NCBI GenBank assembly: GCA_021513695.1 | Contig: CP084166.1 | Location: forward strand, 416,001 to 480,000 | Direction: 5' to 3' | Length of the DNA: 64,000 nucleotides | Source: Candidatus Heimdallarchaeum aukensis | GTDB taxonomy: Archaea > Asgardarchaeota > Heimdallarchaeia > Heimdallarchaeales > Heimdallarchaeaceae | Shown here: in pieces, positions 1 through 64,000 of the stretch | Position numbering within the stretch: the first letter of the stretch is position 1 | Layout: every line of letters starts with the position of its first letter | The notes under the pieces: model-generated | Database searches by the model: none | What the model was told of the DNA's origin: nothing | What the model saw: the letters and a program-made list of their open reading frames with translations, nothing else | Position numbers and translations under genes: made by a program

Positions 1-250
1 TGTTACAAACCTATTGCTATATAGAATAGCCTCTTATAAGTGTTGGTCTAGCGAAAATGCAGATGATAAGGAAAATATCTATTGACATAATAATGTGTGC
101 TGTCAGGCCCACGCTTTCATATGTTCTTAATGATTACTAGAAGTTTTCAAATAGTAGTGAATTTAATTTTTAGCGATAATATAGTCATTTATTCAAATTA
201 TATGACATCACTATCCTATTTTTTTTTAAAAAAAAGAATAGAGTAAAAAG

Positions 251-2464
251 TTACGATTTATCTTTTTGTTCTTTCTTTGCAGATTTTTTATTGTTTTTTG
301 GAGATATATCATATTTTCTTAAAGTTTGGGAATTGATAGCGACGATTACTGTACTCAAAGACATCAAAATTGCGCCTATAGCAGGGTTTATTATTACACC
401 TACACTTGCTAGAACTCCTGCAGCTAAAGGAATAGCGATTATATTATATCCTGCTGCCCACCATAAATTTTGAATCATTTTCTTGTATGTTTGCTTCGAT
501 AATTCAATTAATCTGATAACATCATTTGGGTTATTTCTTACAAGGATAATATCTGCGCTTTCTATTGCAACATCAGTTCCTGCCCCTACTGCAATTCCTA
601 CATCAGCAGTAACTAATGCAGGAGCATCATTAATTCCGTCTCCGACCATAGCGACTTTGTATCCTTCCTCTTTTAATTTTGTAATTTTATCAGCTTTCTC
701 ATGTGGAAGAACTTCTGCAAAATAGTCATCCATTTCTAATTCTTTTGCTACCCATTTTGCTACTTCTTCTGCATCGCCTGTAAGCATGTATGTTCTTATT
801 CCTAAAGATTTTAACTTCTCAATAGCAATTCTTGAATCTTCTCTTATTTTATCTGCTAGAGCAAATGCGCCAGCAAGTTTGTCATCAATTATTGTAAAGA
901 TTACAGTTTTTCCTTGTTGTTGCACTTGTTTTATCTTCTCATCTTCTATTTCTATTTTCAACTCGTCAAGTAAGTTTGGGCTACCAACATAGACTGTTTT
1001 TCCATTTATTTTACCTTTTACACCTTTACCTGGCATTACAGTAAAATCAATAGTTGAAGGGATCTTTATTTTCTTCTCTTTTGCATAATCTACTATAGCT
1101 TTTGCAATTATATGCTCAGAGTTAATCTCTAACGCTGCAGTTAACTCCAATAACTCTTCTTCAGGAATGTACGAGATAACATCAGTTACTCCAAAGTTTC
1201 CTTCAGTCAAAGTTCCTGTTTTATCAAAAACTATAGCATCTATGTTTCGAACGTTTTCAAATCCAGTTCTGTCTCTTATAAGTACTCCACTTTTAGCAGT
1301 AATAGAAGTAGATAAAGCAACAACTAGAGGAATAGCTAAACCTAACGCATGGGGGCAAGCAATAACTAATACTGTTACAGCTCTCTCTAAAGCGAAATCA
1401 GGAAAACCAAGAAGGAACCATGTAGTATAAGTTATGATTCCTGCGATAAGTGCTACATAAAATAATAATGCTGCTGCACGATTAGCTAAATCTTGTGTTC
1501 TTGATTTACTCATTTGTGCTTTTCTTACTAAGTCTATTACTTGAGCAAGATAATTTTCTTCACCAGTTTTAGTTATTTTTACATGTAAAATTCCTTCTGA
1601 ATTTATAGATCCACCAATAACCATGTCATCCACAGTTTTGGATACAGGCATTGATTCTCCAGTCAAAAAAGCTTCATTTACATATGAAGAACCGTCTATA
1701 ACTACACCATCTGAAGGAATTTTTTCTCCAGGTCTAACAAGTGTAACATCATTGATTTTAAGCTCGGAAACGGAGACATCAATGATTTCTCCATCCTTGA
1801 TTAAGTGAGCAGTAGTAGGCATAATCTTTACTAATTCCTCTAATGCTCTCGAAGCTCCCATAATACTTTTTGCTTCCACCCAGTGACCTAGTAGCATAAC
1901 ATCGATCAATGTAGCAAGCTCCCAAAAGAAATCTACTCCTTCAATGAAAAACACAGTAGCAGCCGAATAAAAGAAAGCTACAGATATTGCCATTGCAATA
2001 AGTGTCATCATACCAGGAAGTTTTTTCTTGATTTCGTTAAATAAGCCTTTTAGAAATGGCCAACCACCATAAAAATAGATAAGTGATGAGATTGCAAGAA
2101 CTAATTCTCTTTGAAAATTAAAGGTAATCTCAAAGTTTAACCATAGCTGAATTGTTTCAGATAGAAGTAAAACTGGAATGGTTAAAATTAAAGAGACAAA
2201 AAATCTTTTCTTGAAGTCAGAAATGTGAGCAGAATGGTCATGAGATTTGTGGTCCTGATGATCTCCATGTTTCATTTTAGTTCCTGTAGATCCATGATCT
2301 TTGTGTTCTTGATGATTTTGATGCGTAGTATGTGCTTCTGCAGAAACATGACTTTTATGATCCTTATGATCTTTATGTTTCATATGAGATTCTGAAGAAT
2401 CATGTTTTTTGTGATTTTGGTTATCATGATCTTGATTTTTATTTCCTTTGTTCATTTTTTTCAC
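251..2464 (-). CDS. copB: P1B-type heavy-metal (copper) translocating ATPase, CopB-like, with a His-rich N-terminal metal-binding region
   Basis: 737 aa. The N-terminus is full of H-x-H/HKDH repeats. There is a transmembrane CPH motif (IACPHALGLAIP), a DKTGTLT phosphorylation site and a GDGINDAPAL hinge. The CPH motif plus His-rich N-terminus is the P1B-3 (CopB) signature. Confidence 0.9.
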   Translation of the reverse strand: MKKMNKGNKNQDHDNQNHKKHDSSESHMKHKDHKDHKSHVSAEAHTTHQNHQEHKDHGSTGTKMKHGDHQDHKSHDHSAHISDFKKRFFVSLILTIPVLLLSETIQLWLNFEITFNFQRELVLAISSLIYFYGGWPFLKGLFNEIKKKLPGMMTLIAMAISVAFFYSAATVFFIEGVDFFWELATLIDVMLLGHWVEAKSIMGASRALEELVKIMPTTAHLIKDGEIIDVSVSELKINDVTLVRPGEKIPSDGVVIDGSSYVNEAFLTGESMPVSKTVDDMVIGGSINSEGILHVKITKTGEENYLAQVIDLVRKAQMSKSRTQDLANRAAALLFYVALIAGIITYTTWFLLGFPDFALERAVTVLVIACPHALGLAIPLVVALSTSITAKSGVLIRDRTGFENVRNIDAIVFDKTGTLTEGNFGVTDVISYIPEEELLELTAALEINSEHIIAKAIVDYAKEKKIKIPSTIDFTVMPGKGVKGKINGKTVYVGSPNLLDELKIEIEDEKIKQVQQQGKTVIFTIIDDKLAGAFALADKIREDSRIAIEKLKSLGIRTYMLTGDAEEVAKWVAKELEMDDYFAEVLPHEKADKITKLKEEGYKVAMVGDGINDAPALVTADVGIAVGAGTDVAIESADIILVRNNPNDVIRLIELSKQTYKKMIQNLWWAAGYNIIAIPLAAGVLASVGVIINPAIGAILMSLSTVIVAINSQTLRKYDISPKNNKKSAKKEQKDKS

Positions 2465-2655
2465 TAAAGAGTTTTTATTATTTTTAAGATATTAAAGCTA
2501 TTGGTTAAACAATTTTTGAAATAATAATATCTTTCTCTTTAAGTGATATTGTTTTTCTACTCTAATTTGAGTAAAATCTCCTATTTTAGTTGTAATTCTT
2601 TCATTATTTTTTTAAGTCAAGAGATAAACCAATTTAAAAATTTAAATAATGTTAG

Positions 2656-5600
2656 TTAGTTCATGCTTTCTTTTAGATAAACCCAAGTATAACCCATTTG
2701 TTTTTGGACTATTTCTTCTGGTTTTCCTTCTGAGATTATGTACCCTCCTAGCTCTCCTCCTTCTAGACCTAAATCTATAACATAGTCTGCCTGTTTAATT
2801 AAATTCATTTCGTGATCAATTAGAACCACACTGTGTCCTTTATTTGCTAATCTATGAAGAATTTCAATAAGTTTTTCTAAATCAAAAAAGTGTAATCCTT
2901 GAGAAGGTTCATCTAGGATGTAAATACTATTTCCATAGGTTCTTTTAGATAGTTCTCTTACAATCTTTAATCTTTCAGCTTCTCCACCACTTATTGTTGT
3001 TGTTGGTTGTCCCATTTTCAAATAACCTAAACCTGCTTCAACAGCTAATTTTAATGGAGCACTTATTTTTTCTAGATCCCTAAATAACTCATATGCTTCT
3101 TCAATAGTCATCTCAAGAATATCAGAGATAGATTTTTGTTTGTACTTTACAGCTAGAACTTTTTTGTTATACCTTTTCCCCTTACAAATAGGACAAGTTA
3201 ACCATACATCAGATAAGAAAAGTAATTCTACCTTCTTTTGCCCTAATCCTTTACATTCTGGGCATTGTCCTTTTTTTACATTAAAACTAAAATGAGCAGA
3301 GCTCATTCCTCTGTTTCTTGATTCAGGTAGTTCAGCATAAAACTTTCTTATCTCGTCAAAAACTCCAAGATAAGTTGCTGGAGTTGAACGAACAGATTTA
3401 CTCATTGCAGATTGATCTACAGCAATAACTTTTTTGATATCTTCAAAACCTTTAATTTCTTTATGTTTTCCTGCTTCTATCTTCTTTTTAGAAATTTTTT
3501 TCTCTAAAGCTTTTTGTAAAGTATCTATAACCAAAGAAGATTTACCCGCACCTGATACTCCAGAAACAGCAGTAATAATTCCCTTTCCAAACTTTGCTGT
3601 AATATTTTTAAGATTATTTTCTTGTGCTCCTACTAAAGTTATATTTTCTGAAGTTTTTCTTCTTTTAGTAGGCGTTTTTATTTTTCTCTTGCCATAAATA
3701 TAGCTACCAGTAAGAGAAGATTCGCTTTTAAGAACCTCATTGGTTGAACCAAAGTTAATTATTTCTCCTCCTTCTTCTCCTCCCCTTGGTCCTAACTCAA
3801 TTATATAATCAGACTCTTTAATTATTGTATCGTCATGTTCTACTACTATTACGTGATTGCCATTTTCTTTTAATTTCTTCATGGTGTCTAATAGCCTGTT
3901 AATGTCTCTTGGATGTAAACCAATAGTGGGTTCGTCTAAGCAATAAGTTACCCCTATTAATCCACTTCCTATTTGAGAAGCTAAGCGTATTCTTTGTGCT
4001 TCTCCATTGGATAATGTACTTGCTCTTCGATCAAGAGTTAAATATTCTAACCCTACATCTACTAAATATTGAGCTCTTTTCTTTAATTCGGAAAGGATTC
4101 GCTCTGCTATTTTCGACCTTCTTTTATCTAATATTATATTATTCAGAAATACAAGAAAGTCTTTAACTGAATATTTTGTCAAATCTGTAATTGATTTGTT
4201 ATTAATTGTAATAGCTAAAACTTCTGGTTTAAGTTTTTCTCCCTTACAGTCGGGGCAAAGATACTCTGAATAATATTGGTTCATTTTTTCTTTATATTTA
4301 AGTGACCAAGTCGAATCTGTTTCAGATTTCATCCAATCATCCCAACGAGGAATTAATCCTTCCCAAGGTTTTTCTCTAATATACTCTGATACAGATTTAC
4401 GACTTTCTTGACGATAAACTATTTCTACTATTTCGCCATCTGAACCATAAAATAAAGCATGTAGTTGTTGAGGAGTAAAATCTTTTAGAGGAGTAGAGAG
4501 AGTGAAACCAAAGTGTTTTCCTACTGATTCTAACATACTTCGTCTCCAAGAGTTAGGATTACTCATTCTTTGTGCAGTATAAGGACCAATTGCTCCTTCA
4601 ATTATTGATTTATTCCAATCTGTAACTATCTTTCTAATATCAAATTTTCTGATCATTCCCAATCCTGTACAAGTTGGGCAAGCTCCTGAATAGTGATTAA
4701 AACTAAATAACCTTGGGTGAATCTCTTCTGGGACTTCAATTCCATGCTCTAAACATTCAGCATTGAATGAATACCTTTTTCCTTTTTTATCTGTAGAATA
4801 GACTTCTATTCTCCCTTTTCCAAGTTCTCTAGCTATTTCTAATGAATCAACAAATCTCGTATCTTCAACTTTTGATAAATCTATTCTATCAATCACAACT
4901 GAAAGTGTTTTAACATTATCAACACTAAACTCTTCATCTAAATGTAATAGTTTCTCATTTAGTAAAATCCTTGTATATCCTTCTTTCTTTAGTTCTTTTA
5001 CAATTTTAGATATATCTACTTGCTCTCCATTTAATACTGAAGCAGCAAGGTATATTTTCTTATCTTTGAACTCTTTTCTAATCAATTTTGCTATTTCTGT
5101 TTCTGTCCTTTGTTTTAATTCAATAGAACATTTAGGACAATGAGGAATACCTACTTTTGCAAAAAGAAGACGAAGATAATCATAAATTTCAGTAGTTGTG
5201 GCAACAGTGGAACGAGGATTATGTGAAATTGAATGTTGATCTATTGCAATTGAAGGAGTTAAGCCTACTATTTCTTCTACTTCTGTCCTTTCTGCCCGAT
5301 TTAGAAACTGTCTAGCATAACTGCTCAAACTTTCAATAAATCTTCTTTGCCCTTCAGCAAATAGTGTATCAATAACTAAACTACTTTTTCCACTACCAGA
5401 AACTCCAGTAACAACAACAAGATTATTTTTTGGAATAGTAAGATCAAGATTTTTTAGATTGTTCTTTTTTGCTCCTTTTACATAAAGAAAACTGCTTGGA
5501 TCTAATTCTTTATCTGATGTGGAAATAGAATTTTTACTTACTGTTTGCTCTTTTTCTAATTCTCTCTTTTCTCCTTCTAAAACCTTTTTTAGAGCTTGAC

Positions 5601-8445
5601 CTGTATATGACTCTTTAATTTTCACAATTTCTTCGGGAGTACCAAAACCAACTAAATATCCTCCCTTTTCTTCTCCTCCTTCAGGACCTAAATCAATGAT
5701 ATAATCTGCAGTCTTAATTACATCTAACTGATGCTCTATTACAAGAACGGTGTTTCCTTTATCTACTAATTCTTGTAAAACTTTGATTAGTTTCTTGATA
5801 TCTTCAAAACTTAAACCTGTAGTTGGTTCATCTAAGATATACAGAGTCTTACCAGTAGCTCTTTTAGCTAATTCTCTACTCAATTTTATTCTTTGCGCTT
5901 CTCCTCCAGAGAGAGTAGTAGAAGACTGACCTAATTTTATATAGTCTAAACCTACAGCTTCAAGAGTTTTGAGTATTCTAACAATTTTAGGTTGGTTCTC
6001 AAAAACATTTAATGCTTCACTTACAGTCAAGTTAAGTATATCTGCGATAGAATATCCTTTGTATTTAACTTTAAGTGTTTCATCATCATATCTGTTTCCT
6101 TTACAAATTTCACACTCTACCTCAACATCAGGTAAAAGAGACATCTCTATAGTGTTAAAACCTTTTCCTTGACAAGCTTCACATCTACCAGGGCTGTTAT
6201 TAAAACTAAATCTAGTTTTTGTATATCCTCTCAGTTTAGCAGTAGGAAGAGAAGCAAATAAGTCTCTAATAGGGTCAAGCATCTTTGTGTAAGTTGCAGG
6301 ATTTGAACGAGTAGTTCTACCTATAGGTGATTGGTCAATAACAACTACTTTATCGATATTCTCGACTCCTTTCAAAGTCTTGAATTTTCCTGCTTTCTGT
6401 TTTCCATGATGTAACTTATTTACTAAAGCGGGATAAAGGGTATCAGAAACTAAACTACTTTTACCGCTTCCAGAAACTCCAGTTACGCAAACAAATGTTC
6501 CTAAAGGTATCTTTACATCTATATTCTTTAGGTTATTGTGCTGAGCTCCTTTTAATTCAAGAAAAATATTGCTCTTTCTTCTCTTTTTAGGAACTGAAAT
6601 TGAGTCAAGGTTTAGTAAATATCTAGCTGTAAAAGAGCGTTTAGCGTCTTTTTCACTTATATCTCTAGGGTTTTTAGCAAAAAGTAATTCTCCGCCTAAA
6701 CTACCTGCTCGAGGTCCTAAATCTATTAAAACATCTGCACTCTGTAAAGTGTCTTCGTCATGTTCAACAACAATAACTGTATTCCCACCATCACGTAGAG
6801 TCTTTAAAGAAGAAAGAAGCTTTTCATTATCTCTATTTGCTAAACCTATGCTAGGTTCATCTAGAACATAATTAACTCCTTGAAGTTTAGCTCCTATTTG
6901 TGTTGCTAATCTAGTTCTTTGAGCTTCTCCGCCACTTAAATCAACAGCACTTCTATCTAAAGTGAGATAATGAAGACCCACCTCGATTAAAAAATATAAT
7001 CTGCTTATGATTTCCCTAAGAAGGGGTTTTGCTATCTTTTCTTCCTCTGGAGATAACTTTAAACTGTTAAAGAAATTGTAACATTCTTCTATAGACATTT
7101 GATTAAGTTCAGCAATATTTTTTCCATGGAAAAGTACAGATAGACTTTCATTCTTTAACCTTAGCCCTTTACAATCAGGACAAGTTTGAAGTTCCATATA
7201 TTGTTCTAAACGTTCTTTCATGCTTTTAGAAGAAGTTCTGTAATAACCCTCCATTGTTGCAGGAATAAAACCTTTCCATTTTACATCTGAAGTTCCCCGG
7301 GCTTTCCAGACACTATCTCTTGCTCCCCATTTCCAATTAATGGTATACTCTTTACTTCCAGTACCGTACATCAAGATTTGTTTGTGTTCTTCAGGCAAGT
7401 CCTTCCAAGGAATAGAAATATCAATACCTAACTGTTTAGCAATCTGTGCAATAGAATTTTTGCTCAATCCAGTATAAGTAAAGTGATCTCCACTTTTCGT
7501 CTGTAAAGCTATTGCATGTTCTAATAAAGGATTATCAGGATTAGTAACAAGTTTGTCGGGAACAATTTGAGGAAGCTTACCTAAACCTTTACATCTTGGA
7601 CAAGCTCCAACAGAAGAATTATAAGAAAAATCTCGAGGGTGAAATTCATTAACAGATAAACCACATTGAGGACAAACAAGCTTATTAGAAAAAATCTTTT
7701 TTTCCTTTTCTCCAATAATCTTTACTTTCCCATCAGCGAGATCTAAGCAAAGATCTACACTATCACGGATACTAGCTTCATTTTTCCTCAAACATTTATT
7801 TCTATCTACAACTATTTCAATATCATGGGCGACATATCTTTCCAATTTTGGAAACTTTTCATCCAGATTAATCTCTTCTCCATCAATGATTAAACGAGTA
7901 AAACCTTCTTCTTTCCATTTTGCTAGTTCTTTCCTGTACTCACCTTTTCTTTTTTTAAACATTGGTGCAACAATCTTGACTTTTTGTCCTTCAAAAGAAG
8001 CGAATATTTGATCTATTATCTGATCAGAAGGTTGTGCATCTATTTTAATATTACATATTGGACAATGAGGAACACCTACTCTAGCAAAAAGAACACGCAA
8101 GTAATCATATATTTCTGTTAAAGTTCCAACAGTACTTCGGGGATTCCTAGAAATGGTTTTCTGGTCAATAGAAATGGTAGGTCTTAAACCTTCAATATGT
8201 TCAACATCTGGACGATCAAAGTTGCCAATAAATTGTCTAGCATAAGCAGATAGAGTTTCCATATATCTTCTCTGAGCTTCTGAAAAAATAGTATTGAAAG
8301 CTAGTGAACTCTTCCCACTACCTGAAACGCCAGAAATTACCACTAGTTTATCATGTGGAATAGAAATAGTTATGTCTTTCAAGTTATTTTCTTTAGCTCT
8401 AATAATTTTAATACTGTCAGTACTAGAAGTCATATGATTATTCAC
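2656..8445 (-). CDS. uvrA: Tandem-duplicated (single-chain dimer) UvrA excinuclease ATPase, 1929 aa with four ABC nucleotide-binding modules
   Basis: Four Walker A sites (GVSGSGKSSL three times, GVSGAGKSSL once), each preceded by an N-L-K-N/D-I/L motif. Four ABC signature motifs (LSGGEAQR three times, LSNGEAQR once). The UvrA-type SxxARQF motif occurs twice (SAYARQF, SSYARQF). CxxC zinc modules recur. Each half is about 950 aa, the size of a full class I UvrA. Confidence 0.85.
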   Translation of the reverse strand: MNNHMTSSTDSIKIIRAKENNLKDITISIPHDKLVVISGVSGSGKSSLAFNTIFSEAQRRYMETLSAYARQFIGNFDRPDVEHIEGLRPTISIDQKTISRNPRSTVGTLTEIYDYLRVLFARVGVPHCPICNIKIDAQPSDQIIDQIFASFEGQKVKIVAPMFKKRKGEYRKELAKWKEEGFTRLIIDGEEINLDEKFPKLERYVAHDIEIVVDRNKCLRKNEASIRDSVDLCLDLADGKVKIIGEKEKKIFSNKLVCPQCGLSVNEFHPRDFSYNSSVGACPRCKGLGKLPQIVPDKLVTNPDNPLLEHAIALQTKSGDHFTYTGLSKNSIAQIAKQLGIDISIPWKDLPEEHKQILMYGTGSKEYTINWKWGARDSVWKARGTSDVKWKGFIPATMEGYYRTSSKSMKERLEQYMELQTCPDCKGLRLKNESLSVLFHGKNIAELNQMSIEECYNFFNSLKLSPEEEKIAKPLLREIISRLYFLIEVGLHYLTLDRSAVDLSGGEAQRTRLATQIGAKLQGVNYVLDEPSIGLANRDNEKLLSSLKTLRDGGNTVIVVEHDEDTLQSADVLIDLGPRAGSLGGELLFAKNPRDISEKDAKRSFTARYLLNLDSISVPKKRRKSNIFLELKGAQHNNLKNIDVKIPLGTFVCVTGVSGSGKSSLVSDTLYPALVNKLHHGKQKAGKFKTLKGVENIDKVVVIDQSPIGRTTRSNPATYTKMLDPIRDLFASLPTAKLRGYTKTRFSFNNSPGRCEACQGKGFNTIEMSLLPDVEVECEICKGNRYDDETLKVKYKGYSIADILNLTVSEALNVFENQPKIVRILKTLEAVGLDYIKLGQSSTTLSGGEAQRIKLSRELAKRATGKTLYILDEPTTGLSFEDIKKLIKVLQELVDKGNTVLVIEHQLDVIKTADYIIDLGPEGGEEKGGYLVGFGTPEEIVKIKESYTGQALKKVLEGEKRELEKEQTVSKNSISTSDKELDPSSFLYVKGAKKNNLKNLDLTIPKNNLVVVTGVSGSGKSSLVIDTLFAEGQRRFIESLSSYARQFLNRAERTEVEEIVGLTPSIAIDQHSISHNPRSTVATTTEIYDYLRLLFAKVGIPHCPKCSIELKQRTETEIAKLIRKEFKDKKIYLAASVLNGEQVDISKIVKELKKEGYTRILLNEKLLHLDEEFSVDNVKTLSVVIDRIDLSKVEDTRFVDSLEIARELGKGRIEVYSTDKKGKRYSFNAECLEHGIEVPEEIHPRLFSFNHYSGACPTCTGLGMIRKFDIRKIVTDWNKSIIEGAIGPYTAQRMSNPNSWRRSMLESVGKHFGFTLSTPLKDFTPQQLHALFYGSDGEIVEIVYRQESRKSVSEYIREKPWEGLIPRWDDWMKSETDSTWSLKYKEKMNQYYSEYLCPDCKGEKLKPEVLAITINNKSITDLTKYSVKDFLVFLNNIILDKRRSKIAERILSELKKRAQYLVDVGLEYLTLDRRASTLSNGEAQRIRLASQIGSGLIGVTYCLDEPTIGLHPRDINRLLDTMKKLKENGNHVIVVEHDDTIIKESDYIIELGPRGGEEGGEIINFGSTNEVLKSESSLTGSYIYGKRKIKTPTKRRKTSENITLVGAQENNLKNITAKFGKGIITAVSGVSGAGKSSLVIDTLQKALEKKISKKKIEAGKHKEIKGFEDIKKVIAVDQSAMSKSVRSTPATYLGVFDEIRKFYAELPESRNRGMSSAHFSFNVKKGQCPECKGLGQKKVELLFLSDVWLTCPICKGKRYNKKVLAVKYKQKSISDILEMTIEEAYELFRDLEKISAPLKLAVEAGLGYLKMGQPTTTISGGEAERLKIVRELSKRTYGNSIYILDEPSQGLHFFDLEKLIEILHRLANKGHSVVLIDHEMNLIKQADYVIDLGLEGGELGGYIISEGKPEEIVQKQMGYTWVYLKESMN

Positions 8446-8620
8446 TTAAAAGCGACTAGTAAGTGTAAAAAATGCCTAGATTTCAATATTTAAACTTGTA
8501 TATTTAACAAGAAATAAAGAATCAGAATAAAAGTTAATGTTTAGTTGCTGAAATAAGAGCGTTGATTCTTTGTTAAAAACAAAAGATTGAACAAAATTTA
8601 TAATAGTTAATCAAATTAAA

Positions 8621-9511
8621 TTGTTGGTTATCTTTATGTTCATCTTTAAAAGAGTAAAAAGAAGAATTATTCTGAAAAGATTTTTTGTTACGCAAAACCA
8701 ACTATTAAGTGAATTTTTTGAAGAAACAGAGAAAGCATTGGGGAAAAAAATTACAATAATAGAATTTAATGAAGCCTTTAATCCAATAATAGAAAAATTA
8801 AATCAGATTATAGAAAACCATTCCAAAAGTAAAATCCTTAAAAAAACTATGAAAAAAAGATGGGCTAGGATTCTGTGGAGAAAGAAAGGAAAGGCTAAAG
8901 AAATTGAAAAGAGTCTTGTTAATATAACAGCAATTTTGGACAAATTAGATTTTTCAATTATTAATAATGATTTAGAAGAAATTGAATATTTATTAGAAGA
9001 TATAATAGAGATCGATTATGCATATGAAAAATTAAATAAATTAAAAAACGCAATAAATAGCTTCGATATTTTGTTAGAAAAAATGCTTTCAGTATTCAAC
9101 TTTTATGCAATACTAATTTCAAACGAGTCAATAAAAAATTTTGACAATTTAATAGTTAGAATTGAGAAAGATAGTTTAAGATGGAAAGCAGAAATAGATA
9201 CTTACGAAATATTAAAAGAAGCTATAGAAGAAAGAGCAGAACGAATAAACAGGCTTAAAGTATTTAATGATATGCTTGTTAAGAAAGAAAGTGTAAGCAT
9301 TACTGAAATGATGGACAAATTGGATTTTGAAAATAGAGAAAATCTAGAAAAATGGTTATTAGAAAATGTTCCTGCTAATACAATACTAATTAGCAGAGAG
9401 ATAATACAATTTAATAAAAATGTAAGTAAAAAAGAAATAGCTGAAGCAATAGATTCTTTGTTAAAAGATTACGAAAAATGGGTTAAGCAAGGAGTAGGAA
9501 AAAAAACCTAA
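8621..9511 (+). CDS. Hypothetical Lys/Glu-rich coiled-coil protein
   Basis: 296-aa ORF with heptad-like K/E/L/I composition. No recognisable catalytic motif. Confidence 0.3.
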   Translation: MLVIFMFIFKRVKRRIILKRFFVTQNQLLSEFFEETEKALGKKITIIEFNEAFNPIIEKLNQIIENHSKSKILKKTMKKRWARILWRKKGKAKEIEKSLVNITAILDKLDFSIINNDLEEIEYLLEDIIEIDYAYEKLNKLKNAINSFDILLEKMLSVFNFYAILISNESIKNFDNLIVRIEKDSLRWKAEIDTYEILKEAIEERAERINRLKVFNDMLVKKESVSITEMMDKLDFENRENLEKWLLENVPANTILISREIIQFNKNVSKKEIAEAIDSLLKDYEKWVKQGVGKKT

Positions 9512-9722
9512 AAATTTTTGATGTTCTTCTTTTTGGAATTAAAGATATTTTAGATAAAATTAAAGAAATAAATGTACAGGAAATGATTTCTTTCTAATTC
9601 TTTATGTTTTTAGAATTTATGATTGATGCAGTGCTGATCATTGAAAAGCATTTTCTGTAAAGAATAAGAGAAAATAAGGAAAAAAACAAAAATATTTAAT
9701 TTTCAATAAAAAAGTAAAAAAA

Positions 9723-10121
9723 CTAACAATTACTAGAAATTAAACAGTTAATCTTTTCTAATATTGTCTTTAGTCTAAAGGGTTTTCTAAGATAATGTAA
9801 CCCTAATTCTTCAACTTGTTTCTGAATTGAACCTTGAAATGCTGTTATTGCAATAATAGGAAGATTAGCATTAGAAAGAATAATTCTAGAAGCTTCAATT
9901 CCACTCATTTCTGGCATCTTAATGTCCATCAAGATAAGATCTGGTTTCCATTCTCTTGCAATAACTACAGCCTCTTTGCCGTTTTTTGCCATCCTAACTT
10001 CAAAAGAATCTTTCAAAAATTCATGGAATATTTTTCTTATATCCTCTTCGTCATCTGCTACAAGAATCTTCTTTGTTGGGTTAGAAAAAGGAGCAAGATT
10101 GTTTGATAAATTTAATAACAT
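9723..10121 (-). CDS. Single-domain response regulator (CheY-like receiver)
   Basis: 132 aa. ILVADDEEDIR acidic pocket, a phospho-acceptor Asp in LILMDIKMPEMSG, and a conserved T/K region (AITAF...LRKP). Confidence 0.8.
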   Translation of the reverse strand: MLLNLSNNLAPFSNPTKKILVADDEEDIRKIFHEFLKDSFEVRMAKNGKEAVVIAREWKPDLILMDIKMPEMSGIEASRIILSNANLPIIAITAFQGSIQKQVEELGLHYLRKPFRLKTILEKINCLISSNC

Positions 10122-10229
10122 AATAACCTGTCTATGAAAACAGAATTATCTATACTTAAAAGCACTATTATGTTACAAAAATAAATAACTATAGAAAAAG
10201 GATTTAAGTTCAAAAAACTATTTTTTATT

Positions 10230-10706
10230 ATGAATGAAATTTCAAAAGCTCTCGAAATAGAGATGAAGTCAGTTTTTAAAATGTTAAAAAACGCAGTAAG
10301 CAGAATCGAAGGAGATTATTGGAAAAAAAAGGAAAATAACTGGATGTACGGATATGTTTTATTTCATACGATAGAAGCAATTGATTACTATCTCTCTGAA
10401 TCAGCAGAAGAGTGGAAACCTCTAAATGATGTTTCTAACTATTCAGAAGAAAAAGAAACAGAAGCATTAAAAACAAAAGATAAGCATTTCTTTGAAGAAT
10501 ATTTAAGAAAAATAGAAGAAAAAACCTTTGAAACTCTTGAAAAACTTTCTGATGAAAAATTATTAGAAAAAGACGGGTTTGGAAAAAAAGGATTTACTTC
10601 AAGATTGCACAAATATATTTACTTGATAAGACATTGTATGGTGCATTTAGGAGAATTATCTAAAACTTTGAGAGACAAAGGAGAAGAAAACATTAAGTGG
10701 GAATAA
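10230..10706 (+). CDS. Hypothetical protein, DinB/YfiT-like four-helix-bundle pattern
   Basis: 158 aa. Weak DinB_2-like H-x3-H region (RHCMVHLGEL). Otherwise uncharacterised. Confidence 0.3.
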   Translation: MNEISKALEIEMKSVFKMLKNAVSRIEGDYWKKKENNWMYGYVLFHTIEAIDYYLSESAEEWKPLNDVSNYSEEKETEALKTKDKHFFEEYLRKIEEKTFETLEKLSDEKLLEKDGFGKKGFTSRLHKYIYLIRHCMVHLGELSKTLRDKGEENIKWE

Positions 10707-10890
10707 ATTCAAAGAATCTCTATCAGTTAATTCATTTCTAGAAATAGTAAAATAGAAAATCCCATTTAGTAGCTTCAAATAGAAGTTCTTAAGCTAAAAA
10801 TATTGATTAATTATAGATTATTTGAAAAATGGATATTCTTTTTGCATTGTACTGATAAATAAAAAAAAGAGAAAATTGTTTTCTACAAGC

Positions 10891-11439
10891 TTAATCTAAA
10901 AATGGAAATTTCTTTGAAACCTTTTCCCAAATTTTTAATCTCCAGCCAATGTTTGTTCCATGTGCAAAGAGTAAGAGAAATGCGCCATATACTAGATGAT
11001 CGTCGAATACAGGATTATGACCTGTACCTTTTTCAGTCCAGGGAGCAACAGCTAACCACATAAGCAATAGTAAAATGAATCCTCCGTAGCCAGCAATCTT
11101 TCGACCAATACCAAAAATCAATGAAAAGCCTAATCCGTATAAAGCAATCATAAATAGCCAGTCAAGAACAGCATTTCCAGCCATAGCATCAAAAACCTTG
11201 TACAAAGGACTGTTAACAGCACCAAAATGTAAAAAACCATAGGTAGGAGAACCAGGACCGAATCCAAAAAGCCATTTATTTTCAGGAGAAGTACTATAGT
11301 TAAGCCCAAAAGTTTTGTCCAATGCAGCCCATAGAAAAATTCCAGCAAGAAAAATTCTAGTTAACATAAAGAAGATGTATTCTAAAAGATTCTTTTTTGG
11401 ATCAGTTAAATCTATTTTTTCATCCAATTTTATCACCAT
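10891..11439 (-). CDS. DoxX-like small integral membrane protein
   Basis: 182 aa with four predicted TM helices. N-terminal RIFLAGIFLWAALDK resembles the DoxX family motif. Confidence 0.45.
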   Translation of the reverse strand: MVIKLDEKIDLTDPKKNLLEYIFFMLTRIFLAGIFLWAALDKTFGLNYSTSPENKWLFGFGPGSPTYGFLHFGAVNSPLYKVFDAMAGNAVLDWLFMIALYGLGFSLIFGIGRKIAGYGGFILLLLMWLAVAPWTEKGTGHNPVFDDHLVYGAFLLLFAHGTNIGWRLKIWEKVSKKFPFLD

Positions 11440-12043
11440 TTAATAATTTGAAAGAGCGAATTATGATGTTTAATTCCGTTCTTCTCTTTCAATCGATTAC
11501 GATACGAATGCTTGCTTTAATAGTGCATCATTAAAATAATTAAGTAAACCATATTTTAGAAAAAAAAACGATAACTGTGCATCATCTTGTCTAAGACTGC
11601 AATGTTCTTACATTTAATCAAAAAGGAGTCTAGTCTTTTTATTGTATTACTTAATAAATGCCTTTTTTGACTTTACTTTTTAAATAGAAAAAATATTGTC
11701 AAAAGTTAAGAAAATAACAAGTTCAACCTTCGAAACAAGAATTAAACTGAGAAATTAGGTAATTAATATATTTAAAAATATATTATGGTTGACATACCTT
11801 ATTATTAGGAGCTACTTTATTAAATGGATATATGTTTTGGTATGGACATCCTTGTTAGAAGAACAAGCATTTACAAAAAAATGGAAACTATACCCTTACA
11901 AGAAGGTAGGGAAAAATCAGTAAAAACAAGAAAAATGGAGAAAATAGACGCAGAAACAGAGAAATATAAATAAGGTTAATTTGTTAAAGCTGAATGTAAA
12001 GTTAATATGATCATCAGAATTTTTAAAAAGACAATAACAAATA

Positions 12044-12529
12044 TTGTTTTCCATGTCTTACCAAACTTTTGCTGAGAAGTGCGAACCTGCTGTTCCAAAG
12101 TATGTACATTACATTATTGCAGGTCTTGCATGGTTAGGAGTAGGAATAATGTTATCTAATTTTGCTATTCAATGGTTAATCGTTGCAGAGGTACCTCTTG
12201 TTTGGATTTATGGTTTAATTGGAACAATTGCTGGTTTTATCATCTACTACTTTGGTTTTTCGCATATTGCCAAAAAGAATGTTAAAAGAATAGTTGAAAA
12301 AAGGCATAAATTCTGTGTTTTTGCTTTTATTTCTTGGAAATCATACTTGACAATACTTGTTATGGTTGCAATGGGGATAGGATTGAGATTGTCTCCTATA
12401 CCTAAACACTATCTAGCCGTCTTATACATTGGTTTAGGAATAGGTTTAGGTCTGTCTAGTTTTGTTTATTTTGGAAAAACTATTCTTCATTTCAGAAATA
12501 ACCAACCAGATCAAATAACAAACAATTAG
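12044..12529 (+). CDS. Hypothetical integral membrane protein
   Basis: 161 aa with four hydrophobic helices. The 3' end overlaps the convergent methyltransferase by 4 nt. Confidence 0.35.
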   Translation: MFSMSYQTFAEKCEPAVPKYVHYIIAGLAWLGVGIMLSNFAIQWLIVAEVPLVWIYGLIGTIAGFIIYYFGFSHIAKKNVKRIVEKRHKFCVFAFISWKSYLTILVMVAMGIGLRLSPIPKHYLAVLYIGLGIGLGLSSFVYFGKTILHFRNNQPDQITNN

Positions 12530-13422
12530 TTTTTTTCTCTTTTATCATTAGTTCTTTCTGAATATGGGGTATAGAATTCTCCCAATTTAATCTTGCTCAG
12601 GTTCCACTCTATTATTTCTTGCAATTGTTTGTTTATTTCGTATCCTATATAATGTCTATAAGCTCCTTTACACACCACTGCTGTTGTACCGTTTCCCATA
12701 AAAGGGTCTAGAATTATATCTCCAGGTTTGCTTCCAAAATCTATACATCTTAAAACAACATCTGTTGGAAGTTTTGTTGCATTCTTTTTTATTCCCGTGT
12801 GATATACTCTTTTTATATTCCAAACATCTTCTGGGTAGTGTTCAATTTTATTAAAAAAATAGTTTCTTTTGTTTTTTACAGCAAAAAGAATATGATAATG
12901 ACTTGTAACAAATTTTCTTTTTGTAAAAACTCCAAATTGATATTTCCAAATTATGTGATTAATTAACTCCAAATTGTTTTTTTCCAGAGCAAATAGTATA
13001 TCTTTTAAATTTGTCCACCCACTGAAAATCCACACTCCTCCACTTTTTTTTAATATTCTCGGCAGTTCACTTATCCATCTATTTGTAAATTCAGAGTAAT
13101 TACTAATTTCTACCTCTTTGTAACCCTCAATTACATTATTTTTGTCTCTATTGTATATACCTTCTTTTCCGTTAAAATTTATTCCAAAGGGAGGATCAGC
13201 AACAACCATGTCAATGCTATTATCAGGAAGTTTTCGCATACCTTCAATGCAATCTTCATAATGGATAATATCAATATCAAAATTACATTTAGAACTCTCA
13301 TAAAGAGCTCTAGCTTCTGAAATAGTCCAATCATAAGTGGGTTTAAACTTTTTAGAGCTTTTTTTAGTGCTATGCTTATTTTTTCCTTTTTTGGTTGTTT
13401 GAGATTCCATAGATTTCTTCAT
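12526..13422 (-). CDS. Beta-class DNA methyltransferase (N6-adenine or N4-cytosine), apparently orphan
   Basis: 298 aa. Motif IV DPPF (MVVADPPFG) precedes motif I (ILDPFMGNGTT). This order is diagnostic of beta-class amino-MTases (PF01555-like). The N-terminus has a Lys-rich tail. No restriction-enzyme-like neighbour. Confidence 0.85.
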   Translation of the reverse strand: MKKSMESQTTKKGKNKHSTKKSSKKFKPTYDWTISEARALYESSKCNFDIDIIHYEDCIEGMRKLPDNSIDMVVADPPFGINFNGKEGIYNRDKNNVIEGYKEVEISNYSEFTNRWISELPRILKKSGGVWIFSGWTNLKDILFALEKNNLELINHIIWKYQFGVFTKRKFVTSHYHILFAVKNKRNYFFNKIEHYPEDVWNIKRVYHTGIKKNATKLPTDVVLRCIDFGSKPGDIILDPFMGNGTTAVVCKGAYRHYIGYEINKQLQEIIEWNLSKIKLGEFYTPYSERTNDKREKN

Positions 13423-13582
13423 ACCTCTTCACAGATACAATAAAGATTTATCGGTTGAATAAATTAGAATATTACAACAAAAGTAAGACAATTGCTTTTT
13501 TCTTTACATTTAAAGGAAATTCAATATAAAAAACAGAAACAATTATCCCTAAACAAAGAATAGAAAAAAAGAAAAAAACTAA

Positions 13583-14020
13583 TTATATATCGAAGGATTC
13601 TCCTTTAACTTGTTTAATATGGTGTAAATCGTGTTTCCATAGACCAAATAAATCTGCAGCTTTTTCCTCAAGATTCTTTTCTATAAGTAATTTATAGTTT
13701 TTAATTAATTCTTCTCTTTTTTCTTTAAACATGTCTACTACTTCATTCAGACTTTTTTCTTTATATTGTTCTAGTTGTTTATCGTTCCATTCGTCAAGCT
13801 TTGAACCTGAATATTCTTCAGACCATACAACTTCTTTACCCTCAAATACATCTTTTACAATTCTCAAAATTTCAATGTCCCAGACTAATAAGTGTGCAAT
13901 AAGTTCTTTCTTTCCCCAACCGTTTGATAAACTAAAATCTTCGGAAAGATCTAACACAATTTCAGTTGTTTTTTCAAATTTGTTTATATGCTCAGTTGGT
14001 TTAATTTTTTCTTGAGTCAT
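13583..14020 (-). CDS. Hypothetical protein, ClbS/DfsB (DUF1706)-like helical protein
   Basis: 145 aa. KKELIAHLLVWDIEILRIV resembles the ClbS-family core motif. No nuclease motif. Confidence 0.3.
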   Translation of the reverse strand: MTQEKIKPTEHINKFEKTTEIVLDLSEDFSLSNGWGKKELIAHLLVWDIEILRIVKDVFEGKEVVWSEEYSGSKLDEWNDKQLEQYKEKSLNEVVDMFKEKREELIKNYKLLIEKNLEEKAADLFGLWKHDLHHIKQVKGESFDI

Positions 14021-14191
14021 AAAAACAATGTTAAAATTGTATTTTTATCTTTTTCTTTAGGTATTTAAACTGTTATTTTCTCTTATTTTCAATTGATTCA
14101 TTGGTTGTTTTTTTCTCACTTTATTCTTGTAAAGTAGTATACTTTACTTTTCTAAATAGTAAAGTATTCATAAAAGAATGATAATTGTCAT

Positions 14192-15262
14192 TTGGTGAAA
14201 AAAATGTTCACAAAAACAAAAATTATTGGTTTGGGAATACTTCTTTCAATGCTGGTAAGCTCTTTAGCTATATCAGCTGAAAGTCAAGGGTTGCAATATT
14301 CAGAACAAAATAAGCTCGTAACAATAAGCTATGAGGATCTTACACTCATGGTTAATGCTGGAGGTCAAGTACCTAAGTTTCATATCATTCAGGATGGTGG
14401 AATAGAGTTCCAAGTAATGTTCAAGCTTCTAGCCGAATATTATGACGAAAACGGAGATGGAGCTTTTCAATATGATGAACTAAATATAGCCCAAACGGGA
14501 CAGACAGGTCCTCCTACTGCTAGAACTAACATTTTAGCTCTACCAAGTGTCATCTGGTCATTCAGCGGTTTTGAAGCAGAATACGAAGAAGGAACAGAAA
14601 ATATTGTAGCTATACACTTCAGTTTTGTCAGTGATCAAATACTTATTCCATTTTACGCTGATTTTTCTATGGAAATAAAGGCCCATTTCTATCTAGATAA
14701 CAAGACCATTGATGGATATGAGATCATTGGCGGAAGAGAACTCAAATTTGATATAATCATGAACAATTGGCCATGGGAAAGAGATGATACTTACCTTGCT
14801 TTAAGATTTGACATTTCCCCTCAAAATGATGTTGCAGAAGTAAAAGATGCTGAAGGAAAACCTATTGACACAAAAACTAACTCTACAGGTGCTGAACACA
14901 AAGTCAATAATCAAAATAAAATGAAAAATTCTTTTGAGTTAGGGAATGCTACAGATAAAGGATTCTTTGCTTACTCTAATACGGCCAACTATTCCTATCA
15001 AAATGAATACCAACAAGGAACAGTAAATTGCTCTTATGCTACAAACGGAGATAACACAATTCAAACTTATTTAAGTTTCGAGCATTTCGATGAAGAAGTT
15101 GTTTATGATCCTTCACTAGGAATCGTTTCTGATACTGAAGAAGATACAGAAGGAGATACTGACGAAGATACAAGTGGTCTAGGAAATATTGAAATATTGA
15201 CAATCAGCGTATTTTCGATATCAGCCATTACTGCTGTAGCTATCATAAGAAAGAAGAAATAA
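14192..15262 (+). CDS. Secreted/surface protein with N-terminal signal peptide and C-terminal TM anchor
   Basis: 356 aa. Signal-like N-terminus (ILLSMLVSSLAISAES). Acidic Thr/Asp/Glu stalk, then a C-terminal hydrophobic helix ending in RKKK. Confidence 0.5.
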   Translation: MVKKMFTKTKIIGLGILLSMLVSSLAISAESQGLQYSEQNKLVTISYEDLTLMVNAGGQVPKFHIIQDGGIEFQVMFKLLAEYYDENGDGAFQYDELNIAQTGQTGPPTARTNILALPSVIWSFSGFEAEYEEGTENIVAIHFSFVSDQILIPFYADFSMEIKAHFYLDNKTIDGYEIIGGRELKFDIIMNNWPWERDDTYLALRFDISPQNDVAEVKDAEGKPIDTKTNSTGAEHKVNNQNKMKNSFELGNATDKGFFAYSNTANYSYQNEYQQGTVNCSYATNGDNTIQTYLSFEHFDEEVVYDPSLGIVSDTEEDTEGDTDEDTSGLGNIEILTISVFSISAITAVAIIRKKK

Positions 15263-15300
15263 TATCCTTTTTTTCTTTTTTTCTTTTTTTTTCTTTTTTT
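15263..15300. terminator. T-rich tract shared by convergent genes (putative archaeal intrinsic terminator)
   Basis: tcctttttttctttttttctttttttttcttttttttg lies immediately after the stop of 14192..15262 and just downstream of the convergent gene 15395..17251. Confidence 0.3.
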
Positions 15301-15394
15301 TGATTTTAATCAAAAATCTTTAGAAAATAAGACCATTCAAAACTTAATTTTGTATTATATTGAAAAAAAAAGGATTTTAGTTTAACCACTAAAA

Positions 15395-17251
15395 TTAATA
15401 TTTCTTTCCACAGATATCAATTTCTTCAAAAGTTTCCTTAACTTTATTTTTCTTTTGTTTTGTTCTGAAGATAATTTCAAATAAAACAATTGAAAAAATG
15501 AAAATCATCCAAACTATACTTTTACTGATAATTTCTTTTCTTCTAGTAATACCTATGTTTGAATTAGGATCTAATGGGTCAAAATCATTCATTACTTCTT
15601 CATAATCAGTATATGAATCTCCATCTGTATCAGGATCGTTGGGATCAGTATTATAAAATTTTACTTCTTCAAAATCGTCCAATCCATCAAAGTCACTATC
15701 TATGCGTAAAGGATTAGTATGGTAAATAAATAATTCTTCATAATCATCTAGTAAGTCACCATCTGTATCACGATTTAGGGGACTAGTATTGTAATTATTT
15801 ACTTCTTCTCCGTCTTTTAATCCATCATTATCAGAATCACTATCATTGGGGTCAGTATCGTACATGTAAATTTCAAGATTATCAGACAAACCATCCAAAT
15901 CTGAATCTTTTAATGTAGGATTTGTTCCATAAACAAATACTTCTACTCCATCATCTATTCCATCATTATCTGAATCATCATTTGTAGGATCTGTTCCATA
16001 AGCGTATATTTCATCACCATCTAATAATCCATCAAAGTCAGTATCATTATTCCTTGGATCAGTATTGTTTTCAAATTCGTGAATATTATATAATTCATCA
16101 TTATCAAAGTCAACATAGGCATCAATTGGATTAGCAACATCTAAACCATAGTAATATTCCCAGTAATTTGTCATTCCATCGCTGTCTAAATCTCCATCAG
16201 CATCGCTTGGATCATCAGGATCTAATCCTACACTAACTTCCCAGTAATCAGGCATTTTATCGTTATCACTATCTCTTACTAGTTTTATGATAAAAGCATC
16301 AATATATCCTTCCAAAGTGGAATTTAAAGGGCTTTTTAAAAGAAGATCATTACTCTCTGTACTCCCTACTATGTAGATAGAACCATCACTATCCACTGCT
16401 ATATCTCTACCTACATCTTCTTCTCTTCCACCAAAATATGTGCTAAAAACTAAATTTGTTCCACTTCTGTTTAACATAGAAACAAAAATATCGGAATAAT
16501 AAGTAGGATTTCTTTCTTCAATTGCATTTTTAATCGGAAAATCATTGCTCCATGTTCCACCTGTTAAATAGACGTTTTGATCATTATCTACCGTTATTGA
16601 CAAACAAGTATCATTTGATGAACCACCTAAAAATGTACTATAGATTATATTATCAGCTGTTGAACTTATTTTTGTTAAAAATATGTTAGAATATCCATTT
16701 AGTGTGTCATCAAAGGCATTTTTTGTTGGAAAGTCAGTACTATTTGTAACACCAGTGATATATACATAACCTTCACTATCAATAGTTATTCCTCTGGCAT
16801 AATCATTATACTTTCCCCCTAAATAAGTGCTAAAGATTAACCCATTTCCTGTAGAGTTAATATAGGATAAATAAACATCAAAAAAGCTTCCACCACCATA
16901 AGTAGAATTAAAAGCATTTACAGTCGGAAAATCATCACTTCTTGTAGATCCAGTAATGAAAATAGAACCATTAGAGAAAACTTTACCTTTAGCAAAGTAT
17001 TCAGCATCACTTCCCCCTATTATTGTGGTGAAAATAGGTTCAAGAGTTTCTCCATCAAGTTTAGTAACAAAAGCATCATAATCATCATCTGAAATATTTC
17101 CAAAAGCAAAGTTGTTGAATAAAGAAGTGCTCATAGTATCTCCAAAAATGTATATATTTCCATCATTTCCTATTTCTATCTTGCGTCCATAATCAAAAAT
17201 ATCCCCGCTTAAATAAGAACTAAAATCTACTAAATAAGGATCAATAATCAA
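15395..17251 (-). CDS. Surface protein, C-terminal segment: SBBP-type beta-propeller repeats plus thrombospondin type-3-like Ca-binding repeats and a C-terminal TM anchor. It is in frame with 17336..18067, so the two are probably one gene.
   Basis: Recurring blocks of the form G-x-I/D-I-D-S-x-G-x-hydrophobic-Y-I-x-G-x-T-x-S-x-D-F-P (SBBP beta-propeller repeat). Multiple D-x-D-x-D-G-L-x-D-x-x-E units follow, then a hydrophobic helix and a basic tail. The annotated start is a TTG that simply continues the upstream reading frame. Confidence 0.6.
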   Translation of the reverse strand: MIIDPYLVDFSSYLSGDIFDYGRKIEIGNDGNIYIFGDTMSTSLFNNFAFGNISDDDYDAFVTKLDGETLEPIFTTIIGGSDAEYFAKGKVFSNGSIFITGSTRSDDFPTVNAFNSTYGGGSFFDVYLSYINSTGNGLIFSTYLGGKYNDYARGITIDSEGYVYITGVTNSTDFPTKNAFDDTLNGYSNIFLTKISSTADNIIYSTFLGGSSNDTCLSITVDNDQNVYLTGGTWSNDFPIKNAIEERNPTYYSDIFVSMLNRSGTNLVFSTYFGGREEDVGRDIAVDSDGSIYIVGSTESNDLLLKSPLNSTLEGYIDAFIIKLVRDSDNDKMPDYWEVSVGLDPDDPSDADGDLDSDGMTNYWEYYYGLDVANPIDAYVDFDNDELYNIHEFENNTDPRNNDTDFDGLLDGDEIYAYGTDPTNDDSDNDGIDDGVEVFVYGTNPTLKDSDLDGLSDNLEIYMYDTDPNDSDSDNDGLKDGEEVNNYNTSPLNRDTDGDLLDDYEELFIYHTNPLRIDSDFDGLDDFEEVKFYNTDPNDPDTDGDSYTDYEEVMNDFDPLDPNSNIGITRRKEIISKSIVWMIFIFSIVLFEIIFRTKQKKNKVKETFEEIDICGKKY

Positions 17252-17335
17252 TTTTTTAGCTGTATCATATTGTTCAATATTAAAAATATAACAGTTGTCA
17301 TCAAGAGTAAAATAAGCGGGGATAATTTTTCCTTC

Positions 17336-18067
17336 TTAAAAAACTTTTAAGTTTCTATCATTAAAAATTCTATATTCTGTATTTCCGATTCTTGAGATTC
17401 CAACTATATTAGTTTCATCTTCTTGTTTTAAGTAAAACTTTGAATCTGATGATAGTTGAACCTTAATAACTGAAGGATCAGCGTTTGGTTCAACAATAAA
17501 TTCGTATTTCAGAAATGAACCTGTAAAATAGTATCTTAAAGATATTCCGGGGTATATATCTTCATATATTATTTCTTGATAACAGCTTATTTGAGTAATT
17601 GCTTTATCTTTGTAAAAAAAGTTAGAATAGTAATTTGCTAATGCTTTTGCCTGTGGTACAACGATATTTGAATCAGGAAAAGAGACATTAATTAAGAAAA
17701 ATTTAGTATTTTCTTCTTTATTCGGTTTAAGATTCTGAATAAAGTAGACCTTAGATTCTCCAAAGTAAACATTTGTTAAAGGAGATTGAGCATAATAAAA
17801 AACTGTCTTGTCAAATATATGCCCTTTATTTTTCATAAAAAAGTATTTAGAATTGTAATCACTGACATAGTTCTCTTCAATTTCGCCGGAAACACTGTAA
17901 AAATTAATTTTTGCTTTATTTTGCTGTTGTGAATATTTTATGCTGTAAGAGCCAACTAAAGTGTTATTTTTGACATAAAATCCAGATAAACTGCTCACAC
18001 TTACAAGAAAGATTAAAAACAAACAAACAATAAATGAAACATTTCCTTTGCTTTGATTTTCATTCAT
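17336..18067 (-). CDS. N-terminal segment (signal peptide plus N-terminal domain) of the same surface protein. It is terminated by an in-frame TAA at 17336..17338.
   Basis: 243 aa with a signal/TM N-terminus. It ends YPGISLRYY...LKYEFIVEPNADPSVIKVQL, typical of the N-terminal domain of SBBP-repeat proteins. The same frame continues in sense after the TAA (RGKIIPAYFTLDDNCYIFNIEQYDTAKKLIIDPYL...). Confidence 0.55.
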   Translation of the reverse strand: MNENQSKGNVSFIVCLFLIFLVSVSSLSGFYVKNNTLVGSYSIKYSQQQNKAKINFYSVSGEIEENYVSDYNSKYFFMKNKGHIFDKTVFYYAQSPLTNVYFGESKVYFIQNLKPNKEENTKFFLINVSFPDSNIVVPQAKALANYYSNFFYKDKAITQISCYQEIIYEDIYPGISLRYYFTGSFLKYEFIVEPNADPSVIKVQLSSDSKFYLKQEDETNIVGISRIGNTEYRIFNDRNLKVF

Positions 18068-18351
18068 TTTTCTAAATATTTTAGGTTGAAAAATATTATA
18101 TAAATATTATCAAATGATTTTTGGATAGTTTTTTATTTAAAGTTTAAAATAAAGCTTGAATAGATTTTAGAATAAAAAGAAAAATTTTGCCAATTATATC
18201 TTTTTTGTAAGATTTAATCTAAAAAAGATAAATTCAAATTATAAGAAATAAGACAGATAATATTAGGCTAATTATCAGTTTTTCTATTAAATTCAAAATA
18301 GTGTTCTAGAAATCTAAAAAAATAGAATGAGGAAAACAGTAAAAAGCTATA

Positions 18352-18457
18352 GTACTTCCGCAATAAGTTGACTGATTTCTATAGGTTAAAATTATAGGAG
18401 TTCATACTATCATTGGTGTGTTCTCAATTCATACTTTTTGAGATAATTCGGAAGTAC
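18352..18457. mobile_element. MITE-like element, copy A: 106 bp with 9-bp terminal inverted repeats GTACTTCCG / CGGAAGTAC, flanked by TA on both sides
   Basis: Read directly. It is the reverse complement of 28437..28542 with only 2 mismatches. TA lies at 18350..18351 and 18458..18459. It is intergenic, between divergent genes. Confidence 0.6.
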
Positions 18458-18504
18458 TAAAGCTAATAACAATTTTTTTAAGTATAATTATTAAATAAAA
18501 CACA

Positions 18505-19326
18505 ATGGACAATTCTAATGATTCAATCAAGGAAATGAAACTTTTTTCAAATCAAACAAGAAGGGATTTGTTAAAACTTCTTGGAGAATCAGGAGGATTG
18601 TCTTTTACTAACATTAAAGAAGAATTGAGACTTACAGATGGAAGATTATATTTCCATCTAAAGAAATTAGAAGGCTATATTGAGAAAGATACACAAAATA
18701 ATTACAAATTAACTTTAGATGGTAAGAAAATCTATGATTCTTTGTTTTTTAGTCATATTAAAGAACAGAAAAAATTTGAAGAAGATGTTTCATCGAAATC
18801 TCTTAACAAAATCTTTCCAGAAGACATTGTTTATTATTTAATTGGAACAAAAACGAGAAGTATGATAGAATTAAATATGTTATTGTTAATTTTATGTTGG
18901 TTTTTTGCAGTTACAGACAGTTACTTTAGTTCTATTGAAACAATAGTTTTGGGGGGAGCTATAGTCAATTTTGTCATTAACCTTATCCATTGGTATTTTT
19001 ACTGTTTACTCATTTATATAATATTAAAAATTGCAAAGAAAGGAATAGACTTTGTAGAATTAACTATTGTTACAATAATAGGAATTGCCCCATATTTCCT
19101 CTATTTACTAATAAAAGGGATTTTGCAATTATTGAATATAGAAATAATTGGTTTGATAAATATTGTTCTGGTAATTTTATTTGTTATTTGTAAGATATGG
19201 TCTTCACTAATAATAGCACAAGGATTAACAGTCGTCTCAAAGATCCATCCATCACAATCTTTACTAGCTGTAATTTCATTAACAATTATTGATTATTTGT
19301 ATTTGTTTATTACTTTATCAATGTAA
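18505..19326 (+). CDS. Membrane-tethered winged-helix transcription regulator (ArsR/PadR-like N-terminal wHTH plus C-terminal multi-TM domain)
   Basis: 273 aa. N-terminal TRRDLLKLLGESGGLSFTNIKEEL...GRLYFHLKKLEGYIEK is a wHTH. The C-terminal half has four to five hydrophobic helices. Confidence 0.5.
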   Translation: MDNSNDSIKEMKLFSNQTRRDLLKLLGESGGLSFTNIKEELRLTDGRLYFHLKKLEGYIEKDTQNNYKLTLDGKKIYDSLFFSHIKEQKKFEEDVSSKSLNKIFPEDIVYYLIGTKTRSMIELNMLLLILCWFFAVTDSYFSSIETIVLGGAIVNFVINLIHWYFYCLLIYIILKIAKKGIDFVELTIVTIIGIAPYFLYLLIKGILQLLNIEIIGLINIVLVILFVICKIWSSLIIAQGLTVVSKIHPSQSLLAVISLTIIDYLYLFITLSM

Positions 19327-19401
19327 TGATAGAACTTTAGAAAAATAAATAAGAAGAATAATAAAAAAGAAAGAGAAAAAATAAATAGAGAGCTGAAAAA
19401 C

Positions 19402-20070
19402 ATGGAAAAAAGAAATATACTGTCTCTGTTTCTACTAGTTGTAATAACTAGTTCTATAGTCGTCTCTGGGATGCTTACAATTAGAAATTATGAAGAAATA
19501 GTCGAAGATTTACATAACACTAATATTTTTCCTACCGAACCAATAGATAATGGAGATGACGATATAAAAACAGGAATATTAGAATTGTTTTATCTCGGCT
19601 CTGTTTCTGAAAATCAAGTTTTAAAAAGTATGACCAGTTATGGTCCCCCGAATGCGACAGAAACTTTGCAGAATGTTTGGATAAATGTTACAAAAATTGA
19701 ACTGGTAGGAAATGATTCAAGTTTAGTTAAGTTGTTTGAAGACCATGTCCAGCTTGATATAAAAAAGGCAGAAGAAGAAACAATATTCTTGTTTTCATTT
19801 AACATCACAGAAGGAACATACCCTGCAATTAAAATATTCTATGAAAACACTTTGATAGTAAAAACAACAGAAGGAACGGTTAAAACATATATAATTCAAG
19901 GATCGAACTTTCTAGTTATACCTTTCATGCAAGATAAGTACTCCACTAACCAATCAAATCTAGAAATATCGAAGAATGTAAAAAAATCTACCTACTTAGA
20001 TTTCAACGTGAATTTAATTTCATTTACTCAGTCAGCAGTAATAAATATACAAGCATTCTTAAGCCTTTAA
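19402..20070 (+). CDS. Secreted hypothetical protein
   Basis: 222 aa with a signal peptide (ILSLFLLVVITSSIVVSG). No recognisable domain. Confidence 0.4.
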   Translation: MEKRNILSLFLLVVITSSIVVSGMLTIRNYEEIVEDLHNTNIFPTEPIDNGDDDIKTGILELFYLGSVSENQVLKSMTSYGPPNATETLQNVWINVTKIELVGNDSSLVKLFEDHVQLDIKKAEEETIFLFSFNITEGTYPAIKIFYENTLIVKTTEGTVKTYIIQGSNFLVIPFMQDKYSTNQSNLEISKNVKKSTYLDFNVNLISFTQSAVINIQAFLSL

Positions 20071-20241
20071 GTAAAAAAAATTATTTTGCAGAGTCTATTT
20101 ATTTTTAGATATTTACAGTTTTAATTCTCACAGATTCACTTCATTATTTTTAAGAGATTATATCATATAAATAATTAATAGAAAATTTATAGAAGATACT
20201 AAGATAGTTTTTTATATCTTCTTTAATTTGAATGTATAATA

Positions 20242-21156
20242 ATGAAAATTGGTTTTTCTATTCCAATATCAGAAAATAATAAAAATCAGTTACATTATGT
20301 TAAAAATCTTAACGATTTAGGAATAGAACAATTTTGGATAGGAGATAATCCTCCTGTAAACAACGCTTTTCTCACTATTGAACATATTTTAAGTAGAATA
20401 GAAAAAATTACTTTAGGAACAGGAATTACTTCTCCCTTTTATTATTCTAAACAGACTTTAGTAGGCACAGTAGAGTATTTCATAAAAAATTATGGTAAAA
20501 GATTCATTTTGGGGTTGGGTTTTGGAAAAAAGAAGTCTTTTTTTGACAGTAATGAGAGATTAGATTTTAGAAAATTTCAATCTTACACTCATGAATTAGT
20601 AGAAACAGTTAGACACAGATTACAGAAAAACAATTTGCAAGATTCTTTTTCTTATGCTATAGGAGGTTTAGGTAATAGTATATCAAAATTTGCTATTCTC
20701 AATGCTGACATATTCTTGGTGAATAGTGCTTCTAAATATGATCTCAAGCGAATAAATAAGATATTCAACAGTTTTGATGATAAAAAGAAAAGCCAAGTGT
20801 TTCTTTATTGTATGATGGAAATAAGAGAGAAGAAAGAAAACATTTCTCTCAAATTATGGAATATAGTTAAAGACATAGCTCGCAACTCATCTCTAAATAT
20901 ATTGGAAGAGCATAACTACTCTCAAAGTATGATAGAAAAAATAAAGCAATTACCTCCAGAATACATGTTTAAAATTCCTGAAGGAGAAGTAGTTCATATA
21001 GTCAATGATTTTGCTTTGGTTGGTAAAATCGATGAATTAGCGGAAAAGGTTTCTAATTTAATGAAAACTTCTAAAATAATCGATGGCTTAATTTTTGGGT
21101 GGACCAACGAAATTTATGACTACAAAAAAATAGCTGATTTTCTAGAATTGCTTTGA
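20242..21156 (+). CDS. Luciferase-like monooxygenase (LLM) family flavin/F420-dependent oxidoreductase
   Basis: 304 aa. MKIGFSIP...GIEQFWIGDNPP matches the LLM TIM-barrel N-terminal consensus (MKFG...GFDSVWVSDH). Confidence 0.55.
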   Translation: MKIGFSIPISENNKNQLHYVKNLNDLGIEQFWIGDNPPVNNAFLTIEHILSRIEKITLGTGITSPFYYSKQTLVGTVEYFIKNYGKRFILGLGFGKKKSFFDSNERLDFRKFQSYTHELVETVRHRLQKNNLQDSFSYAIGGLGNSISKFAILNADIFLVNSASKYDLKRINKIFNSFDDKKKSQVFLYCMMEIREKKENISLKLWNIVKDIARNSSLNILEEHNYSQSMIEKIKQLPPEYMFKIPEGEVVHIVNDFALVGKIDELAEKVSNLMKTSKIIDGLIFGWTNEIYDYKKIADFLELL

Positions 21157-21211
21157 ATTACGCCAATTTATTTGAATATATTTAAATATTTAATTATTAA
21201 GCGAAAAATCT

Positions 21212-22174
21212 ATGAGCTCTTCAGATTTTGCTGTAGAAACCAATAGGTTAACAAAAGATTATGGATCATTAAGGGCAGTAAATGAAATTGATCTATCTAT
21301 TGAAAAATCAGAAATTTTTGGTTTGCTTGGTCCAAACGGTGCAGGAAAAACTACTACCATCAGGCTTCTTTCTGGAATGCTAACACCTACTTTTGGAAAA
21401 GCTAAAGTTTTAGGTATGGATTCTGTGGAAAAATCCCTCCAAATCAGAGAAAAAACAGGATTACTGACTGAAACCCCTTCGATTTATGACAGATTAACTG
21501 TTAGAGAAAACCTTACTTTCTTTGGTAGAATATATGGAGTTAAAACTGATTCCTTGAGAAAGAACATTGATAAATTGTTGGATATTTTTGATTTAGAGGA
21601 GAAAATAGATACAAAGGCAGGTACCTTATCAAAGGGTATGCGACAGAAAGTAGCAATAGCAAGAACACTTATTCATGATCCTGAACTCATATTTCTTGAT
21701 GAACCTACAGCTTCTCTTGCTCCTGAATCAGCTAAAGTTGTTAGAGATCTAATCCTTAATTTAGCAAAGGAGAGTAAAAAAACTTTCTTTATTGCAACAC
21801 ACAACCTCTATGAAGCTGAAATACTTTGTGATAGAGTAGCAATTATAAACAGAGGAAAAATTCTTGCAGTAGGAAAGCCTAAAGAACTCAAAGAAATGAT
21901 GAAGGGAGAAACATATACGATTATTAAATTCCAAGAATGGAACAAGGAAATAGAAAACTTTCTTGAAGCACATAATTACAAGATAAGTAATCTTGCCAAA
22001 GAAGAAAGAAAAATACACATAAAATTAAAGGACATTGAAAAAGAAACACCAGCTTTAATTAAAAAATTAATTGAGAATAATTACAACATTGTAGAAGTTT
22101 TCCACGAGAGACCTTCTTTAGAAAAGATCTATCTTGAACTAATAGAAAAAGAATCAAATGGAGGATTGAATTAG
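21212..22174 (+). CDS. ABC transporter ATP-binding protein
   Basis: Walker A GPNGAGKTTT, Q-loop, signature LSKGMRQKVAIA, Walker B LIFLDEPT and an H-loop. Confidence 0.9.
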   Translation: MSSSDFAVETNRLTKDYGSLRAVNEIDLSIEKSEIFGLLGPNGAGKTTTIRLLSGMLTPTFGKAKVLGMDSVEKSLQIREKTGLLTETPSIYDRLTVRENLTFFGRIYGVKTDSLRKNIDKLLDIFDLEEKIDTKAGTLSKGMRQKVAIARTLIHDPELIFLDEPTASLAPESAKVVRDLILNLAKESKKTFFIATHNLYEAEILCDRVAIINRGKILAVGKPKELKEMMKGETYTIIKFQEWNKEIENFLEAHNYKISNLAKEERKIHIKLKDIEKETPALIKKLIENNYNIVEVFHERPSLEKIYLELIEKESNGGLN

Positions 22175-22990
22175 ATGAGATGGGATAGAATTTGGGCTTT
22201 AGCTAAAAAAGATATTAAAGATTATACTAAATCTAAATATGTTTTCTTTACAATTATCTTCATGCCATTATTTCTTTCTCTTATAATGGCAATATCAGGT
22301 GTTTTACCACTAGTTAGTATTCCTGAAGATGAGGTCGATGAAGATGATTTTGCTTCTATCGATAATATTGTAGCAAATGTGGTAAAAGGCTGGAATGACT
22401 TTAATCCCAAACAGAAAATGCTAATTATTAGTGCTTATGGGATGCTATTCTTTGTTGCTCTCATACCAATAATTATACCGTCAATAATAGCTTCGGAAAC
22501 AATAGTAGGCGAAAAAGAAAGGAAAACAATGGAAGGATTAATTGCGTCTCCTCTCAGCGAAGGAGAGATAGTAGTAGGAAAAATAGTTTCTGCTTTTCTA
22601 CCCTCAATTATAGGAACAATTGTTGCTTCAATTGTTTATGCGGTAAGTGTTGATATTATGCTATATCGTGAGATAGGAAGACTTCTCTTTCCAGATCCTT
22701 TGATTATTTTATTTACATTCGTTATCAGCCCCATAACAACTATCCTTTGCGTAGAACTGATGATAATGATTTCAACAAAGATGTCAAGTGTAAGAGATGC
22801 CTATCAAATTGGTTCGCTTGTAGTTATGCCTGTGTTCTTCTTTGTTTTTCTTCAGATGGTGACCTTCTTCTTTTCAAGTTTATTATCAATACTAGCAGGA
22901 ACTACAATACTTATCCTATCTACAATTTTCTTCTACAAGCTTGCAGAGAATATTTTTGACAGAGAAAAAGCATTGGTAAAATTAGTTTGA
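22175..22990 (+). CDS. ABC-2 type transporter permease
   Basis: 271 aa with six predicted TM helices. It lies 0 nt after the ABC ATPase stop, so it is translationally coupled. Confidence 0.7.
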   Translation: MRWDRIWALAKKDIKDYTKSKYVFFTIIFMPLFLSLIMAISGVLPLVSIPEDEVDEDDFASIDNIVANVVKGWNDFNPKQKMLIISAYGMLFFVALIPIIIPSIIASETIVGEKERKTMEGLIASPLSEGEIVVGKIVSAFLPSIIGTIVASIVYAVSVDIMLYREIGRLLFPDPLIILFTFVISPITTILCVELMIMISTKMSSVRDAYQIGSLVVMPVFFFVFLQMVTFFFSSLLSILAGTTILILSTIFFYKLAENIFDREKALVKLV

Positions 22991-22994
22991 TTTT

Positions 22995-23063
22995 CTTTTC
23001 TCTTTTTTATTTTTATTTTCAGAAAAATTTTTATTAAATATATAAGGATATAATTGAAGGGGT
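22995..23063 (+). promoter_or_regulatory. Conserved 5' region of the tandem surface-protein paralogs (putative BRE/TATA plus an AGGGG SD-like box before a TTG start)
   Basis: cagaaaaatttttattaaatatataaggatataattgaaggggtt TTG. An almost identical string precedes the downstream paralog at 25228..25302. Confidence 0.3.
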
Positions 23064-25118
23064 TTGAACAGAGCAAAAAAAATAGTACCTTTAGCTATAA
23101 TATTTGTTCAAATAATTCTTTTTACTAGCTTACAGTATAGTTCCGTCAATGCAGATGAGATTCAGTATAACGTAATTGGAATAAACATCAATTCCGATAG
23201 TGATTTTATTGATTTTGCAAGGACAGGAGCAGGAACTAAAGAAGATCCCTACATAATTTCAGGGTATCACTTTGAGTACTATGAAATTGGGATATTTATT
23301 TCACAAACAAGTAAATATGTCATAATAACTAACTGTTCTTTTTCTAACATCAAATATGAAGCAATAAGATTGTGGTCTGTCAAATCTGGAACAGTAAGAA
23401 TAGAAAACAATACGATTGTTAATGCAAAAGTGGGAATATTCCTATATGAAGCTCCAGATTGTACAATAATAAGTAATAAAATAATGAACTGTTCTGCTTT
23501 TGCAATTAAAGATGATTTTTCTAGAATAGGATCAAAAATTATGAACAATACACTTTATAACAACGAAGAAGGAATAACCATAAGTGAAACTAATTACACT
23601 CAAATACTGAATAATTACATAATTTACAGTAGAAATGTTGGCATTTATTTAATGGATACCACAAATGGAACAGAAATACATCATAACTTCTTCTTAAATG
23701 CTAACAAACCTGCTTTTACAACAGCTTGTAGTTATGGATATTATAATAATTGGACATCAAATTATTGGAGTGATTGGGATGGTTCAAGTCCATATAAAAT
23801 AGAGAGTAAATATGAACAAACTTTTGACACAAATCCTTTAAGTTTCGATGACTCTGATGGAGACAAAATAATCGATATTTTAGAACTTGTTATGGATATG
23901 AATCCAGAATCAACCGACAACGACTCTGATGAAATTTCAGATTATGATGAATTACTTATTTATGCAACAAACCCTAATACAATAGATACAGATGAAGATG
24001 GAATAACAGATTATGATGAAATATTTGTATATTTAACAAATCCGAATACACAAGATACAGATAAAGATGGAATAACAGATTATGATGAAGTATTTGTATA
24101 TCATACAGATCCGAATAAAAAAGACTCAGATGGTGATACCTTTTCAGATTATGAAGAAATATTACAGAAAACCAATCCTAGGAAAAGTTATAGTAATCCA
24201 ATTACAAAAAAATATTTGACAATCTTTCTTCCAATTTTTTCAGGTTTATTTGGTGTTGCATTTCTTTCAACTAGATATTACTCTAACTCAAAGAAAAACA
24301 AAATTAAGGTAATCTTTGACACATGGAATGAATTTTTCAATGAATGGGAAAAAATAATTGAACAGATAAATAAATCAGGAAATTCAGAAATAGAAGAAAT
24401 AATCTTTGAGGTAAATCAGTTAAAAGAAAAAAAAGTAGATGAGCTTGAATTTGTCAAAAAAATAGTAGCTCAATCAAAGAAACTACTTATAGAACATATG
24501 AAATTCAACGTTGAATTAAGTTTACAAAAATACAAAAAGCAAATAGAAATTTTTGTTAACCTACAGAGTAATTTGATTGATAAAGCTTTAATTACCCTTA
24601 ATCAAATAACAGAAAATACAATTCTTAATGCTGTAAAAGATTATTTGTGGATGAGATTCGTTTATTTGTATAGTACTACTAGCAAATCAGAAGCAATTAC
24701 CACTATTGAAGATGTGAGTGGAGATGCACTTTTTAACAAGTTCATTAAATTTTATAGATCTTTAGATTATGAGGAAAGACTGAAAAAAGAAATATCCAAC
24801 TTAGCAGAAGAAGTAAAATTTCAGATAAATCAAGCAAAAAAATATGAAATTGAGCTTATAGAAAGTTCAATAAACTCTATTATTGATTCTCTATTTGATA
24901 AATTTAATAAACTTGAGATCGATATAAATATTCTTCAAGAAAAAATCAAGGATATAAACATCGCTCAGATTAAACTAGATAATCCTTCCGAAACTTTTGT
25001 TAGAATCGAAAATATAGTAAAAGAAGAAGTGAACATACAAATGAAAGATAAAGAAGAGTCTATTCAGTCTAATCTTTTCTCTAATCAAGAAAAAGGGTTA
25101 AAGAATCCGCGTGAATAG
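23064..25118 (+). CDS. Receptor-like type I membrane protein: signal peptide, right-handed parallel beta-helix, TSP3-like Ca-binding repeats, a single TM helix, and a cytoplasmic coiled-coil domain. TTG start.
   Basis: 684 aa. Beta-helix rungs (NNTIVNAKVGIFLY, CTIISNKIMNCSAF, NNTLYNNEEGITIS). Four DTDxDGITDYDE repeats. A TM helix (IFLPIFSGLFGVAFLS), then a 300-aa K/E-rich heptad region. Confidence 0.7.
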   Translation: MNRAKKIVPLAIIFVQIILFTSLQYSSVNADEIQYNVIGININSDSDFIDFARTGAGTKEDPYIISGYHFEYYEIGIFISQTSKYVIITNCSFSNIKYEAIRLWSVKSGTVRIENNTIVNAKVGIFLYEAPDCTIISNKIMNCSAFAIKDDFSRIGSKIMNNTLYNNEEGITISETNYTQILNNYIIYSRNVGIYLMDTTNGTEIHHNFFLNANKPAFTTACSYGYYNNWTSNYWSDWDGSSPYKIESKYEQTFDTNPLSFDDSDGDKIIDILELVMDMNPESTDNDSDEISDYDELLIYATNPNTIDTDEDGITDYDEIFVYLTNPNTQDTDKDGITDYDEVFVYHTDPNKKDSDGDTFSDYEEILQKTNPRKSYSNPITKKYLTIFLPIFSGLFGVAFLSTRYYSNSKKNKIKVIFDTWNEFFNEWEKIIEQINKSGNSEIEEIIFEVNQLKEKKVDELEFVKKIVAQSKKLLIEHMKFNVELSLQKYKKQIEIFVNLQSNLIDKALITLNQITENTILNAVKDYLWMRFVYLYSTTSKSEAITTIEDVSGDALFNKFIKFYRSLDYEERLKKEISNLAEEVKFQINQAKKYEIELIESSINSIIDSLFDKFNKLEIDINILQEKIKDINIAQIKLDNPSETFVRIENIVKEEVNIQMKDKEESIQSNLFSNQEKGLKNPRE

Positions 25119-25227
25119 CTTTATTTCTCTTTTATAGTTGATACTTTTATTACAATGAACTTACTCACAATCTCTCTCCAAAAATATGAAATATAATCTT
25201 TCTTCCTAATGAATCAAACATTATTTA

Positions 25228-25302
25228 TAATCTAATTTCACTTTTCTTTTTTCAATTTTAGAAAAATTTTTATTAAAGGTACAAAGATATGATTGAAGGG
25301 GT
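25228..25302 (+). promoter_or_regulatory. Duplicated 5' region of the second paralog (same BRE/TATA-like and SD-like boxes, TTG start)
   Basis: tttcaattttagaaaaatttttattaaaggtacaaagatatgattgaaggggtt TTG. This matches 22995..23063. Confidence 0.3.
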
Positions 25303-27288
25303 TTGAAAATAAAAAAGTCAAAATCTAATCTGTTAGTTTTGTTTTTAATATTGTTCTTTACTAGTTCTACCTATTTTCATATAAAAGCAGATGATAATAC
25401 AAAATCAGGTTTTGCAATTCAAATCTCTTCTAACGATGAATTTTCTTTATTTTCAAAAGCAGGTAACGGAACTAAAGAAAATCCCTATGTTATCTCAGGA
25501 TATATCATTGAACACTTCGAAGCAGGTATTTTTATATCTCAAACAACCAAATTTTTCGTTATTACTAATTGTACTTTTCTTAATCTAAAATATGAAGCCA
25601 TACGAATAATGACAGTAGATGTTGGTAATGTTAGAATAGAAAATAATACGATTATTAATACAAAGTTTGGAATTTATATATATCAAGCTCCAAAAAGTAT
25701 TATTGTAAATAACAAAATCGTTAATTGCACTGTATCAGGAATAAGAGACGAATTTTCAGGAATAGGTTCTAAAATTGAAAACAACACTCTTTACAACAAT
25801 GAAGAAGCTATTACAATTTATTCAACAAATTATACTCAAATATTAAATAATTATATAATCAAAAGTCGGAAAGCTGGCATATTTCTATTGTGGAAACCAA
25901 ATGGAACAGAAATACATTATAACTTTATTCTAAACTCAGTAAAACCTTATATTGCAACTGCTCACAACGAAGGATTCAATAATAATTGGACATCAAATTA
26001 TTGGAATGACTGGAATGGAACAGGAGATTATCAAATAAGTAGCATTTATGAAACAACATTTGATAAAAATCCTTTGAGTTTTAATGACACTGATGGAGAT
26101 AAAATAATTGATATTTTGGAACTTGTAATGAATACAGATCCTTATGTGGTAGATAGCGACAATGACGGAATTGATGACTATAATGAATTGCTTAATTATG
26201 CAACAAACCCTAATGCCCAAGACAGTGATGGAGATGGAATATCTGATTATGACGAAATAATTGTATATACAACAAATCCCAATGCACAAGACACTGATGG
26301 AGATGGAATAACAGATTATGATGAAGTATTTGTTTATGGAACTGATGCAAAGAAACGAGATACTGATGGCGATACTTTTTCTGATTATGAAGAAATATTA
26401 ATGAAAACTAACCCTAAAAAAAGTTACAGTAATCCTATTATTAGAAGATATCTAACCATCTTAATTCCTACTTTTTCAGGAGTACTTGTTATTGCAGCTT
26501 TTTCAACTAGATACTATACCAACTCAAGGAGAAACAAAATTAAGGTGATTTTTGAAACATGGAATGAATTTTTCACTGAGTGGGAGAAAATAATTGAGCA
26601 GATAAACAATACAAAAAATTCAGAAGTTGAAGAAATAATATTTGAGGTAAAGGAACTTAAAAATAAGAAAATTGACGAACTTGAGCTTGTAAAGAAAATA
26701 ATCAGTCAAGCTAAAAAATTACTTATCAATCATATGAAGTTCAATGTTGAATTAAGCTTACAAAGATATAAAAAGCAAGCTGAAATTGTAATTAATCTAC
26801 AGAATAACTTAATTAGCCAAGCATTAACTGCTCTTAATCAAATAACAAAGAATACAATACTAAACGCTGTAAAAGATTACTTGTGGATGAGATTTGTTTA
26901 TCTATATAGCACAACAGAAAAATCTGAAGCCATAACTACTATTGAAGATATAAGTGGAGACACTCTTTTTAACAAGTTTGTCAAATTTTACAAATCATTA
27001 GATTATGAAGAGAGATTGAAAGAAGAAGTTGCTCATTTGGCAGAAGAAATCAAATATCAAATAAGAAAAGCCAAAGATTATGAAATTGATCTTTTAGAGA
27101 GTTCAATAAATTCAATTATAGACTCTTTACTTGATAAGTTTAACAAGCTTGAAGTTGATATTAATTTTCTTGAAGAAAAAATAAAAGACATTAGTGTTGA
27201 ACAGTCCAAGATCGATAATCCAAAAGATGCCTTCTTAAAAATAGAAAAAATAGTTAAAGAAGAAGTGAAAGAACAAAAAAGCAATTAA
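25303..27288 (+). CDS. Tandem paralog of 23064..25118 with the same architecture: beta-helix, TSP3-like repeats, TM helix, cytoplasmic coiled coil. TTG start.
   Basis: 661 aa, collinear with and similar to the upstream gene along its whole length (eyeball estimate roughly 60-65% identity). Confidence 0.7.
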   Translation: MKIKKSKSNLLVLFLILFFTSSTYFHIKADDNTKSGFAIQISSNDEFSLFSKAGNGTKENPYVISGYIIEHFEAGIFISQTTKFFVITNCTFLNLKYEAIRIMTVDVGNVRIENNTIINTKFGIYIYQAPKSIIVNNKIVNCTVSGIRDEFSGIGSKIENNTLYNNEEAITIYSTNYTQILNNYIIKSRKAGIFLLWKPNGTEIHYNFILNSVKPYIATAHNEGFNNNWTSNYWNDWNGTGDYQISSIYETTFDKNPLSFNDTDGDKIIDILELVMNTDPYVVDSDNDGIDDYNELLNYATNPNAQDSDGDGISDYDEIIVYTTNPNAQDTDGDGITDYDEVFVYGTDAKKRDTDGDTFSDYEEILMKTNPKKSYSNPIIRRYLTILIPTFSGVLVIAAFSTRYYTNSRRNKIKVIFETWNEFFTEWEKIIEQINNTKNSEVEEIIFEVKELKNKKIDELELVKKIISQAKKLLINHMKFNVELSLQRYKKQAEIVINLQNNLISQALTALNQITKNTILNAVKDYLWMRFVYLYSTTEKSEAITTIEDISGDTLFNKFVKFYKSLDYEERLKEEVAHLAEEIKYQIRKAKDYEIDLLESSINSIIDSLLDKFNKLEVDINFLEEKIKDISVEQSKIDNPKDAFLKIEKIVKEEVKEQKSN

Positions 27289-27295
27289 AAAGTTT

Positions 27296-28411
27296 CTAAT
27301 GTATCCTTAGATTAGGTGGAATAAGGTTTAGAACTCCACAGGCTGGACATTCTATTACTCCATTTTCGTTCATGTCTTTTAGATCTAAGAGTTCTCCACA
27401 ATTCCCTGCACAATACATGGGAATTAATTCTGGTCCTTCCTTTACTCCTTCAATTGCACTATTAATCTTTGGAATAACTTCTTTGTAGAGCCTTTCGTGT
27501 ATTTGATCCACTTCATAACCGTAGACCCATATAGCTATATTTCCACTTTTTTCTTTTCCTGTGATTATAAGTTCAACTATAGAAATATCTTTTTTTCCGA
27601 TTTGGGAGACAAACATCAGGTTTCCAATGAAATTTTCACTTGTATCCATTACTATCTGTTCGTTCACTGTTTTATAAGAATCAAATAAGGTTTTTAAAAC
27701 TTTAAAAGCGACTTTTGGCTTTGCATGGAATTCTATTGATCTTCCTAATGAATCGAGCTTGTTGTTCTTTAATTCCATTAAAGCTTCATAATAACCATTT
27801 TCTATTCTTTCTTTAAGTATTAAAGCTCGTTCCTCTCTTTTTTTGTAAGCTTCATAGATTAGTTCTGTAAATTCAGCTTGTTTTTTCTTAACTATTGTAA
27901 ATTTCGTTCCTTCATGTATCTTTACAGGGGGAAAAGGCAAGCTACCTATTATTTGAGACTGAACAATATATGGTTCTCTTAAAGTTGAAGGAACAATAAA
28001 GCTTAACGAAGTACCGTAATCGATTATTTTTCCAATGTTTCCCTCTCTTACTATTGAACTCCAATCTCCTCCAGGAATTGTAACTGTATCTGGAACAGCC
28101 AAAAACACAACATCTGCTCTCGGGGGAGCAGAAGATATTAAAGCTGTTACTTCTTCTCCATCACCTATTTCTCCTGCAATTCTTTTGTCCAAGTATATTA
28201 AAGGATTTTTTCCTTTTTTTACTATCTCATTGATTTCAGCAAAAACTGAACTAGTCCTTCCAATTGTAGAAGAAAAGAGAAGAGCATATTTTTCATCATC
28301 TGCAAGTTCTAATTCAGTATCTTCTGGTAAAACTATACCTATACCGTTTCTAAAAACTAGTTTAACTTTACATGTAACCGTTTTCACATTCCTCTCTAAG
28401 AAAATCCTCAC
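27296..28411 (-). CDS. Hypothetical protein with a C-terminal C4 zinc ribbon
   Basis: 371 aa. The C-terminus is CAGNCGELL...ECPACGVLNL (C-x3-C...C-x2-C). No other motif recognised. Confidence 0.4.
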   Translation of the reverse strand: MRIFLERNVKTVTCKVKLVFRNGIGIVLPEDTELELADDEKYALLFSSTIGRTSSVFAEINEIVKKGKNPLIYLDKRIAGEIGDGEEVTALISSAPPRADVVFLAVPDTVTIPGGDWSSIVREGNIGKIIDYGTSLSFIVPSTLREPYIVQSQIIGSLPFPPVKIHEGTKFTIVKKKQAEFTELIYEAYKKREERALILKERIENGYYEALMELKNNKLDSLGRSIEFHAKPKVAFKVLKTLFDSYKTVNEQIVMDTSENFIGNLMFVSQIGKKDISIVELIITGKEKSGNIAIWVYGYEVDQIHERLYKEVIPKINSAIEGVKEGPELIPMYCAGNCGELLDLKDMNENGVIECPACGVLNLIPPNLRIH

Positions 28412-28436
28412 ATTTATATTTTCCTATAAGAAAATA

Positions 28437-28542
28437 GTACTTCCGAATTATCTCAAAAAGTATGAATTGAGAACACGCCAATGATAGTATGAACTCCTAT
28501 AATTTTAACCTATAGAAATCGGTCAACTTATTGCGGAAGTAC
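28437..28542. mobile_element. MITE-like element, copy B, in inverted orientation relative to copy A. Same 9-bp TIRs and TA flanks.
   Basis: 104 of 106 positions match the reverse complement of 18352..18457. TA lies at 28435..28436 and 28543..28544. It is intergenic. Confidence 0.6.
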
Positions 28543-28752
28543 TAAAGAAAAAGAAAAAATAAAATTCTAAAAAGGTAGTTGGGGAAGAAATTCCAGAAAA
28601 TTAGCTAAAGTCCCATATAAGCCAAATAAAGAACCTAGAATTGAATAAACAAGTAAAGCATATTTTTGAAACCCAGAAATATTTATGCCTAACAAGGCTT
28701 CAAATTGTTTTTTATAGAATTTAACAGGAATATTAACAACAAAAAGTTGTTT

Positions 28753-29529
28753 TTAATTTTGTTCAAATTCTATTCTAATCTCATATGCAGTTTTTGAAGT
28801 CCAAATAGTTGGTGTGATGAAAAATTCTGCAACTATTTCTTCTTTATCTGGATCAAAATATACATTTCTTTCAGACGGGACAATATAACCAATTCCATTT
28901 GTAAAATAAGCTCTTACAGTCATTGAACCTTGATTAAGTCCATTTAGTTTTACTGTTGCTTCAGTTAATTTTTTACCCAATTTTTCTGTTGTCAAACTAT
29001 AAAGTCTAGCTTCTTCAGAACTAACTCTAGAGCAAGTAATTTCTAACTCATCCAGAGCATAACCAGTTTTTTTGATAAAAATAACTAATTTAAAGACTTC
29101 ATTAATACAAAAATTATATGGTACTTTTATCATTAAATTTCTACTATAGGTCTTTTCTTCTTTATCAACAGAGAGTGAAAGAGATTCTGTTTCTTCTGCT
29201 TCTTCGATCATTTCCAATTCAGGAGATTCAATTAATTTCTCATCAAGTGTCATAGGAGCAAAAGGAATAGGAGAGCGTACAGATTTTGGAAGTTCAGTTT
29301 CTTCTTCTGATGACATTGTTTTTACTGAAGAAGGAATAGAACGTCTTCTTTTTTTCTTACTTTTCTTATCTTTTCTAGATAATCTCATTTTATCCGTTAT
29401 TAGATCCTTTACATTTGAAGTGAAAATTTTCTCTTTTTGAAAATCTATCTTCTTAGAACTGAAAACAATAACAAATGTTACTAAGCTACTAACTAGAAAA
29501 ATTATTCCTAAAATAAAAGATGTTGACAT
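28753..29529 (-). CDS. Hypothetical N-terminally membrane-anchored protein with a Lys/Arg-rich linker
   Basis: 258 aa. N-terminal TM helix (FILGIIFLVSSLVTFVIVF), then a KKSKKKRRRS stretch. Confidence 0.35.
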   Translation of the reverse strand: MSTSFILGIIFLVSSLVTFVIVFSSKKIDFQKEKIFTSNVKDLITDKMRLSRKDKKSKKKRRRSIPSSVKTMSSEEETELPKSVRSPIPFAPMTLDEKLIESPELEMIEEAEETESLSLSVDKEEKTYSRNLMIKVPYNFCINEVFKLVIFIKKTGYALDELEITCSRVSSEEARLYSLTTEKLGKKLTEATVKLNGLNQGSMTVRAYFTNGIGYIVPSERNVYFDPDKEEIVAEFFITPTIWTSKTAYEIRIEFEQN

Positions 29530-29702
29530 TTATATGAGGATATATATTATGTTTGATGAAAATATATTCCTAATAACAAAAATAATTGAAATATCAACTT
29601 TAAAGTTATACAGAAGACAAAAAAAAGTTTTTTTGATAATTATGTAGTACCCATTAATTTTAAAAATAAATAAATAGATTTGTTTTTTGAGCAAATGGGA
29701 TA

Positions 29703-30755
29703 ATGATGAGTAAACAAAAAAACAAAAAAACAAATAACACAGAAGTATACAAGAAAATTTTTCAGACGGCTCAAGATTCAATTTTTTTGCTTAATAAGAA
29801 TAATGTCTTTATAGATTGCAATCCTTATACTTGTGATATGTTTAATTGTGAGAAAGAAGATATTATTGGAACAACCCCAGTTGAATGGTCTCCTGAACTA
29901 CAGTTTGATGAAGTTCCTTCAGAAAAAAAGGCTAAACAATATATAAACAAAGCCTTTTCTGGAACACCTCAACGCTTTGAGTGGATTCACAAAAAAAAGA
30001 CAGGAGAATTATTTTATTGCGAAGTTTCTCTTAATAAGGTTGTAATAGATGGAGAAGATTTTTTACAAGCAATAGTACGTGAGATAACAGAAAAAAAATT
30101 TATTGAAGAAGTTGATTTAATATTCTCAAAAATAATTGACCATGATACCAGAAATATAGCCTTTGCAACTACTTCATACATCAATCTAATTCGAAATAAC
30201 TTTGAAGTAAATGAAAAACTAGATAATTATCTTAAAAGAATAGAAGATAATTTAGAAGAATTAATGAGTATTATAAATAAATTTTCAATTTTACATGAAG
30301 TCATGTATGAAACAAAAAAGCAAGTAATAAACCTTTATGAGACTGTTTGCAAAAGCATTCAACTTTTTGAAGAGAAATTAGGAGAAAAAAAAGTTGTAGT
30401 TGAAAACAAGATTAACAAAAATCACAAAGTAATTGCGGGGAATTTATTGATTGAAGTAATTAACAATTTAATAAGTAATTCCCTTCGGCACGCAAATGCT
30501 AATAAAGTTTTAATAAAAAGCAAAGAAACTCCAGAAAAAATAATTCTTGTTTTTGCAGATGATGGAAAAGGTTTTGACGAAAATTTATTACCTAATTTAT
30601 TTAAAGAAGGAATAAAAGGTCGTGATTCAAAAGGATCTGGTCTCGGTTTATATATTTCTAAAAAAATAATTAATTTATATGAAGGACATATTTCAGCAAG
30701 AAATGCAAGTAAAGGCGGAGCTGAATTTATTATTGAATTAGAAAAAGCAGATTGA
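29703..30755 (+). CDS. Cytoplasmic PAS-domain sensor histidine kinase
   Basis: 350 aa. N-terminal PAS fold, an H-box (HDTRNIAF) and HATPase_c N/G boxes (NNLISNSLRHA, DDGKGFD, GSGLGLYISKKI). Confidence 0.8.
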   Translation: MMSKQKNKKTNNTEVYKKIFQTAQDSIFLLNKNNVFIDCNPYTCDMFNCEKEDIIGTTPVEWSPELQFDEVPSEKKAKQYINKAFSGTPQRFEWIHKKKTGELFYCEVSLNKVVIDGEDFLQAIVREITEKKFIEEVDLIFSKIIDHDTRNIAFATTSYINLIRNNFEVNEKLDNYLKRIEDNLEELMSIINKFSILHEVMYETKKQVINLYETVCKSIQLFEEKLGEKKVVVENKINKNHKVIAGNLLIEVINNLISNSLRHANANKVLIKSKETPEKIILVFADDGKGFDENLLPNLFKEGIKGRDSKGSGLGLYISKKIINLYEGHISARNASKGGAEFIIELEKAD

Positions 30756-30829
30756 TTTAAACAAATTTAAACCCAAAAAATATAATAAAGATAAAAGAAT
30801 AATATTCGCTAACTCACGCAAAAATTCAT

Positions 30830-31693
30830 GTGAAAGATATGAATGATAAAAAAAGATACTTAAGGTTAAAGAATTTAAAAGAATTTGGAGTAGATATTAC
30901 TTGGGAAAATCTTTTTTCAAAAACCGTTTTATTTGCAGGAGTAGGTGGAGTAGGAAGTATTGCTGCTGAAATGTTTGCTCGATGTGGAATAGGAAAAATG
31001 ATTTTGATAGACTTAGATATTGTAGAAGAAGTAAATTTAAACAGACTATTTTATACTCAGGAAAATATAGGAAAGCCAAAAGTAGAAGTAGCAAAAGAAA
31101 TTTTAACAAAAATTAATAGAGACGTGGAAATTGAAACATATCATTCTGATATCTGTGCAATCGATTTTGAAGAAAAATTTGAACAATTGATAAAAGAATC
31201 AGATTTAGTTATTTCTAGTTTAGACAATATACCTGCAAGATTATATATTAATGAAAAATGCGTTCAACTAAGAAAAGAGTATATCGATTCAGGAGCAAGC
31301 AGATCAGGTTTAGGAGGATATGTTCATTTAGTTATTCCATTTAAAACTGCTTGCTATCAATGTACAGGTTCAATAGATTTAGGAGAAAAAAAGCATGGAG
31401 AACCATGTACTGCTTCTTTACCTTCTACAATAGCTATTATAGCTTCACTCACAGTGGAAATTGCACTTAAACATTTGTTAAATTTTGGAGTGATTCCTGA
31501 TTATATCGGTTTTAACGCTTTGACCGACCAGTATATAATACAAAAGATGAATAGAGATCCTTCATGTTATATATGTGGAGAAAGAAAAACGAATCTAAAA
31601 GAGCAGAGGAAATCTTTGCAAGAAATTGATGAATTAACGGAAGGAAAAACTGTAGATGAGTTAATTCAAAATTTGGATTCTCATGAGAAGTAG
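30830..31693 (+). CDS. E1-like ubiquitin/SAMP-activating enzyme (ThiF/MoeB/UBA family)
   Basis: 287 aa. Nucleotide-binding Gly-rich loop AGVGGVGS, a Rossmann fold, and two CxxC pairs (CYQCTG...C, CYICGE). First gene of the Ub-like operon. Confidence 0.8.
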   Translation: MKDMNDKKRYLRLKNLKEFGVDITWENLFSKTVLFAGVGGVGSIAAEMFARCGIGKMILIDLDIVEEVNLNRLFYTQENIGKPKVEVAKEILTKINRDVEIETYHSDICAIDFEEKFEQLIKESDLVISSLDNIPARLYINEKCVQLRKEYIDSGASRSGLGGYVHLVIPFKTACYQCTGSIDLGEKKHGEPCTASLPSTIAIIASLTVEIALKHLLNFGVIPDYIGFNALTDQYIIQKMNRDPSCYICGERKTNLKEQRKSLQEIDELTEGKTVDELIQNLDSHEK

Positions 31694-31706
31694 AACTAAT
31701 TAAAAA

Positions 31707-32765
31707 GTGGTAAGAATGGTTAAAGTTCAAATTTCTAAACATATCTTAAAAGCAATAGAGAAACACGCTATTGAATTTAAAGGAAAAGAAATCTATGGTT
31801 GGTTGTTAGGATACGATAATGGTTCAAATTTGAAAGTTATTGCAAGTGTTCCTTGTAAAATGTACAAAATTCAAAATGAAGTAAGAGCAGAACCATCAAC
31901 AGAAGAAGCTTTTGAAATTGTAAAGAACATTCCTAAAGGAATAGGAATCATAGGTATTTATCATAGTCATCCAAATAAGGTTTATCACAGCGTAACTGAT
32001 GATTTGACAGTAAAACAATATGCTAATGTATATCCTCATTTCTTAAGTATTGTAACAAACGGAAAGGAAACAAAATCATTTCAATTAATAGATAACGATG
32101 TTAAACCAATTGATGTAGGTGAGTTAAAAGAAGAAACTTTAAAGACTCTTACTTTTAAGATACCTTTGAAATATTATTATCCTGAAAATGAGGAATTAAC
32201 GCTAGCTTTCATTTCATCAGAAATAAGAGAATTCTTGGAAAAAGAGTCACAAAACCTAAAACTAATAGCTAATGACAGAGAAATTAAAGATGATGAGAAG
32301 ATAGATTCTTTGACAAAAACAACCATTGAAGTAAAGTTAGAAAGTGCTGAAATTAATTTCAATGAAAAGAAAAAGTATATTTTCTTTAATTTTCATTTTG
32401 ATATGGTTTCTCCACCCAAGAAAACTGTTTCAGATTTAAAACCTCTCTTATTCAATGGCATTAAAGATTCTATGTATTATTACATTAAAAATATAAAATT
32501 AAACAATTCTTTTGAACTACCTTACGAATTTAAATTTGAAATTTCTAATATTCCTTGGAGGTTTAATGTCAAAAAAGACACATGGGATCTAATTCAGTTT
32601 CTTGACATTTTTGCATTTCGAATAAAGTACATGTCATTTAAAAATGAGAAGAAGAGGAACAAAATTCATTCAGAGATAATTAAAATTAAAGAAATTTTAG
32701 AAAAAGACAAATCAGCTTTTGGAAAAATTGATTCGTTATTGGAGGGACTAACGAAAAAGATTTAA
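31707..32765 (+). CDS. JAB1/MPN/JAMM metalloprotease (Rpn11/CSN5-like deubiquitinase) with a long C-terminal extension
   Basis: 352 aa. Conserved Glu in EIYGWLLG, and a JAMM motif HSHPNKVYHSVTD (H-x-H-x6-S-x2-D, one residue shorter than canonical). It starts 13 nt after the E1-like stop. Confidence 0.75.
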   Translation: MVRMVKVQISKHILKAIEKHAIEFKGKEIYGWLLGYDNGSNLKVIASVPCKMYKIQNEVRAEPSTEEAFEIVKNIPKGIGIIGIYHSHPNKVYHSVTDDLTVKQYANVYPHFLSIVTNGKETKSFQLIDNDVKPIDVGELKEETLKTLTFKIPLKYYYPENEELTLAFISSEIREFLEKESQNLKLIANDREIKDDEKIDSLTKTTIEVKLESAEINFNEKKKYIFFNFHFDMVSPPKKTVSDLKPLLFNGIKDSMYYYIKNIKLNNSFELPYEFKFEISNIPWRFNVKKDTWDLIQFLDIFAFRIKYMSFKNEKKRNKIHSEIIKIKEILEKDKSAFGKIDSLLEGLTKKI

Positions 32766-32804
32766 AAAGAAAAAAGCTAGAAGAAGAACAATGGGGACAA
32801 AAAA

Positions 32805-33068
32805 ATGGAGTCTTTAAAGAGATTATATTTTACAACAATAGTAGGAACAGAACATAAACAAATACCATTTGAAACACCAGGAAGTATAGTTTTCCACGAA
32901 TTAATTGTAGAAGTTTCAAAAAAGTTTGGAATAGCTACTGAACAAATTGCGATAAGCAGTGAAATGGGAGAAACTCTAACAGTTTCAGATTTTCAATCCA
33001 CTGTGGACGAAATAATAAGAAAGTATGGAACAGCTTTTCAAGTTATTAATCGAGGAGTAGTAGGATAA
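32805..33068 (+). CDS. Ubiquitin-like beta-grasp protein (Ub/SAMP-like modifier)
   Basis: 87 aa. Secondary-structure-like pattern collinear with ubiquitin (IAISSEMGETLTVSDF ~ QRLIFAGKQLEDGRTLSDY; TAFQVINRGVVG ~ STLHLVLRLRGG). The C-terminus is G-V-V-G, not a canonical GG. Confidence 0.6.
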   Translation: MESLKRLYFTTIVGTEHKQIPFETPGSIVFHELIVEVSKKFGIATEQIAISSEMGETLTVSDFQSTVDEIIRKYGTAFQVINRGVVG

Positions 33069-33079
33069 AGATTTTAGAG

Positions 33080-33661
33080 ATGGGGGTTCCAAAGATTAGC
33101 GACAGCGATACTTCAACAGTAAAAGGAAGATGGAGAGAAACACCTGCAGAAAGAGAACTAGTTAAGTTTCCAGAAGCTCTGATAAATATAACTCCAAAGC
33201 ATCCTAAATGGACAGAAAGAGTGAAAATAGAAATTTTAAATCTAGCAAAATATGTTCAGTTTTTACAAAGAAAAGGCGGGCATAGCTGGTTCTTTCTTAC
33301 ACCTAGTAAAGATCCTAAGTACAACTTTATGAAATGGGAAGGATATTTGCAAGTGGCTACAAGACCAGAAATTAGGTTTAAAATAGTAATTCTTTTACCT
33401 GGAAACTATCCAAAATCTTGCCCTAGGGCTTTCATTGAAGAAAGAGTAGTAGAATTTGCAGGAAAGATTTATACCAAAAATGTCTGGGAAGAGCCAAATG
33501 GAGAAAAATATTTGATGATATGTCATGACCACATGAGTGAAATTGACGATATTTGGGATCCAAGGTTAACAATTGCACACTTTTTCATAAGAGAAGTATT
33601 CTATTGGTGGGCAGCTCAACAGAACCTAATAATTGAACATTACGACAAAGGAAAGAAATAG
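33080..33661 (+). CDS. E2-like ubiquitin-conjugating enzyme (UBC fold)
   Basis: 193 aa. FKIVILLPGNYPKSCPRAFIEE resembles the E2 Y-P-F-K-P-P-K-V-x-F segment. EPNGEKYLMICHDHM resembles the HPN...G.IC active-site region with the catalytic Cys. It starts 11 nt after the Ub-like stop. Confidence 0.6.
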   Translation: MGVPKISDSDTSTVKGRWRETPAERELVKFPEALINITPKHPKWTERVKIEILNLAKYVQFLQRKGGHSWFFLTPSKDPKYNFMKWEGYLQVATRPEIRFKIVILLPGNYPKSCPRAFIEERVVEFAGKIYTKNVWEEPNGEKYLMICHDHMSEIDDIWDPRLTIAHFFIREVFYWWAAQQNLIIEHYDKGKK

Positions 33662-33836
33662 ATTATTTTTAAGCTATTTTTACTTTTTAAATTTAGAAGT
33701 TTATTTTTATTAAATGGTGTTTACTTGAAAAGCAGAAGCAGAAATAAGAAAGAAGTTATGAGACTAAATAAATCAATGTAAAAAAACTGTTAAATTTAAA
33801 CAAAAAATTTAACTATTTTATCGTTTATATAATTTT

Positions 33837-34874
33837 TTGATGAGTAACAATTTAATATTGAATTTTTTAAATTTTCCACCAAATGTTGATTCTTTTACAG
33901 ATTATGAAAGTAAAATTCATAACGAAATTGAAAATCAATTCAATGATACACGTTCATTACTTCTTGTAATCATGAAGAGTTTGGATGTGGAAGACAAAAA
34001 ACGTTTTTTCAAAATTAAGAAATTTCTTGACAAATTAATTAGTGAGTTCAATTCCTTAAAAACTAGAATTTTTTCATTTGAGACAATTGAAGGAAAATTA
34101 TCTTTCAATCATGAAGTTGTTTTAATTTTAGATTTCTTAATTTTTGAACGTTTATTAGACTTCAATACTACTTTAAGAAATATAGAATCGATAGTTCTAC
34201 ATACTTTGGATAAAGATTACATTCAAGCTCAATCTTTTCAACTTCACAAATCTCTACAAAAACTAGAAAATTTAATTAATTTCCGTAAAGTAGCACATCA
34301 ACTTACTCCATCTGATCAATTGTTTCTGCAATTCTCAGAAGATTTCAGTGCTCAACTCTCTTATCTTGAATCAGTAGGCGTAATTCACCAGTTTGATGAA
34401 CTAAGTAAACCTTCTTTATTGGGAAAGAAAGCATATTATGACAAACTTTCTCAATTGTTTATCTCAACTTGCAATTCTCTACAAAAACAAAATAGATTAA
34501 ACATACCTTTTCTTGAATTTGTAGATGTTTTTCAAAAGAGATATCCAAATGTTGAGTTTGCTGTAGAAGATTTGGACAAAATTGCTTCAAGACTTTCAAA
34601 GACTGGGATGATTTCTGTAGTTACTAATACAGAGCAATCAAAGAAAATTATTATTGGCGAAGACATTGCTTTACAGCAAGAAATACTCAAATTAGCCAAA
34701 GGAAAAGGATACATTACACAAGAAGAATTGATTAGTTCTTTAGGTAAAAGTATAACGGAGATACAATTAACTATCAAGAAACTTGAAGATGCAGGACTAG
34801 CTATCGAAGACGATGACTATGCTTCAGGAAAGAGGATCTATTTTCCAGGTTTAGAAACAGAAATAAAAAGTTAG
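33837..34874 (+). CDS. Hypothetical protein with a C-terminal winged-helix domain. Candidate ESCRT-II (EAP30/Vps22-like) component, by Asgard synteny only.
   Basis: 345 aa. The C-terminal ITQEELISSLGKSITEIQLTIKKLEDAGLAIEDD looks like a winged helix. Its position directly after the Ub operon mirrors Asgard Ub-ESCRT clusters. No motif-level proof. Confidence 0.3.
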   Translation: MMSNNLILNFLNFPPNVDSFTDYESKIHNEIENQFNDTRSLLLVIMKSLDVEDKKRFFKIKKFLDKLISEFNSLKTRIFSFETIEGKLSFNHEVVLILDFLIFERLLDFNTTLRNIESIVLHTLDKDYIQAQSFQLHKSLQKLENLINFRKVAHQLTPSDQLFLQFSEDFSAQLSYLESVGVIHQFDELSKPSLLGKKAYYDKLSQLFISTCNSLQKQNRLNIPFLEFVDVFQKRYPNVEFAVEDLDKIASRLSKTGMISVVTNTEQSKKIIIGEDIALQQEILKLAKGKGYITQEELISSLGKSITEIQLTIKKLEDAGLAIEDDDYASGKRIYFPGLETEIKS

Positions 34875-34883
34875 GGTGAAAAA

Positions 34884-35531
34884 ATGTCATATATTGTAAA
34901 ATTGGGATTAGATGAAAAACAAGAAAATAATGTAACTAAAAGTGAACTTTCAGATGAACTTGTTGCATGGGTTTTTCCCTACGCTTTAGAAAAATGGGAA
35001 AAAATTAATTTAAAGAAAAGAAGGCAAATTTTGGTTAAACTCAATGAAAAAGCTCTCGTTTATAACAAAGAAAACTTCATTCAAGAGCTTTCAAGTGGCT
35101 TATACAAAGTTAATAGAAAAGAAGGTCTTGAAGATCACAAAATTGTTTTCTTAGAAAAAAACCTTATTACTCTTAAATGGGGCATCACTCAAATGCAAGG
35201 AGTTTTAACAAGTGACAATATAAAAGTTGGAGCTTCTGGAACAGTTTCTCTAACTTTATCAGGTGCAGAAGTATTTGTTTTAAACGTTCTGAAAAATAAA
35301 ACAAGTTTTTCAAAGAAAGAACTCCGCCCCATAATAAATAATATCGTCAAAAGTGCATTAAGAGAAGTTTTTCCACAGTATTCTATTGAAGAATTACAAA
35401 AATTAAGTAAAGACGAATTACTTATGTTCTTTGAACCAATAATTGTAGAAGAATTGCAAAAAATAGGTTTTAGTAGCCAAGATATATCATTGGGTGCATT
35501 GGGAATTCCTCCGGAGTATAGGATTTTCTAA
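34884..35531 (+). CDS. Hypothetical protein. Candidate Vps25-like winged-helix protein, by synteny only.
   Basis: 215 aa. It starts 9 nt after the previous gene. The size fits Vps25. Confidence 0.25.
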   Translation: MSYIVKLGLDEKQENNVTKSELSDELVAWVFPYALEKWEKINLKKRRQILVKLNEKALVYNKENFIQELSSGLYKVNRKEGLEDHKIVFLEKNLITLKWGITQMQGVLTSDNIKVGASGTVSLTLSGAEVFVLNVLKNKTSFSKKELRPIINNIVKSALREVFPQYSIEELQKLSKDELLMFFEPIIVEELQKIGFSSQDISLGALGIPPEYRIF

Positions 35532-35647
35532 AAAAAAGATAAAAAAGGCTTTTTAGGGTGAATAACAAGAGAAAAAAATAAACTGCCCTAATAAAGCCTT
35601 AAACAACCATTTTTGCGCTTCTCTCCGTAATACAACATGTTTTTATT

Positions 35648-36514
35648 TTGAAAAAATATTCTTGTTTCATGTCATTAGAATACAGTTGTATACTTCCACA
35701 TGGTTTTAATCTTATACCAGATCTTAATCCAGAACAAGATGAAAAATCAGCTAAACTCGCTTTAGAAATTTCTTCTATTGCTGAACAAATAGTTAACAAA
35801 GACCCTGAAGTAATAATTATTGCGTCTCCTCATAATCTGCGAATAAGCGAAAATATAGGCATTGTTACTACAGAATGGTTGAAGGGCTCTTATATAGAAA
35901 AAGATACAGAAAAAAGTGCAGAAATGGAATGGAAGTGTGACAGAAAACATGCTTCTAAACTCTACATTAGGGCAAAAAATGAAGGTTTACCTGTAGTTGC
36001 TGTTAATTTTGGAACAAGTGAGGGCCCATTATCGAGTATACCTTTAGATTGGGGAACATTTATTCCTCTTTACTTCATCAAAAAAGCTTACGAGAAAAGT
36101 AAGAAAACAATTCCTCAGGTAGTTCTAATCACCCCTAGCAGAGACATAGATTGGAAGCATTTAGTGAAATTAGGAGAGTTAATATATCTATTGAGCATTG
36201 AGGAAAATAAGAAAACAGTTTTCATAGCAAGTGCTGATCAAGCTCATGCACATGATGCAAATGGTCCTTACGGATTTGATCCTGCAGCAAAAAGTTTTGA
36301 CGACTTGATTTGCAAAATGATTACTTCAAACTCGTTAAATGATTTATTAGGAATAGATCAAGGATTAATTGAACACTCAAAACCAGATAGTCTGTGGCAG
36401 ATACTTATTCTTGCAGGAATAGCTGTTAAAGCAAACATGGTCAACAAGTCTTGTGTCTATGAGTGTCCAACTTACTATGGAATGATTGCTGCCTCATTTG
36501 AAAGAAAAATATAA
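35648..36514 (+). CDS. LigB/DODA-family (class III extradiol dioxygenase-like) protein
   Basis: 288 aa. Conserved His-containing segments ILPHGFNL, IIIASPHN and ADQAHAHDANGPYGFD resemble LigB-family metal ligands. Confidence 0.4.
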   Translation: MKKYSCFMSLEYSCILPHGFNLIPDLNPEQDEKSAKLALEISSIAEQIVNKDPEVIIIASPHNLRISENIGIVTTEWLKGSYIEKDTEKSAEMEWKCDRKHASKLYIRAKNEGLPVVAVNFGTSEGPLSSIPLDWGTFIPLYFIKKAYEKSKKTIPQVVLITPSRDIDWKHLVKLGELIYLLSIEENKKTVFIASADQAHAHDANGPYGFDPAAKSFDDLICKMITSNSLNDLLGIDQGLIEHSKPDSLWQILILAGIAVKANMVNKSCVYECPTYYGMIAASFERKI

Positions 36515-36545
36515 AAAAAACTGCTCGTTCATTGAATAGAATATT

Positions 36546-37571
36546 ATGCACAACAAAGAAAAAAGAAAACAATTATTCCTTTTTATTTTTGCCTTAATAA
36601 TCAGCATAACACTCGCAATAGTGCTTACTCTAGTAGAAAAACAAGTTTCAGTTCCTAAAATGATTATTTTTGGTTTTTCCTCTTTTTTAAATATCATAAC
36701 AATTTGTATCTTTACTTTTCCTTACATTAACAAAATAGTTATAGAGTATCTAAAAGGAAGAAAAATATACTATCTTTTCTTATTAGTAGTAATTATCAAT
36801 CCATTGTTAAATTGGATATTTATTGATTCACTAAATGGATTTATAGTTGCTTTTCTATCTTATTTAGCTTGGATAGCTTTACCTGTTATAGCTTTTATGC
36901 AAGCATATGTAATTGATAAAATCAAGTTTAAATCATTACTACTTGTGGCAGGAATATTAATTTTAGCATATGGTTTTGATTCAAGACTTATGTATTCTGT
37001 TCTTTCCGGTTTTGATGAAGGAAAATACAGTTTTAGCTCATTATGGGTAAGCGCAATAATTCTTACAATATACTCTATTCAGTTAGAAAAAGCAGAAATA
37101 AGATTAAGGTGGACACTAAATTTAAAGAAGCTAATATTATCTCTCGGTTCTTTAGTCGTATTGTTTGCTGTTATAGTTCCTTTAGGCTTATATACTGAAT
37201 TTCTAGTCTGGTCTCCTGATTGGCCAGGATTTGCATTATTTATCCTTGCATTTATAGGTATATGGTTTACAATTGCTCTTCCAGAAGAACTAATAGCTCG
37301 CTCAATAATCCAATATCAATTATCAGAGAAAACTGTTCCTAAAAGTAGTAAATATTACAAATATCACAAATGGATTATATTGGTAGTAGCGTCCTTTATC
37401 TTCGGATTAAGTCACCACAACAACACAAGTGCAGAATTCGCTTGGATTTACATAGGCTTTGCTACTTTTGCAGGAATTTTATATGGTATATGTTGGAGAT
37501 ATGGTAATTTAGCTACAGCAATGTTAACACATACTCTAGTAGACTGGATTTGGCAACTGTTATTTAGATAG
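36546..37571 (+). CDS. CPBP-family (CAAX/Abi-type) intramembrane metalloprotease
   Basis: 341 aa, polytopic. Motif 1 EELIARSIIQ (EExxxR), motif 2 FGLSHHNN (FxxxH), motif 3 HTLVDW (HxxxD). Confidence 0.7.
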   Translation: MHNKEKRKQLFLFIFALIISITLAIVLTLVEKQVSVPKMIIFGFSSFLNIITICIFTFPYINKIVIEYLKGRKIYYLFLLVVIINPLLNWIFIDSLNGFIVAFLSYLAWIALPVIAFMQAYVIDKIKFKSLLLVAGILILAYGFDSRLMYSVLSGFDEGKYSFSSLWVSAIILTIYSIQLEKAEIRLRWTLNLKKLILSLGSLVVLFAVIVPLGLYTEFLVWSPDWPGFALFILAFIGIWFTIALPEELIARSIIQYQLSEKTVPKSSKYYKYHKWIILVVASFIFGLSHHNNTSAEFAWIYIGFATFAGILYGICWRYGNLATAMLTHTLVDWIWQLLFR

Positions 37572-37573
37572 AT

Positions 37574-38716
37574 TTACATCCTTTCTACTTCTTCTAAATA
37601 ATCAAAAAATTGAACTTTTTCTGATGTCTCAGAATCTTGCATTCTTTTTATTAATCTCTTTTTTGCAACCTCAATTGCTTTTTTTGAGTTATCTATACCT
37701 ATCCATCTTCTATCTAGTTCTTGAGCAGCAAGTAGAGTTGTGCCAGAACCGCAAAAACAATCAAGAACAATGCTATCTTTGTTAGAAGAAATAGCAATTA
37801 GAAGTTTTAACAATTCAATGTTTTTTTCTGTAGGGTAGCTGGGATATTGAGGATCTTTAAACTCTAGAATGTCTTGATATTTCATTCCTTTTTTCTCATC
37901 TGCATAAATTTTCTTCCTAGGAACACCTGTTTTTGACCATTCAATTAGTCCTTCTTTATCTAGTTTTTCTAGTTCTTCAGGAGAACTTCGCCAGTGTCGT
38001 CCTTTAGGCGGTAAAATTCCTTTCCACTCTTTTCCTGTCAAACCATTTTTTGTTTCTCCAGGAGCATGAAGAGGAATGGTGGTATATCTTCTTCCATCGC
38101 TATCAATTTTTTTGAAAAGACGATTAATGTCTTCTTCAGTAAAAGGTTTTTTTTGTTCATTCCAAATATAATCTTTAGTCTTTGAATAGAATAATATCAT
38201 GTCTTTAATATTACCAAAAGCTTTTCGATGAAAATTTTTGGGATTACACTTTATTCTTGACAAATCATTGATAAAATTCTCTTCTCCAAATATTTCGTCC
38301 ATTATGATTTTAACATAGTGACCTATTTTGTAGTCAGTATGGACATAGATAGAAGCTTGTTTTGACATTAATTCTCTTATTAAAACCAATCTTTCTCTAA
38401 GAAATTCAAGAAATTCATACCCCGTTACAATATCAGAAAAAGCTACATTCGAAGACAAACTGTTGCTAATTGTGTTAGCCCTATCTTCTGAAATTCTAAA
38501 AACCTTATTTGTAGAAAAAGGAGGATCTATATAGACCAAATCTATTTTTTCTTTATATTTTTCAGATTCTAGTAAATGTTTCATAACTCTCAAATTATCT
38601 CCAAAAATGAGTTTAGAACTAGTATTATTACTTCCGTTTATTGACTTTAATTCAATTTGAGGAATTGACTTGAATATCTCCTCTTTTGTCTTCTTGTTAG
38701 GATATTCTAAATACAT
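37574..38716 (-). CDS. Beta-class DNA methyltransferase (N6-adenine or N4-cytosine), apparently orphan
   Basis: 380 aa. Motif IV (DLVYIDPPFS) precedes motif I (VLDCFCGSGTT) plus the IGIDNSKKAIEVAKKRL helix. No nuclease-like neighbour. Confidence 0.85.
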   Translation of the reverse strand: MYLEYPNKKTKEEIFKSIPQIELKSINGSNNTSSKLIFGDNLRVMKHLLESEKYKEKIDLVYIDPPFSTNKVFRISEDRANTISNSLSSNVAFSDIVTGYEFLEFLRERLVLIRELMSKQASIYVHTDYKIGHYVKIIMDEIFGEENFINDLSRIKCNPKNFHRKAFGNIKDMILFYSKTKDYIWNEQKKPFTEEDINRLFKKIDSDGRRYTTIPLHAPGETKNGLTGKEWKGILPPKGRHWRSSPEELEKLDKEGLIEWSKTGVPRKKIYADEKKGMKYQDILEFKDPQYPSYPTEKNIELLKLLIAISSNKDSIVLDCFCGSGTTLLAAQELDRRWIGIDNSKKAIEVAKKRLIKRMQDSETSEKVQFFDYLEEVERM

Positions 38717-38836
38717 CGGTTAAACCATGTAAACCTTATAATTAATTATTAAAATCATTTACTCTTGCTGTTATTTGAGTTTTATTAAAATTCTTTATTT
38801 AACAAAGTTTTAATAGAAGAGCATTAAGAGCACACC

Positions 38837-39526
38837 ATGATTGATGGTCTTCTATCATTAATATTCTTTGCAATCGAATTTGCAATATTAATATCTGTAG
38901 TGCTTTTAAATAGAGATCATCCTTTCTTTTGGACTATTATCTCTCTGTTAGCACTACTTCAACTATATCAGCTATCTGAATTCCTAATTTGTAGTGGAAT
39001 TGCACCTGCAATATTTATCCGAATTGCGTATGTAATAATAACTTTCCTTCCTCCCACAGGATATTTTCTTTCATCTCAAATTTCAGGGTGGAAAAATCAA
39101 AGCAATATACTGGGTAAAGATTACATACTAGGATTTATTTTAGGAACAGGTTTCGCTATCTATTATTTGGTAGATACAGCTTCTGTAACACTTTTGGATT
39201 GTAATCCTTTTTTTGCAACTTATGACAGCAAGTTCTCTTTAGCTTATGGTATATTTTATTATGGTTACATAATGTTTGCAATTGCACTACTGTTCTATTC
39301 AATTGGTTTTGGAGTTTATAAAGAGGAAAATTATCCTAAAAAGAAATATGCTATTCTCATGCTAATCGGTTATCTATCTTTTCTAGTACCAATGCACTTG
39401 ATGACATTGATTGATGTAAGTTGGCTTAATGTTGTTCCTTCAGTAATGTGCAAATACGCTATTCTACTCGCTATAACTTTGGGAATATTCAGTTTTATAA
39501 AAAAGTCAAAAACTAAAACTGAATAA
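38837..39526 (+). CDS. Hypothetical polytopic membrane protein
   Basis: 229 aa with six to seven hydrophobic helices. Confidence 0.4.
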   Translation: MIDGLLSLIFFAIEFAILISVVLLNRDHPFFWTIISLLALLQLYQLSEFLICSGIAPAIFIRIAYVIITFLPPTGYFLSSQISGWKNQSNILGKDYILGFILGTGFAIYYLVDTASVTLLDCNPFFATYDSKFSLAYGIFYYGYIMFAIALLFYSIGFGVYKEENYPKKKYAILMLIGYLSFLVPMHLMTLIDVSWLNVVPSVMCKYAILLAITLGIFSFIKKSKTKTE

Positions 39527-39540
39527 CTCTTTTTTACTTT

Positions 39541-40437
39541 TCAAAGAGGAATAGTTACAAATTTCATTTTATTAATAATCATCAACCCATTCATTATAAA
39601 AGTAGCACAAGCTTGTAAGAATGCAGGAAAAGGCAAGTTTATGGTTATTTGTTCTAAAAGCAAATTATATATTTCTAATAGTTTTTTGCTCGAATTATCT
39701 TTAGCGAGAATGAACAATTTTTTGTAAATTCTATGTGTAGTCAAATCTATCTCAGGAATTATTTCTCTCCAGTTTTTTTGATAAATTTCAATTGTTGTTT
39801 CATTTGAATAAATGATGGATATTGTAGAATTAAGTAGCAGATCTAATTCCAGTAGTTGTCTGATTTGTGGAGAACTATCTAATCTTGTTTCCAAAAAAGT
39901 TGCTACATAATGAAGCATTTCTTCATCTAAAACAACCAATGACTCAAAAGAATTAGCTAGTTGTGTAAACCATGTATCCACGATATCTTTGTCTATTTCA
40001 ACAGAAACCAGAGCTGTTATCTCAATAAAACCTAAACGAGAAACATACTTATGCTCTTTACTTTTTACCTTTGCAATAACTTTTTCTTCTATAATATATT
40101 GTGTTTGCCTTAAATAGTCCTTAATCTTTAAACCTTGAAGGTTAAAAGGAGAATAACCAATAGAGTCAATAAATACTTTTCTTAATTCTGATTTCTTGGG
40201 CATAGGAATGTTTAATCCTATTTCTTGTTTCTTCTCTTTTTGTTTTGCTTGAACTTGTGATCTAACATTGAAATCTTCATCTACATACAGAATTATAGCA
40301 TCCAAAGAATCTTTACAGTCATGTACATCTACATAAGTTGTTAAACCTTCAGCTCCTATTTTAACAACAAGCTCAGAAGGAATTTCCATTGTTCTTTTTT
40401 TTCCACAAAAGTTGCATTGATAAGTAATTATAGTCAT
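39541..40437 (-). CDS. Hypothetical Zn-ribbon protein, paralog A of 44566..45471
   Basis: 298 aa. N-terminal YQCNFCGKKR...VDVHDCKD (C-x2-C...H-x-C). It is collinear with the paralog, including NVRSQ, FNLQGLKIKDYLRQ, and C-terminal NxLxIxxxxKxxFxTIP. Confidence 0.45.
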   Translation of the reverse strand: MTIITYQCNFCGKKRTMEIPSELVVKIGAEGLTTYVDVHDCKDSLDAIILYVDEDFNVRSQVQAKQKEKKQEIGLNIPMPKKSELRKVFIDSIGYSPFNLQGLKIKDYLRQTQYIIEEKVIAKVKSKEHKYVSRLGFIEITALVSVEIDKDIVDTWFTQLANSFESLVVLDEEMLHYVATFLETRLDSSPQIRQLLELDLLLNSTISIIYSNETTIEIYQKNWREIIPEIDLTTHRIYKKLFILAKDNSSKKLLEIYNLLLEQITINLPFPAFLQACATFIMNGLMIINKMKFVTIPL

Positions 40438-40521
40438 TTAGTATCTAAAATAATTAATTGTTCTGAGCCTATAAAAAATTTGCTAGAAAAAAGATAAAAG
40501 TGTCTTTTTTAATTTGGTTGT

Positions 40522-41367
40522 ATGAGTAAATACCCAGTCTTTATTCTTGCAGGACGAGACAAAGAAAGAAGAGAAATAATGAAAAATATGGATCCAGAAG
40601 AAAAATATCAAATAAAAGCTCTGTTACCATTTTTAGGTAAAAGGGTTATAGATTATGTTGTTGAAGCTCTTTATCAATCTAAGATGGTAGAAGATGTATA
40701 TATTGTCGGTCAGAATGAAAAAACCCTACCCTTTGATAACTTTCCGGTAAAGTATATTGAAATAGATTACATTTCTGATATTAAGACTAAATATAATGCT
40801 ATTTTAAATTATTTAGAGAGAGAAAATAAGAAACTAAATTACATAATTTTTTGCTCTTCTGACTGTCCAGCAATAAGACCTGAACTAGTTGATCAATTCA
40901 TCAAAGAAGTAGACTCTTGTGAGAATTGCGATTTTATAATGTCTATTGTTCCAAATGAAAGAGTTATAGAACTCTATGGTGAATCTAATAGAGTTGTAGG
41001 TAAGTTTACTGATGCGGAAGTATTCCCTGGAGAAATGTATGCTCTTTCTCCACGAGCAATAAAAGTAGGTACAAAAGAAATAGAAATTTTATCTAACAGG
41101 CGTAAGAATAGAACTTTCTGGGGAACAGCTTCTTATATAGTAAAGAAAGCTATAAAGAAACCTTCAACTTGGTTTAGGATACTTAAATTAGTTTTTAAAA
41201 AAGCAAGTCTGAATGATGCAAAGATTATTTTCGAAAAAGTTTTCGAAATAAAAGGAAAAGCTGTGATTATCGATGATATTGGATTTGGTTACGATCTAGA
41301 TTTAGAAGAAGACTATGAAAAATTAGAAAAACTAGTTATTCAAAGAAATAATGAAATGAAAAAGTAA
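40522..41367 (+). CDS. MobA-like NTP-transferase (nucleotidyltransferase) family protein
   Basis: 281 aa. N-terminal VFILAGRDKER...LLPFLGKRVIDYVVE is typical of the NTP_transferase/MobA-like fold. Confidence 0.4.
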   Translation: MSKYPVFILAGRDKERREIMKNMDPEEKYQIKALLPFLGKRVIDYVVEALYQSKMVEDVYIVGQNEKTLPFDNFPVKYIEIDYISDIKTKYNAILNYLERENKKLNYIIFCSSDCPAIRPELVDQFIKEVDSCENCDFIMSIVPNERVIELYGESNRVVGKFTDAEVFPGEMYALSPRAIKVGTKEIEILSNRRKNRTFWGTASYIVKKAIKKPSTWFRILKLVFKKASLNDAKIIFEKVFEIKGKAVIIDDIGFGYDLDLEEDYEKLEKLVIQRNNEMKK

Positions 41368-41412
41368 ACAAATTGCAAAAAAATTAAAAGTGTAATACGA
41401 ATTATTACTATT

Positions 41413-42369
41413 ATGAAAAAAAAATACATCTCTTTTTTTATCATAACAATTTTTATTGCTTCAATATTGAATAGTGTTTCAATATTAGCTGAAACAGCTC
41501 CTGATGAGCTTGAACTCCAGGAAGGAACGTATGTAAAAGGTCGATATTATAAAGATGCAAATAATGAGACTGTTGCTACAGTCACTTTAACTGTTTCAAA
41601 AATATGGAATATTACTAGTTCTCTTGATGCTATAGCTATAGAACAAAAGATGGAATATCCTTCAGGTTCTACAGATATTTTCTTTGGTTCAACTTATTCT
41701 ACTGTTATTATGACAGAATTAGTTTGGAAGCATAACCGTACTGTTATCTATCCTGCAGCTAAATTAAAACTTGTAAATAGTTCTGATACTATTGAAGCTA
41801 CAATCTTAGATAATCCTGATTATGAATCTATGATGGATACAAATAACTTAAAAATAGTTTTAAAAGATGGTACTAGTTATAGAATAGGAGATATTGATAG
41901 TTCTATCCCTGACTATTCCAAAGTTTTAGGAATGGCTTTTGCATGGGCAATAATAAATGCTGTATTACTCATTGGTTATACTTATACATGGTTAGCGATC
42001 AGTCCTGAAACTGAAGACACTCAGACTATAAATTACAGAAATGGGACTGCTTCGGTTGAAGACATTAGTTCCTTTACTGTAGGAGGAAAGAAATACTCCA
42101 CTATTCATTTACAACAAAGCAAAAAGAAGGTTACTAGCGGATTCTTTTCTAACTATTTCAATGAAGTAGATGCATACTATGAAACAAAAACTGGATTTCT
42201 AATTAAGTGGAAAGAAAAAGATTATGATACTGATGAACTATACATTTTCGAACCCAGTGAAATTGAAATAAAAGCTTCACTAATTGGAAACATAGACTTT
42301 TCTATTTACGGAGCTCTTATTGCTTTTGCAGTAATTTCTTTTGCAGTATTTGTTAGAAAGAGGAGATAA
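41413..42369 (+). CDS. Secreted/surface protein with signal peptide and C-terminal TM anchor
   Basis: 318 aa. Signal peptide (FFIITIFIASILNSVSILAETA). C-terminal hydrophobic helix followed by RKRR. Confidence 0.45.
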   Translation: MKKKYISFFIITIFIASILNSVSILAETAPDELELQEGTYVKGRYYKDANNETVATVTLTVSKIWNITSSLDAIAIEQKMEYPSGSTDIFFGSTYSTVIMTELVWKHNRTVIYPAAKLKLVNSSDTIEATILDNPDYESMMDTNNLKIVLKDGTSYRIGDIDSSIPDYSKVLGMAFAWAIINAVLLIGYTYTWLAISPETEDTQTINYRNGTASVEDISSFTVGGKKYSTIHLQQSKKKVTSGFFSNYFNEVDAYYETKTGFLIKWKEKDYDTDELYIFEPSEIEIKASLIGNIDFSIYGALIAFAVISFAVFVRKRR

Positions 42370-42439
42370 TCTATTTTTCTCTTTTTTTTATTATAAGAGG
42401 AAACTTAAATATTAGCGGTTTATTTTTTTTTGAAGAGGA

Positions 42440-43675
42440 ATGAAACATATATCAGAAGATATTTTGGGAACTTTAAGTTCAGAATTAGATGGAAAAACTA
42501 TTGTTCATTGTGTGACTAGCTCTATTTCATGCTTTCTAGCACCAAAAATAAGTCGGTTATTGATGAGAAATGGAGCAAAAGTTATTCCAGTTTTATCTCC
42601 TGAAGCAGCAAAGTTTGTTCATCCTATGATTTTTGAGTGGGCAACAGGAAATGAACCAATAGTTACAATTGAAGGAAAAGTAGAACATGTTCATTATGCA
42701 GGTTTATCAAAAGAAAAAGCTGATCTGATTCTTATTGCGCCCATAACTGCAAATTCTCTTTCTAAAATAGCTAATGGGATTATGGATACATCTGTTACAC
42801 TGATGGCTGGAACAGCTTTGGGAAACAATATACCTATGATAATTGTTCCTACAATGCATGAAGTTATGCTTTACAACCCTTCTGTTAAAGAGAATATTAA
42901 GAAGCTAGAGAAAATGGGTGTTAAAGTCTTAATGCCATTGATTGAAGAAGAAAAAGCTAAAATTCCTTCTGAAGAATATATAGTAAATGAAGTAGTAAAA
43001 GAACTAACTGAAAAAACTTTTGAGAATACTTCTGTTTTAGTTACAGCTGGTCCAACTAGAGCATATATAGATGGAATAAGGTTTATTAGCAATCCTTCAA
43101 GTGGAAAAATGGGTTTTGCTTTAGCTTTGGAAGCTTGGAAAAAAGGAGCTAAAGTAAAAGTTGTTTATGGAGCTACAGAACTTTCTCCTGAAAAGAATAT
43201 AGAAGAAAAAGTAAAAGTTGAAAGACCAGAAGAAATGTATTTAGAGGTTTTAGAATCATTAAAGAAAGAAAAATATGATTTTGTAATCCTTGCAGCAGCT
43301 ATGAACGACTTTGCTGCAGAGGAGATACCTGACGAGAAAATCAAGTCAAAGTCAGAATGGTTACTTAAACTGAAGCCTGTAGCCAAATTAGCAGACAAAA
43401 TAAAAGAGATTTCACCTGAAACTACATTAGTTTTATTTAAAGCAGAATATGCAAAAACAGACGAAGAATTAGTTGAAATAGCTAAACAAAGACTAGAAAA
43501 AGCTCAAGCTGACTTTATTGTGGCTAACGATGTTTCCGTCAAAAAATATGGATTTGCAAGTTACCAAAATAGGGTGGCTTTGATATCAAAAGATAAAGAA
43601 AAAGTTCAGTGGTTTGAAGGTAGTAAAAAAGAAGTTGCTAGAAAAATATTAGAAAATATTAGAAAAAAAATGTAA
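42440..43675 (+). CDS. coaBC: Bifunctional phosphopantothenoylcysteine decarboxylase / phosphopantothenate-cysteine ligase
   Basis: 411 aa. N-terminal flavoprotein domain (KTIVHCVTSSISCF...PVLSPEAAKF) and C-terminal DFP domain (VLVTAGPTRAYIDGIRFISNPSSGKMG...VANDV). Confidence 0.85.
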   Translation: MKHISEDILGTLSSELDGKTIVHCVTSSISCFLAPKISRLLMRNGAKVIPVLSPEAAKFVHPMIFEWATGNEPIVTIEGKVEHVHYAGLSKEKADLILIAPITANSLSKIANGIMDTSVTLMAGTALGNNIPMIIVPTMHEVMLYNPSVKENIKKLEKMGVKVLMPLIEEEKAKIPSEEYIVNEVVKELTEKTFENTSVLVTAGPTRAYIDGIRFISNPSSGKMGFALALEAWKKGAKVKVVYGATELSPEKNIEEKVKVERPEEMYLEVLESLKKEKYDFVILAAAMNDFAAEEIPDEKIKSKSEWLLKLKPVAKLADKIKEISPETTLVLFKAEYAKTDEELVEIAKQRLEKAQADFIVANDVSVKKYGFASYQNRVALISKDKEKVQWFEGSKKEVARKILENIRKKM

Positions 43676-43689
43676 GAAGGCAATATTTC

Positions 43690-44424
43690 TTAATTACCAG
43701 ATGCAACTGGAACTTCAACTATTTTTTTATTGTTCTTTCTTTGGTCAATAATGAAATTTAGTAAAAACAATACTGGAATTCCAGAGTTAAATTCTAGCAG
43801 ACTGTTGAAAAGAATAATTGATAAACTACCTTCAATAGGCCTTATTCCTGAAACATGTAGAGTTAATTCCATTCCAAAGTGAACTAATATACCTATCAGA
43901 AAAAGATAAGCTATGTTAAGAAATGTTAAGTCTTTCATTGGTTTATAAAACAATTTAAGCAAAAGAATTACCAAATAACCAATTCCAACCATGAGTATTT
44001 GTGTCAGCCTAGCATTTGTCATTTCTCTGTAAATTGAAATCGTGCGGTCATCAAGAGGAATATATTGAGACATAAATGCAGATGACAACCAACCTACATA
44101 TAGGAAAACTGTCCAGAATAAAGCTTTCTTTACTTCTTTTGTTCTAATCATAATAATAGCGTAAGAAAACTCAATAACTCCGTAAGTAAATGAAAAGTAC
44201 AATAAAAACAGATCTGGTTGTAGAGGAGCATCAATAACCCTTGTTCCTTTAAGATGAAACCAAATGACATCATCAGTAAAGAAAACTATTAAAAAACCAA
44301 ATAAACCAAAGAAAAACTCTCTGTAATGTTTTTTCTTCAATAAAACTCCAATCCAAATCAAGCAAAATAATAAGTCAAAATATATAAAATCAAAATTAAA
44401 GACTCTGGCAACTATATTGTTCAT
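43690..44424 (-). CDS. Hypothetical polytopic membrane protein
   Basis: 244 aa with six to seven TM helices. Confidence 0.4.
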   Translation of the reverse strand: MNNIVARVFNFDFIYFDLLFCLIWIGVLLKKKHYREFFFGLFGFLIVFFTDDVIWFHLKGTRVIDAPLQPDLFLLYFSFTYGVIEFSYAIIMIRTKEVKKALFWTVFLYVGWLSSAFMSQYIPLDDRTISIYREMTNARLTQILMVGIGYLVILLLKLFYKPMKDLTFLNIAYLFLIGILVHFGMELTLHVSGIRPIEGSLSIILFNSLLEFNSGIPVLFLLNFIIDQRKNNKKIVEVPVASGN

Positions 44425-44565
44425 TAAATTCGAGACAATTTACGTGATTTATAAGATTTATCTACATTTTAGTGTAATGTTGTTTATAATTTTTCATAAT
44501 AACTAACTTTTTGTTAGTACAATGAATAGGGTTATAAATTCTCCTTTCAGAGTTAATTTCGGAAA

Positions 44566-45471
44566 TTGAATAGGCAAATAGAATATCAGTGTGATGAATG
44601 TAAGAAAATAAGAATGCTACTTATTTCAGATGCTATTGAACTTAAGAGTTTAATGCTAGATGTTGGAACTATCGAGTTCGTAGATGTTCATCGATGCATA
44701 GATGATGAAATTAAGGCATCGTTATTGTACATAGACTCTTATAACAAAGTTCGTTCTCAGTGTATTATTGAAGCTGAAGAAAATGATGATACCAAAAATG
44801 AACTAGATAACTTAATTCCTACCGTTCCAAAAACAGATTTTCCTAAAATTCAAATAGTACCTACTTCTGATTTTGGTTCATTCAATTTAAAAGGTTTTAA
44901 AATTAAAGACAAACTTAGACAATGTTATTACTTACTTAATGAGAATGCTAAAGGAGAAAAAATTAAAGTTATTTCTCTCCTGAAATTTATTGAATTTGAA
45001 GCAACTATTGCTCCAGAAATAGATAAAAAGATTGCAGAAAGATGGATAAAAAGAACAGTAAAGTTAATTGAAAGTGTTCCAATTTTAGAAGATATTGTTA
45101 TAACCTTTCTCCCTTCCTATCTTGATAATTTTATCACTTTTGAACCAAAAGAAAGAGAAATAAATGAACTAGAATTGCTTTTTAATTCACCAATAAGTGT
45201 AATTTATACAACAGAAGATAAAAAGAAACTGTTTCAAGAAAATTGGAAAACTATTTGCCCAGATTTAGGTAGTACAGGATATAGAATGTATAACACAATC
45301 TTAGAAGAATGTGCAGATGAAATTGAAAAATCAATAATCGATGTATATTTTCAAATAGGTTCACAATACACTTTTCCTTACTTTTTAGCTTCAATTAATG
45401 AATTAATATCCTTGGGTTTAATCTGTTTTGAAAAACTAGAATTTATAACTATTAAACGACCTAACGATTAA
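44566..45471 (+). CDS. Hypothetical Zn-ribbon protein, paralog B of 39541..40437
   Basis: 301 aa. N-terminal YQCDECKKIR...VDVHRCID. It is collinear with paralog A and lies immediately upstream of a large beta-helix surface protein. Confidence 0.45.
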   Translation: MNRQIEYQCDECKKIRMLLISDAIELKSLMLDVGTIEFVDVHRCIDDEIKASLLYIDSYNKVRSQCIIEAEENDDTKNELDNLIPTVPKTDFPKIQIVPTSDFGSFNLKGFKIKDKLRQCYYLLNENAKGEKIKVISLLKFIEFEATIAPEIDKKIAERWIKRTVKLIESVPILEDIVITFLPSYLDNFITFEPKEREINELELLFNSPISVIYTTEDKKKLFQENWKTICPDLGSTGYRMYNTILEECADEIEKSIIDVYFQIGSQYTFPYFLASINELISLGLICFEKLEFITIKRPND

Positions 45472-45535
45472 GAATTGAGATATTAATATTTTTTTGTTGA
45501 TTTTTTTATGTTATTAAACACATTTAAAAAGTGAT

Positions 45536-48505
45536 ATGAAAATAAAATCCATGAAATATAAAAAATATTTTTTCTTTGTACTTTTCACGGTCTTAGTTGT
45601 ATTCGCTTATCCACGAAGCTTTTACAACGAAGTTGAAGCAGGATATACACAAACAACTCCTATCAACATATATTCTGATTCAGACTTAGAAAGTTATTCA
45701 TTTCCTGGTACAGGAACTGAAGCTGACCCTTATATTATAGAAAATTATAACATCACAGTTACTAGTGGTTATGCTATTTCAATTAGAGCAACAACAAAAT
45801 ATGTCATTATAAGAAATAACTATATTATAGGGTCTGATACTGGCAATGGAATGTACATTTTTAGTGTTGCACCAAACACTGTTCATATAATAAATAACAC
45901 CGTTGTCAATGCTTATACTGGAATTTATGTAAATACTGAAGGACAAATGATAATAGAGAATAATACTGTAACAGGAGGAGAGTCTGCCTATTATTTCTCT
46001 TCAACTGGAAATATTAATTTTACTAACAATAAGGCAATCAATCCTAAAAAATATGGTTTAAGAGCTTATAATTTAAATAACTTCAGAATGGCTAATAGTA
46101 CTTTAATAGGCGCTGGAGTAGGTTTTTCTACAAGTAGTACATCCTTTTATGATAATTACTATTTTGATAACAATTCAATTAATAACAAGCCTTTGATGGT
46201 AGTTTATTCTTCATCAGATCTTGTTTTTGACAAAAATCAAAATGGTCAGATATTAATTATAGACAGCACGAACATCACAGTCAAAAATTATGTCTCAAGC
46301 GAAAATACTTTTGGAGTTTATTCCTACTATTCTGATAAAATAACAATAGAGGATAGTTTTTTTTCAAAAGCAGTTTCTTCAATTAAAGCAGAATATTCTT
46401 CAAATATTGAAATAAAGAATGTAAAAATTAGTAACACATACGAGTATGGAATGAATATTCGCAATATAGATGGAATTTCGATTGAAGATACTATAGTTGA
46501 AGATTCTAATAAAGGGATATATGCAAGAGGAATAAATAATTTAGAAATAACAAATACTACTTCCACTAATCATGAAAATGATGGCTTGTACCTGTGGTAT
46601 GTAAATAATGCAAATATTTCTAGTTCGTTTTTCGCAAATTGTAAGAACGGATTAGTTGCAAGAAGTTCAACTAACATAAGATTAGAAGAAAACTCAGCTT
46701 CAAACTGTAGTTATACAAGTTTTACTCTAATTTATCTTGAGAATGTAACAGTAAAAGATAACTTAATGGAATCTGGGATAAAACTTAACCATTACAACGT
46801 TGAATGGAGCTACGAATTCAGTAATAATACAATAAAAGGAAAACCTTTAGGTGTTTTTTATAATAAAACAGGGTTAACTATTGACTCAACTTATTCGCAA
46901 TTAATACTAGTAAATTGTACAGACTTTATAATCAATAATGCGTATTTTTCTCAAGTAGTAAGAGGAATTTACATTCTTTACGGAGAAAATATTTCTATAA
47001 ATAATATCTCGATGTACAACGTCTTTGAAGGTGGACTATTAGTAGAGTATTCCAAGAAAATAAGCATTCAAGATTTAAATGTAAATGGAGTAATAGGTAA
47101 TGAAGCTTATGGTATTTACACTTATAATGTAACTTCGGTGTTTCTTAATCATTCTATTTTTACACTGTGCGGAGATTATCCTTTTTATGGAGAAGAGATT
47201 GCAGATGCTATAATTTCTTATAATATATTTAATAATAGCACTAATAATGTGTTTTACATTTACAATGGCTTTAATCTTTCTATTTTTGGAAATGATTTTT
47301 TGTTTAATGATTATGCACTTTATGTTGAATTTTCAAACGAAATAGAATTCTACAACCTTGAATTAGAAATGGGAAATTGTTACTCTGAATGGAACGGTTC
47401 AACTAGATATCCTATTGAAACAGATAGTGGCTACATTTATGATGAATTTCCATTAAATGATACTGACAGAGATAAGCTTAACGACAGTTTAGAAGTGTAT
47501 AGTTACAATACTGACCCATTTCTTGCAGATACAGATTACGATATACTCAGTGATTATGACGAAATAATGAACTATGGAACTGACCCAAACTCGGTAGATT
47601 CAGATAATGATAATATGCCAGACAAATGGGAAATAGAAAATAATCTTAACCCAATCGAAGATGACTCCTCAGAAGATCCTGACGATGATGATTTGTCTAA
47701 CATAGAAGAATATAATTCACACACCAATCCCAATTCTGCTGATACAGATTCTGATGGTATGCCTGATGGTTGGGAAGTGGAAAATGAATTAAATCCTTTG
47801 ATAGATGATGCTGATGAAGACCCAGATAATGATGATCTAACTAATTTAGAAGAATACTCTAATAATACTGACCCTAACTCTGCAGATACAGATTCTGACG
47901 GTATGCCTGACAAATGGGAGGTAGATAATAATCTTGACCCAACTAAAGATGATGCTGATGAAGACCCAGATAATGATGATCTAACTAATTTAGAAGAATA
48001 CACTAACAACACAGACCCTAACACCAATGACACAGATGGTGATGGTATGTTTGATGGTTGGGAAGTAGATAATAGTCTTGATCCTCTAACTGATGATGCT
48101 GATGAAGATCCTGATAATGATGGACTAACAAATCTAGAAGAACATACAAACAATACTAACCCAAATGATGAAGATACGGATTCAGATGGTATGCCTGATG
48201 GATGGGAAGTGGAAAATGGATTAAATCCTCTGATAGATGATGCTGAGGAAGACCCAGATAATGATAGATTAACTAACATACAAGAATACTTGAATAACAC
48301 AGATCCCAACAATCCAGATACTGATGGAGATGGATATTCAGACTCTGAAGAAATAGAGAAAGGCTCTAACCCTACCGATGCTACAGATAAACCTCTTAAT
48401 TTGGGATTGATTCTTGGTTTATCCATTGGTATTCCAACTGTTCTTATTGCAGTCTTCTTATTTATAATGAAGAAAAAAGGTTTACTCTTCTTTAAGAAGA
48501 AGTAA
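45536..48505 (+). CDS. Large surface protein: N-terminal signal/anchor, right-handed parallel beta-helix region, six tandem 41-42-aa TSP3-like Ca-binding repeats, and a C-terminal TM anchor
   Basis: 989 aa. Many beta-helix rungs (NNTVVNAYTGIYVN, NNTVTGGESAYYF, and so on). The repeats read DTDSDGMPDGWEVENxLNPLxDDADEDPDNDDLTNLEEY. The C-terminus is a hydrophobic helix plus KKKG. Confidence 0.7.
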   Translation: MKIKSMKYKKYFFFVLFTVLVVFAYPRSFYNEVEAGYTQTTPINIYSDSDLESYSFPGTGTEADPYIIENYNITVTSGYAISIRATTKYVIIRNNYIIGSDTGNGMYIFSVAPNTVHIINNTVVNAYTGIYVNTEGQMIIENNTVTGGESAYYFSSTGNINFTNNKAINPKKYGLRAYNLNNFRMANSTLIGAGVGFSTSSTSFYDNYYFDNNSINNKPLMVVYSSSDLVFDKNQNGQILIIDSTNITVKNYVSSENTFGVYSYYSDKITIEDSFFSKAVSSIKAEYSSNIEIKNVKISNTYEYGMNIRNIDGISIEDTIVEDSNKGIYARGINNLEITNTTSTNHENDGLYLWYVNNANISSSFFANCKNGLVARSSTNIRLEENSASNCSYTSFTLIYLENVTVKDNLMESGIKLNHYNVEWSYEFSNNTIKGKPLGVFYNKTGLTIDSTYSQLILVNCTDFIINNAYFSQVVRGIYILYGENISINNISMYNVFEGGLLVEYSKKISIQDLNVNGVIGNEAYGIYTYNVTSVFLNHSIFTLCGDYPFYGEEIADAIISYNIFNNSTNNVFYIYNGFNLSIFGNDFLFNDYALYVEFSNEIEFYNLELEMGNCYSEWNGSTRYPIETDSGYIYDEFPLNDTDRDKLNDSLEVYSYNTDPFLADTDYDILSDYDEIMNYGTDPNSVDSDNDNMPDKWEIENNLNPIEDDSSEDPDDDDLSNIEEYNSHTNPNSADTDSDGMPDGWEVENELNPLIDDADEDPDNDDLTNLEEYSNNTDPNSADTDSDGMPDKWEVDNNLDPTKDDADEDPDNDDLTNLEEYTNNTDPNTNDTDGDGMFDGWEVDNSLDPLTDDADEDPDNDGLTNLEEHTNNTNPNDEDTDSDGMPDGWEVENGLNPLIDDAEEDPDNDRLTNIQEYLNNTDPNNPDTDGDGYSDSEEIEKGSNPTDATDKPLNLGLILGLSIGIPTVLIAVFLFIMKKKGLLFFKKK
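47597..48360 (+). repeat. In-frame tandem DNA repeats of about 123-126 bp (six copies) encoding TSP3-like units
   Basis: Repeated strings such as gatgatgctgatgaagacccagataatgatgatctaactaatttagaagaata recur with near-identity. Confidence 0.6.
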
Positions 48506-48570
48506 GTTCTTTATTTTTTTTACAATTTTACTATTTTGCTAATTTTCAACAAAAAAGATAAGAAAAAAAG

Positions 48571-49467
48571 TTAGTAGAATTCTTTAGTTATAATTTCTAT
48601 TTGTTCATCACTTAAGCCTAGTTTGTCATGAGCAGGAATATATCCTTGGTTTAGAGCGAAATCTCTTTCTTCGTATGTTGTTTTATTTTCAATCTGGTAG
48701 AATATTCCTATAGGTAATTGATCTCTCACAAATCTCTGATTAGCCAAATCTATAGCAGCATGAAAGTCTTCTTTATCGTGGTCTGTTTCTTCTATTTTGT
48801 AAACTCTTGCTCTAAAGAAATCAAAAGTTTGGTTTCTGTTGAAAGTTATACATGGGCTAAAAACGTCAACAAATGCAAAACCTCTATGTTCTATTGCCTC
48901 TTTAAAGATATATTGTAAATGTTTAGCATCACCACTAAATCCTCTTGCTACAAAAGTTGCTCCTGCAGAAATTGCTAAAGAAACTGGATTCAAGGGGTTT
49001 TCTATGCTTCCTCTTGGAGTAGTCTTTGTTAATGTTCCTACTGGCGAAGTTGGAGAGGCTTGCCCTGTTGTTAGACCATAAATGAAATTGTTAGATACAA
49101 TTGTTATAATGTCCACATTTCTTCTACAAGCATGTAAAAAGTGATTTCCTCCTATCCCATAAATATCTCCATCTCCTCCATAAACAAGAACAGTTAATTT
49201 GGGATTAGCTAGTCTTACACCCGTCGCAACAGGAATTCCTCTTCCATGCACCGTCTGTATTCCATAAACATTTAAGAAATTGGGCATATGAGAAGAACAA
49301 CCAATTCCTGAAGCTAAAACAACTTCTTCAGGAGGAATCTCAAGTTCAGCTAGAGCAGCTCTTAAAGCTCTCCATTGGGCGAAGTTACCACAACCAGGGC
49401 ACCATGTAGGCCTAAAATTGCTTTTATAATCGTCAGCTTTATATTTTCTTTCACTCATTTTTAACAA
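48571..49467 (-). CDS. 2-oxoacid:ferredoxin oxidoreductase beta subunit (TPP-binding)
   Basis: 298 aa. CPGCGNF cysteine motif near the N-terminus. GGDGD TPP-binding motif (VYGGDGDIYGIGGNHF). Confidence 0.85.
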   Translation of the reverse strand: MLKMSERKYKADDYKSNFRPTWCPGCGNFAQWRALRAALAELEIPPEEVVLASGIGCSSHMPNFLNVYGIQTVHGRGIPVATGVRLANPKLTVLVYGGDGDIYGIGGNHFLHACRRNVDIITIVSNNFIYGLTTGQASPTSPVGTLTKTTPRGSIENPLNPVSLAISAGATFVARGFSGDAKHLQYIFKEAIEHRGFAFVDVFSPCITFNRNQTFDFFRARVYKIEETDHDKEDFHAAIDLANQRFVRDQLPIGIFYQIENKTTYEERDFALNQGYIPAHDKLGLSDEQIEIITKEFY

Positions 49468-51202
49468 TCTCCTTTACTTTCTCTACTATTTGGCTCGGAA
49501 CAATAAGTTCTCCATCATATCTTCGCAAGTGATGCTTGATATCAAAAGCAGTTTGCATACAAATATACTGCTGCATCTGTCCAGAAAAGTTCTGTTCTAT
49601 AATCAAAACTTCTTTAGCATTCTCCAAAATTTCTTTAACTTTTTCTTTTTGGAAGGGGAGAATGTATTTTATGTGAAGATGATTACTTTTTATTCCTTCT
49701 TCTTCCAGAAGAATTCGAGCTTCTCTAACAATATTTATTGTTGAGCCCCAAGAAACAAGTGTTATATCTGCATCTTTGTCTCCTTCGAAAATAGGTTCTG
49801 GTATCTCTTTTGCTACTTGCTCCAGTTTTCTAGCTCTTTTTTCAACCATTGCATTTCTAATAGGTAGAGTATCAGGAAGACCTGCTAAAGTTGACGCAAT
49901 AGAAAAACCTTTTTCATTTCTTTCACTAGAACCTGTAAAGTGCATACCTTTGGGTGTTCCTGGAAGTGTTCTGGGTGAAACTCCACTTTCTGTAATTTTA
50001 TATCTGAGATAATTGTCATCCACTTTGTCTAGAATACCATATCTTTTTGTTTTGTGTTTTAAATTGAGTTTTCTAACTGTAGCTATTCCTTCTGATAAAT
50101 AGAGATCCATTAAAACTATTACTACCATTTGATATTTTTCAGCTAATTCTAAAGATTCTACACCCACGTTAAAAGCATCTTCCATATCATATGGAGCGAT
50201 TATAATCTTAGGAAAGTCTCCTTGACTTGCACCATAAGCTTGGAACAAATCAGCTTGTTCGGTTTTTGTTGCCATTCCAGTTGAAGGACCAGCACGCATG
50301 GAGTTGATTATAACCAAAGGAACTTCTTGAATGGCAGCCATCCCTACAATCTCTGTCATGAGAGCAAATCCTCCTCCAGAAGTCCCCGTAGCAGCTCGTG
50401 CACCACAATAAGAAGCTCCTACAGCCATTCCTACTGCTGCTATTTCATCTTCAGTTTGTTTAACGATAATTCCTAATTTAGGTAGATATCTTGTGAGATA
50501 ATGAATAATTGAAGTCGCTGGAGTCATGGGGTATCCAGAATAATATTTCAAGCCACCTGTTAAAAGACCTAAAGCTAAAGCTTCATTTCCAGTTATGACC
50601 ATCTGTTTTCCTTTTTCAAACTTAAGTTTTTTAGATACCTTTTCCCAGTTATTGCTTTTAGCAAATTCAATTCCTAAATCTAAAGCTTTATAGTTTATTT
50701 CTACTACTTCTTTTCCTTTGTAACCAAATTGCTCTTCTAAAACTTCTTTAATTAGTTCAGTATCTAAACCTAGTATATGTCCTAAAGCTCCAAAAACAAT
50801 AATGTTCTTAATTACAGAAAGCTTAGAAACTTGCTTTGCTAATTCTTTCATGGGTATGGGTAATTTCTCTATTTTGTCAGAAGTGTAACCCAACTCATCT
50901 AAATCAACATAGTCTTGATCATAAACTATCTTTGCATTATCGTTGACCCTAGGAAGGTGTAATGCTGCAACATGTTTATTGAGCAAAACAATTATGTCTG
51001 CTTCTTCACCAACAGAATAAACTTTCTCGTCGCTGAATCTTAACTGATATTCGTTATATCCTCCTCGAATAACAGATTGATAACTTCTAAATCCTACTAG
51101 ATTTAGATTGTGTTTTTTAATTATTTTAGCAAAAAGCCAACCTAAAGAGACCAAACCATCTCCAGCACTACCAACAAATCTCACTGTAATATCTTGATTC
51201 AT
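49451..51202 (-). CDS. 2-oxoacid:ferredoxin oxidoreductase alpha subunit (fused gamma plus alpha domains)
   Basis: 583 aa. N-terminal gamma-like VRFVGSAGDGLVS, followed by an alpha-subunit pyrimidine-binding domain (GYPMTPATS). It overlaps the beta gene by 17 nt, an archaeal alpha-beta type operon. Confidence 0.85.
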   Translation of the reverse strand: MNQDITVRFVGSAGDGLVSLGWLFAKIIKKHNLNLVGFRSYQSVIRGGYNEYQLRFSDEKVYSVGEEADIIVLLNKHVAALHLPRVNDNAKIVYDQDYVDLDELGYTSDKIEKLPIPMKELAKQVSKLSVIKNIIVFGALGHILGLDTELIKEVLEEQFGYKGKEVVEINYKALDLGIEFAKSNNWEKVSKKLKFEKGKQMVITGNEALALGLLTGGLKYYSGYPMTPATSIIHYLTRYLPKLGIIVKQTEDEIAAVGMAVGASYCGARAATGTSGGGFALMTEIVGMAAIQEVPLVIINSMRAGPSTGMATKTEQADLFQAYGASQGDFPKIIIAPYDMEDAFNVGVESLELAEKYQMVVIVLMDLYLSEGIATVRKLNLKHKTKRYGILDKVDDNYLRYKITESGVSPRTLPGTPKGMHFTGSSERNEKGFSIASTLAGLPDTLPIRNAMVEKRARKLEQVAKEIPEPIFEGDKDADITLVSWGSTINIVREARILLEEEGIKSNHLHIKYILPFQKEKVKEILENAKEVLIIEQNFSGQMQQYICMQTAFDIKHHLRRYDGELIVPSQIVEKVKEIVKNE

Positions 51203-51344
51203 ACACTTATTCGCTCTTCTAAGCTTCTAAGAGCACATAATTTAAAGAGATAAAAAATCTTGCTAAATGGATATGATTTATTTTAGATCAACATTTGTCA
51301 CTTAAAATTACTTAAAACTTAAGAACAATAATGCATATTTTCAT

Positions 51345-52313
51345 TTGGTGGTTTTTATTACAAATGAAAACACTTTTCGCACAGAAAAAGAAAATGAACT
51401 TGGTTTCGAACAATTTTTGATAAAAAAACCTTCAGTTTTTAGGTGGATAATAGTTTTCTTAATTACACTTGGTTCTAATTTACTTTGGGTAGCGCTTACA
51501 GAAATTCCACTAATGCTATTACTTTTTGTTGTAGGTGGGGTAATTACTATTTCAATCTTCTTTTGGTCTGTAACAGGTCAATGGAGTGTAAGAATACTAG
51601 TTCTAAAAAATATTGAACGTATATCGGTTGGAAAAATGGGTTTTTTTCTTAAATATTCTATGAAGTTCCTTGGAATGCATTTTGATAAAAATAATAAATA
51701 CTTTTTAGAACGAACAAGCTATTTTAGAGATTATAATAATATAAAAGAATTATTTTATGATAGACTTCTTGACCCTGTTTCTTCGTCACTTGGATTAGGT
51801 TTCTTAATAATAACTTTTGTCAAACCATTCATCACTACTGTTCCACAAGCAATGATTATAGCAAACTTCGTTCTTCTTACAACTCCATTACTGGCAGGTT
51901 TTATAATTCCATTCTATTGGATAATAAAAGATTCTAGAATAAGATACATAAATGAGAAAAACGACATTTTCAAAGCAGAAGAAAATATAAAGAAGAGTAC
52001 ACTTAACAAGTTTTTAGGTTTTTCAGGTTTTGTTGCAGGAATTAATTTCCTACTAGAAAGTTTGCCAGAACATCCAGCATTTGCTAAAGTTAACTCGACT
52101 TTGGTTTTATTCATACTTTCAGTAATCGTCCTTCTGTTCATAAGCTTGATAGTTGCAGGAATAAACCTTTTTGTAGCAACAGTATATCTAACAACAAAAC
52201 ATCAAAAATTAGTAAATGAATTAAGAAATAAAATTACAAATTTTATTCCTGTAGGAGAAACTAATGTTTTACTAAATGATGAAAGAAAATCAGAAGTTAA
52301 CTTTCAAAGATAG
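51345..52313 (+). CDS. Hypothetical polytopic membrane protein
   Basis: 322 aa with at least six TM helices. The true start may lie downstream of the annotated Met. Confidence 0.4.
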   Translation: MVVFITNENTFRTEKENELGFEQFLIKKPSVFRWIIVFLITLGSNLLWVALTEIPLMLLLFVVGGVITISIFFWSVTGQWSVRILVLKNIERISVGKMGFFLKYSMKFLGMHFDKNNKYFLERTSYFRDYNNIKELFYDRLLDPVSSSLGLGFLIITFVKPFITTVPQAMIIANFVLLTTPLLAGFIIPFYWIIKDSRIRYINEKNDIFKAEENIKKSTLNKFLGFSGFVAGINFLLESLPEHPAFAKVNSTLVLFILSVIVLLFISLIVAGINLFVATVYLTTKHQKLVNELRNKITNFIPVGETNVLLNDERKSEVNFQR

Positions 52314-52551
52314 TTTTTTTTTTATTTTTAATTTTGTTATGATCTTAGACAATTAAAATATTCTTTTAAACTTTCGTTACAATATTTGATGAATTTGGGA
52401 AATTTGTATATTCTAATCCAATTAAACAAGAGTAAATAATAAAATTGCAATGAAAATCAATTACAATTAACTTTTGTTTAATTAAAGCTAGAAAATAGAT
52501 TATAATTTGTAAAAGATTGTTTAGGAAGTCTAAATAAAAAAAGAAAGGAAA

Positions 52552-54459
52552 TTAGTAGATTTTTTTCAGTTGTTTAAGGAGAGGAGTATAGATATCATAC
52601 TCTTCTTTTAGATCTTTTGCTATTATTAGTTCTTTCAGATTCTGTGCAGATTGTAAAATAAAAGTGGGTGCAGTACTCTCAATTAATGGATATTGTTTTG
52701 ATTTATATCCTGCTAAAACAGTATTGTTCTTTAGGCAAATAGAAGCCAATAGTTTAATTTCCTCTTCTTCGTTTAGTTCTTCTCCTTTTTCAAATAACCA
52801 GTTTATAGAACCTTTTTCTGCTATACTGCCTACCCAGATTAATAGAAGATAATCATAGATATCGTTAGGAAAGCCTAAACTGTTGTATTTGTTAAAAACA
52901 GAGAATAAATTAGCAAATTGTTCTACTTCTTTATTATCTTTACTTACTATCATTATAGAGATAAGAAAATCTTTTTGAACATCTGTGAGAGTATCTAAAA
53001 GCTCTTTCTTTATCTTTAACAATTCATCTTTCTTCTCTTTAATTTCTTCATAACTTTCATTGTTTATTTTGTAATTTCCAATTATCTCATCAAGTTGTTT
53101 TTTCCTTTCTTCTTCTAAACCTTCTAAATCTTTTGTATAATTTTCAATAATCTCTTTTAGAGTTTCTTTAGCTTCTTCTACTTCTTTCTCTGTAACTTCT
53201 GCATTAGTGATGGTCTTTCCTTGCATTGCAGCTTTTGTCTGTTTTTGCCAACTAAGTGCGTCTTTTAAACTTTTATCGTTTAATAAAGAGTTGATCATCT
53301 TTGCAACTATGTATTTAATTTCAACGATGGAATTAGCATCTCTTGTAGCTATTGAAAGAAATAGGTGTAAAACATTAGGCATCAAATTATAAGGATCAAT
53401 TTGTTGATTTCCTCTCAATGCACTAAAATTAAAGTTAGATAATGCCCATTCATATAAAGAACTTCCAACGAAGTTTGAAGGGGGATTAAGGGCAGAAAAT
53501 ATAGGTAAAGAAGTATACATGTTACCTATTGACAATAAAACATTATGCCAACCAAAGGTCGAAGAATCAAATTCTTTAATTCTTATTTCTTTTCCAGAGA
53601 TAAGGTATTCTTCAGTCAAATAATAAATTAAATGTTTATTTAAGCTGACTGAAGATAGAGAATCTGCTTCATATTTGGTCTCATTACTGTTTAATACAGA
53701 TATTAGCTCTATATTGTTAAATAATTCTGCTTGATTAGCGTCATCAAGTATTTCTTTTATTGATTCTTGGTTTTCAGGGTATAATGCTTCTAGAATGTGG
53801 TATATCCAGTGAATAATGTAAGCATAAACATTCTCATTTTGTTTAAGCACTTTTCTCCATTCAAACCATTGTTTTAGTCTATTTAGATAGATTTCACTCA
53901 TCTTTTCAATATCTGAATCACTTAATTCTTTTGTTGAATAACGCAATGGAAAGATTGAAACAGGTTCCTTATTATTAAACAGCACTTCTTTAATGTCTTT
54001 AATTAGTGTGTTAATAATTAGTTCAAGATCCATAATTGCATAACGTGAGATTACTTTTGCTTCTTTAAAATAATCAAAAGAGCAGCTTCCATTTCTCAAG
54101 AAAATGGGTTCATGAATGTAACTAACAATTTTATCAAAGAATTCTTTCCCCTTTTCATCTAATTGAGCAATAAGTTCTGATACTTCTTGAAAGATATAGG
54201 CATTAAGAAAAGCGTTAAACGCTGTTCCAATAATTTTTGCATTTGAAGCATAACTCTTAATAATTTTATTAATCTCTGGACTATTCTTTTTTATTTTACT
54301 TAACTCAAAGTCATCTGGAATCTTAACTAGTTCTTTATTACTATCTCGTGGCCTAAGAAATTTTCCTTCACTTTGAAAGACAAGTAGTTTGTTCTTTGTA
54401 TCCAAACCAAAAATAACTTCCTTGTCTAGCAATTTTCCTTCAAAAATTTTTATATCCAT
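52552..54459 (-). CDS. Hypothetical cytoplasmic protein, 635 aa
   Basis: Long uninterrupted ORF with normal composition and a central coiled-coil stretch (EEAKETLKEIIENYTKDLEGLEEERKKQL). No recognisable family motif. Confidence 0.4.
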   Translation of the reverse strand: MDIKIFEGKLLDKEVIFGLDTKNKLLVFQSEGKFLRPRDSNKELVKIPDDFELSKIKKNSPEINKIIKSYASNAKIIGTAFNAFLNAYIFQEVSELIAQLDEKGKEFFDKIVSYIHEPIFLRNGSCSFDYFKEAKVISRYAIMDLELIINTLIKDIKEVLFNNKEPVSIFPLRYSTKELSDSDIEKMSEIYLNRLKQWFEWRKVLKQNENVYAYIIHWIYHILEALYPENQESIKEILDDANQAELFNNIELISVLNSNETKYEADSLSSVSLNKHLIYYLTEEYLISGKEIRIKEFDSSTFGWHNVLLSIGNMYTSLPIFSALNPPSNFVGSSLYEWALSNFNFSALRGNQQIDPYNLMPNVLHLFLSIATRDANSIVEIKYIVAKMINSLLNDKSLKDALSWQKQTKAAMQGKTITNAEVTEKEVEEAKETLKEIIENYTKDLEGLEEERKKQLDEIIGNYKINNESYEEIKEKKDELLKIKKELLDTLTDVQKDFLISIMIVSKDNKEVEQFANLFSVFNKYNSLGFPNDIYDYLLLIWVGSIAEKGSINWLFEKGEELNEEEEIKLLASICLKNNTVLAGYKSKQYPLIESTAPTFILQSAQNLKELIIAKDLKEEYDIYTPLLKQLKKIY

Positions 54460-54639
54460 TTTTTTCCCCTTTTCTCGCTATTAATGAACATTTTGCAAAG
54501 TTTTTATTTGTTTGCTTGTATGACATACAATTTTAACTTCAAATAATAATTCTAAATGTTAATTTAAATTAGGTCCCTTTAAAAAATCTTAAAAAATAAA
54601 TAAGTTATTCATATTATCGATTATACAGAGAATCTAGAA

Positions 54640-55938
54640 ATGAATAAAGTAAATTATCTTTCAGAGAAAGGAATGTTCATCGAAAAAAATGTTAATCTTT
54701 CAGCAGGAACTCTTGCTTGGGGAAGTAAGGCAAGACAAAGAGCTAAAGAAGTTAAGGATTTTATAGACGCAACAATTGGCTCGGCAAAAAGTGATGAAGG
54801 AAAGTTATTTGCTTTTAAAACCTTTGAAGAGGAATTAAAAGGGTTACCAGCAGATAAAATGTTTGGTTATGCAAACGTTAGAGGACAAAAAAGATTTACA
54901 AGAGCTTGGATGGAAGATACATTAGAAACCTTTCCAAGTGAATATAGAGAAAAATCTCGTTTATTATCAACAGAACCTATAACAACTTGCGGCGGGATTA
55001 CAGGAGGATTAACTATTGCAGGTCAACTCTTTTTCGATAAAACAGATAATTTACTTGTTCCTAATTCAAGATGGAGTAATGTAGATAATTGTTTCTTCAA
55101 AAACCAACAGATAACAGAATTAAATTATAATCTGATTGACATAGAAGGAAATCTATCTTTTGATGACCTTATAGAGAAAATTAAACTTCTAGAAAAAGAA
55201 AATAAAAAAATTGGTATATACTTTAATTTTCCAAACAATCCCAGTGGTATAAGCCCCACTTTATCACAAATAAAAGAAATTCAAGAAACTTTAGAAGAAG
55301 TAAAAGTTCCAACAGTAATTATTTTAGACGATGCTTATGAAGGATATGTCTATTCTGATGATGTTTTAGATCATTCGATTTACCCTTATTTAATCGGGCT
55401 AAATGAGAATGTCCTAACAATTAAAGTAGACGGTATGAGTAAAAGATATTCTGCTTATGGAGTAAGATTAGGTACAATTATGCTAGGTTTTGGAAAAGAA
55501 GTTGATGAGAAAGAAAAAGAAGATTATCGCGAGCTGATAGCTAAAGGTGCAAGGTCTTTAACTTCTAGTTCTCCAAGAGGTCCTCAAGAAGCTTTTGCCA
55601 ACATTTCAGAAGACAAAAAGAAGAAAGAACAACTGAAAAAAGAAAAAGAAGAATTAAAGAATCTATTAAAAGAGAGGTATTTAGAGATAAAAGCTTTAAT
55701 AAAAGATAAAGAGCATGATACTATTCACCCTGTCGACTTTAATAGTGGTTTCTTCGGTTATTGGATAATTAAGAACGATCTTCTATCATTCGATTTAGGA
55801 GAAAAGTTGTTAGAAAGAGGTTTAGGAACTGTACCATTTTACAACAATACAACAGGATTAAATGGTATAAGATTAGCTTTTTGCTCAATAAAAAGAGATG
55901 ATCTCGAAAAAGCAATTGATATTCTTTATTCAATCTAA
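54640..55938 (+). CDS. PLP-dependent aminotransferase, class I/II fold
   Basis: 432 aa. NFPNNPSGISPT (N-x-P-x-N-P-T/S-G) and a Schiff-base Lys region KVDGMSKRYSAYGVRLG (SKxxxxxGxRxG). It contains an unusual K/E-rich coiled-coil insertion. Confidence 0.65.
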   Translation: MNKVNYLSEKGMFIEKNVNLSAGTLAWGSKARQRAKEVKDFIDATIGSAKSDEGKLFAFKTFEEELKGLPADKMFGYANVRGQKRFTRAWMEDTLETFPSEYREKSRLLSTEPITTCGGITGGLTIAGQLFFDKTDNLLVPNSRWSNVDNCFFKNQQITELNYNLIDIEGNLSFDDLIEKIKLLEKENKKIGIYFNFPNNPSGISPTLSQIKEIQETLEEVKVPTVIILDDAYEGYVYSDDVLDHSIYPYLIGLNENVLTIKVDGMSKRYSAYGVRLGTIMLGFGKEVDEKEKEDYRELIAKGARSLTSSSPRGPQEAFANISEDKKKKEQLKKEKEELKNLLKERYLEIKALIKDKEHDTIHPVDFNSGFFGYWIIKNDLLSFDLGEKLLERGLGTVPFYNNTTGLNGIRLAFCSIKRDDLEKAIDILYSI

Positions 55939-56111
55939 CTCTTTTCTTTTTTTTAATTTCTTTTTCACTTTTCTACTTTTCCACTTTTAAAAAAAGATAG
56001 TTGTTGACCAAATAAGTAATTTATTACCCAATAGAACAAATTTAAGATGAGTCAATATTCTATTTAATTTTAGAAAAAATTTATAAAATAGCTATTAAAC
56101 AAAAAGTTGAA

Positions 56112-57629
56112 ATGAATTTGCTAAAAACTGTAGTAAAAATAACTCCTGTCTCAATATTGCGTAAAGTTCAATCATTTTCACTAAAAAAACCTAGCAGAAT
56201 TAAATTTTTATTCAAAGTTTCTAATGAAGAAGCTTTAGTCGAGATAGGAAAAAAACTGGCTTATAATAATTTCAAAAAAGTATCAAAGAATACACCCGCT
56301 TACAAGAAGTTCTTGGAGAGTAATGGAGTCAATGCAAAGAAAGTTAATAGCTTTGAAAAATTTATTGAAATTGTTCCTACAACAGACAAAAACAACTATA
56401 TTGCTAAATATCCGATGGATGAACTCTGTATCAACGGAGACCTTTCTCCACTAGCAATAATTGACAGAAGCTCAGGATATTCGGGTAAATCCATTTACTT
56501 TCCGATATCCAAAAAAGAAAACCTCTTTGATGAACTAGTAATGGCAAATTGGTTTAAAACACAATTCAATATCTCAACTAAAGATTTACTCATAAATTGT
56601 TTCTTTTTAGGTTCATGGGTAGCAGGAATAAAGATAGGAAACTCAGCTAGAATGATAGGAACTACAATAAATACAGGACCTCGTTTAGATGAAATTGTAG
56701 AAACAATATTCGATCTCGATAGATACTATGAAAGAATAATTATTTTATCCTATCCGCCCTTTGCAATGATGCTTGTTTACAAACTAATAGAAGCAGGATA
56801 TGACTTTGAAGGTAAAAACTTCTTGTTTTTGGTAGGAGGAGAAGGATATAATCTGGAGTTCAAACAAAAATTGCAAGAACTTACAAAAAACAGTAGCGAA
56901 ATTTTTGGAGCTTTTGGTAGTACTGAAACAGGAATAAGAATCGGAAATGAAACAGCTGATACACACATGCTTAAACAAATGGCTGCATCAAACAAGGAAT
57001 TCTGCAAGAAAATGTTTGGAAAAGAATTCCCACCAAATATCTTTCAATATGACCCAACAAATGTTCATTTATTCACAAAGAAATATAAAAACGGAAAAGA
57101 CGCTCTGGTTTTCACTTCAGCATCTAAAAGAGCAGTTCCTGTAATTAAATATAACCTAAAAGATGAAGGAGGAGTACTAACACAAAAAGAAGTAAAGAAA
57201 ATAATAAAAGAAGTATTTAACATGGATTTCAATTTTAAACTACCTTTACCAATCTTTTATGTTTATGGAAGAGTAGATGATACAATATCCATAGCAAGTG
57301 CAATATTCTATCCTCATCAAATAAAATCAGGACTGTTGGAGTTCATGGATAATGTAATAGATTACAGATTGGAATCAAAAACAACAGATACAGGAGTAAT
57401 CTATCCTGCAGTTCATGTAGCGGTAAAAGATAAAAGAAAAGCTTCCAAAAAGAAAATAGAAGAAAGTATTTACAAAACGTTACTAAAATACAGTAGCACC
57501 TACTCAGAATCAATAAAAGAAGGAATTGCAGATAGACCTATAGTTTTCCTATACACAGAAAAAGACTTCCCTTTTGAACTAAACGAAATAACAAAAAATC
57601 AAGTAAAAGAAAAACATTTAGTAAATTAA
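56112..57629 (+). CDS. GH3-like / ANL-superfamily adenylate-forming enzyme (acyl-amido synthetase or F390-synthetase-like)
   Basis: 505 aa. RSSGYSGKSIYFP resembles the GH3 motif T-S-S-G-T-S-x-G-x-x-K-x-x-P. FGSTETG resembles the second adenylation motif (Y-G-S-T/S-E). Confidence 0.5.
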   Translation: MNLLKTVVKITPVSILRKVQSFSLKKPSRIKFLFKVSNEEALVEIGKKLAYNNFKKVSKNTPAYKKFLESNGVNAKKVNSFEKFIEIVPTTDKNNYIAKYPMDELCINGDLSPLAIIDRSSGYSGKSIYFPISKKENLFDELVMANWFKTQFNISTKDLLINCFFLGSWVAGIKIGNSARMIGTTINTGPRLDEIVETIFDLDRYYERIIILSYPPFAMMLVYKLIEAGYDFEGKNFLFLVGGEGYNLEFKQKLQELTKNSSEIFGAFGSTETGIRIGNETADTHMLKQMAASNKEFCKKMFGKEFPPNIFQYDPTNVHLFTKKYKNGKDALVFTSASKRAVPVIKYNLKDEGGVLTQKEVKKIIKEVFNMDFNFKLPLPIFYVYGRVDDTISIASAIFYPHQIKSGLLEFMDNVIDYRLESKTTDTGVIYPAVHVAVKDKRKASKKKIEESIYKTLLKYSSTYSESIKEGIADRPIVFLYTEKDFPFELNEITKNQVKEKHLVN

Positions 57630-57795
57630 CAAACCCTTTTTTCTTTTTATTGATAAACAACTTTCTACCTTGCGTAAATAGTTTAGTTTATTTATAGAGA
57701 ATTGAAATAAAACAGAACTAAACATCATAAAAAGTTTTATCAAAAAATGAAATCGTGTTTTAAAATTTAAAAATAAAGAAAAAAAGAAATTTTCA

Positions 57796-60700
57796 TTATT
57801 CTTTCTTCTTACCTTCACCTATAATTTCCCAATCACGATATTGGCTAAGTAAACGGTCAATCTCATTATCAATATCAATAGTTTCTTTTCTTACAAAAGA
57901 TTGCTCAAGTTCATAATATTCACCAATATCAGGGTTAGCTTGTAGGATATCTTTGAGATACTCTTCAACAACAGATTTAGAAAGACCGCTAAGTTCAGAA
58001 ATTCGTTGCAAAGTAACAGAAATATTAGGTTTGAATTGGTTAAGCAAGTTAATGAGAGTTTTATAATCTTCTTCTCTCTTCAATGCTTTCATGTACTCAG
58101 ATTTAGTTTTATAGCCTTGAGCAGAGATTTCTTCCCACTCAGACTTAGTTTTAAAACCTAACTTCATTGCTGTATACATTTCTTTGATAGAAGAAAAACC
58201 AAAAGAAGAAGCTCTTTTACGAAGATAAAGTCTAATTCCTATAAAAGTCAAAAAAGCAACAGCACCAGTAACAATGACAGCACCTGTAACTATTGAAATA
58301 ATTGTGAGTATTCTTTTAACTTTCAATTTGTGTTCTAAATTCGATTTAGGATTGAGAGGATCAAAACCGTTTTCTATTTCTTTACCATCATTTTCTCCAT
58401 CTCCATCAGTGTCAGAATTGTTAGGGTCTGTTCTATAAATCTTTACTTCTTCATAATCAGTTAATCCATCACTATCAGAATCACTACTTGTGGGGTTAGT
58501 AAAATATTCTTTAATCTCTTCATAATCAGTTAATCCATCATTATCTGTATCAGTACTATTAGCAAACGTACCAACATTAAATTCTTCAAGATTGGTTAAA
58601 CCATCACCGTCTAAATCAGAGTTGGAATCATCTGTTAATGGGTCTAATCCAGAATGAACTTCATAACCATCAGGCATACCATCTTCGTCAGTGTCAGAGT
58701 TGTTAGCGAAAGTGCCAAGAGTATATTCCTCAAAATTAGATAAATTATCGTTATCGAAATCAGAATTACTATCATTAACAATTGCGTTTGTACCTGTTTG
58801 AACTTCCCACAAATCATCCATCAAGTCACCATCAGTATCAGTACTATTAGCAAACGTACCAACATTAAATTCTTCAAGATTGGTTAAACCATCACCGTCT
58901 AAATCAGAGTTGGAATCATCTGTTAATGGGTCTAATCCAGAATGAACTTCATAACCATCAGGCATACCATCTTCGTCAGTGTCAGAGTTGTTAGCGAAAG
59001 TGCCAAGAGTATATTCCTCAAAATTAGATAAATTATCGTTATCGAAATCAGAATTACTATCATTAACAATTGCGTTTGTACCTGTTTGAACTTCCCACAA
59101 ATCATCCATCAAGTCACCATCAGTATCAGTACTATTAGCAAACGTACCAACATTAAATTCTTCAAGATTGGTTAAACCATCACCGTCTAAATCAGAGTTG
59201 GAATCATCTGTTAATGGGTCTAATCCAGAATGAACTTCATAACCATCAGGCATACCATCTTCGTCAGTGTCAGAAACCAAAGGATCAGTACCGTAAGTGT
59301 TAACCTCTTCTCCATCAGTTAAACCATCACTGTCAGTGTTAGAAGTAGTAGGATCAGTTGAATAAACATTGATTTCACTAAAATCATCTAATCCATCACT
59401 ATCAGTATCAGAAGTAGTAGGATCAGTTGAATAATTTACTACTTCATCAAAATCATCCAATCCATCACTGTCAGTATCAACCTTACTCATATCTGTCCCT
59501 AAAATCTCCTCCTCATGGTCAAACAATCCATCATTATCAGTATCTAAATATTCCCCTGTCCTTTGATTGTTAACCGAATCAGTATAGAGTGGAGCATATC
59601 CAAGGCCAATAGAATTCCAAATAGATACTCCCATGTTGGAAACATCACCGTACCCGGCAAGTATTTCTAAGGAAGAATCGTTATCGACATCAGCAACAGC
59701 TAAAGACCAAAAAGTACCACTTGTCGTTTTTGGCCAACCAGGAACAACAGTACCATCACTATTCCAAATAACCACTCCACCACCAAAGTCAATACGATAC
59801 CCGGCAATTATCTCAAGTGCTGAATCGTTATCGACATCTGCAATAGTTAAAGAATGAACTTCACCACTTGTTTCACTTGTTGTTTGTGGCCAACCAGGAA
59901 CAACAGTACCATCACTATTCCAAATAATTACGCCACCACTGTAGTATTCACCGTACCCAGCAATTATTTCTAATGTTGAATCATCATCAACATCTGCAAC
60001 AGCTAAAGAATAAACATAACCACTTGTTGTTTTTGGCCAACCAGCAACAACACTACCATCACTATTCCAAATAACTACTCCACCACCATATCCTGCAATT
60101 ATTTCTAATGTTAAATCATCATCAACATCTGCAACAGCTAAAGAACGAACATCATCACTTGTTTTTGGCCAACCAGGAACAACAGTACCATCACTATTCC
60201 AAATAATTACTCCACCACCATATCCTGCAATTATTTCTAATGTTGAATCATCATCAACATCTGCAACAGCTAAAGAATAAACATAACCACTTGTTGTTTT
60301 TGGCCAACCAGCAACAACACTACCATCACTATTCCAAATAACTACTCCACCATAACCAGCATCACGATATCCTGCAATTATTTCTAGTTCTGAATCACCA
60401 TCAACATCAGCAAGAGCTAAAGAATAAACATAACCACTTGTTGTTTTTGGCCAACCAGCAACAACACTACCATCACTATTCCAAATAACTACTCCACCAT
60501 CATCAACATATCCTCCTCCTGCGACTATCTCGAGTTTTAAATCACCATCAACATCAGCAAGAGCTAAAGAATAAACATCTCCGCTTGTAGTTTTAGGCCA
60601 ACCAGGAATAACAGTACCATCACTATTCCAAATAACTACTCCACCATAATACCCTGCAAGTATTTCTAGTTCTGAATCACCGTCCACATCTCCAACAGCT

Positions 60701-62244
60701 AAAGAATAAACATAACCGCTTGTAGTTTTTGACCAAGAAAATAAAGTTGAATAATAATTAATAAAAGAGTTATAGCGACTGTTACTTGTATTATAGTTAG
60801 TTGTTTTCCAATCAAAAACATTATCACAGCTAATTTGAGCAGCTAAAATATAACCATAATAATCTGAATAGTATAAATATTTGCCTTGAATAGTAATTAT
60901 TCTGTTTAAATATAAATAACCTGATAATATTGCTTCATTCGTGGATGAAGAATAAAAATGCTTTGCATAAACATTTGAAGAGGAACAATATAGTAATTCC
61001 CAATTATAATCATTGTCCACATCGGTAAGTATAGGTTCTTCTTGAATATTTAGACCTAAGGAACTACTATACTCATTTAATATCTCTCCGGTGAAAGAAA
61101 AACTTTTTTGTTCTCCGTTTGTTGATAGAGTAACTATTTCATACTCTCTATCCCAATTAATATCAACAATTATAGGACCTAACCACTCTGAATCACCTGA
61201 AGAAGTAAGCCAAGAATGAATAGTAGTACCATTATTTGATAAAAGATAAAGATTTCTTCCTGCAGGGCAAACAATGTCTATTTTACTGTCTTTGTTGATG
61301 TCTGCAACTGCAAGAGGATGAGTAATAGGCTCTGTTAAATCTTTAGGAAAATTTGAGATGATGTCTCCATTTCCTTTCCACGCGTAAACTTTTCCATCGG
61401 TACTACCTACAATAACATCTTTGGAACCATCATTGTCTACATCAGCTAAAACTGGTGCAACTATTACTTCTCCTCCTGTTGTTTTAGGCCAACCAGCTAA
61501 AAGATTTCCACTTCCATCAAATGCATAAACTTTTGAACTGTTAGATCCAACCACTATCTCATTTTTATCGTCTCCATTAATATCTCCAACTGCTAATGTT
61601 TCTTCTACTGGTCCCTCACAATTGACTGGCCAACCTGGTATACTAGTACCATCACCGTAAAATGCGTAAACCGAACCATTAGCTGCTCCTATAATTATTT
61701 CTTCAGTTGCACTATTTCCATCTATATTAGCTAACATTGGTGTAGATATTAAAGCAACACCTATGTTTTTTCCATCTATCCAATTTGAAGATTCTGTACC
61801 ATCTATCTCGTAAACTCTTATTATGCCATTTAACGTTCCTACAACAATTTCATAATTTCCATCTCCGTCTATATCCCCTGCTCCAGGTCCTCCTTTTAAC
61901 TCTCCCCCTACATATATTGGCCAACTACCAAAAGAATTGAGAGATTGAGAGATTTTTTTACCTGAAAAATTGTTATCTAAAAGTTCAGAACGGGAAGAAG
62001 TTGTTTTGATCTCTATGTCGTTGTTCGCTTCTTCAACTCTTTGTAAATCTGTGTGATAATCATTATTTTGACTTACATTATTTTGACTTACATTACTTTG
62101 TTGTGAATCTAAAATGATATTATTAAAATCTTTCATCACTAGAGAATTTGTAGTCATTGAACTTGTAATTATAATTAGTAATGCTACTACCATTCCTGAA
62201 TATTTTGATTTCCCTCTAAAACTTTTTTTTATTCGTTTCATCAT
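57796..62244 (-). CDS. Giant integrin-like type I membrane protein: signal peptide, FG-GAP/VCBS beta-propeller repeats, TSP3-like Ca-binding repeats including near-perfect 96-aa tandem units, a TM helix, and a 170-aa cytoplasmic tail
   Basis: 1482 aa. FG-GAP signatures (IADVDGDGNYEIVVG, VGDINGDDKNEIVVG, LADVDNDGSKDVIVG). About 9 repeats of GGVVIWNSDGSVVAGWPKTTSGYVYSLAVADVDDDSxLEIIAGY. DTDSDGLDDFDE-type units. A TM helix (ILTIISIVTGAVIVTGAVAFLTFIGI), then a basic-start cytoplasmic tail. Confidence 0.75.
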   Translation of the reverse strand: MMKRIKKSFRGKSKYSGMVVALLIIITSSMTTNSLVMKDFNNIILDSQQSNVSQNNVSQNNDYHTDLQRVEEANNDIEIKTTSSRSELLDNNFSGKKISQSLNSFGSWPIYVGGELKGGPGAGDIDGDGNYEIVVGTLNGIIRVYEIDGTESSNWIDGKNIGVALISTPMLANIDGNSATEEIIIGAANGSVYAFYGDGTSIPGWPVNCEGPVEETLAVGDINGDDKNEIVVGSNSSKVYAFDGSGNLLAGWPKTTGGEVIVAPVLADVDNDGSKDVIVGSTDGKVYAWKGNGDIISNFPKDLTEPITHPLAVADINKDSKIDIVCPAGRNLYLLSNNGTTIHSWLTSSGDSEWLGPIIVDINWDREYEIVTLSTNGEQKSFSFTGEILNEYSSSLGLNIQEEPILTDVDNDYNWELLYCSSSNVYAKHFYSSSTNEAILSGYLYLNRIITIQGKYLYYSDYYGYILAAQISCDNVFDWKTTNYNTSNSRYNSFINYYSTLFSWSKTTSGYVYSLAVGDVDGDSELEILAGYYGGVVIWNSDGTVIPGWPKTTSGDVYSLALADVDGDLKLEIVAGGGYVDDGGVVIWNSDGSVVAGWPKTTSGYVYSLALADVDGDSELEIIAGYRDAGYGGVVIWNSDGSVVAGWPKTTSGYVYSLAVADVDDDSTLEIIAGYGGGVIIWNSDGTVVPGWPKTSDDVRSLAVADVDDDLTLEIIAGYGGGVVIWNSDGSVVAGWPKTTSGYVYSLAVADVDDDSTLEIIAGYGEYYSGGVIIWNSDGTVVPGWPQTTSETSGEVHSLTIADVDNDSALEIIAGYRIDFGGGVVIWNSDGTVVPGWPKTTSGTFWSLAVADVDNDSSLEILAGYGDVSNMGVSIWNSIGLGYAPLYTDSVNNQRTGEYLDTDNDGLFDHEEEILGTDMSKVDTDSDGLDDFDEVVNYSTDPTTSDTDSDGLDDFSEINVYSTDPTTSNTDSDGLTDGEEVNTYGTDPLVSDTDEDGMPDGYEVHSGLDPLTDDSNSDLDGDGLTNLEEFNVGTFANSTDTDGDLMDDLWEVQTGTNAIVNDSNSDFDNDNLSNFEEYTLGTFANNSDTDEDGMPDGYEVHSGLDPLTDDSNSDLDGDGLTNLEEFNVGTFANSTDTDGDLMDDLWEVQTGTNAIVNDSNSDFDNDNLSNFEEYTLGTFANNSDTDEDGMPDGYEVHSGLDPLTDDSNSDLDGDGLTNLEEFNVGTFANSTDTDNDGLTDYEEIKEYFTNPTSSDSDSDGLTDYEEVKIYRTDPNNSDTDGDGENDGKEIENGFDPLNPKSNLEHKLKVKRILTIISIVTGAVIVTGAVAFLTFIGIRLYLRKRASSFGFSSIKEMYTAMKLGFKTKSEWEEISAQGYKTKSEYMKALKREEDYKTLINLLNQFKPNISVTLQRISELSGLSKSVVEEYLKDILQANPDIGEYYELEQSFVRKETIDIDNEIDRLLSQYRDWEIIGEGKKKE
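58537..59275 (-). repeat. Near-identical 288-bp tandem DNA repeat (about 2.6 copies) inside the giant surface-protein gene
   Basis: The string aacttcccacaaatcatccatcaagtcaccatcagtatcagtactattagcaaacgtacc begins at 58801 and again at 59089. Hundreds of bases are identical between copies. Confidence 0.7.
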
Positions 62245-62491
62245 TTTTTTGAATTACTTATATTTTATAAAATTTTTTTTAATAATAATTCTCTAAGAAC
62301 ACGTTTAAATTTTAAAAAAATGTCACTTCGCTACTTCTCACAAGTCTGTTTCAATTTACCATATCTATATTATAGACACTTTTTTAGGAAATTTATGACG
62401 GGAATGCAAATAATTACGTATTGGTTATTCAAATGCTTCTATTTTCAATCATATCCGATATCTTTAAATTTTAAAATTCTTTTTTGCAAAT

Positions 62492-63616
62492 ATGATTTCT
62501 TATTACTCTATAGGTTTATTCTTATTTGAGCAACTTACTTTTATTACTAGCAGCATTATTTTGTTTAGAACTTACAAGCAGACTCGCTTTCTTTCTCACT
62601 TCCTTTTGGGTACTAGCTATCTTTTGTGGGTTTTCAATTCTATAGGAAGATTCATTACTTCTTTTTTCAGTGAAAATGTAATAATCTTCGACAATACTCG
62701 ACTTATTTCACTTATTTGGATCATTGTTAACTGTTTGTTAATTCTTGGAATGATTTTCGTTTTCTATTCTTTTATTTATTTCAAGACTAACAGATTACAT
62801 CCTATAATAAACATAGTTAGTTTTTTAGGAGGAGCATTATTTCTTGCATTTATAATACCTGATTTCACTGAATTGACTTACTCTGAACAACTTGGAGCTT
62901 GGTCTGCGAAATATAGTATTTGGATATCTGTTCTTGTTATTCCAATGCTTTTATTCTTCATTTTTTCTTTTATTCTTCCCATTTCTACAAAAATTGTTAG
63001 AACTACTGACAAAGATATTCGTAAGCAACTATTTGTGCAGATAGTCGGACTTATTATCGTAATTATCTGGGCATTTTTCGCTGGTTTTACTAGCAATGCT
63101 GTTCTTCGAGCTGTTCGTCCTTTCCTTATGGCAACAGGCTGGTTTATCTGGTCTTTAACTTTGATAATGGATCCTTTCAACATAATGATTTCTAACGCTA
63201 AAATTAGTCAATTATTGATTACAACTACTAGCGGTTTACCAATCTATTATGATGACTTCACTTTTGATGAAAAAGAAGTAAAAAGTGAGATTTCTGCAGA
63301 TCTAGCTTCAGGTTTAATTTCAGGAGTTACCCAAGCTCTAGAGCAAATAATGGAAAGAAAATCGGAATTAAACACTGTAGTATATAAAGACAAAGTTATA
63401 GGTACTACTGCAGTAGGCTATCTTCAAGCATATATTTTTGGAGAAAGATTTGATAAAACTTTAGAAACTGTATTAAATGTTCTTCTAAGAGAAATACAAG
63501 ATAATCCAGCTCTTGCTTTAAAAATCACTCCCAACTTTGTAGATCTAGATGGGGCTTCAGGAAAAATCTTGAAACTCATAGTTGAAAAAAATCTAAAGAG
63601 AATATTAGTAATTTAA
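62492..63616 (+). CDS. Hypothetical membrane protein (N-terminal polytopic domain) with a roughly 130-aa C-terminal cytoplasmic alpha/beta domain
   Basis: 374 aa with six to seven TM helices. The soluble C-terminal domain (SADLASGLISGVTQALEQI...VVYKDKVIGTTAVGYLQAYIF...) is possibly roadblock/LC7-like. That assignment is a weak guess. Confidence 0.4.
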   Translation: MISYYSIGLFLFEQLTFITSSIILFRTYKQTRFLSHFLLGTSYLLWVFNSIGRFITSFFSENVIIFDNTRLISLIWIIVNCLLILGMIFVFYSFIYFKTNRLHPIINIVSFLGGALFLAFIIPDFTELTYSEQLGAWSAKYSIWISVLVIPMLLFFIFSFILPISTKIVRTTDKDIRKQLFVQIVGLIIVIIWAFFAGFTSNAVLRAVRPFLMATGWFIWSLTLIMDPFNIMISNAKISQLLITTTSGLPIYYDDFTFDEKEVKSEISADLASGLISGVTQALEQIMERKSELNTVVYKDKVIGTTAVGYLQAYIFGERFDKTLETVLNVLLREIQDNPALALKITPNFVDLDGASGKILKLIVEKNLKRILVI

Positions 63617-63774
63617 TTAATTTGCATTCTTTTCTTCCTTTTTCTTTCTTATGTTCTATATTTAGCTTTTATTATACTAGGTAAATATACGAAACTATCA
63701 TATCTTTTAATATAAGTTCAAAATAGTTGATTAATAGGAAATAAACTTTTAAATAACCAATTTTAGAAATAAAT

Positions 63775-64000
63775 ATGATTGCACCAACTATTGATTCTTT
63801 ATGGTCTGCAGCTTTGGGATATTTTTTTGGTTCAATACCCTTATCTTTTATAATCGTCAAAGTTTTTCTTGACGGGTTAGATATTCGAACAGTTGGATCA
63901 AAAAATGTCGGTGGAAGAAATGTTATTAGATCTTTCAAGTATAAAGGAAAGTCAAATAATGTTGCTTATACTATGGGGTTAATTGTAGCTATCTTTGATA
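63775..64000 (+). CDS. plsY: PlsY-like acyl-phosphate:glycerol-3-phosphate acyltransferase, 5' fragment truncated by the window end
   Basis: ATG at 63775. [38 protein letters not shown] matches the PlsY N-terminal consensus (LGSIP...G.D.R..GSGN.GATNV.R). Confidence 0.5.

Follow-up and report, generated by a model that had tools for sequence, protein, structure and literature searches.

Canonical class I UvrA, as described for G. stearothermophilus (2R6F/3UWX), T. maritima (3PIH), M. tuberculosis (3ZQJ) and E. coli, is a protein of about 940 aa that forms a homodimer. The UvrB-binding and insertion domains are set into its NBD-I, the Zn3 hairpin belongs to its NBD-II, and none of the ATPase motifs is missing. 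Class II proteins, such as D. radiodurans UvrA2 (2VF7), Ecm16 (7SH1) and DrrC, are likewise UvrA-family ABC ATPases, but they lack the UvrB-binding domain, which is the absence that defines the class (PMC5128194, PMC3167621), and they work without UvrB (10.1101/2022.02.02.478902, PMC5128194). A long form is found in Chlamydia trachomatis, in which a 1786-aa UvrA (ct333) exists alongside uvrB (ct586) (PMC6686042); CT333, the subject of the NCBIfam model NF001885/PRK00635, has the two-unit class I-I layout that is described below. The literature searched contains no definition of a 'class III' UvrA, nothing on fused UvrA and no report of uvr genes in Asgard archaea, and the Heimdallarchaeum genome paper with its 25 supplements leaves uvr genes unmentioned. 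Biochemical characterisation of any fused UvrA is apparently absent from the searchable literature.

Here we describe a UvrA gene found in 64,000 nucleotides of Candidatus Heimdallarchaeum aukensis DNA (hereafter the window). Each unit of its product has the same full domain set as a canonical class I UvrA, with the NBD-I, NBD-II and ATPase motifs arranged in the same manner. However, unlike the canonical homodimer, the protein consists of two non-identical units in a single 1929-aa chain. The earlier note on this DNA had counted four ABC modules in that chain, and we find the same: one ORF with four sets of Walker A, Walker B, signature and H-loop motifs (Table 1).

Integrity and conservation of the fused gene

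The window sits in an archaeal context. Its closest genome in a scan of a genome collection is that of Ca. Heimdallarchaeum endolithica PR6, which was independently circularised, and the window also holds an Asgard ThiF/JAB/Vps36-like gene cluster. The GC content of the fused uvrA (0.31-0.34) falls inside the range of the window (0.26-0.36); hence the gene is not a recent import.

An ORF of this length might be suspected to come from two neighbouring uvrA genes misjoined in assembly or annotation, or from a collapsed or chimeric tandem duplication, and the earlier note had listed such an artefact, or a frameshift, as what to guard against. No evidence in favour of it was found at the fused uvrA. 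The reading frame is uninterrupted through the junction of the units (translation of 2656-8445), and the N and C units share 42% identity along 947 aligned residues. At the DNA level, the repeats between the two halves are just patches of 25-170 nt with 60-88% identity, all of them at conserved motifs; given that they are this short and this confined, the gene is neither a recent nor a collapsed repeat. Furthermore, the complete PR6 chromosome has a collinear 1929-aa ORF (95% identical in amino acids, 92.6% in nucleotides), dozens of orthologues of 1915-1985 aa are known from independent assemblies, and linker lengths are similar across 193 class I-I fusions (median 25 residues, 10th-90th percentile 20-32, against 30 here, all in the frame of Geobacillus UvrA, or Bst). 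Frame, unit divergence, the PR6 orthologue and the absence of any long repeat together lead us to reject an artefact, the probability of which we regard as negligible. A metagenome scan yielded a single 1.5 kb fragment from a close relative and nothing more.

Comparison with the PR6 orthologue gives a whole-protein dN/dS of 0.07, with 0.065 for the N unit, 0.087 for the C unit and values below 0.17 for all subdomains. The gene is genuine and expressed-looking. The Heimdallarchaeal fused UvrAs constitute a single family, and the fusion is older than its two subclades (clades A and B).

Table 1. Features of the fused uvrA gene; positions refer to the window, residues to the 1929-aa chain
Feature	Position	Strand	Remarks
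Fused double UvrA, whole ORF	2656..8445	-	1929 codons; stop codon 2656-2658; GTG start 8445-8443
Alternative ATG start, in frame, codon 5	8433-8431	-	
N unit, residues 1-955, complete, assigned to class I UvrA, near-canonical	5581..8445	-	2R6F match residues 8-965, 1044 bits
UvrB-binding domain, N unit, about residues 126-266	7648..8070	-	PF17760 101.9 bits; dN/dS 0.053
Insertion (DNA-binding) domain, N unit, about residues 297-420	7186..7557	-	PF17755 70.7 bits
Walker A NBD-I, N unit, GVSGSGKS, residues 39-46	8308..8331	-	DNA repeat family D2
Walker A NBD-II, N unit, GVSGSGKS, residues 656-663	6457..6480	-	Motif search and DNA repeat analysis
Inter-unit linker, about residues 956-986, LEGEKRELEKEQTVSKNSISTSDKELDPSSF	5488..5580	-	Charged, low-complexity, without UvrA homology
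C unit, residues 987-1929, complete, assigned to class I UvrA, more derived	2659..5487	-	End-to-end: 9GXK 911 bits, 2R6F 871 bits
UvrB-binding domain, C unit, about residues 1101-1240, divergent	4726..5145	-	PF17760 65.3 bits; dN/dS 0.163
Insertion (DNA-binding) domain, C unit, about residues 1271-1396	4258..4635	-	PF17755 78.1 bits; dN/dS 0.013
Walker A NBD-I, C unit, GVSGSGKS, residues 1014-1021	5383..5406	-	Motif search and DNA repeat analysis
LSNGE, signature domain I of C unit, residues 1478-1482	4000..4014	-	Derived; invariant in 7/7 clade A members examined
Walker A NBD-II, C unit, GVSGAGKS, residues 1629-1636	3538..3561	-	Derived; common to all clade A C units

Domain content and class of the two units

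Two full-length stretches of the chain match the equivalog models NF001503 (2461 bits, cut-off 1147) and TIGR00630 (2353.7 bits, cut-off 729.8). These end-to-end matches agree with the description of both halves as full-length in the earlier note, as do the zinc modules that it reported, for which 11 CxxC pairs were counted. In both units, Zn2 and Zn3 are built of CxxC pairs. Zn1 (zinc module 1) has two such pairs in the N unit, and in the C unit its second pair is CxxH (CLEHG); Zn1 varies among canonical UvrAs too, as in the CPTHG of Bst. The full chain contains PF17760 twice and PF17755 twice. When each half was scanned separately (Pfam cut-offs of 23.3 bits for PF17760 and 23.2 bits for PF17755), the UvrB-binding domain, which the earlier note had suggested seeking in each half, was found in both.

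The N unit shares 50-52% identity with Firmicutes UvrA and keeps 75-100% of the canonically invariant positions in every one of its domains. Within the UvrB-binding domain, the proportion kept is 75% in the N unit and 56% in the C unit, and the losses differ: the N unit has Ser in place of the canonically invariant Arg216 and keeps P153, K159, G160 and H198, while the C unit keeps Arg216 and D205/R206 and has lost P153, K159, G160 and H198. Arg216 is thus retained by the C unit only, and K159, G160 and H198 by the N unit only; the importance given to Arg216 here is based on its invariance in 9/9 canonical UvrA sequences, not on a cited UvrB contact. That each UvrB-binding domain is short of some canonically invariant residues counts against reading the protein as a sensor in nucleotide excision repair (NER). 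Judged from sequence, the N unit appears canonical and the C unit specialised, yet still constrained.

The earlier note had called the protein class III-like and associated it with UvrB-independent paralogues and drug resistance. With the halves aligned separately to both classes, the class I structure 2R6F matches the N and C units end to end with 1044 and 871 bits, far above the class II structures 2VF7 (625 and 528 bits) and 7SH1 (437 and 435 bits). Moreover, the 2VF7 and 7SH1 matches split around the UvrB-binding region of both units and skip it. We therefore assign both units of the Heimdallarchaeum protein to class I on these matches, and the protein to the I-I fusions.

It could still be argued that the protein acts without UvrB and outside UvrABC repair, clearing intercalators or adducts in the manner of DrrC, Ecm16 or UvrA2. 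Such a role would accord with the residues gone from each UvrB-binding domain, with the lack of a nearby uvrB or uvrC in the window and at the archaeal loci examined, and with a DrrA-like ABC ATPase and ABC-2 permease that lie 13 kb off and whose orthologues are found close to uvrA in two relatives of clade A. However, both units keep the UvrB-binding domain under purifying selection, and the class II structure matches are far weaker and skip that very region. The ABC-2 pair, for its part, lies on the other strand with many genes in between and belongs to the general synteny of the region, and no biosynthetic cluster is visible near the fused uvrA. A class II or drug-resistance paralogue is rejected on domain content and selection, and linkage to a DrrAB-like transporter on the grounds that the genes form no operon but belong to regional synteny, itself rearranged. 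Altogether, we consider a UvrB-independent role improbable, and the class III-like, drug-resistance interpretation was not upheld.

Proposed packing and function

The fused class I-I UvrA is, in our assessment, probably a single-chain pseudo-dimer that serves as the damage sensor for UvrABC repair in Heimdallarchaeum. For two complete units in a single chain, no reading is more reasonable than that of the earlier note, which called the protein effectively a covalent UvrA dimer. The two units would pack together like the protomers of an ordinary UvrA2 dimer, giving a pseudo-dimer with four sites for ATP and a UvrB-binding domain in each half, with a presumably flexible linker of about 30 residues joining them. 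The narrow range of linker lengths in the 193 I-I fusions fits a linker that spans a fixed distance between protomer termini.

Alternatively, the chain might not fold back on itself, and the units of one chain might pair with those of another. Two fused chains would then form a dimer that corresponds to a UvrA tetramer and has eight ATP sites, or the chains would assemble by domain swap; in both cases, fusion would alter oligomeric state or cooperativity rather than replace dimerisation. Nothing in the data separates pairing within a chain from pairing between chains, and both units have the full set of conserved core positions. MtUvrA crystal lattices do show higher-order packing, which their authors dismissed as non-physiological (PMC3167621). 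Nevertheless, the tight linker lengths and the recurrent asymmetry of the N and C units are better accommodated by a fixed one-to-one N-C pairing, given that N-N and C-C pairing between chains would not relax symmetric constraints in this way. We thus regard inter-chain pairing as unlikely and favour the single-chain pseudo-dimer.

All four ATP sites have an intact Walker A lysine, Walker B Asp-Glu pair and H-loop histidine. A motif search of the translation places the four Walker A motifs at residues 39, 656, 1014 and 1629 and the four Walker B motifs (DEP[ST]) at 526, 868, 1501 and 1841, together with four H-loops and four signature motifs: LSGGE twice, and, in the C unit, LSNGE at 1478 and ISGGE near 1818. 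The distal ATP site of the C unit is altered, with Walker A GVSGAGKS, H-loop LIDHE and partner signature LSNGE, and the signature-II domain of the C unit is divergent. This derived distal site and the divergent UvrB-binding domain of the C unit set the protein further apart from canonical class I UvrA. Once fused, the two units may have been free to specialise: the N unit has stayed near canonical, while in the C unit the distal ATP site has been remodelled and the UvrB-binding and signature-II domains have diverged.

A comparable situation is found in those full-length ABC transporters that have a consensus ATP site next to a degenerate one: two ABC halves, once identical, are covalently linked, and one composite nucleotide site has then diverged asymmetrically. 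The likeness is one of analogy and not homology: UvrA is soluble and DNA-binding, and the derived site here keeps its catalytic residues, for which 'degenerate' is not an established description. The protein could be a natural single-chain pseudo-heterodimer in which the work is split between the units, with one ATP site retuned, the UvrB-docking surfaces non-equivalent, and lesion hand-off achieved without separation of the protomers. The retuned composite site would be the distal one in the C unit, and each UvrB-docking surface would be formed by the UvrB-binding domain of one unit and signature domain II of the other. We put this division of labour forward tentatively, as a possibility with the odds against it.

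As for partners, no UvrB or UvrC domains were found among the ORFs of at least 580 aa in the 64 kb window, as the earlier note had remarked for the adjacent genes, and neither uvrB nor uvrC occurs within 10 kb of the fused uvrA at ten archaeal loci examined. The absence of both genes from the vicinity, in the window and at these loci, is a second observation that counts against the NER sensor reading. In its favour, the fused ct333 of C. trachomatis does have a uvrB in the same genome.

One neighbour invites a different explanation. An orphan N6/N4 DNA methyltransferase (12526-13422) lies 4 kb upstream of the fused uvrA in the window, and its orthologue (56-58% identity) divergently adjoins the gene in 5/5 clade B loci; the two might share a methylation-linked function, either MADS-like defence or modification-aware repair. 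The PADLOC models mad3 and mad8 do match the fused UvrA, mad3 with 519 bits. However, mad3 gives 342 bits for E. coli UvrA and 393 bits for Priestia UvrA, compared with 288 and 244 bits for the N and C halves; since ordinary UvrAs score higher than either half, the match reflects generic homology. Six neighbours were scanned with the PADLOC models; the methyltransferase alone gave matches, to generic type II/orphan methyltransferase models, and no mad model matched any of the six. In the window, five ORFs separate the methyltransferase from uvrA, and its orientation is opposite to that in clade B; at four clade A loci, PR6 among them, the uvrA flanks lack it. The clade B adjacency, moreover, amounts to about one observation, given the extensive general synteny across those loci. 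With no specific mad3 or mad8 match beyond UvrA homology and no other mad genes nearby, MADS membership is rejected, and a methylation-linked function of any kind appears highly improbable.

Fused UvrA proteins in other lineages

The earlier note had implied that such a protein is rare, which is not the case: the fused I-I architecture is already common and annotated (NCBIfam long-UvrA model). Among the best 150 representative clusters, 76/150 are class I-I fusions and 33/150 are class II-II fusions, giving at least 76 I-I clusters at 50% identity. The I-I fusions occur in Planctomycetota, Chlamydiota, Chloroflexota, Poribacteria, Armatimonadota and Heimdallarchaeota. I-II and II-I fusions are also present among the same database matches, and the II-II relatives measure about 1570-1740 aa.

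The best NJ tree has all archaeal units as monophyletic, which would imply that the archaea had a duplication of their own, though with a bootstrap of only 5-6%. Archaeal and bacterial C units group together at 0-2%; hence a common origin with the bacterial fusions is unsupported. A single origin of all fused UvrAs, with all N units set against all C units, likewise gained no support (0-2% bootstrap), nor did duplication inside each archaeal clade (0%). Indel characters bearing on the origin of the fusion are few, ambiguous and located in the variable insertion domain. With the N unit 50-52% identical to Firmicutes UvrA and the deep nodes of the tree poorly supported, no bacterial donor was identified.

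The importance of this finding is modest, and it introduces no new kind of system. It does place a bacterial-type UvrA in Heimdallarchaeia, the closest Asgard relatives of eukaryotes, as an old and vertically maintained fusion and not a recent import. It also draws attention to a large family that has apparently never been studied biochemically, the recurrent half asymmetry of which could help NER biochemists. In a single chain, any one of the four ATP sites, or either UvrB-binding domain, can be mutated on its own; a homodimer does not allow this. Questions that persist in bacterial NER include the stoichiometry of the complex, UvrA2B1 or UvrA2B2, and whether the dimer must dissociate at hand-off (PMC11985968). 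If the pseudo-heterodimer proposal is true, the fused protein would offer a ready means of addressing both, and the archaeal lineage closest to eukaryotes would rely on a remodelled bacterial-type NER sensor that may have fused independently of the bacterial ones.

The closest counterparts are the bacterial I-I fusions, which besides CT333 include those of Parachlamydia UV-7 (1927 aa), Planctomycetota (1933-2345 aa in named examples), Chloroflexota, Poribacteria and Armatimonadota. Their linkers are of similar length and their C units likewise diverge most in the UvrB-binding domain; in the PVC fusions, a conserved N unit is combined with a divergent C unit, the same asymmetry as in the Heimdallarchaeal protein. 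Nevertheless, the bacterial and Heimdallarchaeal proteins share only 42-46% identity overall, and the host here is archaeal. The Chlamydia-type model NF001885/PRK00635 scores the Heimdallarchaeal protein at 1389.2 bits, under its cut-off of 3054: the layout is the same, while the lineage is different.

The double UvrA and its class

In the translated sequence there are four Walker A motifs (residues 39, 656, 1014 and 1629) and equal numbers of Walker B DEP[ST] motifs, H-loops and signature motifs (LSGGE, LSGGE, LSNGE and ISGGE), together with 11 CxxC pairs and one CxxH. In Pfam, PF17760 (UvrB-interaction) and PF17755 (insertion/DNA-binding) are each matched twice, and the NCBIfam UvrA equivalogs give two full-length matches along the chain. 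Scanned alone, the N half scores 101.9 and 70.7 bits for these two domains and the C half 65.3 and 78.1 bits, all above the cut-offs of about 23 bits; a UvrB-binding domain is thus found in each half. The fused protein is real, and the earlier note described it correctly as a four-module, two-unit UvrA in one ORF. Translation could also begin at an in-frame ATG (codon 5), and a TTTAAATA box is found 49 nt ahead of the GTG.

An assembly artefact or collapsed duplication is ruled out: the halves share 42% identity over 947 aligned residues, DNA repeats between them are just short patches (25-170 nt, 60-88% identity) located at conserved motifs, and the complete PR6 chromosome of Ca. Heimdallarchaeum endolithica, the closest genome, holds a collinear 1929-aa ORF (95.4% protein and 92.6% DNA identity). 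The gene upstream of uvrA is syntenic between the window and PR6, and the GC content of the fused gene (0.31-0.34) falls inside the window's range. Relative to the PR6 orthologue, dN/dS is 0.073 for the whole gene (N unit 0.065, C unit 0.087) and no higher than 0.17 in any subdomain; both units are maintained by selection. It should also be noted that synonymous divergence between the two genes (window 2656-8445 versus 10001-15790 of the PR6 locus, L001) is strongly uneven, with third-position identities of 64% over codons 1-225, 98.7% over codons 1426-1650 and 85% at the 3' end, and a dS of 0.47 in the N unit and 0.19 in the C unit. The pattern resembles a mosaic left by recombination between lineages of Heimdallarchaeum.

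When each half was aligned to both UvrA classes, both matched the class I structure 2R6F (G. stearothermophilus) end to end (N 1044, C 871 bits), far better than the class II structures 2VF7 (N 625, C 528 bits) and 7SH1 (N 437, C 435 bits), and the class II matches of both units are interrupted around the UvrB-binding region. Class II UvrAs are defined by a missing UvrB-binding domain, and drug resistance from Ecm16, one of their number, needs neither UvrB nor UvrC (10.1101/2022.02.02.478902; PMC5128194; PMC3167621). The window protein is a class I-class I (I-I) fusion. Given that both units are class I and keep PF17760, the link to UvrB-independent, drug-resistance paralogues proposed earlier is unsupported, and the earlier note's interpretation as a whole is partly wrong.

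Age and relatives of the fusion

The archaeal fusions form two groups, clade A (1915-1929 aa, including the window protein) and clade B (1946-1985 aa). In neighbour-joining bootstraps (867 columns, nine canonical UvrAs alongside the class I units, 100 replicates), the N and C units of each clade make up four groups (A_N, A_C, B_N and B_C), each monophyletic in 100/100 replicates. The N units of the two clades join with a bootstrap of 52-58 and the C units with 48-63, while a separate duplication inside clade A or clade B receives 0. Because N groups with N and C with C across the clades, and duplication within a clade receives 0, the fusion probably predates the divergence of Heimdallarchaeal clades A and B.

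Further back, archaeal C units group with the C units of PVC bacteria at a bootstrap of 0, a division of the whole tree into N and C units receives 0-2, and all archaeal units are monophyletic in the best tree with 5-6% support. Consistent with these results, the core-column identity of the window C unit rises from 45% with PVC C units through 48-51% with canonical UvrAs to 52.5% with those of clade B. The derived motif states GPSGSGK and DEPT, common to clade A and bacterial C units, point the opposite way from the tree, and indel characters gave no information on fusion history. A common origin of the archaeal and bacterial fusions is unsupported by these neighbour-joining and identity comparisons. 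The nearest canonical relatives of the N unit are Firmicutes UvrAs (50-52% identity); from identities and the tree, no bacterial donor could be named.

The N units of the clade B proteins (P0111, P0036, P0047, P0035, P0051 and P0020; loci L012, L022, L023, L035 and L036) have EEPT, not DEPT, at Walker B-2, VSEHD at H-loop-1 and a lysine-rich insertion of 23-32 residues in the UvrB-binding domain. One of them, P0035 (L023), is assigned by NCBI to 'Candidatus Bathyarchaeia archaeon', and its locus is syntenic gene for gene with those of Heimdallarchaeota L012, L035 and L036 (MgtE x2-3, TrkA/PhoU, Steroid_dh, methyltransferase, uvrA, NRDD, NTP_transf/HD). Misbinning or misclassification probably explains this name.

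Genomic neighbourhood

The archaeal context is borne out by the window's best matches, which are proteins of Heimdallarchaeaceae and Heimdallarchaeota, and by a cluster of ThiF-, JAB- and Vps36-like genes. As the earlier note had it, uvrB and uvrC are not adjacent: window ORFs of at least 580 aa hold no UvrB or UvrC domain, and neither gene lies within 10 kb of fused uvrA at the archaeal loci examined. Neither the genome paper for Heimdallarchaeum nor its supplements refer to uvr genes.

Features of the window and of related loci (coordinates are those of the window unless a locus is named)
Feature	Coordinates	Strand	Remarks
P-type (E1-E2) ATPase	251-2464	-	immediately downstream of uvrA
Fused double UvrA ORF	2656-8445	-	uninterrupted, 1929 codons, GTG start (ORF listing)
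Small DinB-family protein	10230-10706	+	PF05163 28 bits, barely over cut-off 23; 1.8 kb upstream of uvrA
N6/N4 DNA methyltransferase	12526-13422	-	4 kb upstream of uvrA
Second, unrelated N6/N4 DNA methyltransferase	37574-38716	-	380 aa
Clade B methyltransferase	L012 9007-9720; L022 8999-9709; L023 9000-9716; L035 8633-9364; L036 9021-9743		
Family X DNA polymerase and RAMA-domain N6/N4 methyltransferase	L034 3760-6701		3-6 kb upstream of fused uvrA
DrrA-like ABC ATPase (DrrA1-3_C domain) and ABC-2 permease	21212-22990	+	domain matches
DrrA-like/ABC-2 orthologues	L013 19216-21029; L024 23149-24944		43-53% identity; about 4-9 kb from fused uvrA
Further genes of the same rearranged synteny	14192-15262; 18505-19326; 20242-21156		
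Five large repeat proteins	15395-17251; 23064-25118; 25303-27288; 45536-48505; 57796-62244		
ThiF/E1-like	30830-31693	+	Asgard 'eukaryotic signature' cluster, 30830-35531
JAB/MPN deubiquitinase-like	31707-32765	+	same cluster
EAP30/Vps36 ESCRT-II-like	33837-34874	+	same cluster
SPFH/Band 7 protein	34884-35531	+	directly after EAP30/Vps36-like gene
Large ORF, 635 aa	52552-54459	-	zero Pfam matches
Large ORF, 505 aa	56112-57629	+	zero Pfam matches

The methyltransferase nearer to uvrA shares 56-58% identity with an N6/N4 enzyme of about 240 aa that adjoins fused uvrA divergently in 5/5 clade B loci; this clade B enzyme has a DPPF motif and looks like an orphan, with its restriction partner not visible. 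In the window it is inverted relative to clade B and lies 4 kb upstream of uvrA, with five small ORFs between, and an orthologue is missing from the uvrA flanks of clade A loci L001 (PR6), L013, L024 and L033. We take this arrangement for what is left of an ancestral gene neighbourhood; a link in function to uvrA is possible. At L034, the deep-branching clade A locus of P0019, the RAMA-domain methyltransferase is just 30% identical to that of the window and accompanies a family X polymerase (HHH_8, pol beta palm/thumb, PHP).

Two other links were rejected. The DrrAB-like transporter reflects rearranged regional synteny and forms no operon with uvrA. The PADLOC mad3 match of 519 bits, which pointed to the methylation-associated defence system, is generic homology, since per single unit canonical UvrAs (E. 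coli 342, Priestia 393 bits) outscore either half (N 288, C 244 bits).

The DinB family is tied to the Bacillus DNA-damage response. At its N-terminus the P-type ATPase bears a long tail rich in histidine (HKKHD..HMKHKDHKDHKSH..HQNHQEHKDH..), which suggests a heavy-metal pump with an unusual metal-binding extension in place of an HMA domain. The five large repeat proteins, with beta-helix/NosD, SBBP beta-propeller or FG-GAP repeats plus bacterial TSP3 repeats, are probably surface proteins, and fused uvrA is flanked by comparable genes in L001, L024 and L033.

Asymmetry of the units and comparison with known fusions

The N unit retains 75-100% of canonically invariant positions in each domain. 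In the C unit retention falls to 56% for the UvrB-binding domain, to 67% for signature domain II and to 74% for the C-terminal part of ATP-binding domain II. The same imbalance between N and C units is seen in PVC fusions. Clade A C units carry four conserved motif changes (Walker A-2 GVSGAGKS, H-loop-2 (L/I)IDH, signature-I LSNGE and signature-II ISGGEAER), with the catalytic residues all present. ABC proteins generally build a composite site from the Walker A of one NBD and the signature of its partner, and by this pairing the first three changes would share one composite site, the C unit's distal site. The losses in the two UvrB-binding domains are complementary: Arg216 (Geobacillus numbering), invariant in 9/9 canonical UvrAs, is Ser, Ile or Leu in clade A N units and Arg in 7/7 C units, while P153, K159, G160 and H198 are retained in N units and missing from C units. 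In clade B the R216 pattern is reversed (N units Arg, C units Gln).

In published structures each UvrB touches both protomers, one through its UvrB-binding domain and the other through its signature domain II. Whether the stoichiometry is A2B1 or A2B2 is under debate, and the interface of the UvrA dimer becomes looser once a second UvrB has bound, ahead of hand-off (PMC11985968). Since UvrB contacts both protomers, each UvrB site in the fused chain would pair a conserved element with a diverged one; fusion would also make full separation of the protomers impossible.

On the Geobacillus frame the inter-unit linker is 30 residues in the window protein, and across 193 I-I fusions its median is 25 (10th-90th percentile 20-32), as would be expected of a tether over a fixed C-terminus-to-N-terminus distance between canonical dimer protomers. 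Given this narrow range, we propose that the two units pack as an intramolecular pseudo-dimer, which would sense DNA damage and then load UvrB. We consider this overall reading likely; within it, the packing, the partnership with UvrB and any division of labour between the halves are inferred. That the protein is a subfunctionalised single-chain sensor seems rather doubtful; if true, such a sensor would be useful for questions of UvrB stoichiometry and hand-off.

When 1.84 billion cluster representatives were searched with the N unit, the best 150 matches were all multi-unit UvrAs. By comparison with the Geobacillus sequence, 76 are I-I, 33 II-II, 9 I-II and 2 II-I, the remainder being truncated sequences. 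The I-II and II-I chains have just one UvrB-binding domain each, which makes them natural 'A2B1-like' designs. A literature search for an analysis of the fused architecture found none.

Named I-I fusions come from Chlamydiota, Planctomycetota, Armatimonadota, Chloroflexota, Poribacteria and Heimdallarchaeota. In C. trachomatis the 5,361-bp uvrA (ct333) has a product of 1,786 aa, and uvrB (ct586) is present in the same organism (PMC6686042). The window protein, at 1389 bits, falls below the cut-off (3054) of the NCBIfam model for the Chlamydia-type long UvrA (1809 positions). The fused I-I layout is already known, widespread and routinely annotated, and the window protein is a Heimdallarchaeal addition to it.

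What the first reader, a model, noticed from the sequence alone, without database searches (positions are those of the whole stretch)
18352..18457. MITE-like 106-bp element with 9-bp terminal inverted repeats and TA flanks (copy A)
The sequence GTACTTCCG...CGGAAGTAC bounds a 106-bp unit that recurs, inverted and 98% identical, at 28437..28542. Both copies are immediately flanked by TA on each side, the target-site duplication typical of IS630/Tc1-mariner transposition (Stowaway-like MITEs). Both copies sit in divergent promoter regions, where such elements can supply promoters, hairpin terminators or sRNAs. No transposase is encoded in the window, so mobilisation would be in trans.
Basis: seen in the sequence. 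Interest (0 to 1): 0.6.

Follow-up and report, generated by a model that had tools for sequence, protein, structure and literature searches.

The report
Miniature transposon beside archaeal gene promoters
The two 110-bp repeats are real copies of a small non-coding jumping element (a MITE) in a Heimdall (Asgard) archaeon; it derives from an ISH3-like insertion sequence, not the mariner-like type first proposed, and the family lands almost exactly at the upstream edge of gene promoters.

Summary
Two inverted copies, 108/110 identical, lie at 18350-18459 and 28435-28544. It is a MITE, but the "TA flanks" are the outermost bases of an 11-bp terminal inverted repeat (TAGTACTTCCG). The real target duplication is 6-7 bp (AAGCTA; AAGAAAA).

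- **Mobility:** related strains carry empty sites for both copies. At least 16 distinct insertions of the same element occur in Ca. Heimdallarchaeum endolithica and in metagenomes, and 12 of 15 scorable ones have 6-bp duplications.
- **Parent:** a 1217-1220-bp insertion sequence with identical ends. It encodes a 381-aa DDE transposase whose best family match is ISH3, below the curated cut-off. The MITE equals the first 90 bp plus the last 20 bp of that IS.
- **RNA:** no Rfam hit and no covariation.
- **Unexpected:** insertions are phased to promoters. In 13 of 25 elements one end lies 40-50 nt upstream of a start codon, against 7-8% of random intergenic positions. A BRE/TATA-like AAA-N2-TTTTTAA sits at +11 to +22 from the element end. 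Both window copies fit, at 45 and 47 nt.

Whether this phasing reflects targeting or selection is unresolved. The element is a new member of a known kind; the promoter phasing is the interesting part.

The parts
18350..18459 (+). MITE copy A, 110 bp. As written on the + strand it runs from the transposase-distal (R) end at 18350 to the transposase-proximal (L) end at 18459. The transposase-sense strand is therefore the - strand.
   Evidence: It aligns to IS positions 1-90 plus 1199-1218. The site is empty in L001.
18350..18360 (.). Terminal inverted repeat of copy A, R end: TAGTACTTCCG.
   Evidence: It is identical at the ends of the 1217-1220-bp IS copies.
18449..18459 (.). Terminal inverted repeat of copy A, L end: CGGAAGTACTA.
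18344..18349 (.). Target-site duplication of copy A, left copy: AAGCTA.
   Evidence: Present once in the empty site of L001 and twice in the window.
18460..18465 (.). Target-site duplication of copy A, right copy: AAGCTA.
18466..18504 (+). Inferred core promoter of the winged-helix/membrane gene 18505-19326. It contains a TATA-like TTTTTTTAAGTATAA at 18473-18487, and the ATG at 18505 lies 45 nt from the element end. The promoter predates the insertion.
   Evidence: The same sequence is present in the empty site of L001. Phasing is shown. The promoter role is inferred from sequence only.
28435..28544 (-). MITE copy B, 110 bp, inverted relative to copy A. Its L end is at 28435 and its R end at 28544.
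   Evidence: The site is empty in L135 and in the H. endolithica orthologous locus L133.
28428..28434 (.). Target-site duplication of copy B, left copy: AAGAAAA on the + strand.
28545..28551 (.). Target-site duplication of copy B, right copy: AAGAAAA.
28388..28427 (-). Inferred core promoter of gene 27296-28387/28411 (-), read on the - strand as ataggAAAATATAAAtgtg... The GTG start implied by the 363-aa length of the NCBI-annotated orthologue (28387) lies 47 nt from the element end.
   Evidence: The sequence is conserved in the empty sites of L133 and L135. The 363-aa annotation is UJG41196.1. Phasing is shown. The promoter role is inferred.

Best explanation
The 110-bp unit is a non-autonomous DNA transposon (MITE) of Candidatus Heimdallarchaeum, an Asgard archaeon. 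The window matches Ca. H. aukensis or a near-identical strain. The element is an internal-deletion derivative of a 1217-1220-bp insertion sequence. It keeps the first ~90 bp, which include the remnant of the transposase start codon and eight codons, and the last ~20 bp.

It has no coding capacity. It is moved in trans by the IS-encoded 381-aa DDE transposase, which is ISH3-like within the IS4 superfamily and carries the motif Y-2-R-3-E-3-R. The transposase would recognise the shared 11-bp terminal inverted repeat TAGTACTTCCG plus a few subterminal bases. It makes a staggered cut that yields a 6-bp (occasionally 5 or 7 bp) A/T-rich target duplication.

Shown:
- repeat structure;
- target duplications;
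- empty sites for both window copies;
- many independent insertions;
- the parent IS with identical ends;
- the transposase family affinity.

Inferred:
- trans-mobilisation;
- a cut-and-paste DDE mechanism.

Additional property of the family: insertions occur immediately upstream of archaeal core promoters. The duplication abuts a BRE-like AAA (+11 to +13) and a TATA-like T-run (+16 to +22). The start codon of a gene pointing away follows at about 45 nt. The core promoter is left intact, and anything further upstream is displaced by 116 bp. I consider active targeting of promoter DNA, or of the TBP/TFB-bound and bent promoter, more likely (about 0.65) than pure post-insertion selection.
For: - **Repeat and ends:**
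- **Empty site for copy A:** it lies in a 99%-identical strain contig, and the filled site has gained 116 nt, i.e. 110 plus a 6-bp duplication.
- **Empty site for copy B:** seen in two related genomes.
- **Copy number:** Ten more come from metagenomes, all with different flanks.
- **Duplication length:** 6 bp in 12 of 15 scorable copies, 7 bp in 2 and 5 bp in 1.
- **Assembly behaviour:** short-read contigs of SRR15988954 break inside the element at three of the four element ends sampled (both ends of copy B and the L end of copy A), as expected for a dispersed repeat.
- **Parent IS:** L031/L132, L130, L131 and L121 have identical 11-bp ends and 6-7-bp duplications.
- **Derivation:** the MITE aligns to IS positions 1-90 plus 1199-1218.
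- **Transposase family:** Pfam DDE_Tnp_1 at E = 1e-9. The best NCBIfam hit is ISH3 at E = 5e-39, covering positions 2-298 of 298. The motif YCHRWGIETSYR matches the ISH3 signature described in PMC2266710. Distant homologues are named 'ISH3 family transposase'.
- **Distance to start codons:** 13 of 25 complete elements have an outward gene start 40-50 nt from one end, against 6.9% of random intergenic positions (p = 2e-9) and 8.0% of A/T-rich target positions.
- **Motif phasing:** aligned on the element end, A occurs at +11 to +13 in 13-14 of 17 ends, T at +16 to +20 in 10-13 of 17, and A at +21 to +22 in 12-13 of 17.
- **Full-length IS copies:** two of the three H. endolithica copies clearly abut a BRE/TATA-like motif, and in the third the motif is shifted by 1-2 nt with the nearest called gene start 115 nt away.
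- **Start of the gene next to copy B:** the H. aukensis orthologue in the same 90% cluster is annotated at 363 aa, which corresponds to the second GTG at 28387, the start used for copy B.
Against: - No transposase lies in the window, and I could not retrieve the H. aukensis copy of the IS. A mobilising enzyme in this genome therefore rests only on a named 342-aa H. aukensis member of the same 90% cluster.
- The closest IS ends are only 74-77% identical to the MITE interior. The direct parent was not found.
- The transposase is below NCBIfam's curated ISH3 cut-off (134 versus 225 bits). The ends (TAGT, not CRGT) and the duplication length (6, not 4-5 bp) depart from the published ISH3 definition.
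- For promoter phasing, the 40-50-nt window and the AAA/T motif were chosen after looking at the data.
- Gene starts come from my own ORF rule, not from mapped transcription starts.
- About a fifth of elements are not next to a recognisable promoter: L066 lies between convergent genes, and L124 and L025 lack a duplication.
- Selection cannot be excluded.
Confidence: 0.9

Rival explanations
1. The element would be a Stowaway-like MITE of the IS630/Tc1-mariner superfamily, with 9-bp inverted repeats, inserting at TA and duplicating it.
For: Both window copies are preceded and followed by TA. The size and inverted repeats are compatible with that class.
Against: The TA is part of the repeat in 15 of 16 aligned window-type copies, the exception being a single T-to-G change at L123, and in every full-length IS copy. 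The empty site for copy A shows a 116-nt gain with an AAGCTA duplication, not the 108 nt expected for TA. Other copies have 6-bp duplications of unrelated sequence. The transposase that shares the ends is ISH3-like, and no IS630 model appears among its hits.
Confidence: 0.02
2. The unit would be a structured RNA gene, or a cis-regulatory leader, duplicated upstream of two genes. The terminal 'repeats' would form its closing stem.
For: The + strand of copy A folds into an 11-bp closing stem plus three hairpins, at -33.6 kcal/mol and z = -5.5. In both window copies the same strand points towards the adjacent downstream gene.
Against: There is no Rfam match at gathering score, and only a chance-level hit (E = 0.57) at a permissive threshold. 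No tRNA or tmRNA was found. Without the terminal repeat the interior folds no better than marginally, with z = -2.05 and 8 of 200 shuffles as good. Across 16 copies there is no covariation (score 0.022 versus 0.023 in shuffles). Changes break pairs: pair 57-68 is unpaired in 13 of 16 copies and pair 28-50 in 6 of 16. Sister MITE subfamilies share the ends but have interiors with no BLASTN-detectable similarity. The interior is recognisably the 5' end of a transposase gene. Divergence among copies is low, so the power of the covariation test is limited.
Confidence: 0.03
3. The elements would insert more or less at random in A/T-rich DNA. The promoter-adjacent pattern would then be a survivor effect, because only insertions just upstream of the core promoter are harmless in a compact genome. 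This rivals only the targeting sub-claim, not the MITE identification.
For: The genome is compact, with about 14% of sequence non-ORF in the loci studied. Insertions inside genes or core promoters would be purged. A minority of copies are elsewhere, for example L066 between convergent genes.
Against: The position is fixed to within a few nt of the BRE/TATA-like motif. This holds even where hundreds of apparently free intergenic bases are available on the other side: 282 nt for copy A, 208 nt for copy B and 578 nt for L046. Selection alone should tolerate insertions anywhere further upstream. Sites carrying the crude local motif are common (828 in 28 kb of intergenic DNA), yet only 7.4% of them lie 40-50 nt from a gene start, against 52% of elements.
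Confidence: 0.3
4. The two copies would be a remnant of a local segmental inversion or duplication, that is, the two ends of a rearranged 10-kb segment, rather than a mobile element.
For: The two copies are inverted and 9,975 bp apart.
Against: Each copy has its own direct target duplication. Each has an independent empty site in related genomes with otherwise collinear flanks. The same 110-bp unit occurs at many unrelated loci in another species.
Confidence: 0.01

Closest known systems
ISH3 family insertion sequences (archaeal; IS4-related 'emerging family' of De Palmenaer, Siguier & Mahillon 2008, PMC2266710) and their MITE derivatives
   Same: The parent IS has a single-ORF DDE transposase whose best profile match is ISH3 over the full model length. 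It carries the Y-(2)-R-(3)-E-(3)-R motif described for ISH3. Its length of about 1.2 kb is at the lower edge of the family range. Target duplications are short, about half a helical turn, and are 5 bp in the sister lineage CAZHRF01. The host is archaeal.
   Different: The score is below the curated cut-off (134 versus 225 bits). The termini are TAGTAC..., not CRGT. The duplication is 6 bp in the Heimdallarchaeum copies. The length of 1217-1220 bp is just under the published 1225-1500 bp. The host phylum (Asgard) is not among those listed for the family in 2008. No promoter-phased insertion is described for ISH3 in the papers read here.
Sulfolobus MITEs SM1-SM4 and other archaeal MITEs (reviewed in PMC10969869)
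   Same: These are also short, non-coding, multicopy elements bounded by inverted repeats in archaeal genomes. They are presumed to be mobilised in trans by resident IS transposases, and most are intergenic.
   Different: The host and sequence family differ. In the present case the parent IS, the deletion structure and empty sites for both window copies are all documented. A fixed position relative to BRE/TATA is not reported for those elements in the review read.
Stowaway / IS630-Tc1-mariner MITEs
   Same: Small size, terminal inverted repeats and non-autonomy.
   Different: They duplicate TA and are moved by IS630/mariner-type transposases. This element duplicates 6 bp of variable sequence and shares its ends with an ISH3-like IS.
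Promoter- or transcription-factor-guided integration in eukaryotes (yeast Ty3 at Pol III start sites through TFIIIB, which contains TBP and a TFB homologue; fission yeast Tf1 at Pol II promoters). This comparison rests on my own knowledge and was not checked in papers here.
   Same: Insertions sit at a fixed, short distance from a TBP-dependent core promoter and leave the transcription unit intact.
   Different: Those are LTR retrotransposons with integrases, and tethering to transcription factors has been shown experimentally. Here the element is a DDE DNA transposon/MITE in an archaeon, and only the positional statistics exist. No interaction has been shown.
Neisseria Correia elements (bacterial MITEs found immediately upstream of genes; PMC10969869)
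   Same: A MITE family with predominant locations just upstream of genes.
   Different: Correia elements carry their own sigma-70 promoters and IHF sites and duplicate TA. In the present family the promoter is pre-existing host DNA, since it is present in the empty sites, and the element lies upstream of it.

Membership tests
MITE (miniature inverted-repeat transposable element) | Short length (tens to a few hundred bp) and no transposase gene | tested here: met
   The element is 110 bp. Its only ORF remnant is MNSYNFNL*, the decayed start of the transposase gene.
MITE (miniature inverted-repeat transposable element) | Terminal inverted repeats | tested here: met
   An 11-bp perfect repeat, TAGTACTTCCG/CGGAAGTACTA, is present in 14 of 16 aligned window-type copies; L119 and L123 each have one substitution in one arm.
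MITE (miniature inverted-repeat transposable element) | Direct target-site duplication of host DNA, differing between copies | tested here: met
   Duplications are 6 bp in 12 of 15 scorable copies, and 7 or 5 bp in three. All sequences differ and are A/T-rich. Copy A has AAGCTA and copy B has AAGAAAA.
MITE (miniature inverted-repeat transposable element) | Multiple dispersed copies | tested here: met
MITE (miniature inverted-repeat transposable element) | Insertion polymorphism (empty sites) | tested here: met
   Copy A is absent from L001, a strain about 99% identical in the flanks. Copy B is absent from L135 and L133.
MITE (miniature inverted-repeat transposable element) | An autonomous element with the same ends that can supply the transposase | tested here: met
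   IS copies of 1217-1220 bp have identical 11-bp ends and 6-7-bp duplications. A 342-aa member of the same transposase cluster is recorded in Ca. H. aukensis. Actual mobilisation was not tested.
IS630 / Tc1-mariner derived (Stowaway-like) MITE | Insertion at TA with duplication of TA | tested here: not met
   The comparison of empty and filled sites shows a 6-bp duplication, and the TA belongs to the element.
IS630 / Tc1-mariner derived (Stowaway-like) MITE | Ends shared with an IS630-family transposase gene | tested here: not met
   The only transposase found between these ends is ISH3-like. No IS630 model appears among its Pfam or NCBIfam hits.
ISH3 family (for the parent IS) | Transposase matches the family profile above the curated threshold (NF033541) | tested here: inconclusive
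   ISH3 is the best hit, with E = 5.4e-39 and model positions 2-298 of 298. The score of 134 bits is below the cut-off of 225. The next families (IS4, IS1634) are far weaker.
ISH3 family (for the parent IS) | Catalytic signature Y-(2)-R-(3)-E-(3)-R (PMC2266710) | tested here: met
   The sequence YCHRWGIETSYRLLK is present in the 381-aa protein. A K at E+7 is also present.
ISH3 family (for the parent IS) | Length of 1225-1500 bp | tested here: not met
   The copies are 1217-1220 bp, 5-8 bp short of the published range.
ISH3 family (for the parent IS) | Conserved termini CRGT | tested here: not met
   The termini are TAGT(AC...), matching three of the four positions.
ISH3 family (for the parent IS) | Direct repeats of 4-5 bp | tested here: inconclusive
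   Repeats are 6 (to 7) bp in the Heimdallarchaeum copies. They are 5 bp in most elements of the sister lineage CAZHRF01 that share the same ends.
Known structured RNA family (Rfam) | Match to a covariance model at gathering score | tested here: not met
   There were no matches in the whole window. The only permissive hit is SNORD19 at E = 0.57, lying mainly in the left flank (18322-18359) and overlapping only the first 10 nt of the element.

The most novel reading that the evidence does not exclude
The ISH3-like transposase of Heimdallarchaeum, and the MITEs it mobilises, would actively target functional archaeal promoters. It would integrate at the upstream edge of the BRE by recognising either the TBP/TFB-bound, bent promoter complex or its DNA shape. 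That would be a prokaryotic DNA-transposon counterpart of transcription-factor-guided integration such as Ty3/TFIIIB, found in the archaeal lineage closest to eukaryotes. Each insertion would uncouple a core promoter from its upstream regulatory DNA.
Probability: 0.35. Interest if true: 0.65.

Novelty: new member of a known kind. Interest (0 to 1): 0.4.

Why it matters
As a MITE, the element is ordinary mobile DNA. It does correct the family assignment and documents recent transposition, through insertion polymorphism, in Heimdallarchaeum. The genome paper for that genus reports abundant repeats and transposase families but does not mention MITEs.

The promoter phasing matters more. If it reflects real targeting, this IS/MITE family would be a natural probe for active promoters in an uncultured Asgard archaeon. 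It would also be a mechanism that repeatedly separates core promoters from upstream regulatory sites. Finally, it would give a tractable test of whether a DDE transposase can read the archaeal TBP/TFB pre-initiation complex.

There is a practical point too. The element breaks short-read assemblies of these genomes directly upstream of genes.

Tried and rejected
- **Rfam and ARAGORN:** the Rfam gathering scan of the whole window and the ARAGORN scan found nothing. A permissive Rfam scan of 18300-18520 gave only a chance-level snoRNA hit.
- **RNA structure:** the attractive fold (z = -5.5) is mostly the terminal repeat. The interior alone gives z = -2.05, and 16 copies show no covariation.
- **Genome scan pattern:** my first pattern (TAGTACTTCCGMAWTAW) was too degenerate. 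Copy numbers per genome are therefore lower bounds, and H. aukensis was not among the 113 loci returned.
- **Orientation rule:** window-type copies have the transposase-proximal end towards the gene in 7 unambiguous cases against 1. That is not significant on its own (two-sided p about 0.07). The sister subfamily is 3 against 3, and the full-length IS copies face either way. I dropped the idea of a fixed orientation.
- **Simple local sequence preference:** I tested whether AAA at +11 to +13 plus a T-run explains the promoter association. Such sites are common, and only 7.4% lie 40-50 nt from a gene start, so it does not.
- **Generic promoter phasing:** aligning 39 window genes on their start codons showed no sharp BRE/TATA phasing. 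The phasing is to the promoter motif, not to the start codon in general.
- **Look-ups that failed:** the H. aukensis transposase (P0093) is not on record. The supplements of the large MITE census are not held, so I could not check whether this element was already catalogued there.
- **Bacterial promoter/terminator scan:** not used, because the host is an archaeon.
Full report
**1. The observation**

The reported sequence is present. GTACTTCCG...CGGAAGTAC spans 18352-18457 and recurs inverted at 28437-28542 with 104/106 identity. Identity extends one dinucleotide further on each side, so the repeated unit is 110 nt: TAGTACTTCCG...CGGAAGTACTA at 18350-18459 and 28435-28544. The repeat finder reports it as the longest inverted pair in the window. 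The terminal 9-mer occurs exactly four times in 64 kb, only at these ends. This is not a chance feature.

**2. Host**

The window has about 30% G+C. The 273-aa protein encoded at 18505-19326 is identical to UJG41189.1 of Candidatus Heimdallarchaeum aukensis. The window is therefore from that Asgard archaeon or a near-identical strain.

**3. The element is mobile, and TA is not the target duplication**

A metagenome contig (L001) encodes the identical downstream protein. Its flanks are 99-99.7% identical to the window, yet it lacks copy A.

- L001 reads ...gtaaaaagcta|ataacaattttttt....
- The window has 116 extra nucleotides at that point: the 110-nt element followed by a second AAGCTA.
- A TA-duplicating element would add 108 nt, so that model fails.

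Copy B is flanked by AAGAAAA on both sides. Its site is empty in a related Heimdallarchaeaceae genome (L135) and at the orthologous locus of Ca. H. endolithica (L133). In both, the T-rich tract runs directly into the conserved ataggaaaatataaatgtg.

In short-read contigs of run SRR15988954 the assembly breaks inside the element at three of the four element ends sampled, namely both ends of copy B and the L end of copy A. This is typical of a dispersed repeat.

**4. Copies elsewhere**

It still returned at least six further copies (95-98% identical) from the closed genome of Ca. H. endolithica PR6. A metagenome scan added ten more.

All copies have different flanks. Of 15 scorable copies, 12 have a 6-bp duplication, two have 7 bp and one has 5 bp. 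All duplications are A/T-rich and of unrelated sequence.

An uncultured archaeon (CAZHRF01) carries nine elements of 107-109 nt. They have the same 11-bp ends, interiors with no BLASTN-detectable similarity to the window element, and mostly 5-bp duplications. The ends are therefore the conserved, functional part.

**5. The parent element**

In Ca. H. endolithica the same ends bound three 1217-1218-bp elements (L130, L131, L132 = L031). A 1220-bp element lies on a metagenome contig (L121). Those whose flanks are available (L130, L131, L132) have a 6-7-bp duplication. They encode a 381-aa protein with these features:

- Pfam DDE_Tnp_1 at E = 1e-9.
- Best NCBIfam match ISH3 at E = 5e-39, covering the whole model. 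The score is 134 bits against a curated cut-off of 225.
- The sequence YCHRWGIETSYRLLK, which is the Y-(2)-R-(3)-E-(3)-R signature given for ISH3 by De Palmenaer et al. (PMC2266710).
- Distant homologues named 'ISH3 family transposase'.

A global alignment shows that the MITE equals IS positions 1-90 joined to 1199-1218. It retains the transposase start codon and a decayed stretch of eight codons. Identity of the MITE to the IS ends found is only 74-77%, so the immediate parent was not recovered. A more IS-like MITE (L118, 83% identical to copy A) bridges the two.

A 1216-bp IS in another Heimdallarchaeota genome (L027) has the same 11-bp ends although its transposase is only 38% identical. 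No transposase lies in the window. A 342-aa member of the same 90% cluster is recorded for Ca. H. aukensis, but I could not fetch its locus.

**6. Not an RNA gene**

Rfam gives nothing at gathering score for the window, and only a chance-level hit near the element at a permissive threshold. ARAGORN finds nothing.

The good fold of the whole unit (-33.6 kcal/mol, z = -5.5) is mostly the terminal repeat. The interior alone gives z = -2.05.

On 16 aligned copies the predicted structure shows no covariation (0.022 against 0.023 in shuffles). Substitutions break pairs: pair 57-68 is unpaired in 13 of 16 copies and pair 28-50 in 6 of 16. Low divergence limits the power of this test, but nothing supports a selected structure.

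**7. An unexpected regularity: insertion at the upstream edge of promoters**

While tabulating neighbours I found that one end of most elements lies a nearly constant distance upstream of a gene that points away from it.

| Element | Distance from element end to outward start codon (nt) |
|---|---|
| Copy A (window) | 45 |
| Copy B (window), counting to the GTG at 28387 | 47 |
| L046 | 47 |
| L071 | 44 |
| L084 | 45 |
| L122 | 48 |
| L126 | 45 |
| L041 | 47 |
| L056 | 48 |
| L005 | 48 |
| L038 | 43 |
| L070 | 42 |
| L092 | 44 |

The 363-aa length of the NCBI-annotated orthologue, which implies the copy B start at 28387, is.

Thirteen of 25 complete elements have such a start within 40-50 nt under a fixed ORF rule. 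This compares with 6.9% of random intergenic positions in the same loci (binomial p = 2e-9) and 8.0% when the null is restricted to A/T-rich 6-mers.

I aligned 17 gene-facing ends on the element boundary. The duplication occupies +1 to +6.

| Position from element end | Base | Frequency |
|---|---|---|
| +11 to +13 | A | 13-14 of 17 |
| +16 to +20 | T | 10-13 of 17 |
| +21 to +22 | A | 12-13 of 17 |

This looks like an archaeal BRE followed by a TATA box, about 25-30 nt before the start codon. That spacing is expected for leaderless or short-leader transcripts.

- Elements whose neighbouring start codon is 56-73 nt away mostly show the TATA-like motif at about the same offset from the element end. 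The phasing is therefore to the promoter motif rather than to the start codon.
- Consistently, 39 window genes aligned on their start codons show no comparably sharp profile.
- The promoter sequences are host DNA, because they are present in the empty sites.
- Of the three full-length IS copies in H. endolithica, two clearly abut such a motif. One does so through its right end (gene 67 nt away) and one through its left end (46 nt from the SUI1 start). In the third the motif is shifted by 1-2 nt, and the nearest called gene start is 115 nt away.
- A crude local-sequence preference does not explain the pattern. There are 828 intergenic positions with AAA at +11 to +13 and a T-run, and only 7.4% of them lie 40-50 nt from a gene start.

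Caveats apply. The distance window and the motif were chosen after seeing the data, and the motif-enrichment p-values are circular for that reason. Gene starts are ORF-based apart from two that match NCBI annotation. No transcription start data exist. A few copies lie elsewhere (L066 between convergent genes), and L124 and L025 lack a duplication.

An apparent orientation preference did not hold up. Among window-type copies, the transposase-proximal end faces the gene in 7 unambiguous cases against 1. The sister subfamily is 3 against 3, and the IS copies face either way.

**8. Mechanism proposed**

Shown:
- The element is a deletion derivative of an ISH3-like IS.
- It has inserted independently many times.
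- It makes 6-bp duplications.
- It is polymorphic among strains.

Inferred from knowledge of the family:
- The DDE transposase binds the 11-bp terminal repeats plus a few subterminal bases. The two ends share 14 of the first 17 positions.
- It excises the element and integrates it with a 6-bp stagger.

Inferred from the positional statistics:
- Integration is directed to the DNA immediately upstream of the BRE of functional promoters.
- The cue could be the shape of the T-rich/A-rich junction, the bend imposed by TBP/TFB, or a protein contact.
- I rate targeting at about 0.65 against 0.3 for pure survivor bias. The main reason is that selection should equally tolerate insertions tens to hundreds of bases further upstream, where free DNA exists (282, 208 and 578 nt for copies A, B and L046).

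The consequence for the two window genes is the same. One is a winged-helix/Yip1-like membrane protein and the other an uncharacterised 363-aa protein. In each case the core promoter is intact and everything upstream has been moved 116 bp away.

**9. Comparison with known elements**

The element works like any prokaryotic MITE. Archaeal examples are known in Sulfolobus, Halobacterium and others (PMC10969869). A census reports 18,091 archaeal MITEs (PMC11602168).

Its parent is closest to ISH3 but fails several published family criteria: termini, duplication length, curated score and, marginally, length. I therefore call it ISH3-like rather than a member. It is not an IS630/Tc1-mariner derivative.

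The Heimdallarchaeum genome paper describes abundant non-tandem repeats and 11 transposase/integrase families but does not mention MITEs or insertion sequences by name (PMC8813620). The 2026 archaeal IS survey does not treat MITEs in Heimdallarchaeum. I found no report of BRE/TATA-phased insertion of an archaeal IS or MITE in the searches made. The library is incomplete, so this absence is weak evidence.

**10. Verdict**

- The feature is real.
- It is a new member of a known kind and ordinary as mobile DNA.
- One property is worth following up: promoter-edge insertion shared by the MITEs and their parent IS.

Noticed in passing
window 18460-18504 and 28385-28434; loci L005, L038, L041, L046, L056, L070, L071, L084, L092, L122, L126, L130, L131: The elements and their parent IS sit at a fixed offset upstream of BRE/TATA-like motifs. 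In 13 of 25 elements the start codon of an outward gene is 40-50 nt from one end, against 7-8% expected. This goes beyond the finding as given.
   Followed up: yes
L005, L025, L038, L039, L041, L056, L070, L092, L111 (uncultured archaeon CAZHRF01): At least two further MITE subfamilies of 107-109 nt carry the identical 11-bp ends TAGTACTTCCG. Their interiors show no BLASTN-detectable similarity to the window element, and most have 5-bp duplications.
   Followed up: partly
L027 1744-2959 (Heimdallarchaeota CSMAG_1088): A 1216-bp IS has the same 11-bp ends although its transposase is only 38% identical to the H. endolithica one. The ends are conserved far more strongly than the protein.
   Followed up: no
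window 15395-18067 (- strand): The ORFs 15395-17251 and 17336-18067 (DUF7948/SBBP/TSP3 repeats) form a single 1018-aa gene call in the related contig L001. In the window the gene appears interrupted, by a stop, a frameshift or a strain difference.
   Followed up: no
window 22978-27288: This is a tandem duplication of a gene of about 2.2 kb (23064-25118 and 25303-27288, 68-80% identical). It includes the upstream regions 22978-23077 and 25217-25316 (77% identical), which carry an AGAAAAATTTTTATTAAA promoter-like motif and a GAAGGGG ribosome-binding-like motif.
   Followed up: no
window 15596-16046, 23893-24161, 26198-26397, 47488-48355, 58379-60754: There are long arrays of 69-nt and 144-nt in-frame repeats encoding thrombospondin-type-3-like D-x-D-x-D-G calcium-binding motifs in several large secreted proteins. 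They account for most direct-repeat families in the window.
   Followed up: no
L031 1523-2992 (= L132 2662-4131), H. endolithica: A 489-aa ORF on the minus strand ends with the stop codon TAG supplied by the last three bases of the IS terminal repeat. The IS may have truncated or re-terminated that gene.
   Followed up: no
L002, L128, L129 (Logan assembly of SRR15988954): Short-read contigs end inside the MITE at three of the four element ends sampled, namely both ends of copy B and the L end of copy A. This element fragments Heimdallarchaeum assemblies directly upstream of genes.
   Followed up: partly

Follow-up and report, generated by a model that had tools for sequence, protein, structure and literature searches.

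The window analyzed here, a 64,000-nucleotide stretch of the genome of Candidatus Heimdallarchaeum aukensis, contains two adjacent genes on the forward strand that both start with TTG (Table 1). Each encodes a signal peptide, a beta-helix, five TSP3 repeats, a single transmembrane (TM) helix, and, on the cytoplasmic side, a long helical domain, in this order. The products are already in GenBank, under generic beta-helix names only.

Table 1. Features of the gene pair and its flanks (positions are those of the window, residues those of the respective protein)
Feature	Residues	Positions	Strand	Remarks
DrrA-type ABC ATPase		21212-22174	+	Pfam, NCBIfam
ABC-2 permease (PF12679)		22175-22990	+	Pfam, NCBIfam
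Duplicated 5' flank of gene 1		22997..23063	+	putative BRE/TATA AGAAAAATTTTTATTAAA 23021-23038; conserved ATTGAAGGGGT 23053-23063, adjoining start codon
Gene 1		23064..25118	+	684 aa, TTG start; product identical to UJG41194.1
Gene 1 signal peptide	about 1-30			
Gene 1 beta-helix	about 59-260	23238-23843	+	
Gene 1 TSP3 repeats (five)	261-378	23844-24197	+	
Gene 1 TM	385-403	24216-24272	+	hydropathy
Gene 1 cytoplasmic helical domain	404-684	24273-25115	+	
Spacer between gene 1 and gene 2		25119..25235	+	T-rich, unique, outside duplicated unit
Duplicated 5' flank of gene 2		25236..25302	+	putative BRE/TATA 25260-25277; ATTGAAGGGGT 25292-25302
Gene 2		25303..27288	+	661 aa, TTG start; product identical to UJG41195.1
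Gene 2 signal peptide	about 1-29			
Gene 2 beta-helix	about 58-259	25474-26079	+	
Gene 2 TSP3 repeats (five)	260-377	26080-26433	+	
Gene 2 TM	384-402	26452-26508	+	hydropathy
Gene 2 cytoplasmic helical domain	403-661	26509-27285	+	
Convergent 371-aa gene		27296..28411	-	GTG start; C-terminal CxxC...CxxC zinc ribbon

The two proteins align over 639 residues with zero gaps, 438 of them identical (69%; 83% positives, E = 0 in BLASTP). At the DNA level, 22997-25041 aligns with 25236-27277 at 74.4% identity over 2051 nt (blastn), and the similarity thus begins 67 nt upstream of each TTG. These results agree with the preliminary description of the genes as collinear tandem paralogs with some 70 conserved upstream nucleotides, the identity being somewhat higher than the 60-65% similarity estimated there. 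Judging from these alignments, the unit of duplication is the promoter together with the entire coding sequence, about 2.05 kb, and the duplication is old, because dS between the copies is about 1.3 (1.26). The overall dN/dS, whose calculation had been proposed along with that of the identity, is 0.16, a value at which purifying selection is seen to act on both copies. By region, dN/dS is 0.077 in the cytoplasmic domain, 0.157 in the beta-helix, and 0.75 in residues 21-58, and the regions rank alike in ortholog comparisons. A sequence comparison of the spacer with the region 3' of gene 2 found no similarity; the terminator of gene 1 probably lies in this spacer. The pair is, in addition, a small case of promoter-plus-gene duplication and of copy-number change via recombination between tandem paralogs.

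The upstream blocks are 84% identical over -67 to -1 (56/67) and 87% identical over -47 to -1 (41/47), compared with 58% at four-fold degenerate sites and 32% beyond -68 (binomial P about 1e-5), and the block is also kept in the L004 copies and in PR6. It contains the A/T-rich, TATA-like box noted earlier, AGAAAAATTTTTATTAAA, at -43 to -26 of both genes. When 42 genes of the window are taken together, their best TATA-like matches are most frequent at -35 to -26 from the start codon; the distance from box to start codon in the gene 1 flank falls in the modal class for the window genes, and each TTG lies about 26-31 nt downstream of its own box. The AAGGGG box is likewise present, but the GGGG ends 1 nt before the TTG and not 3 nt as first described, and owing to this 1-nt spacing it is unlikely to be a Shine-Dalgarno element.

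The TTG starts themselves, proposed in the preliminary description for want of a nearby ATG, are borne out. An in-frame TGA is found 9 nt upstream of both, and there is no alternative start codon; internal Met residues first occur at position 141 (gene 1) and 103 (gene 2), and no other ATG, GTG, or TTG was found in the first 60 codons of gene 1. The distant ortholog P0006 has ATG at the homologous position (ATTGAAGCAG-ATG), and the K-rich n-region is kept in all orthologs. The mRNAs of both genes would be leaderless or carry a leader of 2-8 nt, and the conserved G-run may supply a purine transcription start just 5' of a UUG unable to act as one itself. A UUG so close to the 5' end of its mRNA would be expected to initiate weakly; here, the UUG starts have been maintained on mRNAs that probably have almost no leader.

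The beta-helix is recognized by several profiles: Pfam Beta_helix matches the two proteins with E-values of 4e-15 and 1.5e-16 (PF13229, Beta_helix/PbH1, 56.1 and 60.9 bits; cutoff 25.9), TIGR03804 with 29.5 and 19.6 bits (cutoff 19.45), and NosD is the top Pfam match of gene 1 (1.2e-16). In the AlphaFold2 model of gene 1, the ectodomain has pLDDT values of 83-97 and beta strands over residues 63-255, which corresponds to a predicted three-stranded right-handed parallel beta-helix (NosD/CASH type, Pfam clan Pec_lyase-like), pectate-lyase-like as suspected initially. It is short, with about 200 aa and 9 rungs. The segment that follows matches TSP3_bac (PF18884) with 37 and 52 bits (cutoff 25); the TSP3-like repeats had been recognized correctly but undercounted, as each protein has five DxDxDGxxDxxE motifs rather than four, spaced by 23 residues and predicted to bind Ca.

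The hydropathy profile displays two hydrophobic segments only, the N-terminal signal segment and one TM segment, and AlphaFold2 places a TM helix at 379-405, in line with the signal peptide and single TM helix described before. The predicted signal peptide is of the Sec type and consists of a K/R-rich n-region and an h-region followed by VNA-D or IKA-D. N-glycosylation sequons number 8-10 in the ectodomain and 1 in the cytoplasmic part, and Cys residues 2-4 and 0, respectively, an asymmetry that fits a type-I topology. On the basis of hydropathy, AlphaFold2, and this asymmetry, both products are predicted to be type-I (bitopic) membrane proteins.

The cytoplasmic region, thought earlier to be a coiled coil of 300 aa, is indeed long and predicted to be all-helical, but somewhat shorter, with 281 residues in gene 1 and 259 in gene 2. 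It is almost free of Pro and Gly, with long helices predicted at 50-135, 166-226, and 238-274 of the domain (61-86 residues for the longer two), and an invariant KD(Y/F)LW motif is located near the end of the first of these. A crude heptad score for the a/d positions is 0.37-0.39, compared to 0.28 +/- 0.03 for shuffled sequences (about 3 sd above). Since the confidence of the domain model is low (pLDDT 68, pTM 0.38; pLDDT 50-60 in the AlphaFold2 model of gene 1), the hairpin arrangement of the helices is only putative. Its nearest Foldseek neighbours are chemoreceptor hairpins (2ch7), a non-significant match (E = 0.46, TM-score 0.22), all fold matches of the model having E > 0.4. The domain has no Pfam, PDB, or fold match, and searches against Pfam and NCBIfam at E up to 10 or 1 revealed no MCPsignal, HAMP, HisKA, kinase, or other output domain. 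Sequence searches found only 3 representatives among 1.84 billion (1.84e9) clusters and, in 185,579 species genomes, 2 loci; as far as these searches reach, the domain is confined to a handful of Heimdallarchaeaceae proteins.

Regarding the neighbourhood, the ABC ATPase and permease are syntenic with the beta-helix gene(s) at four related loci (L001, L002, L004, and L009); this synteny is absent at L011-L014 and L006, and the ATPase and permease are probably not obligatory functional partners of the beta-helix genes. The 371-aa gene, which has no Pfam match, lies in the vicinity of the beta-helix gene in every close relative, with tblastn identities of 92-93% in L001, L004, L005, and L009 and 66% in L002 and L003. 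PAS or PAS-histidine kinase genes are found nearby, at 29703-30755 in the window and directly 3' of the ortholog in L002 and L003. No nosZ, nosL, or nosR domains were detected among the neighbours between 18.5 and 30.8 kb and in the majority of larger ORFs in the rest of the window.

The architecture suggests, with what we regard as about an even chance, that the genes encode paralogous type-I surface, coat, or adhesion proteins that have diverging ectodomains and share a cytoplasmic partner-binding domain. In such proteins, the Ca-stiffened TSP3 stalk would keep the beta-helix off the membrane, where it would bind, and not cleave, glycans or material on the surface of a partner cell, while the helical-hairpin domain would bind a cytoplasmic partner for anchoring or for outside-inside coupling. 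After the duplication, the ectodomain tips would have diverged, suggesting different ligands, and the cytoplasmic domain would have stayed nearly constant, suggesting the same partner. Both products may belong to the amorphous coat of protein found on cultured Asgard archaea in place of an S-layer. Such an amorphous proteinaceous layer has been described as the Asgard cell surface (bioRxiv 10.1101/2025.11.06.686947).

We have also considered that the proteins are transmembrane signalling receptors, analogous but not homologous to chemoreceptors, in which an ectodomain ligand alters the packing of a dimeric cytoplasmic hairpin and a soluble signalling protein, such as one of the nearby PAS histidine kinases, is thereby recruited or regulated. 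Constraint between the paralogs is strongest in the cytoplasmic domain, which has an invariant motif, the nearest fold neighbours of this domain are chemoreceptor hairpins, and PAS or PAS-histidine kinase genes lie close by in the window, L002, and L003. However, those fold matches come from a low-confidence model, PAS kinases are so abundant in these genomes that their proximity says little, the P0121 locus has no signalling neighbours, and no output domain is found at any threshold; this makes a signalling receptor unlikely. The earlier view of the pair as receptors or adhesins, and not enzymes, is plausible given the dN/dS of the cytoplasmic domain and the lack of conservation of the AlgG catalytic motif DPHD; the absence of a recognizable output domain speaks against a signalling receptor in the strict sense. 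The non-conserved DPHD also bears on a further alternative, namely that the proteins are membrane-tethered lyases, hydrolases, or epimerases whose substrate would be the glycans of the cell's own envelope or polysaccharide from the environment, with the TM and cytoplasmic part serving as an anchor only. The best PDB sequence-profile match is AlgG (6e-9), the automatic UniRef name is 'Probable pectate lyase C', and a catalytic role retains some likelihood because enzymes (lyases, epimerases, and glycosidases) make up most of the best structural matches to the beta-helix. Nevertheless, the helix is short, its AlphaFold2 model lacks the long loop insertions that usually form active-site clefts, the only polar residues invariant once more distant relatives are included are N208, N233, and D255, where the helix ends, and a strongly constrained cytoplasmic domain of 260 aa would be left unexplained. 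We thus find such a carbohydrate-active enzyme rather improbable.

A transporter-linked role likewise retains some plausibility because the ABC-2 adjacency is conserved in close relatives. In its most specific form, the beta-helix would dock on a NosY-like permease driven by a NosF-like ATPase, making up a mechanotransducing complex similar to NosDFY. In addition to the top Pfam match of gene 1, this would be consistent with the permease having NosY as its only PDB match (E = 1.2e-3), with NosF matching the ATPase at 1.7e-35, and with the retention of the ATPase/permease/beta-helix trio in L002 at 39% identity despite different flanks. However, the NosD model TIGR04247 scores only 33.6 and 29.9 bits where the cutoff is 300, and the ATPase is much closer to ABCA-type NBDs than to NosF. 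Each of the beta-helix genes also carries a separate promoter block, and the permease stop is followed by a T-rich tract. Moreover, the permease orthologs of other Heimdallarchaeia (L011-L014, 46-47% identity) have no beta-helix neighbour, those of L015 and L016 (49% identical) have a tail-less beta-helix gene on the opposite strand, and no ABC gene adjoins the family member P0121. Together with the soluble nature of known NosD, which has no TM or cytoplasmic domain, this renders a NosDFY-like complex very unlikely.

Read as surface, coat, or adhesion proteins, the pair departs only modestly from a surface-protein design that is common in archaea, and is in itself unsurprising. The genes are nevertheless concrete candidates for components, largely unassigned, of the amorphous coat of cultured Asgard archaea, which have no S-layer lattice, and the constrained orphan cytoplasmic domain offers a handle on whether Asgard surface proteins connect to the cell interior, a wiring that bears on contact with syntrophic partners. 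A more far-reaching proposal, to which we give little chance, is that they are Asgard-specific analogues of adhesion receptors, where a beta-helix that binds glycans or partner cells, borne on a Ca-dependent TSP3 stalk, is coupled, mechanically or allosterically, across the membrane to a lineage-specific hairpin that engages cytoskeleton, membrane-remodelling, or signalling proteins. If true, the archaea most closely related to eukaryotes would have independently evolved an outside-in link like that of eukaryotic adhesion receptors.

It is instructive to compare the pair with known systems. The fold is shared with the CASH/PbH1 beta-helix proteins (alginate lyases, AlgG/AlgE epimerases, phage tailspikes, and the adhesin PfbA), from which the pair differs in having a short helix fused to TSP3 repeats, a TM segment, and a large cytoplasmic domain; the helix does not match any particular enzyme family. 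AlgG-type epimerases have the catalytic motif DPHD, and in the profile alignment 'GIDPHDRSHG' of AlgG is placed against 'EAIRILSVKNG', DPHD lining up with IRIL/IRLW. NosD (PF05048, TIGR04247) is the periplasmic part of the NosDFY ABC complex (PDB 7o0y) in N2O-reductase maturation; the TIGR04247 score is one tenth of its cutoff, and, unlike NosD, the pair is anchored by a TM helix of its own and has a cytoplasmic domain. Its ABC adjacency is not kept in the wider Heimdallarchaeia. The methyl-accepting chemotaxis proteins also have a long antiparallel helical hairpin under the TM segment (predicted for the pair) with a conserved motif near the turn, a likeness that, with no MCPsignal or HAMP match and the fold scores given above, is one of analogy only. 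The DxDxDGxxDxxE motifs are common to bacterial TSP3 (PF18884) surface and outer-membrane proteins and to the type-3 repeats of eukaryotic thrombospondin/COMP, and the TSP3 segment matches hundreds of OmpA-TSP3 proteins, but in the pair they make up the stalk next to the membrane, leading directly into the TM helix, and the archaeal type-I protein has no OmpA, EGF, or lectin-like C-terminal domain. The closest likeness in overall plan (ectodomain, TSP3, TM, tail) is to proteins encoded in the window at 45536-48505, 57796-62244, and 15395-17251, to P0098 of the same genome, and to a 663-aa protein of L015; 45536-48505, P0098, and the L015 protein also share the beta-helix type. These other Heimdallarchaeial proteins end in short basic tails or in an unrelated long coiled coil with a winged-helix-like end, and hhalign relates the cytoplasmic region of the pair to that of the other kind with a probability of 0.2%. 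The two genes illustrate in this way the modular design of Heimdallarchaeum surface proteins, which combines a TSP3 stalk and a TM helix with an ectodomain and a cytoplasmic module that both vary.

The two tandem genes are collinear along their length and both begin with TTG, as the preliminary description had it; both lie on the forward strand. Residues 21–659 of gene 1 align without gaps to residues 20–658 of gene 2 with 69% identity and 83% positives (BLASTP), so that the paralogy stands while the similarity of 60–65% estimated by eye was too low. At the DNA level, 22997–25041 matches 25236–27277 at 74.4%, and these limits show that the duplicated unit runs from 67 nt 5′ of each start codon to the vicinity of the shorter copy's stop codon; the spacer at 25119–25235 (117 nt) is unrelated to the sequence 3′ of gene 2. 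The products are identical in every residue to UJG41194.1 and UJG41195.1, neighbours in the Candidatus Heimdallarchaeum aukensis genome (closed, 3.08 Mb), where NCBI uses the same start codons and names both "right-handed parallel beta-helix repeat-containing protein", while one paralog carries the automatic UniRef name "Probable pectate lyase C". The genes are thus already annotated, although generically only. Literature searches on Asgard and thrombospondin and on Heimdallarchaeia beta-helix surface proteins turned up no account of their family, and surface proteins, adhesion, promoters and start codons all go unmentioned in the genome paper. Over the entire window, Rfam at gathering thresholds gave no match and no tRNAs were found.

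Coordinates of the paralogs, their neighbours, related window proteins and loci of relatives
Feature	Position	Strand	Remarks
Gene 1	23064–25118	+	684 aa, TTG start
Gene 2	25303–27288	+	661 aa, TTG start
LLM-class oxidoreductase			upstream neighbour
DrrA-type ABC ATPase	21212–22174		upstream neighbour
PF12679 ABC-2 permease	22175–22990		upstream neighbour
Zinc-ribbon protein	27296–28411	-	371 aa, GTG start; convergent, downstream of gene 2
Beta_helix/NosD ectodomain protein	45536–48505	+	989 aa
FG-GAP repeat (propeller) ectodomain protein	57796–62244	-	1482 aa
SBBP propeller repeat ectodomain protein	15395–17251	-	618 aa
Double-length UvrA-like protein	2656–8445	-	1929 aa
Copy-number locus, L009	8792–10780		CP084167.1, Ca. 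H. endolithica PR6
Copy-number locus, L001	8001–9953		contig of a relative
Copy-number locus, L004	1904–5917		JGI/ENA contig

The order of signal peptide, beta-helix, TSP3 repeats, transmembrane helix and long cytoplasmic region, proposed from the sequence, is borne out by Pfam, hydropathy and AlphaFold2. Pfam finds Beta_helix and NosD at residues ~59–240, together with TSP3_bac repeats. By regular expression, each protein holds five DxDxDGxxDxxE motifs at a 23-residue spacing, and not the four repeats originally counted. Hydropathy gives two hydrophobic segments only, namely the N-terminal signal (a K/R-rich n-region and an h-region, followed by VNA|D or IKA|D) and one transmembrane segment, the presence of which had been anticipated, at 385–403 in gene 1 and 384–402 in gene 2. 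The ectodomains carry 8–10 N-glycosylation sequons and 2–4 cysteines, compared to 1 and 0 in the C-terminal part, an asymmetry that fits the outside/inside split. In the full-length AlphaFold2 model, residues 40–380 are confident (pLDDT 83–97), with beta-helix strands at 63–255, five TSP3 turns with a short helix in each, and a transmembrane helix at 379–405, past which the rest is all-helical with low confidence. The suggested check by structure prediction thus confirms, at the level of the model, a pectate-lyase-like beta-helix, with no one subfamily favoured. The catalytic motif of AlgG is DPHD, and in the profile alignment its position falls on IRIL/IRLW in the paralogs; an AlgG-type epimerase was rejected on the absence of the motif from the beta-helix.

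The cytoplasmic domain (gene 1, 281 aa; gene 2, 259 aa) is almost without Pro and Gly, and its heptad score, a crude one, lies about 3 standard deviations above that of shuffled sequence. In its model (pLDDT 68, pTM 0.38) a small beta-beta-alpha-beta unit precedes helices of 86, 14, 61 and 37 residues, and an invariant KD(Y/F)LW motif closes the first long helix. Searches of Pfam (E up to 10), NCBIfam (E up to 1) and PDB sequence profiles (E up to 10) returned no family, or chance-level coiled-coil matches. The closest PDB structures in Foldseek are generic antiparallel coiled-coil hairpins, among them those of chemoreceptors and SMC, at E > 0.4. Its profile, run exhaustively against 1.84 billion cluster representatives, found three relatives only, the database proteins P0004, P0006 and P0121, and among 185,579 species genomes the domain occurs at two loci, in Ca. 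H. endolithica PR6 and on the contig of an uncultured archaeon that encodes P0121. Every member with this domain has the full architecture.

The selection pattern singles out the same domain. Between the paralogs dS is 1.26, which is near saturation, and dN/dS is 0.16 (Nei–Gojobori). By region, dN/dS rises from 0.077 in the cytoplasmic domain to 0.157 in the beta-helix, 0.198 in the TSP3 repeats and 0.75 at residues 21–58. The ranking is unchanged in ortholog pairs of lower dS, where the cytoplasmic domain has values of 0.07–0.125.

Both TTG starts are well supported. An in-frame TGA lies 9 nt 5′ of the TTG in both genes, which rules out an ATG further upstream, and the preliminary description was right that no ATG is available near the N-termini: the first 60 codons of gene 1 contain no further ATG, GTG or TTG, and internal Met residues appear from position 141 onwards in gene 1 and from position 103 in gene 2. 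The K-rich n-region after the TTG is kept at the protein level in all relatives, and the distant ortholog P0006 (39% identical) has an ATG at the homologous place, ATTGAAGCAG-ATG as compared to ATTGAAGGGGT-TTG in the window.

The conservation of roughly 70 nt upstream, with an A/T-rich TATA-like box, also holds: over 67 nt the copies are 84% identical, versus 58% at four-fold degenerate sites and 32% just further upstream. By comparison with the known consensus of archaeal promoters, the invariant core AGAAAAA-TTTTTATTAAA, at -43 to -26 from the TTG, is a putative BRE and TATA box. In 42 genes of the window the best TATA-like match lies most often at -35 to -26 from the start codon, so that short or absent leaders look typical there. 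The AAGGGG box is present, but its spacing to the TTG is 1 nt and not 3 nt. A Shine–Dalgarno site requires 5–10 nt to the start codon, and the box is therefore too close to act as one. The sequence of the box differs among relatives (GAGGT, GGGAT, GCAG), ATTGAAG being constant. According to a review, Shine–Dalgarno motifs are not widespread in one Asgard genome, and fully leaderless mRNAs of Saccharolobus avoid UUG for RNA-polymerase reasons (PMC7531240). The putative role of the G-run would be to place a purine for transcription initiation a few nucleotides 5′ of the UUG.

P0006 is 39% identical to gene 1 and to gene 2 alike, and each copy has a separate ortholog on the JGI/ENA contigs L004 and L005, which places the duplication after the P0006 lineage and before the split between the aukensis and endolithica types. 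The closed PR6 genome and a Logan contig have a single gene of 662 aa (called as 650 aa), the 5′ half of which is ~100% identical to copy 1 of L004 and the 3′ half 97–100% identical to copy 2, with the switch inside the TSP3 region. On contigs from JGI/ENA that share this sequence type, both copies are retained. The join, as read from the sequences, points to a probable unequal recombination between tandem copies, collapse of the two during assembly being less likely. On L004, copy 1 (1904–3816) is split into two ORFs, with a 97-nt deletion relative to other copies, and one NCBI MAG annotates gene 1 as the fragments P0176 (252 aa) and P0005 (425 aa); such splits may mean that copy 1 has become a pseudogene in some populations, or that they are assembly errors. 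Between window positions 14500–36500 and PR6, nucleotide identity is a pronounced mosaic of 64% to 99% per 300-nt window, with almost identical patches that include 16000–17700. The beta-helix segment of gene 2 has a dS of 0.059 to L004, a contig of the H. endolithica type, versus 0.3–0.5 in the remainder of the gene. The mosaic and the low local dS suggest that recombination occurred recently between the H. aukensis and H. endolithica-type lineages.

The 371-aa neighbour carries a zinc ribbon (CxxC...CxxC) at its C-terminus, lacks an ATG within its first 50 codons and has no match in Pfam, NCBIfam or PADLOC. In every close relative its gene is found close to the beta-helix genes, and its amino acid identity (92–93% with H. 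endolithica-type loci, 66% with L002/L003) is far above that of the beta-helix genes. Neither the paralogs nor this neighbour has a PADLOC match, and anti-phage defence was discarded.

We have also considered a NosDFY-like complex, in which the beta-helix proteins would be partners of the adjoining ABC ATPase and permease, because the beta-helix matches Pfam NosD and the only PDB match of the permease is NosY. The trio is moreover kept in the relative's locus L002 despite different flanks on both sides. However, the TIGR04247 (NosD) score is one tenth of the cutoff, the beta-helix genes have promoter blocks of their own, the P0121 locus lacks an ABC neighbour, permease orthologs in other Heimdallarchaeia have no adjoining beta-helix gene, and in one lineage a tail-less beta-helix gene adjoins the permease on the opposite strand. 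These points make such a complex very improbable. The context suggests that the ABC transporter is part of an oxidoreductase cluster and not of the beta-helix genes: in the window (20242–22990) and at L011–L016, the ATPase–permease pair is conserved across Heimdallarchaeia with the LLM (luciferase-like) oxidoreductase, and a nitroreductase and class-V aminotransferase join them in the more remote lineages. On L004 (209–1789) the pair is called as one 526-aa fusion, from which ~195 nt of the window (roughly 22092–22285) are missing. The UvrA-like protein of the window contains the UvrA interaction domain and the UvrA DNA-binding domain twice each, along with ABC ATPase modules, and orthologs of ~1915 aa lie near the same ABC-2 transporter in L011 and L013, from other Heimdallarchaeia.

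Judging from domain content, selection pattern and context, we hold with about even confidence that genes 1 and 2 encode type-I surface, coat or adhesion proteins, whose ectodomains have diverged, in contrast to the conserved partner-binding domain that both have in the cytoplasm. That they are signalling receptors is unlikely, and that they are tethered enzymes is equally so. Three further window proteins, those with Beta_helix/NosD, FG-GAP and SBBP ectodomains, combine a signal peptide, a variable ectodomain, TSP3 repeats, a transmembrane helix and a tail, so that genes 1 and 2 are one variant of a modular surface-protein design, in which the use of TSP3 repeats as a stalk next to the membrane appears to be general in the H. 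aukensis genome. P0098 is encoded in the same genome and shares the outside part, whereas its cytoplasmic region is longer and unrelated; hhalign of the cytoplasmic domain against the cytoplasmic regions of P0098 and of P0019, another database protein, was negative or at chance level. Several TSP3 surface proteins carry a second cytoplasmic module, a winged-helix-like segment with a conserved "...(S/D)WE..G.GKK" end, found in the C-terminal ~150 aa of the FG-GAP protein and at the C-termini of P0098 and P0019 (e.g., RDWEIIGEGKKKE and SEWEKTGKGKKE). This second module bears no relation to the cytoplasmic domain of genes 1 and 2. It is the orphan cytoplasmic domain that sets the pair apart within this design. 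In cryo-ET, Asgard archaea in culture have an amorphous protein coat in place of an S-layer lattice (bioRxiv 10.1101/2025.11.06.686947), and such a coat is a natural place for surface proteins of this type. The advance is a modest one, the orphan cytoplasmic module being new and this kind of archaeal surface protein already known.
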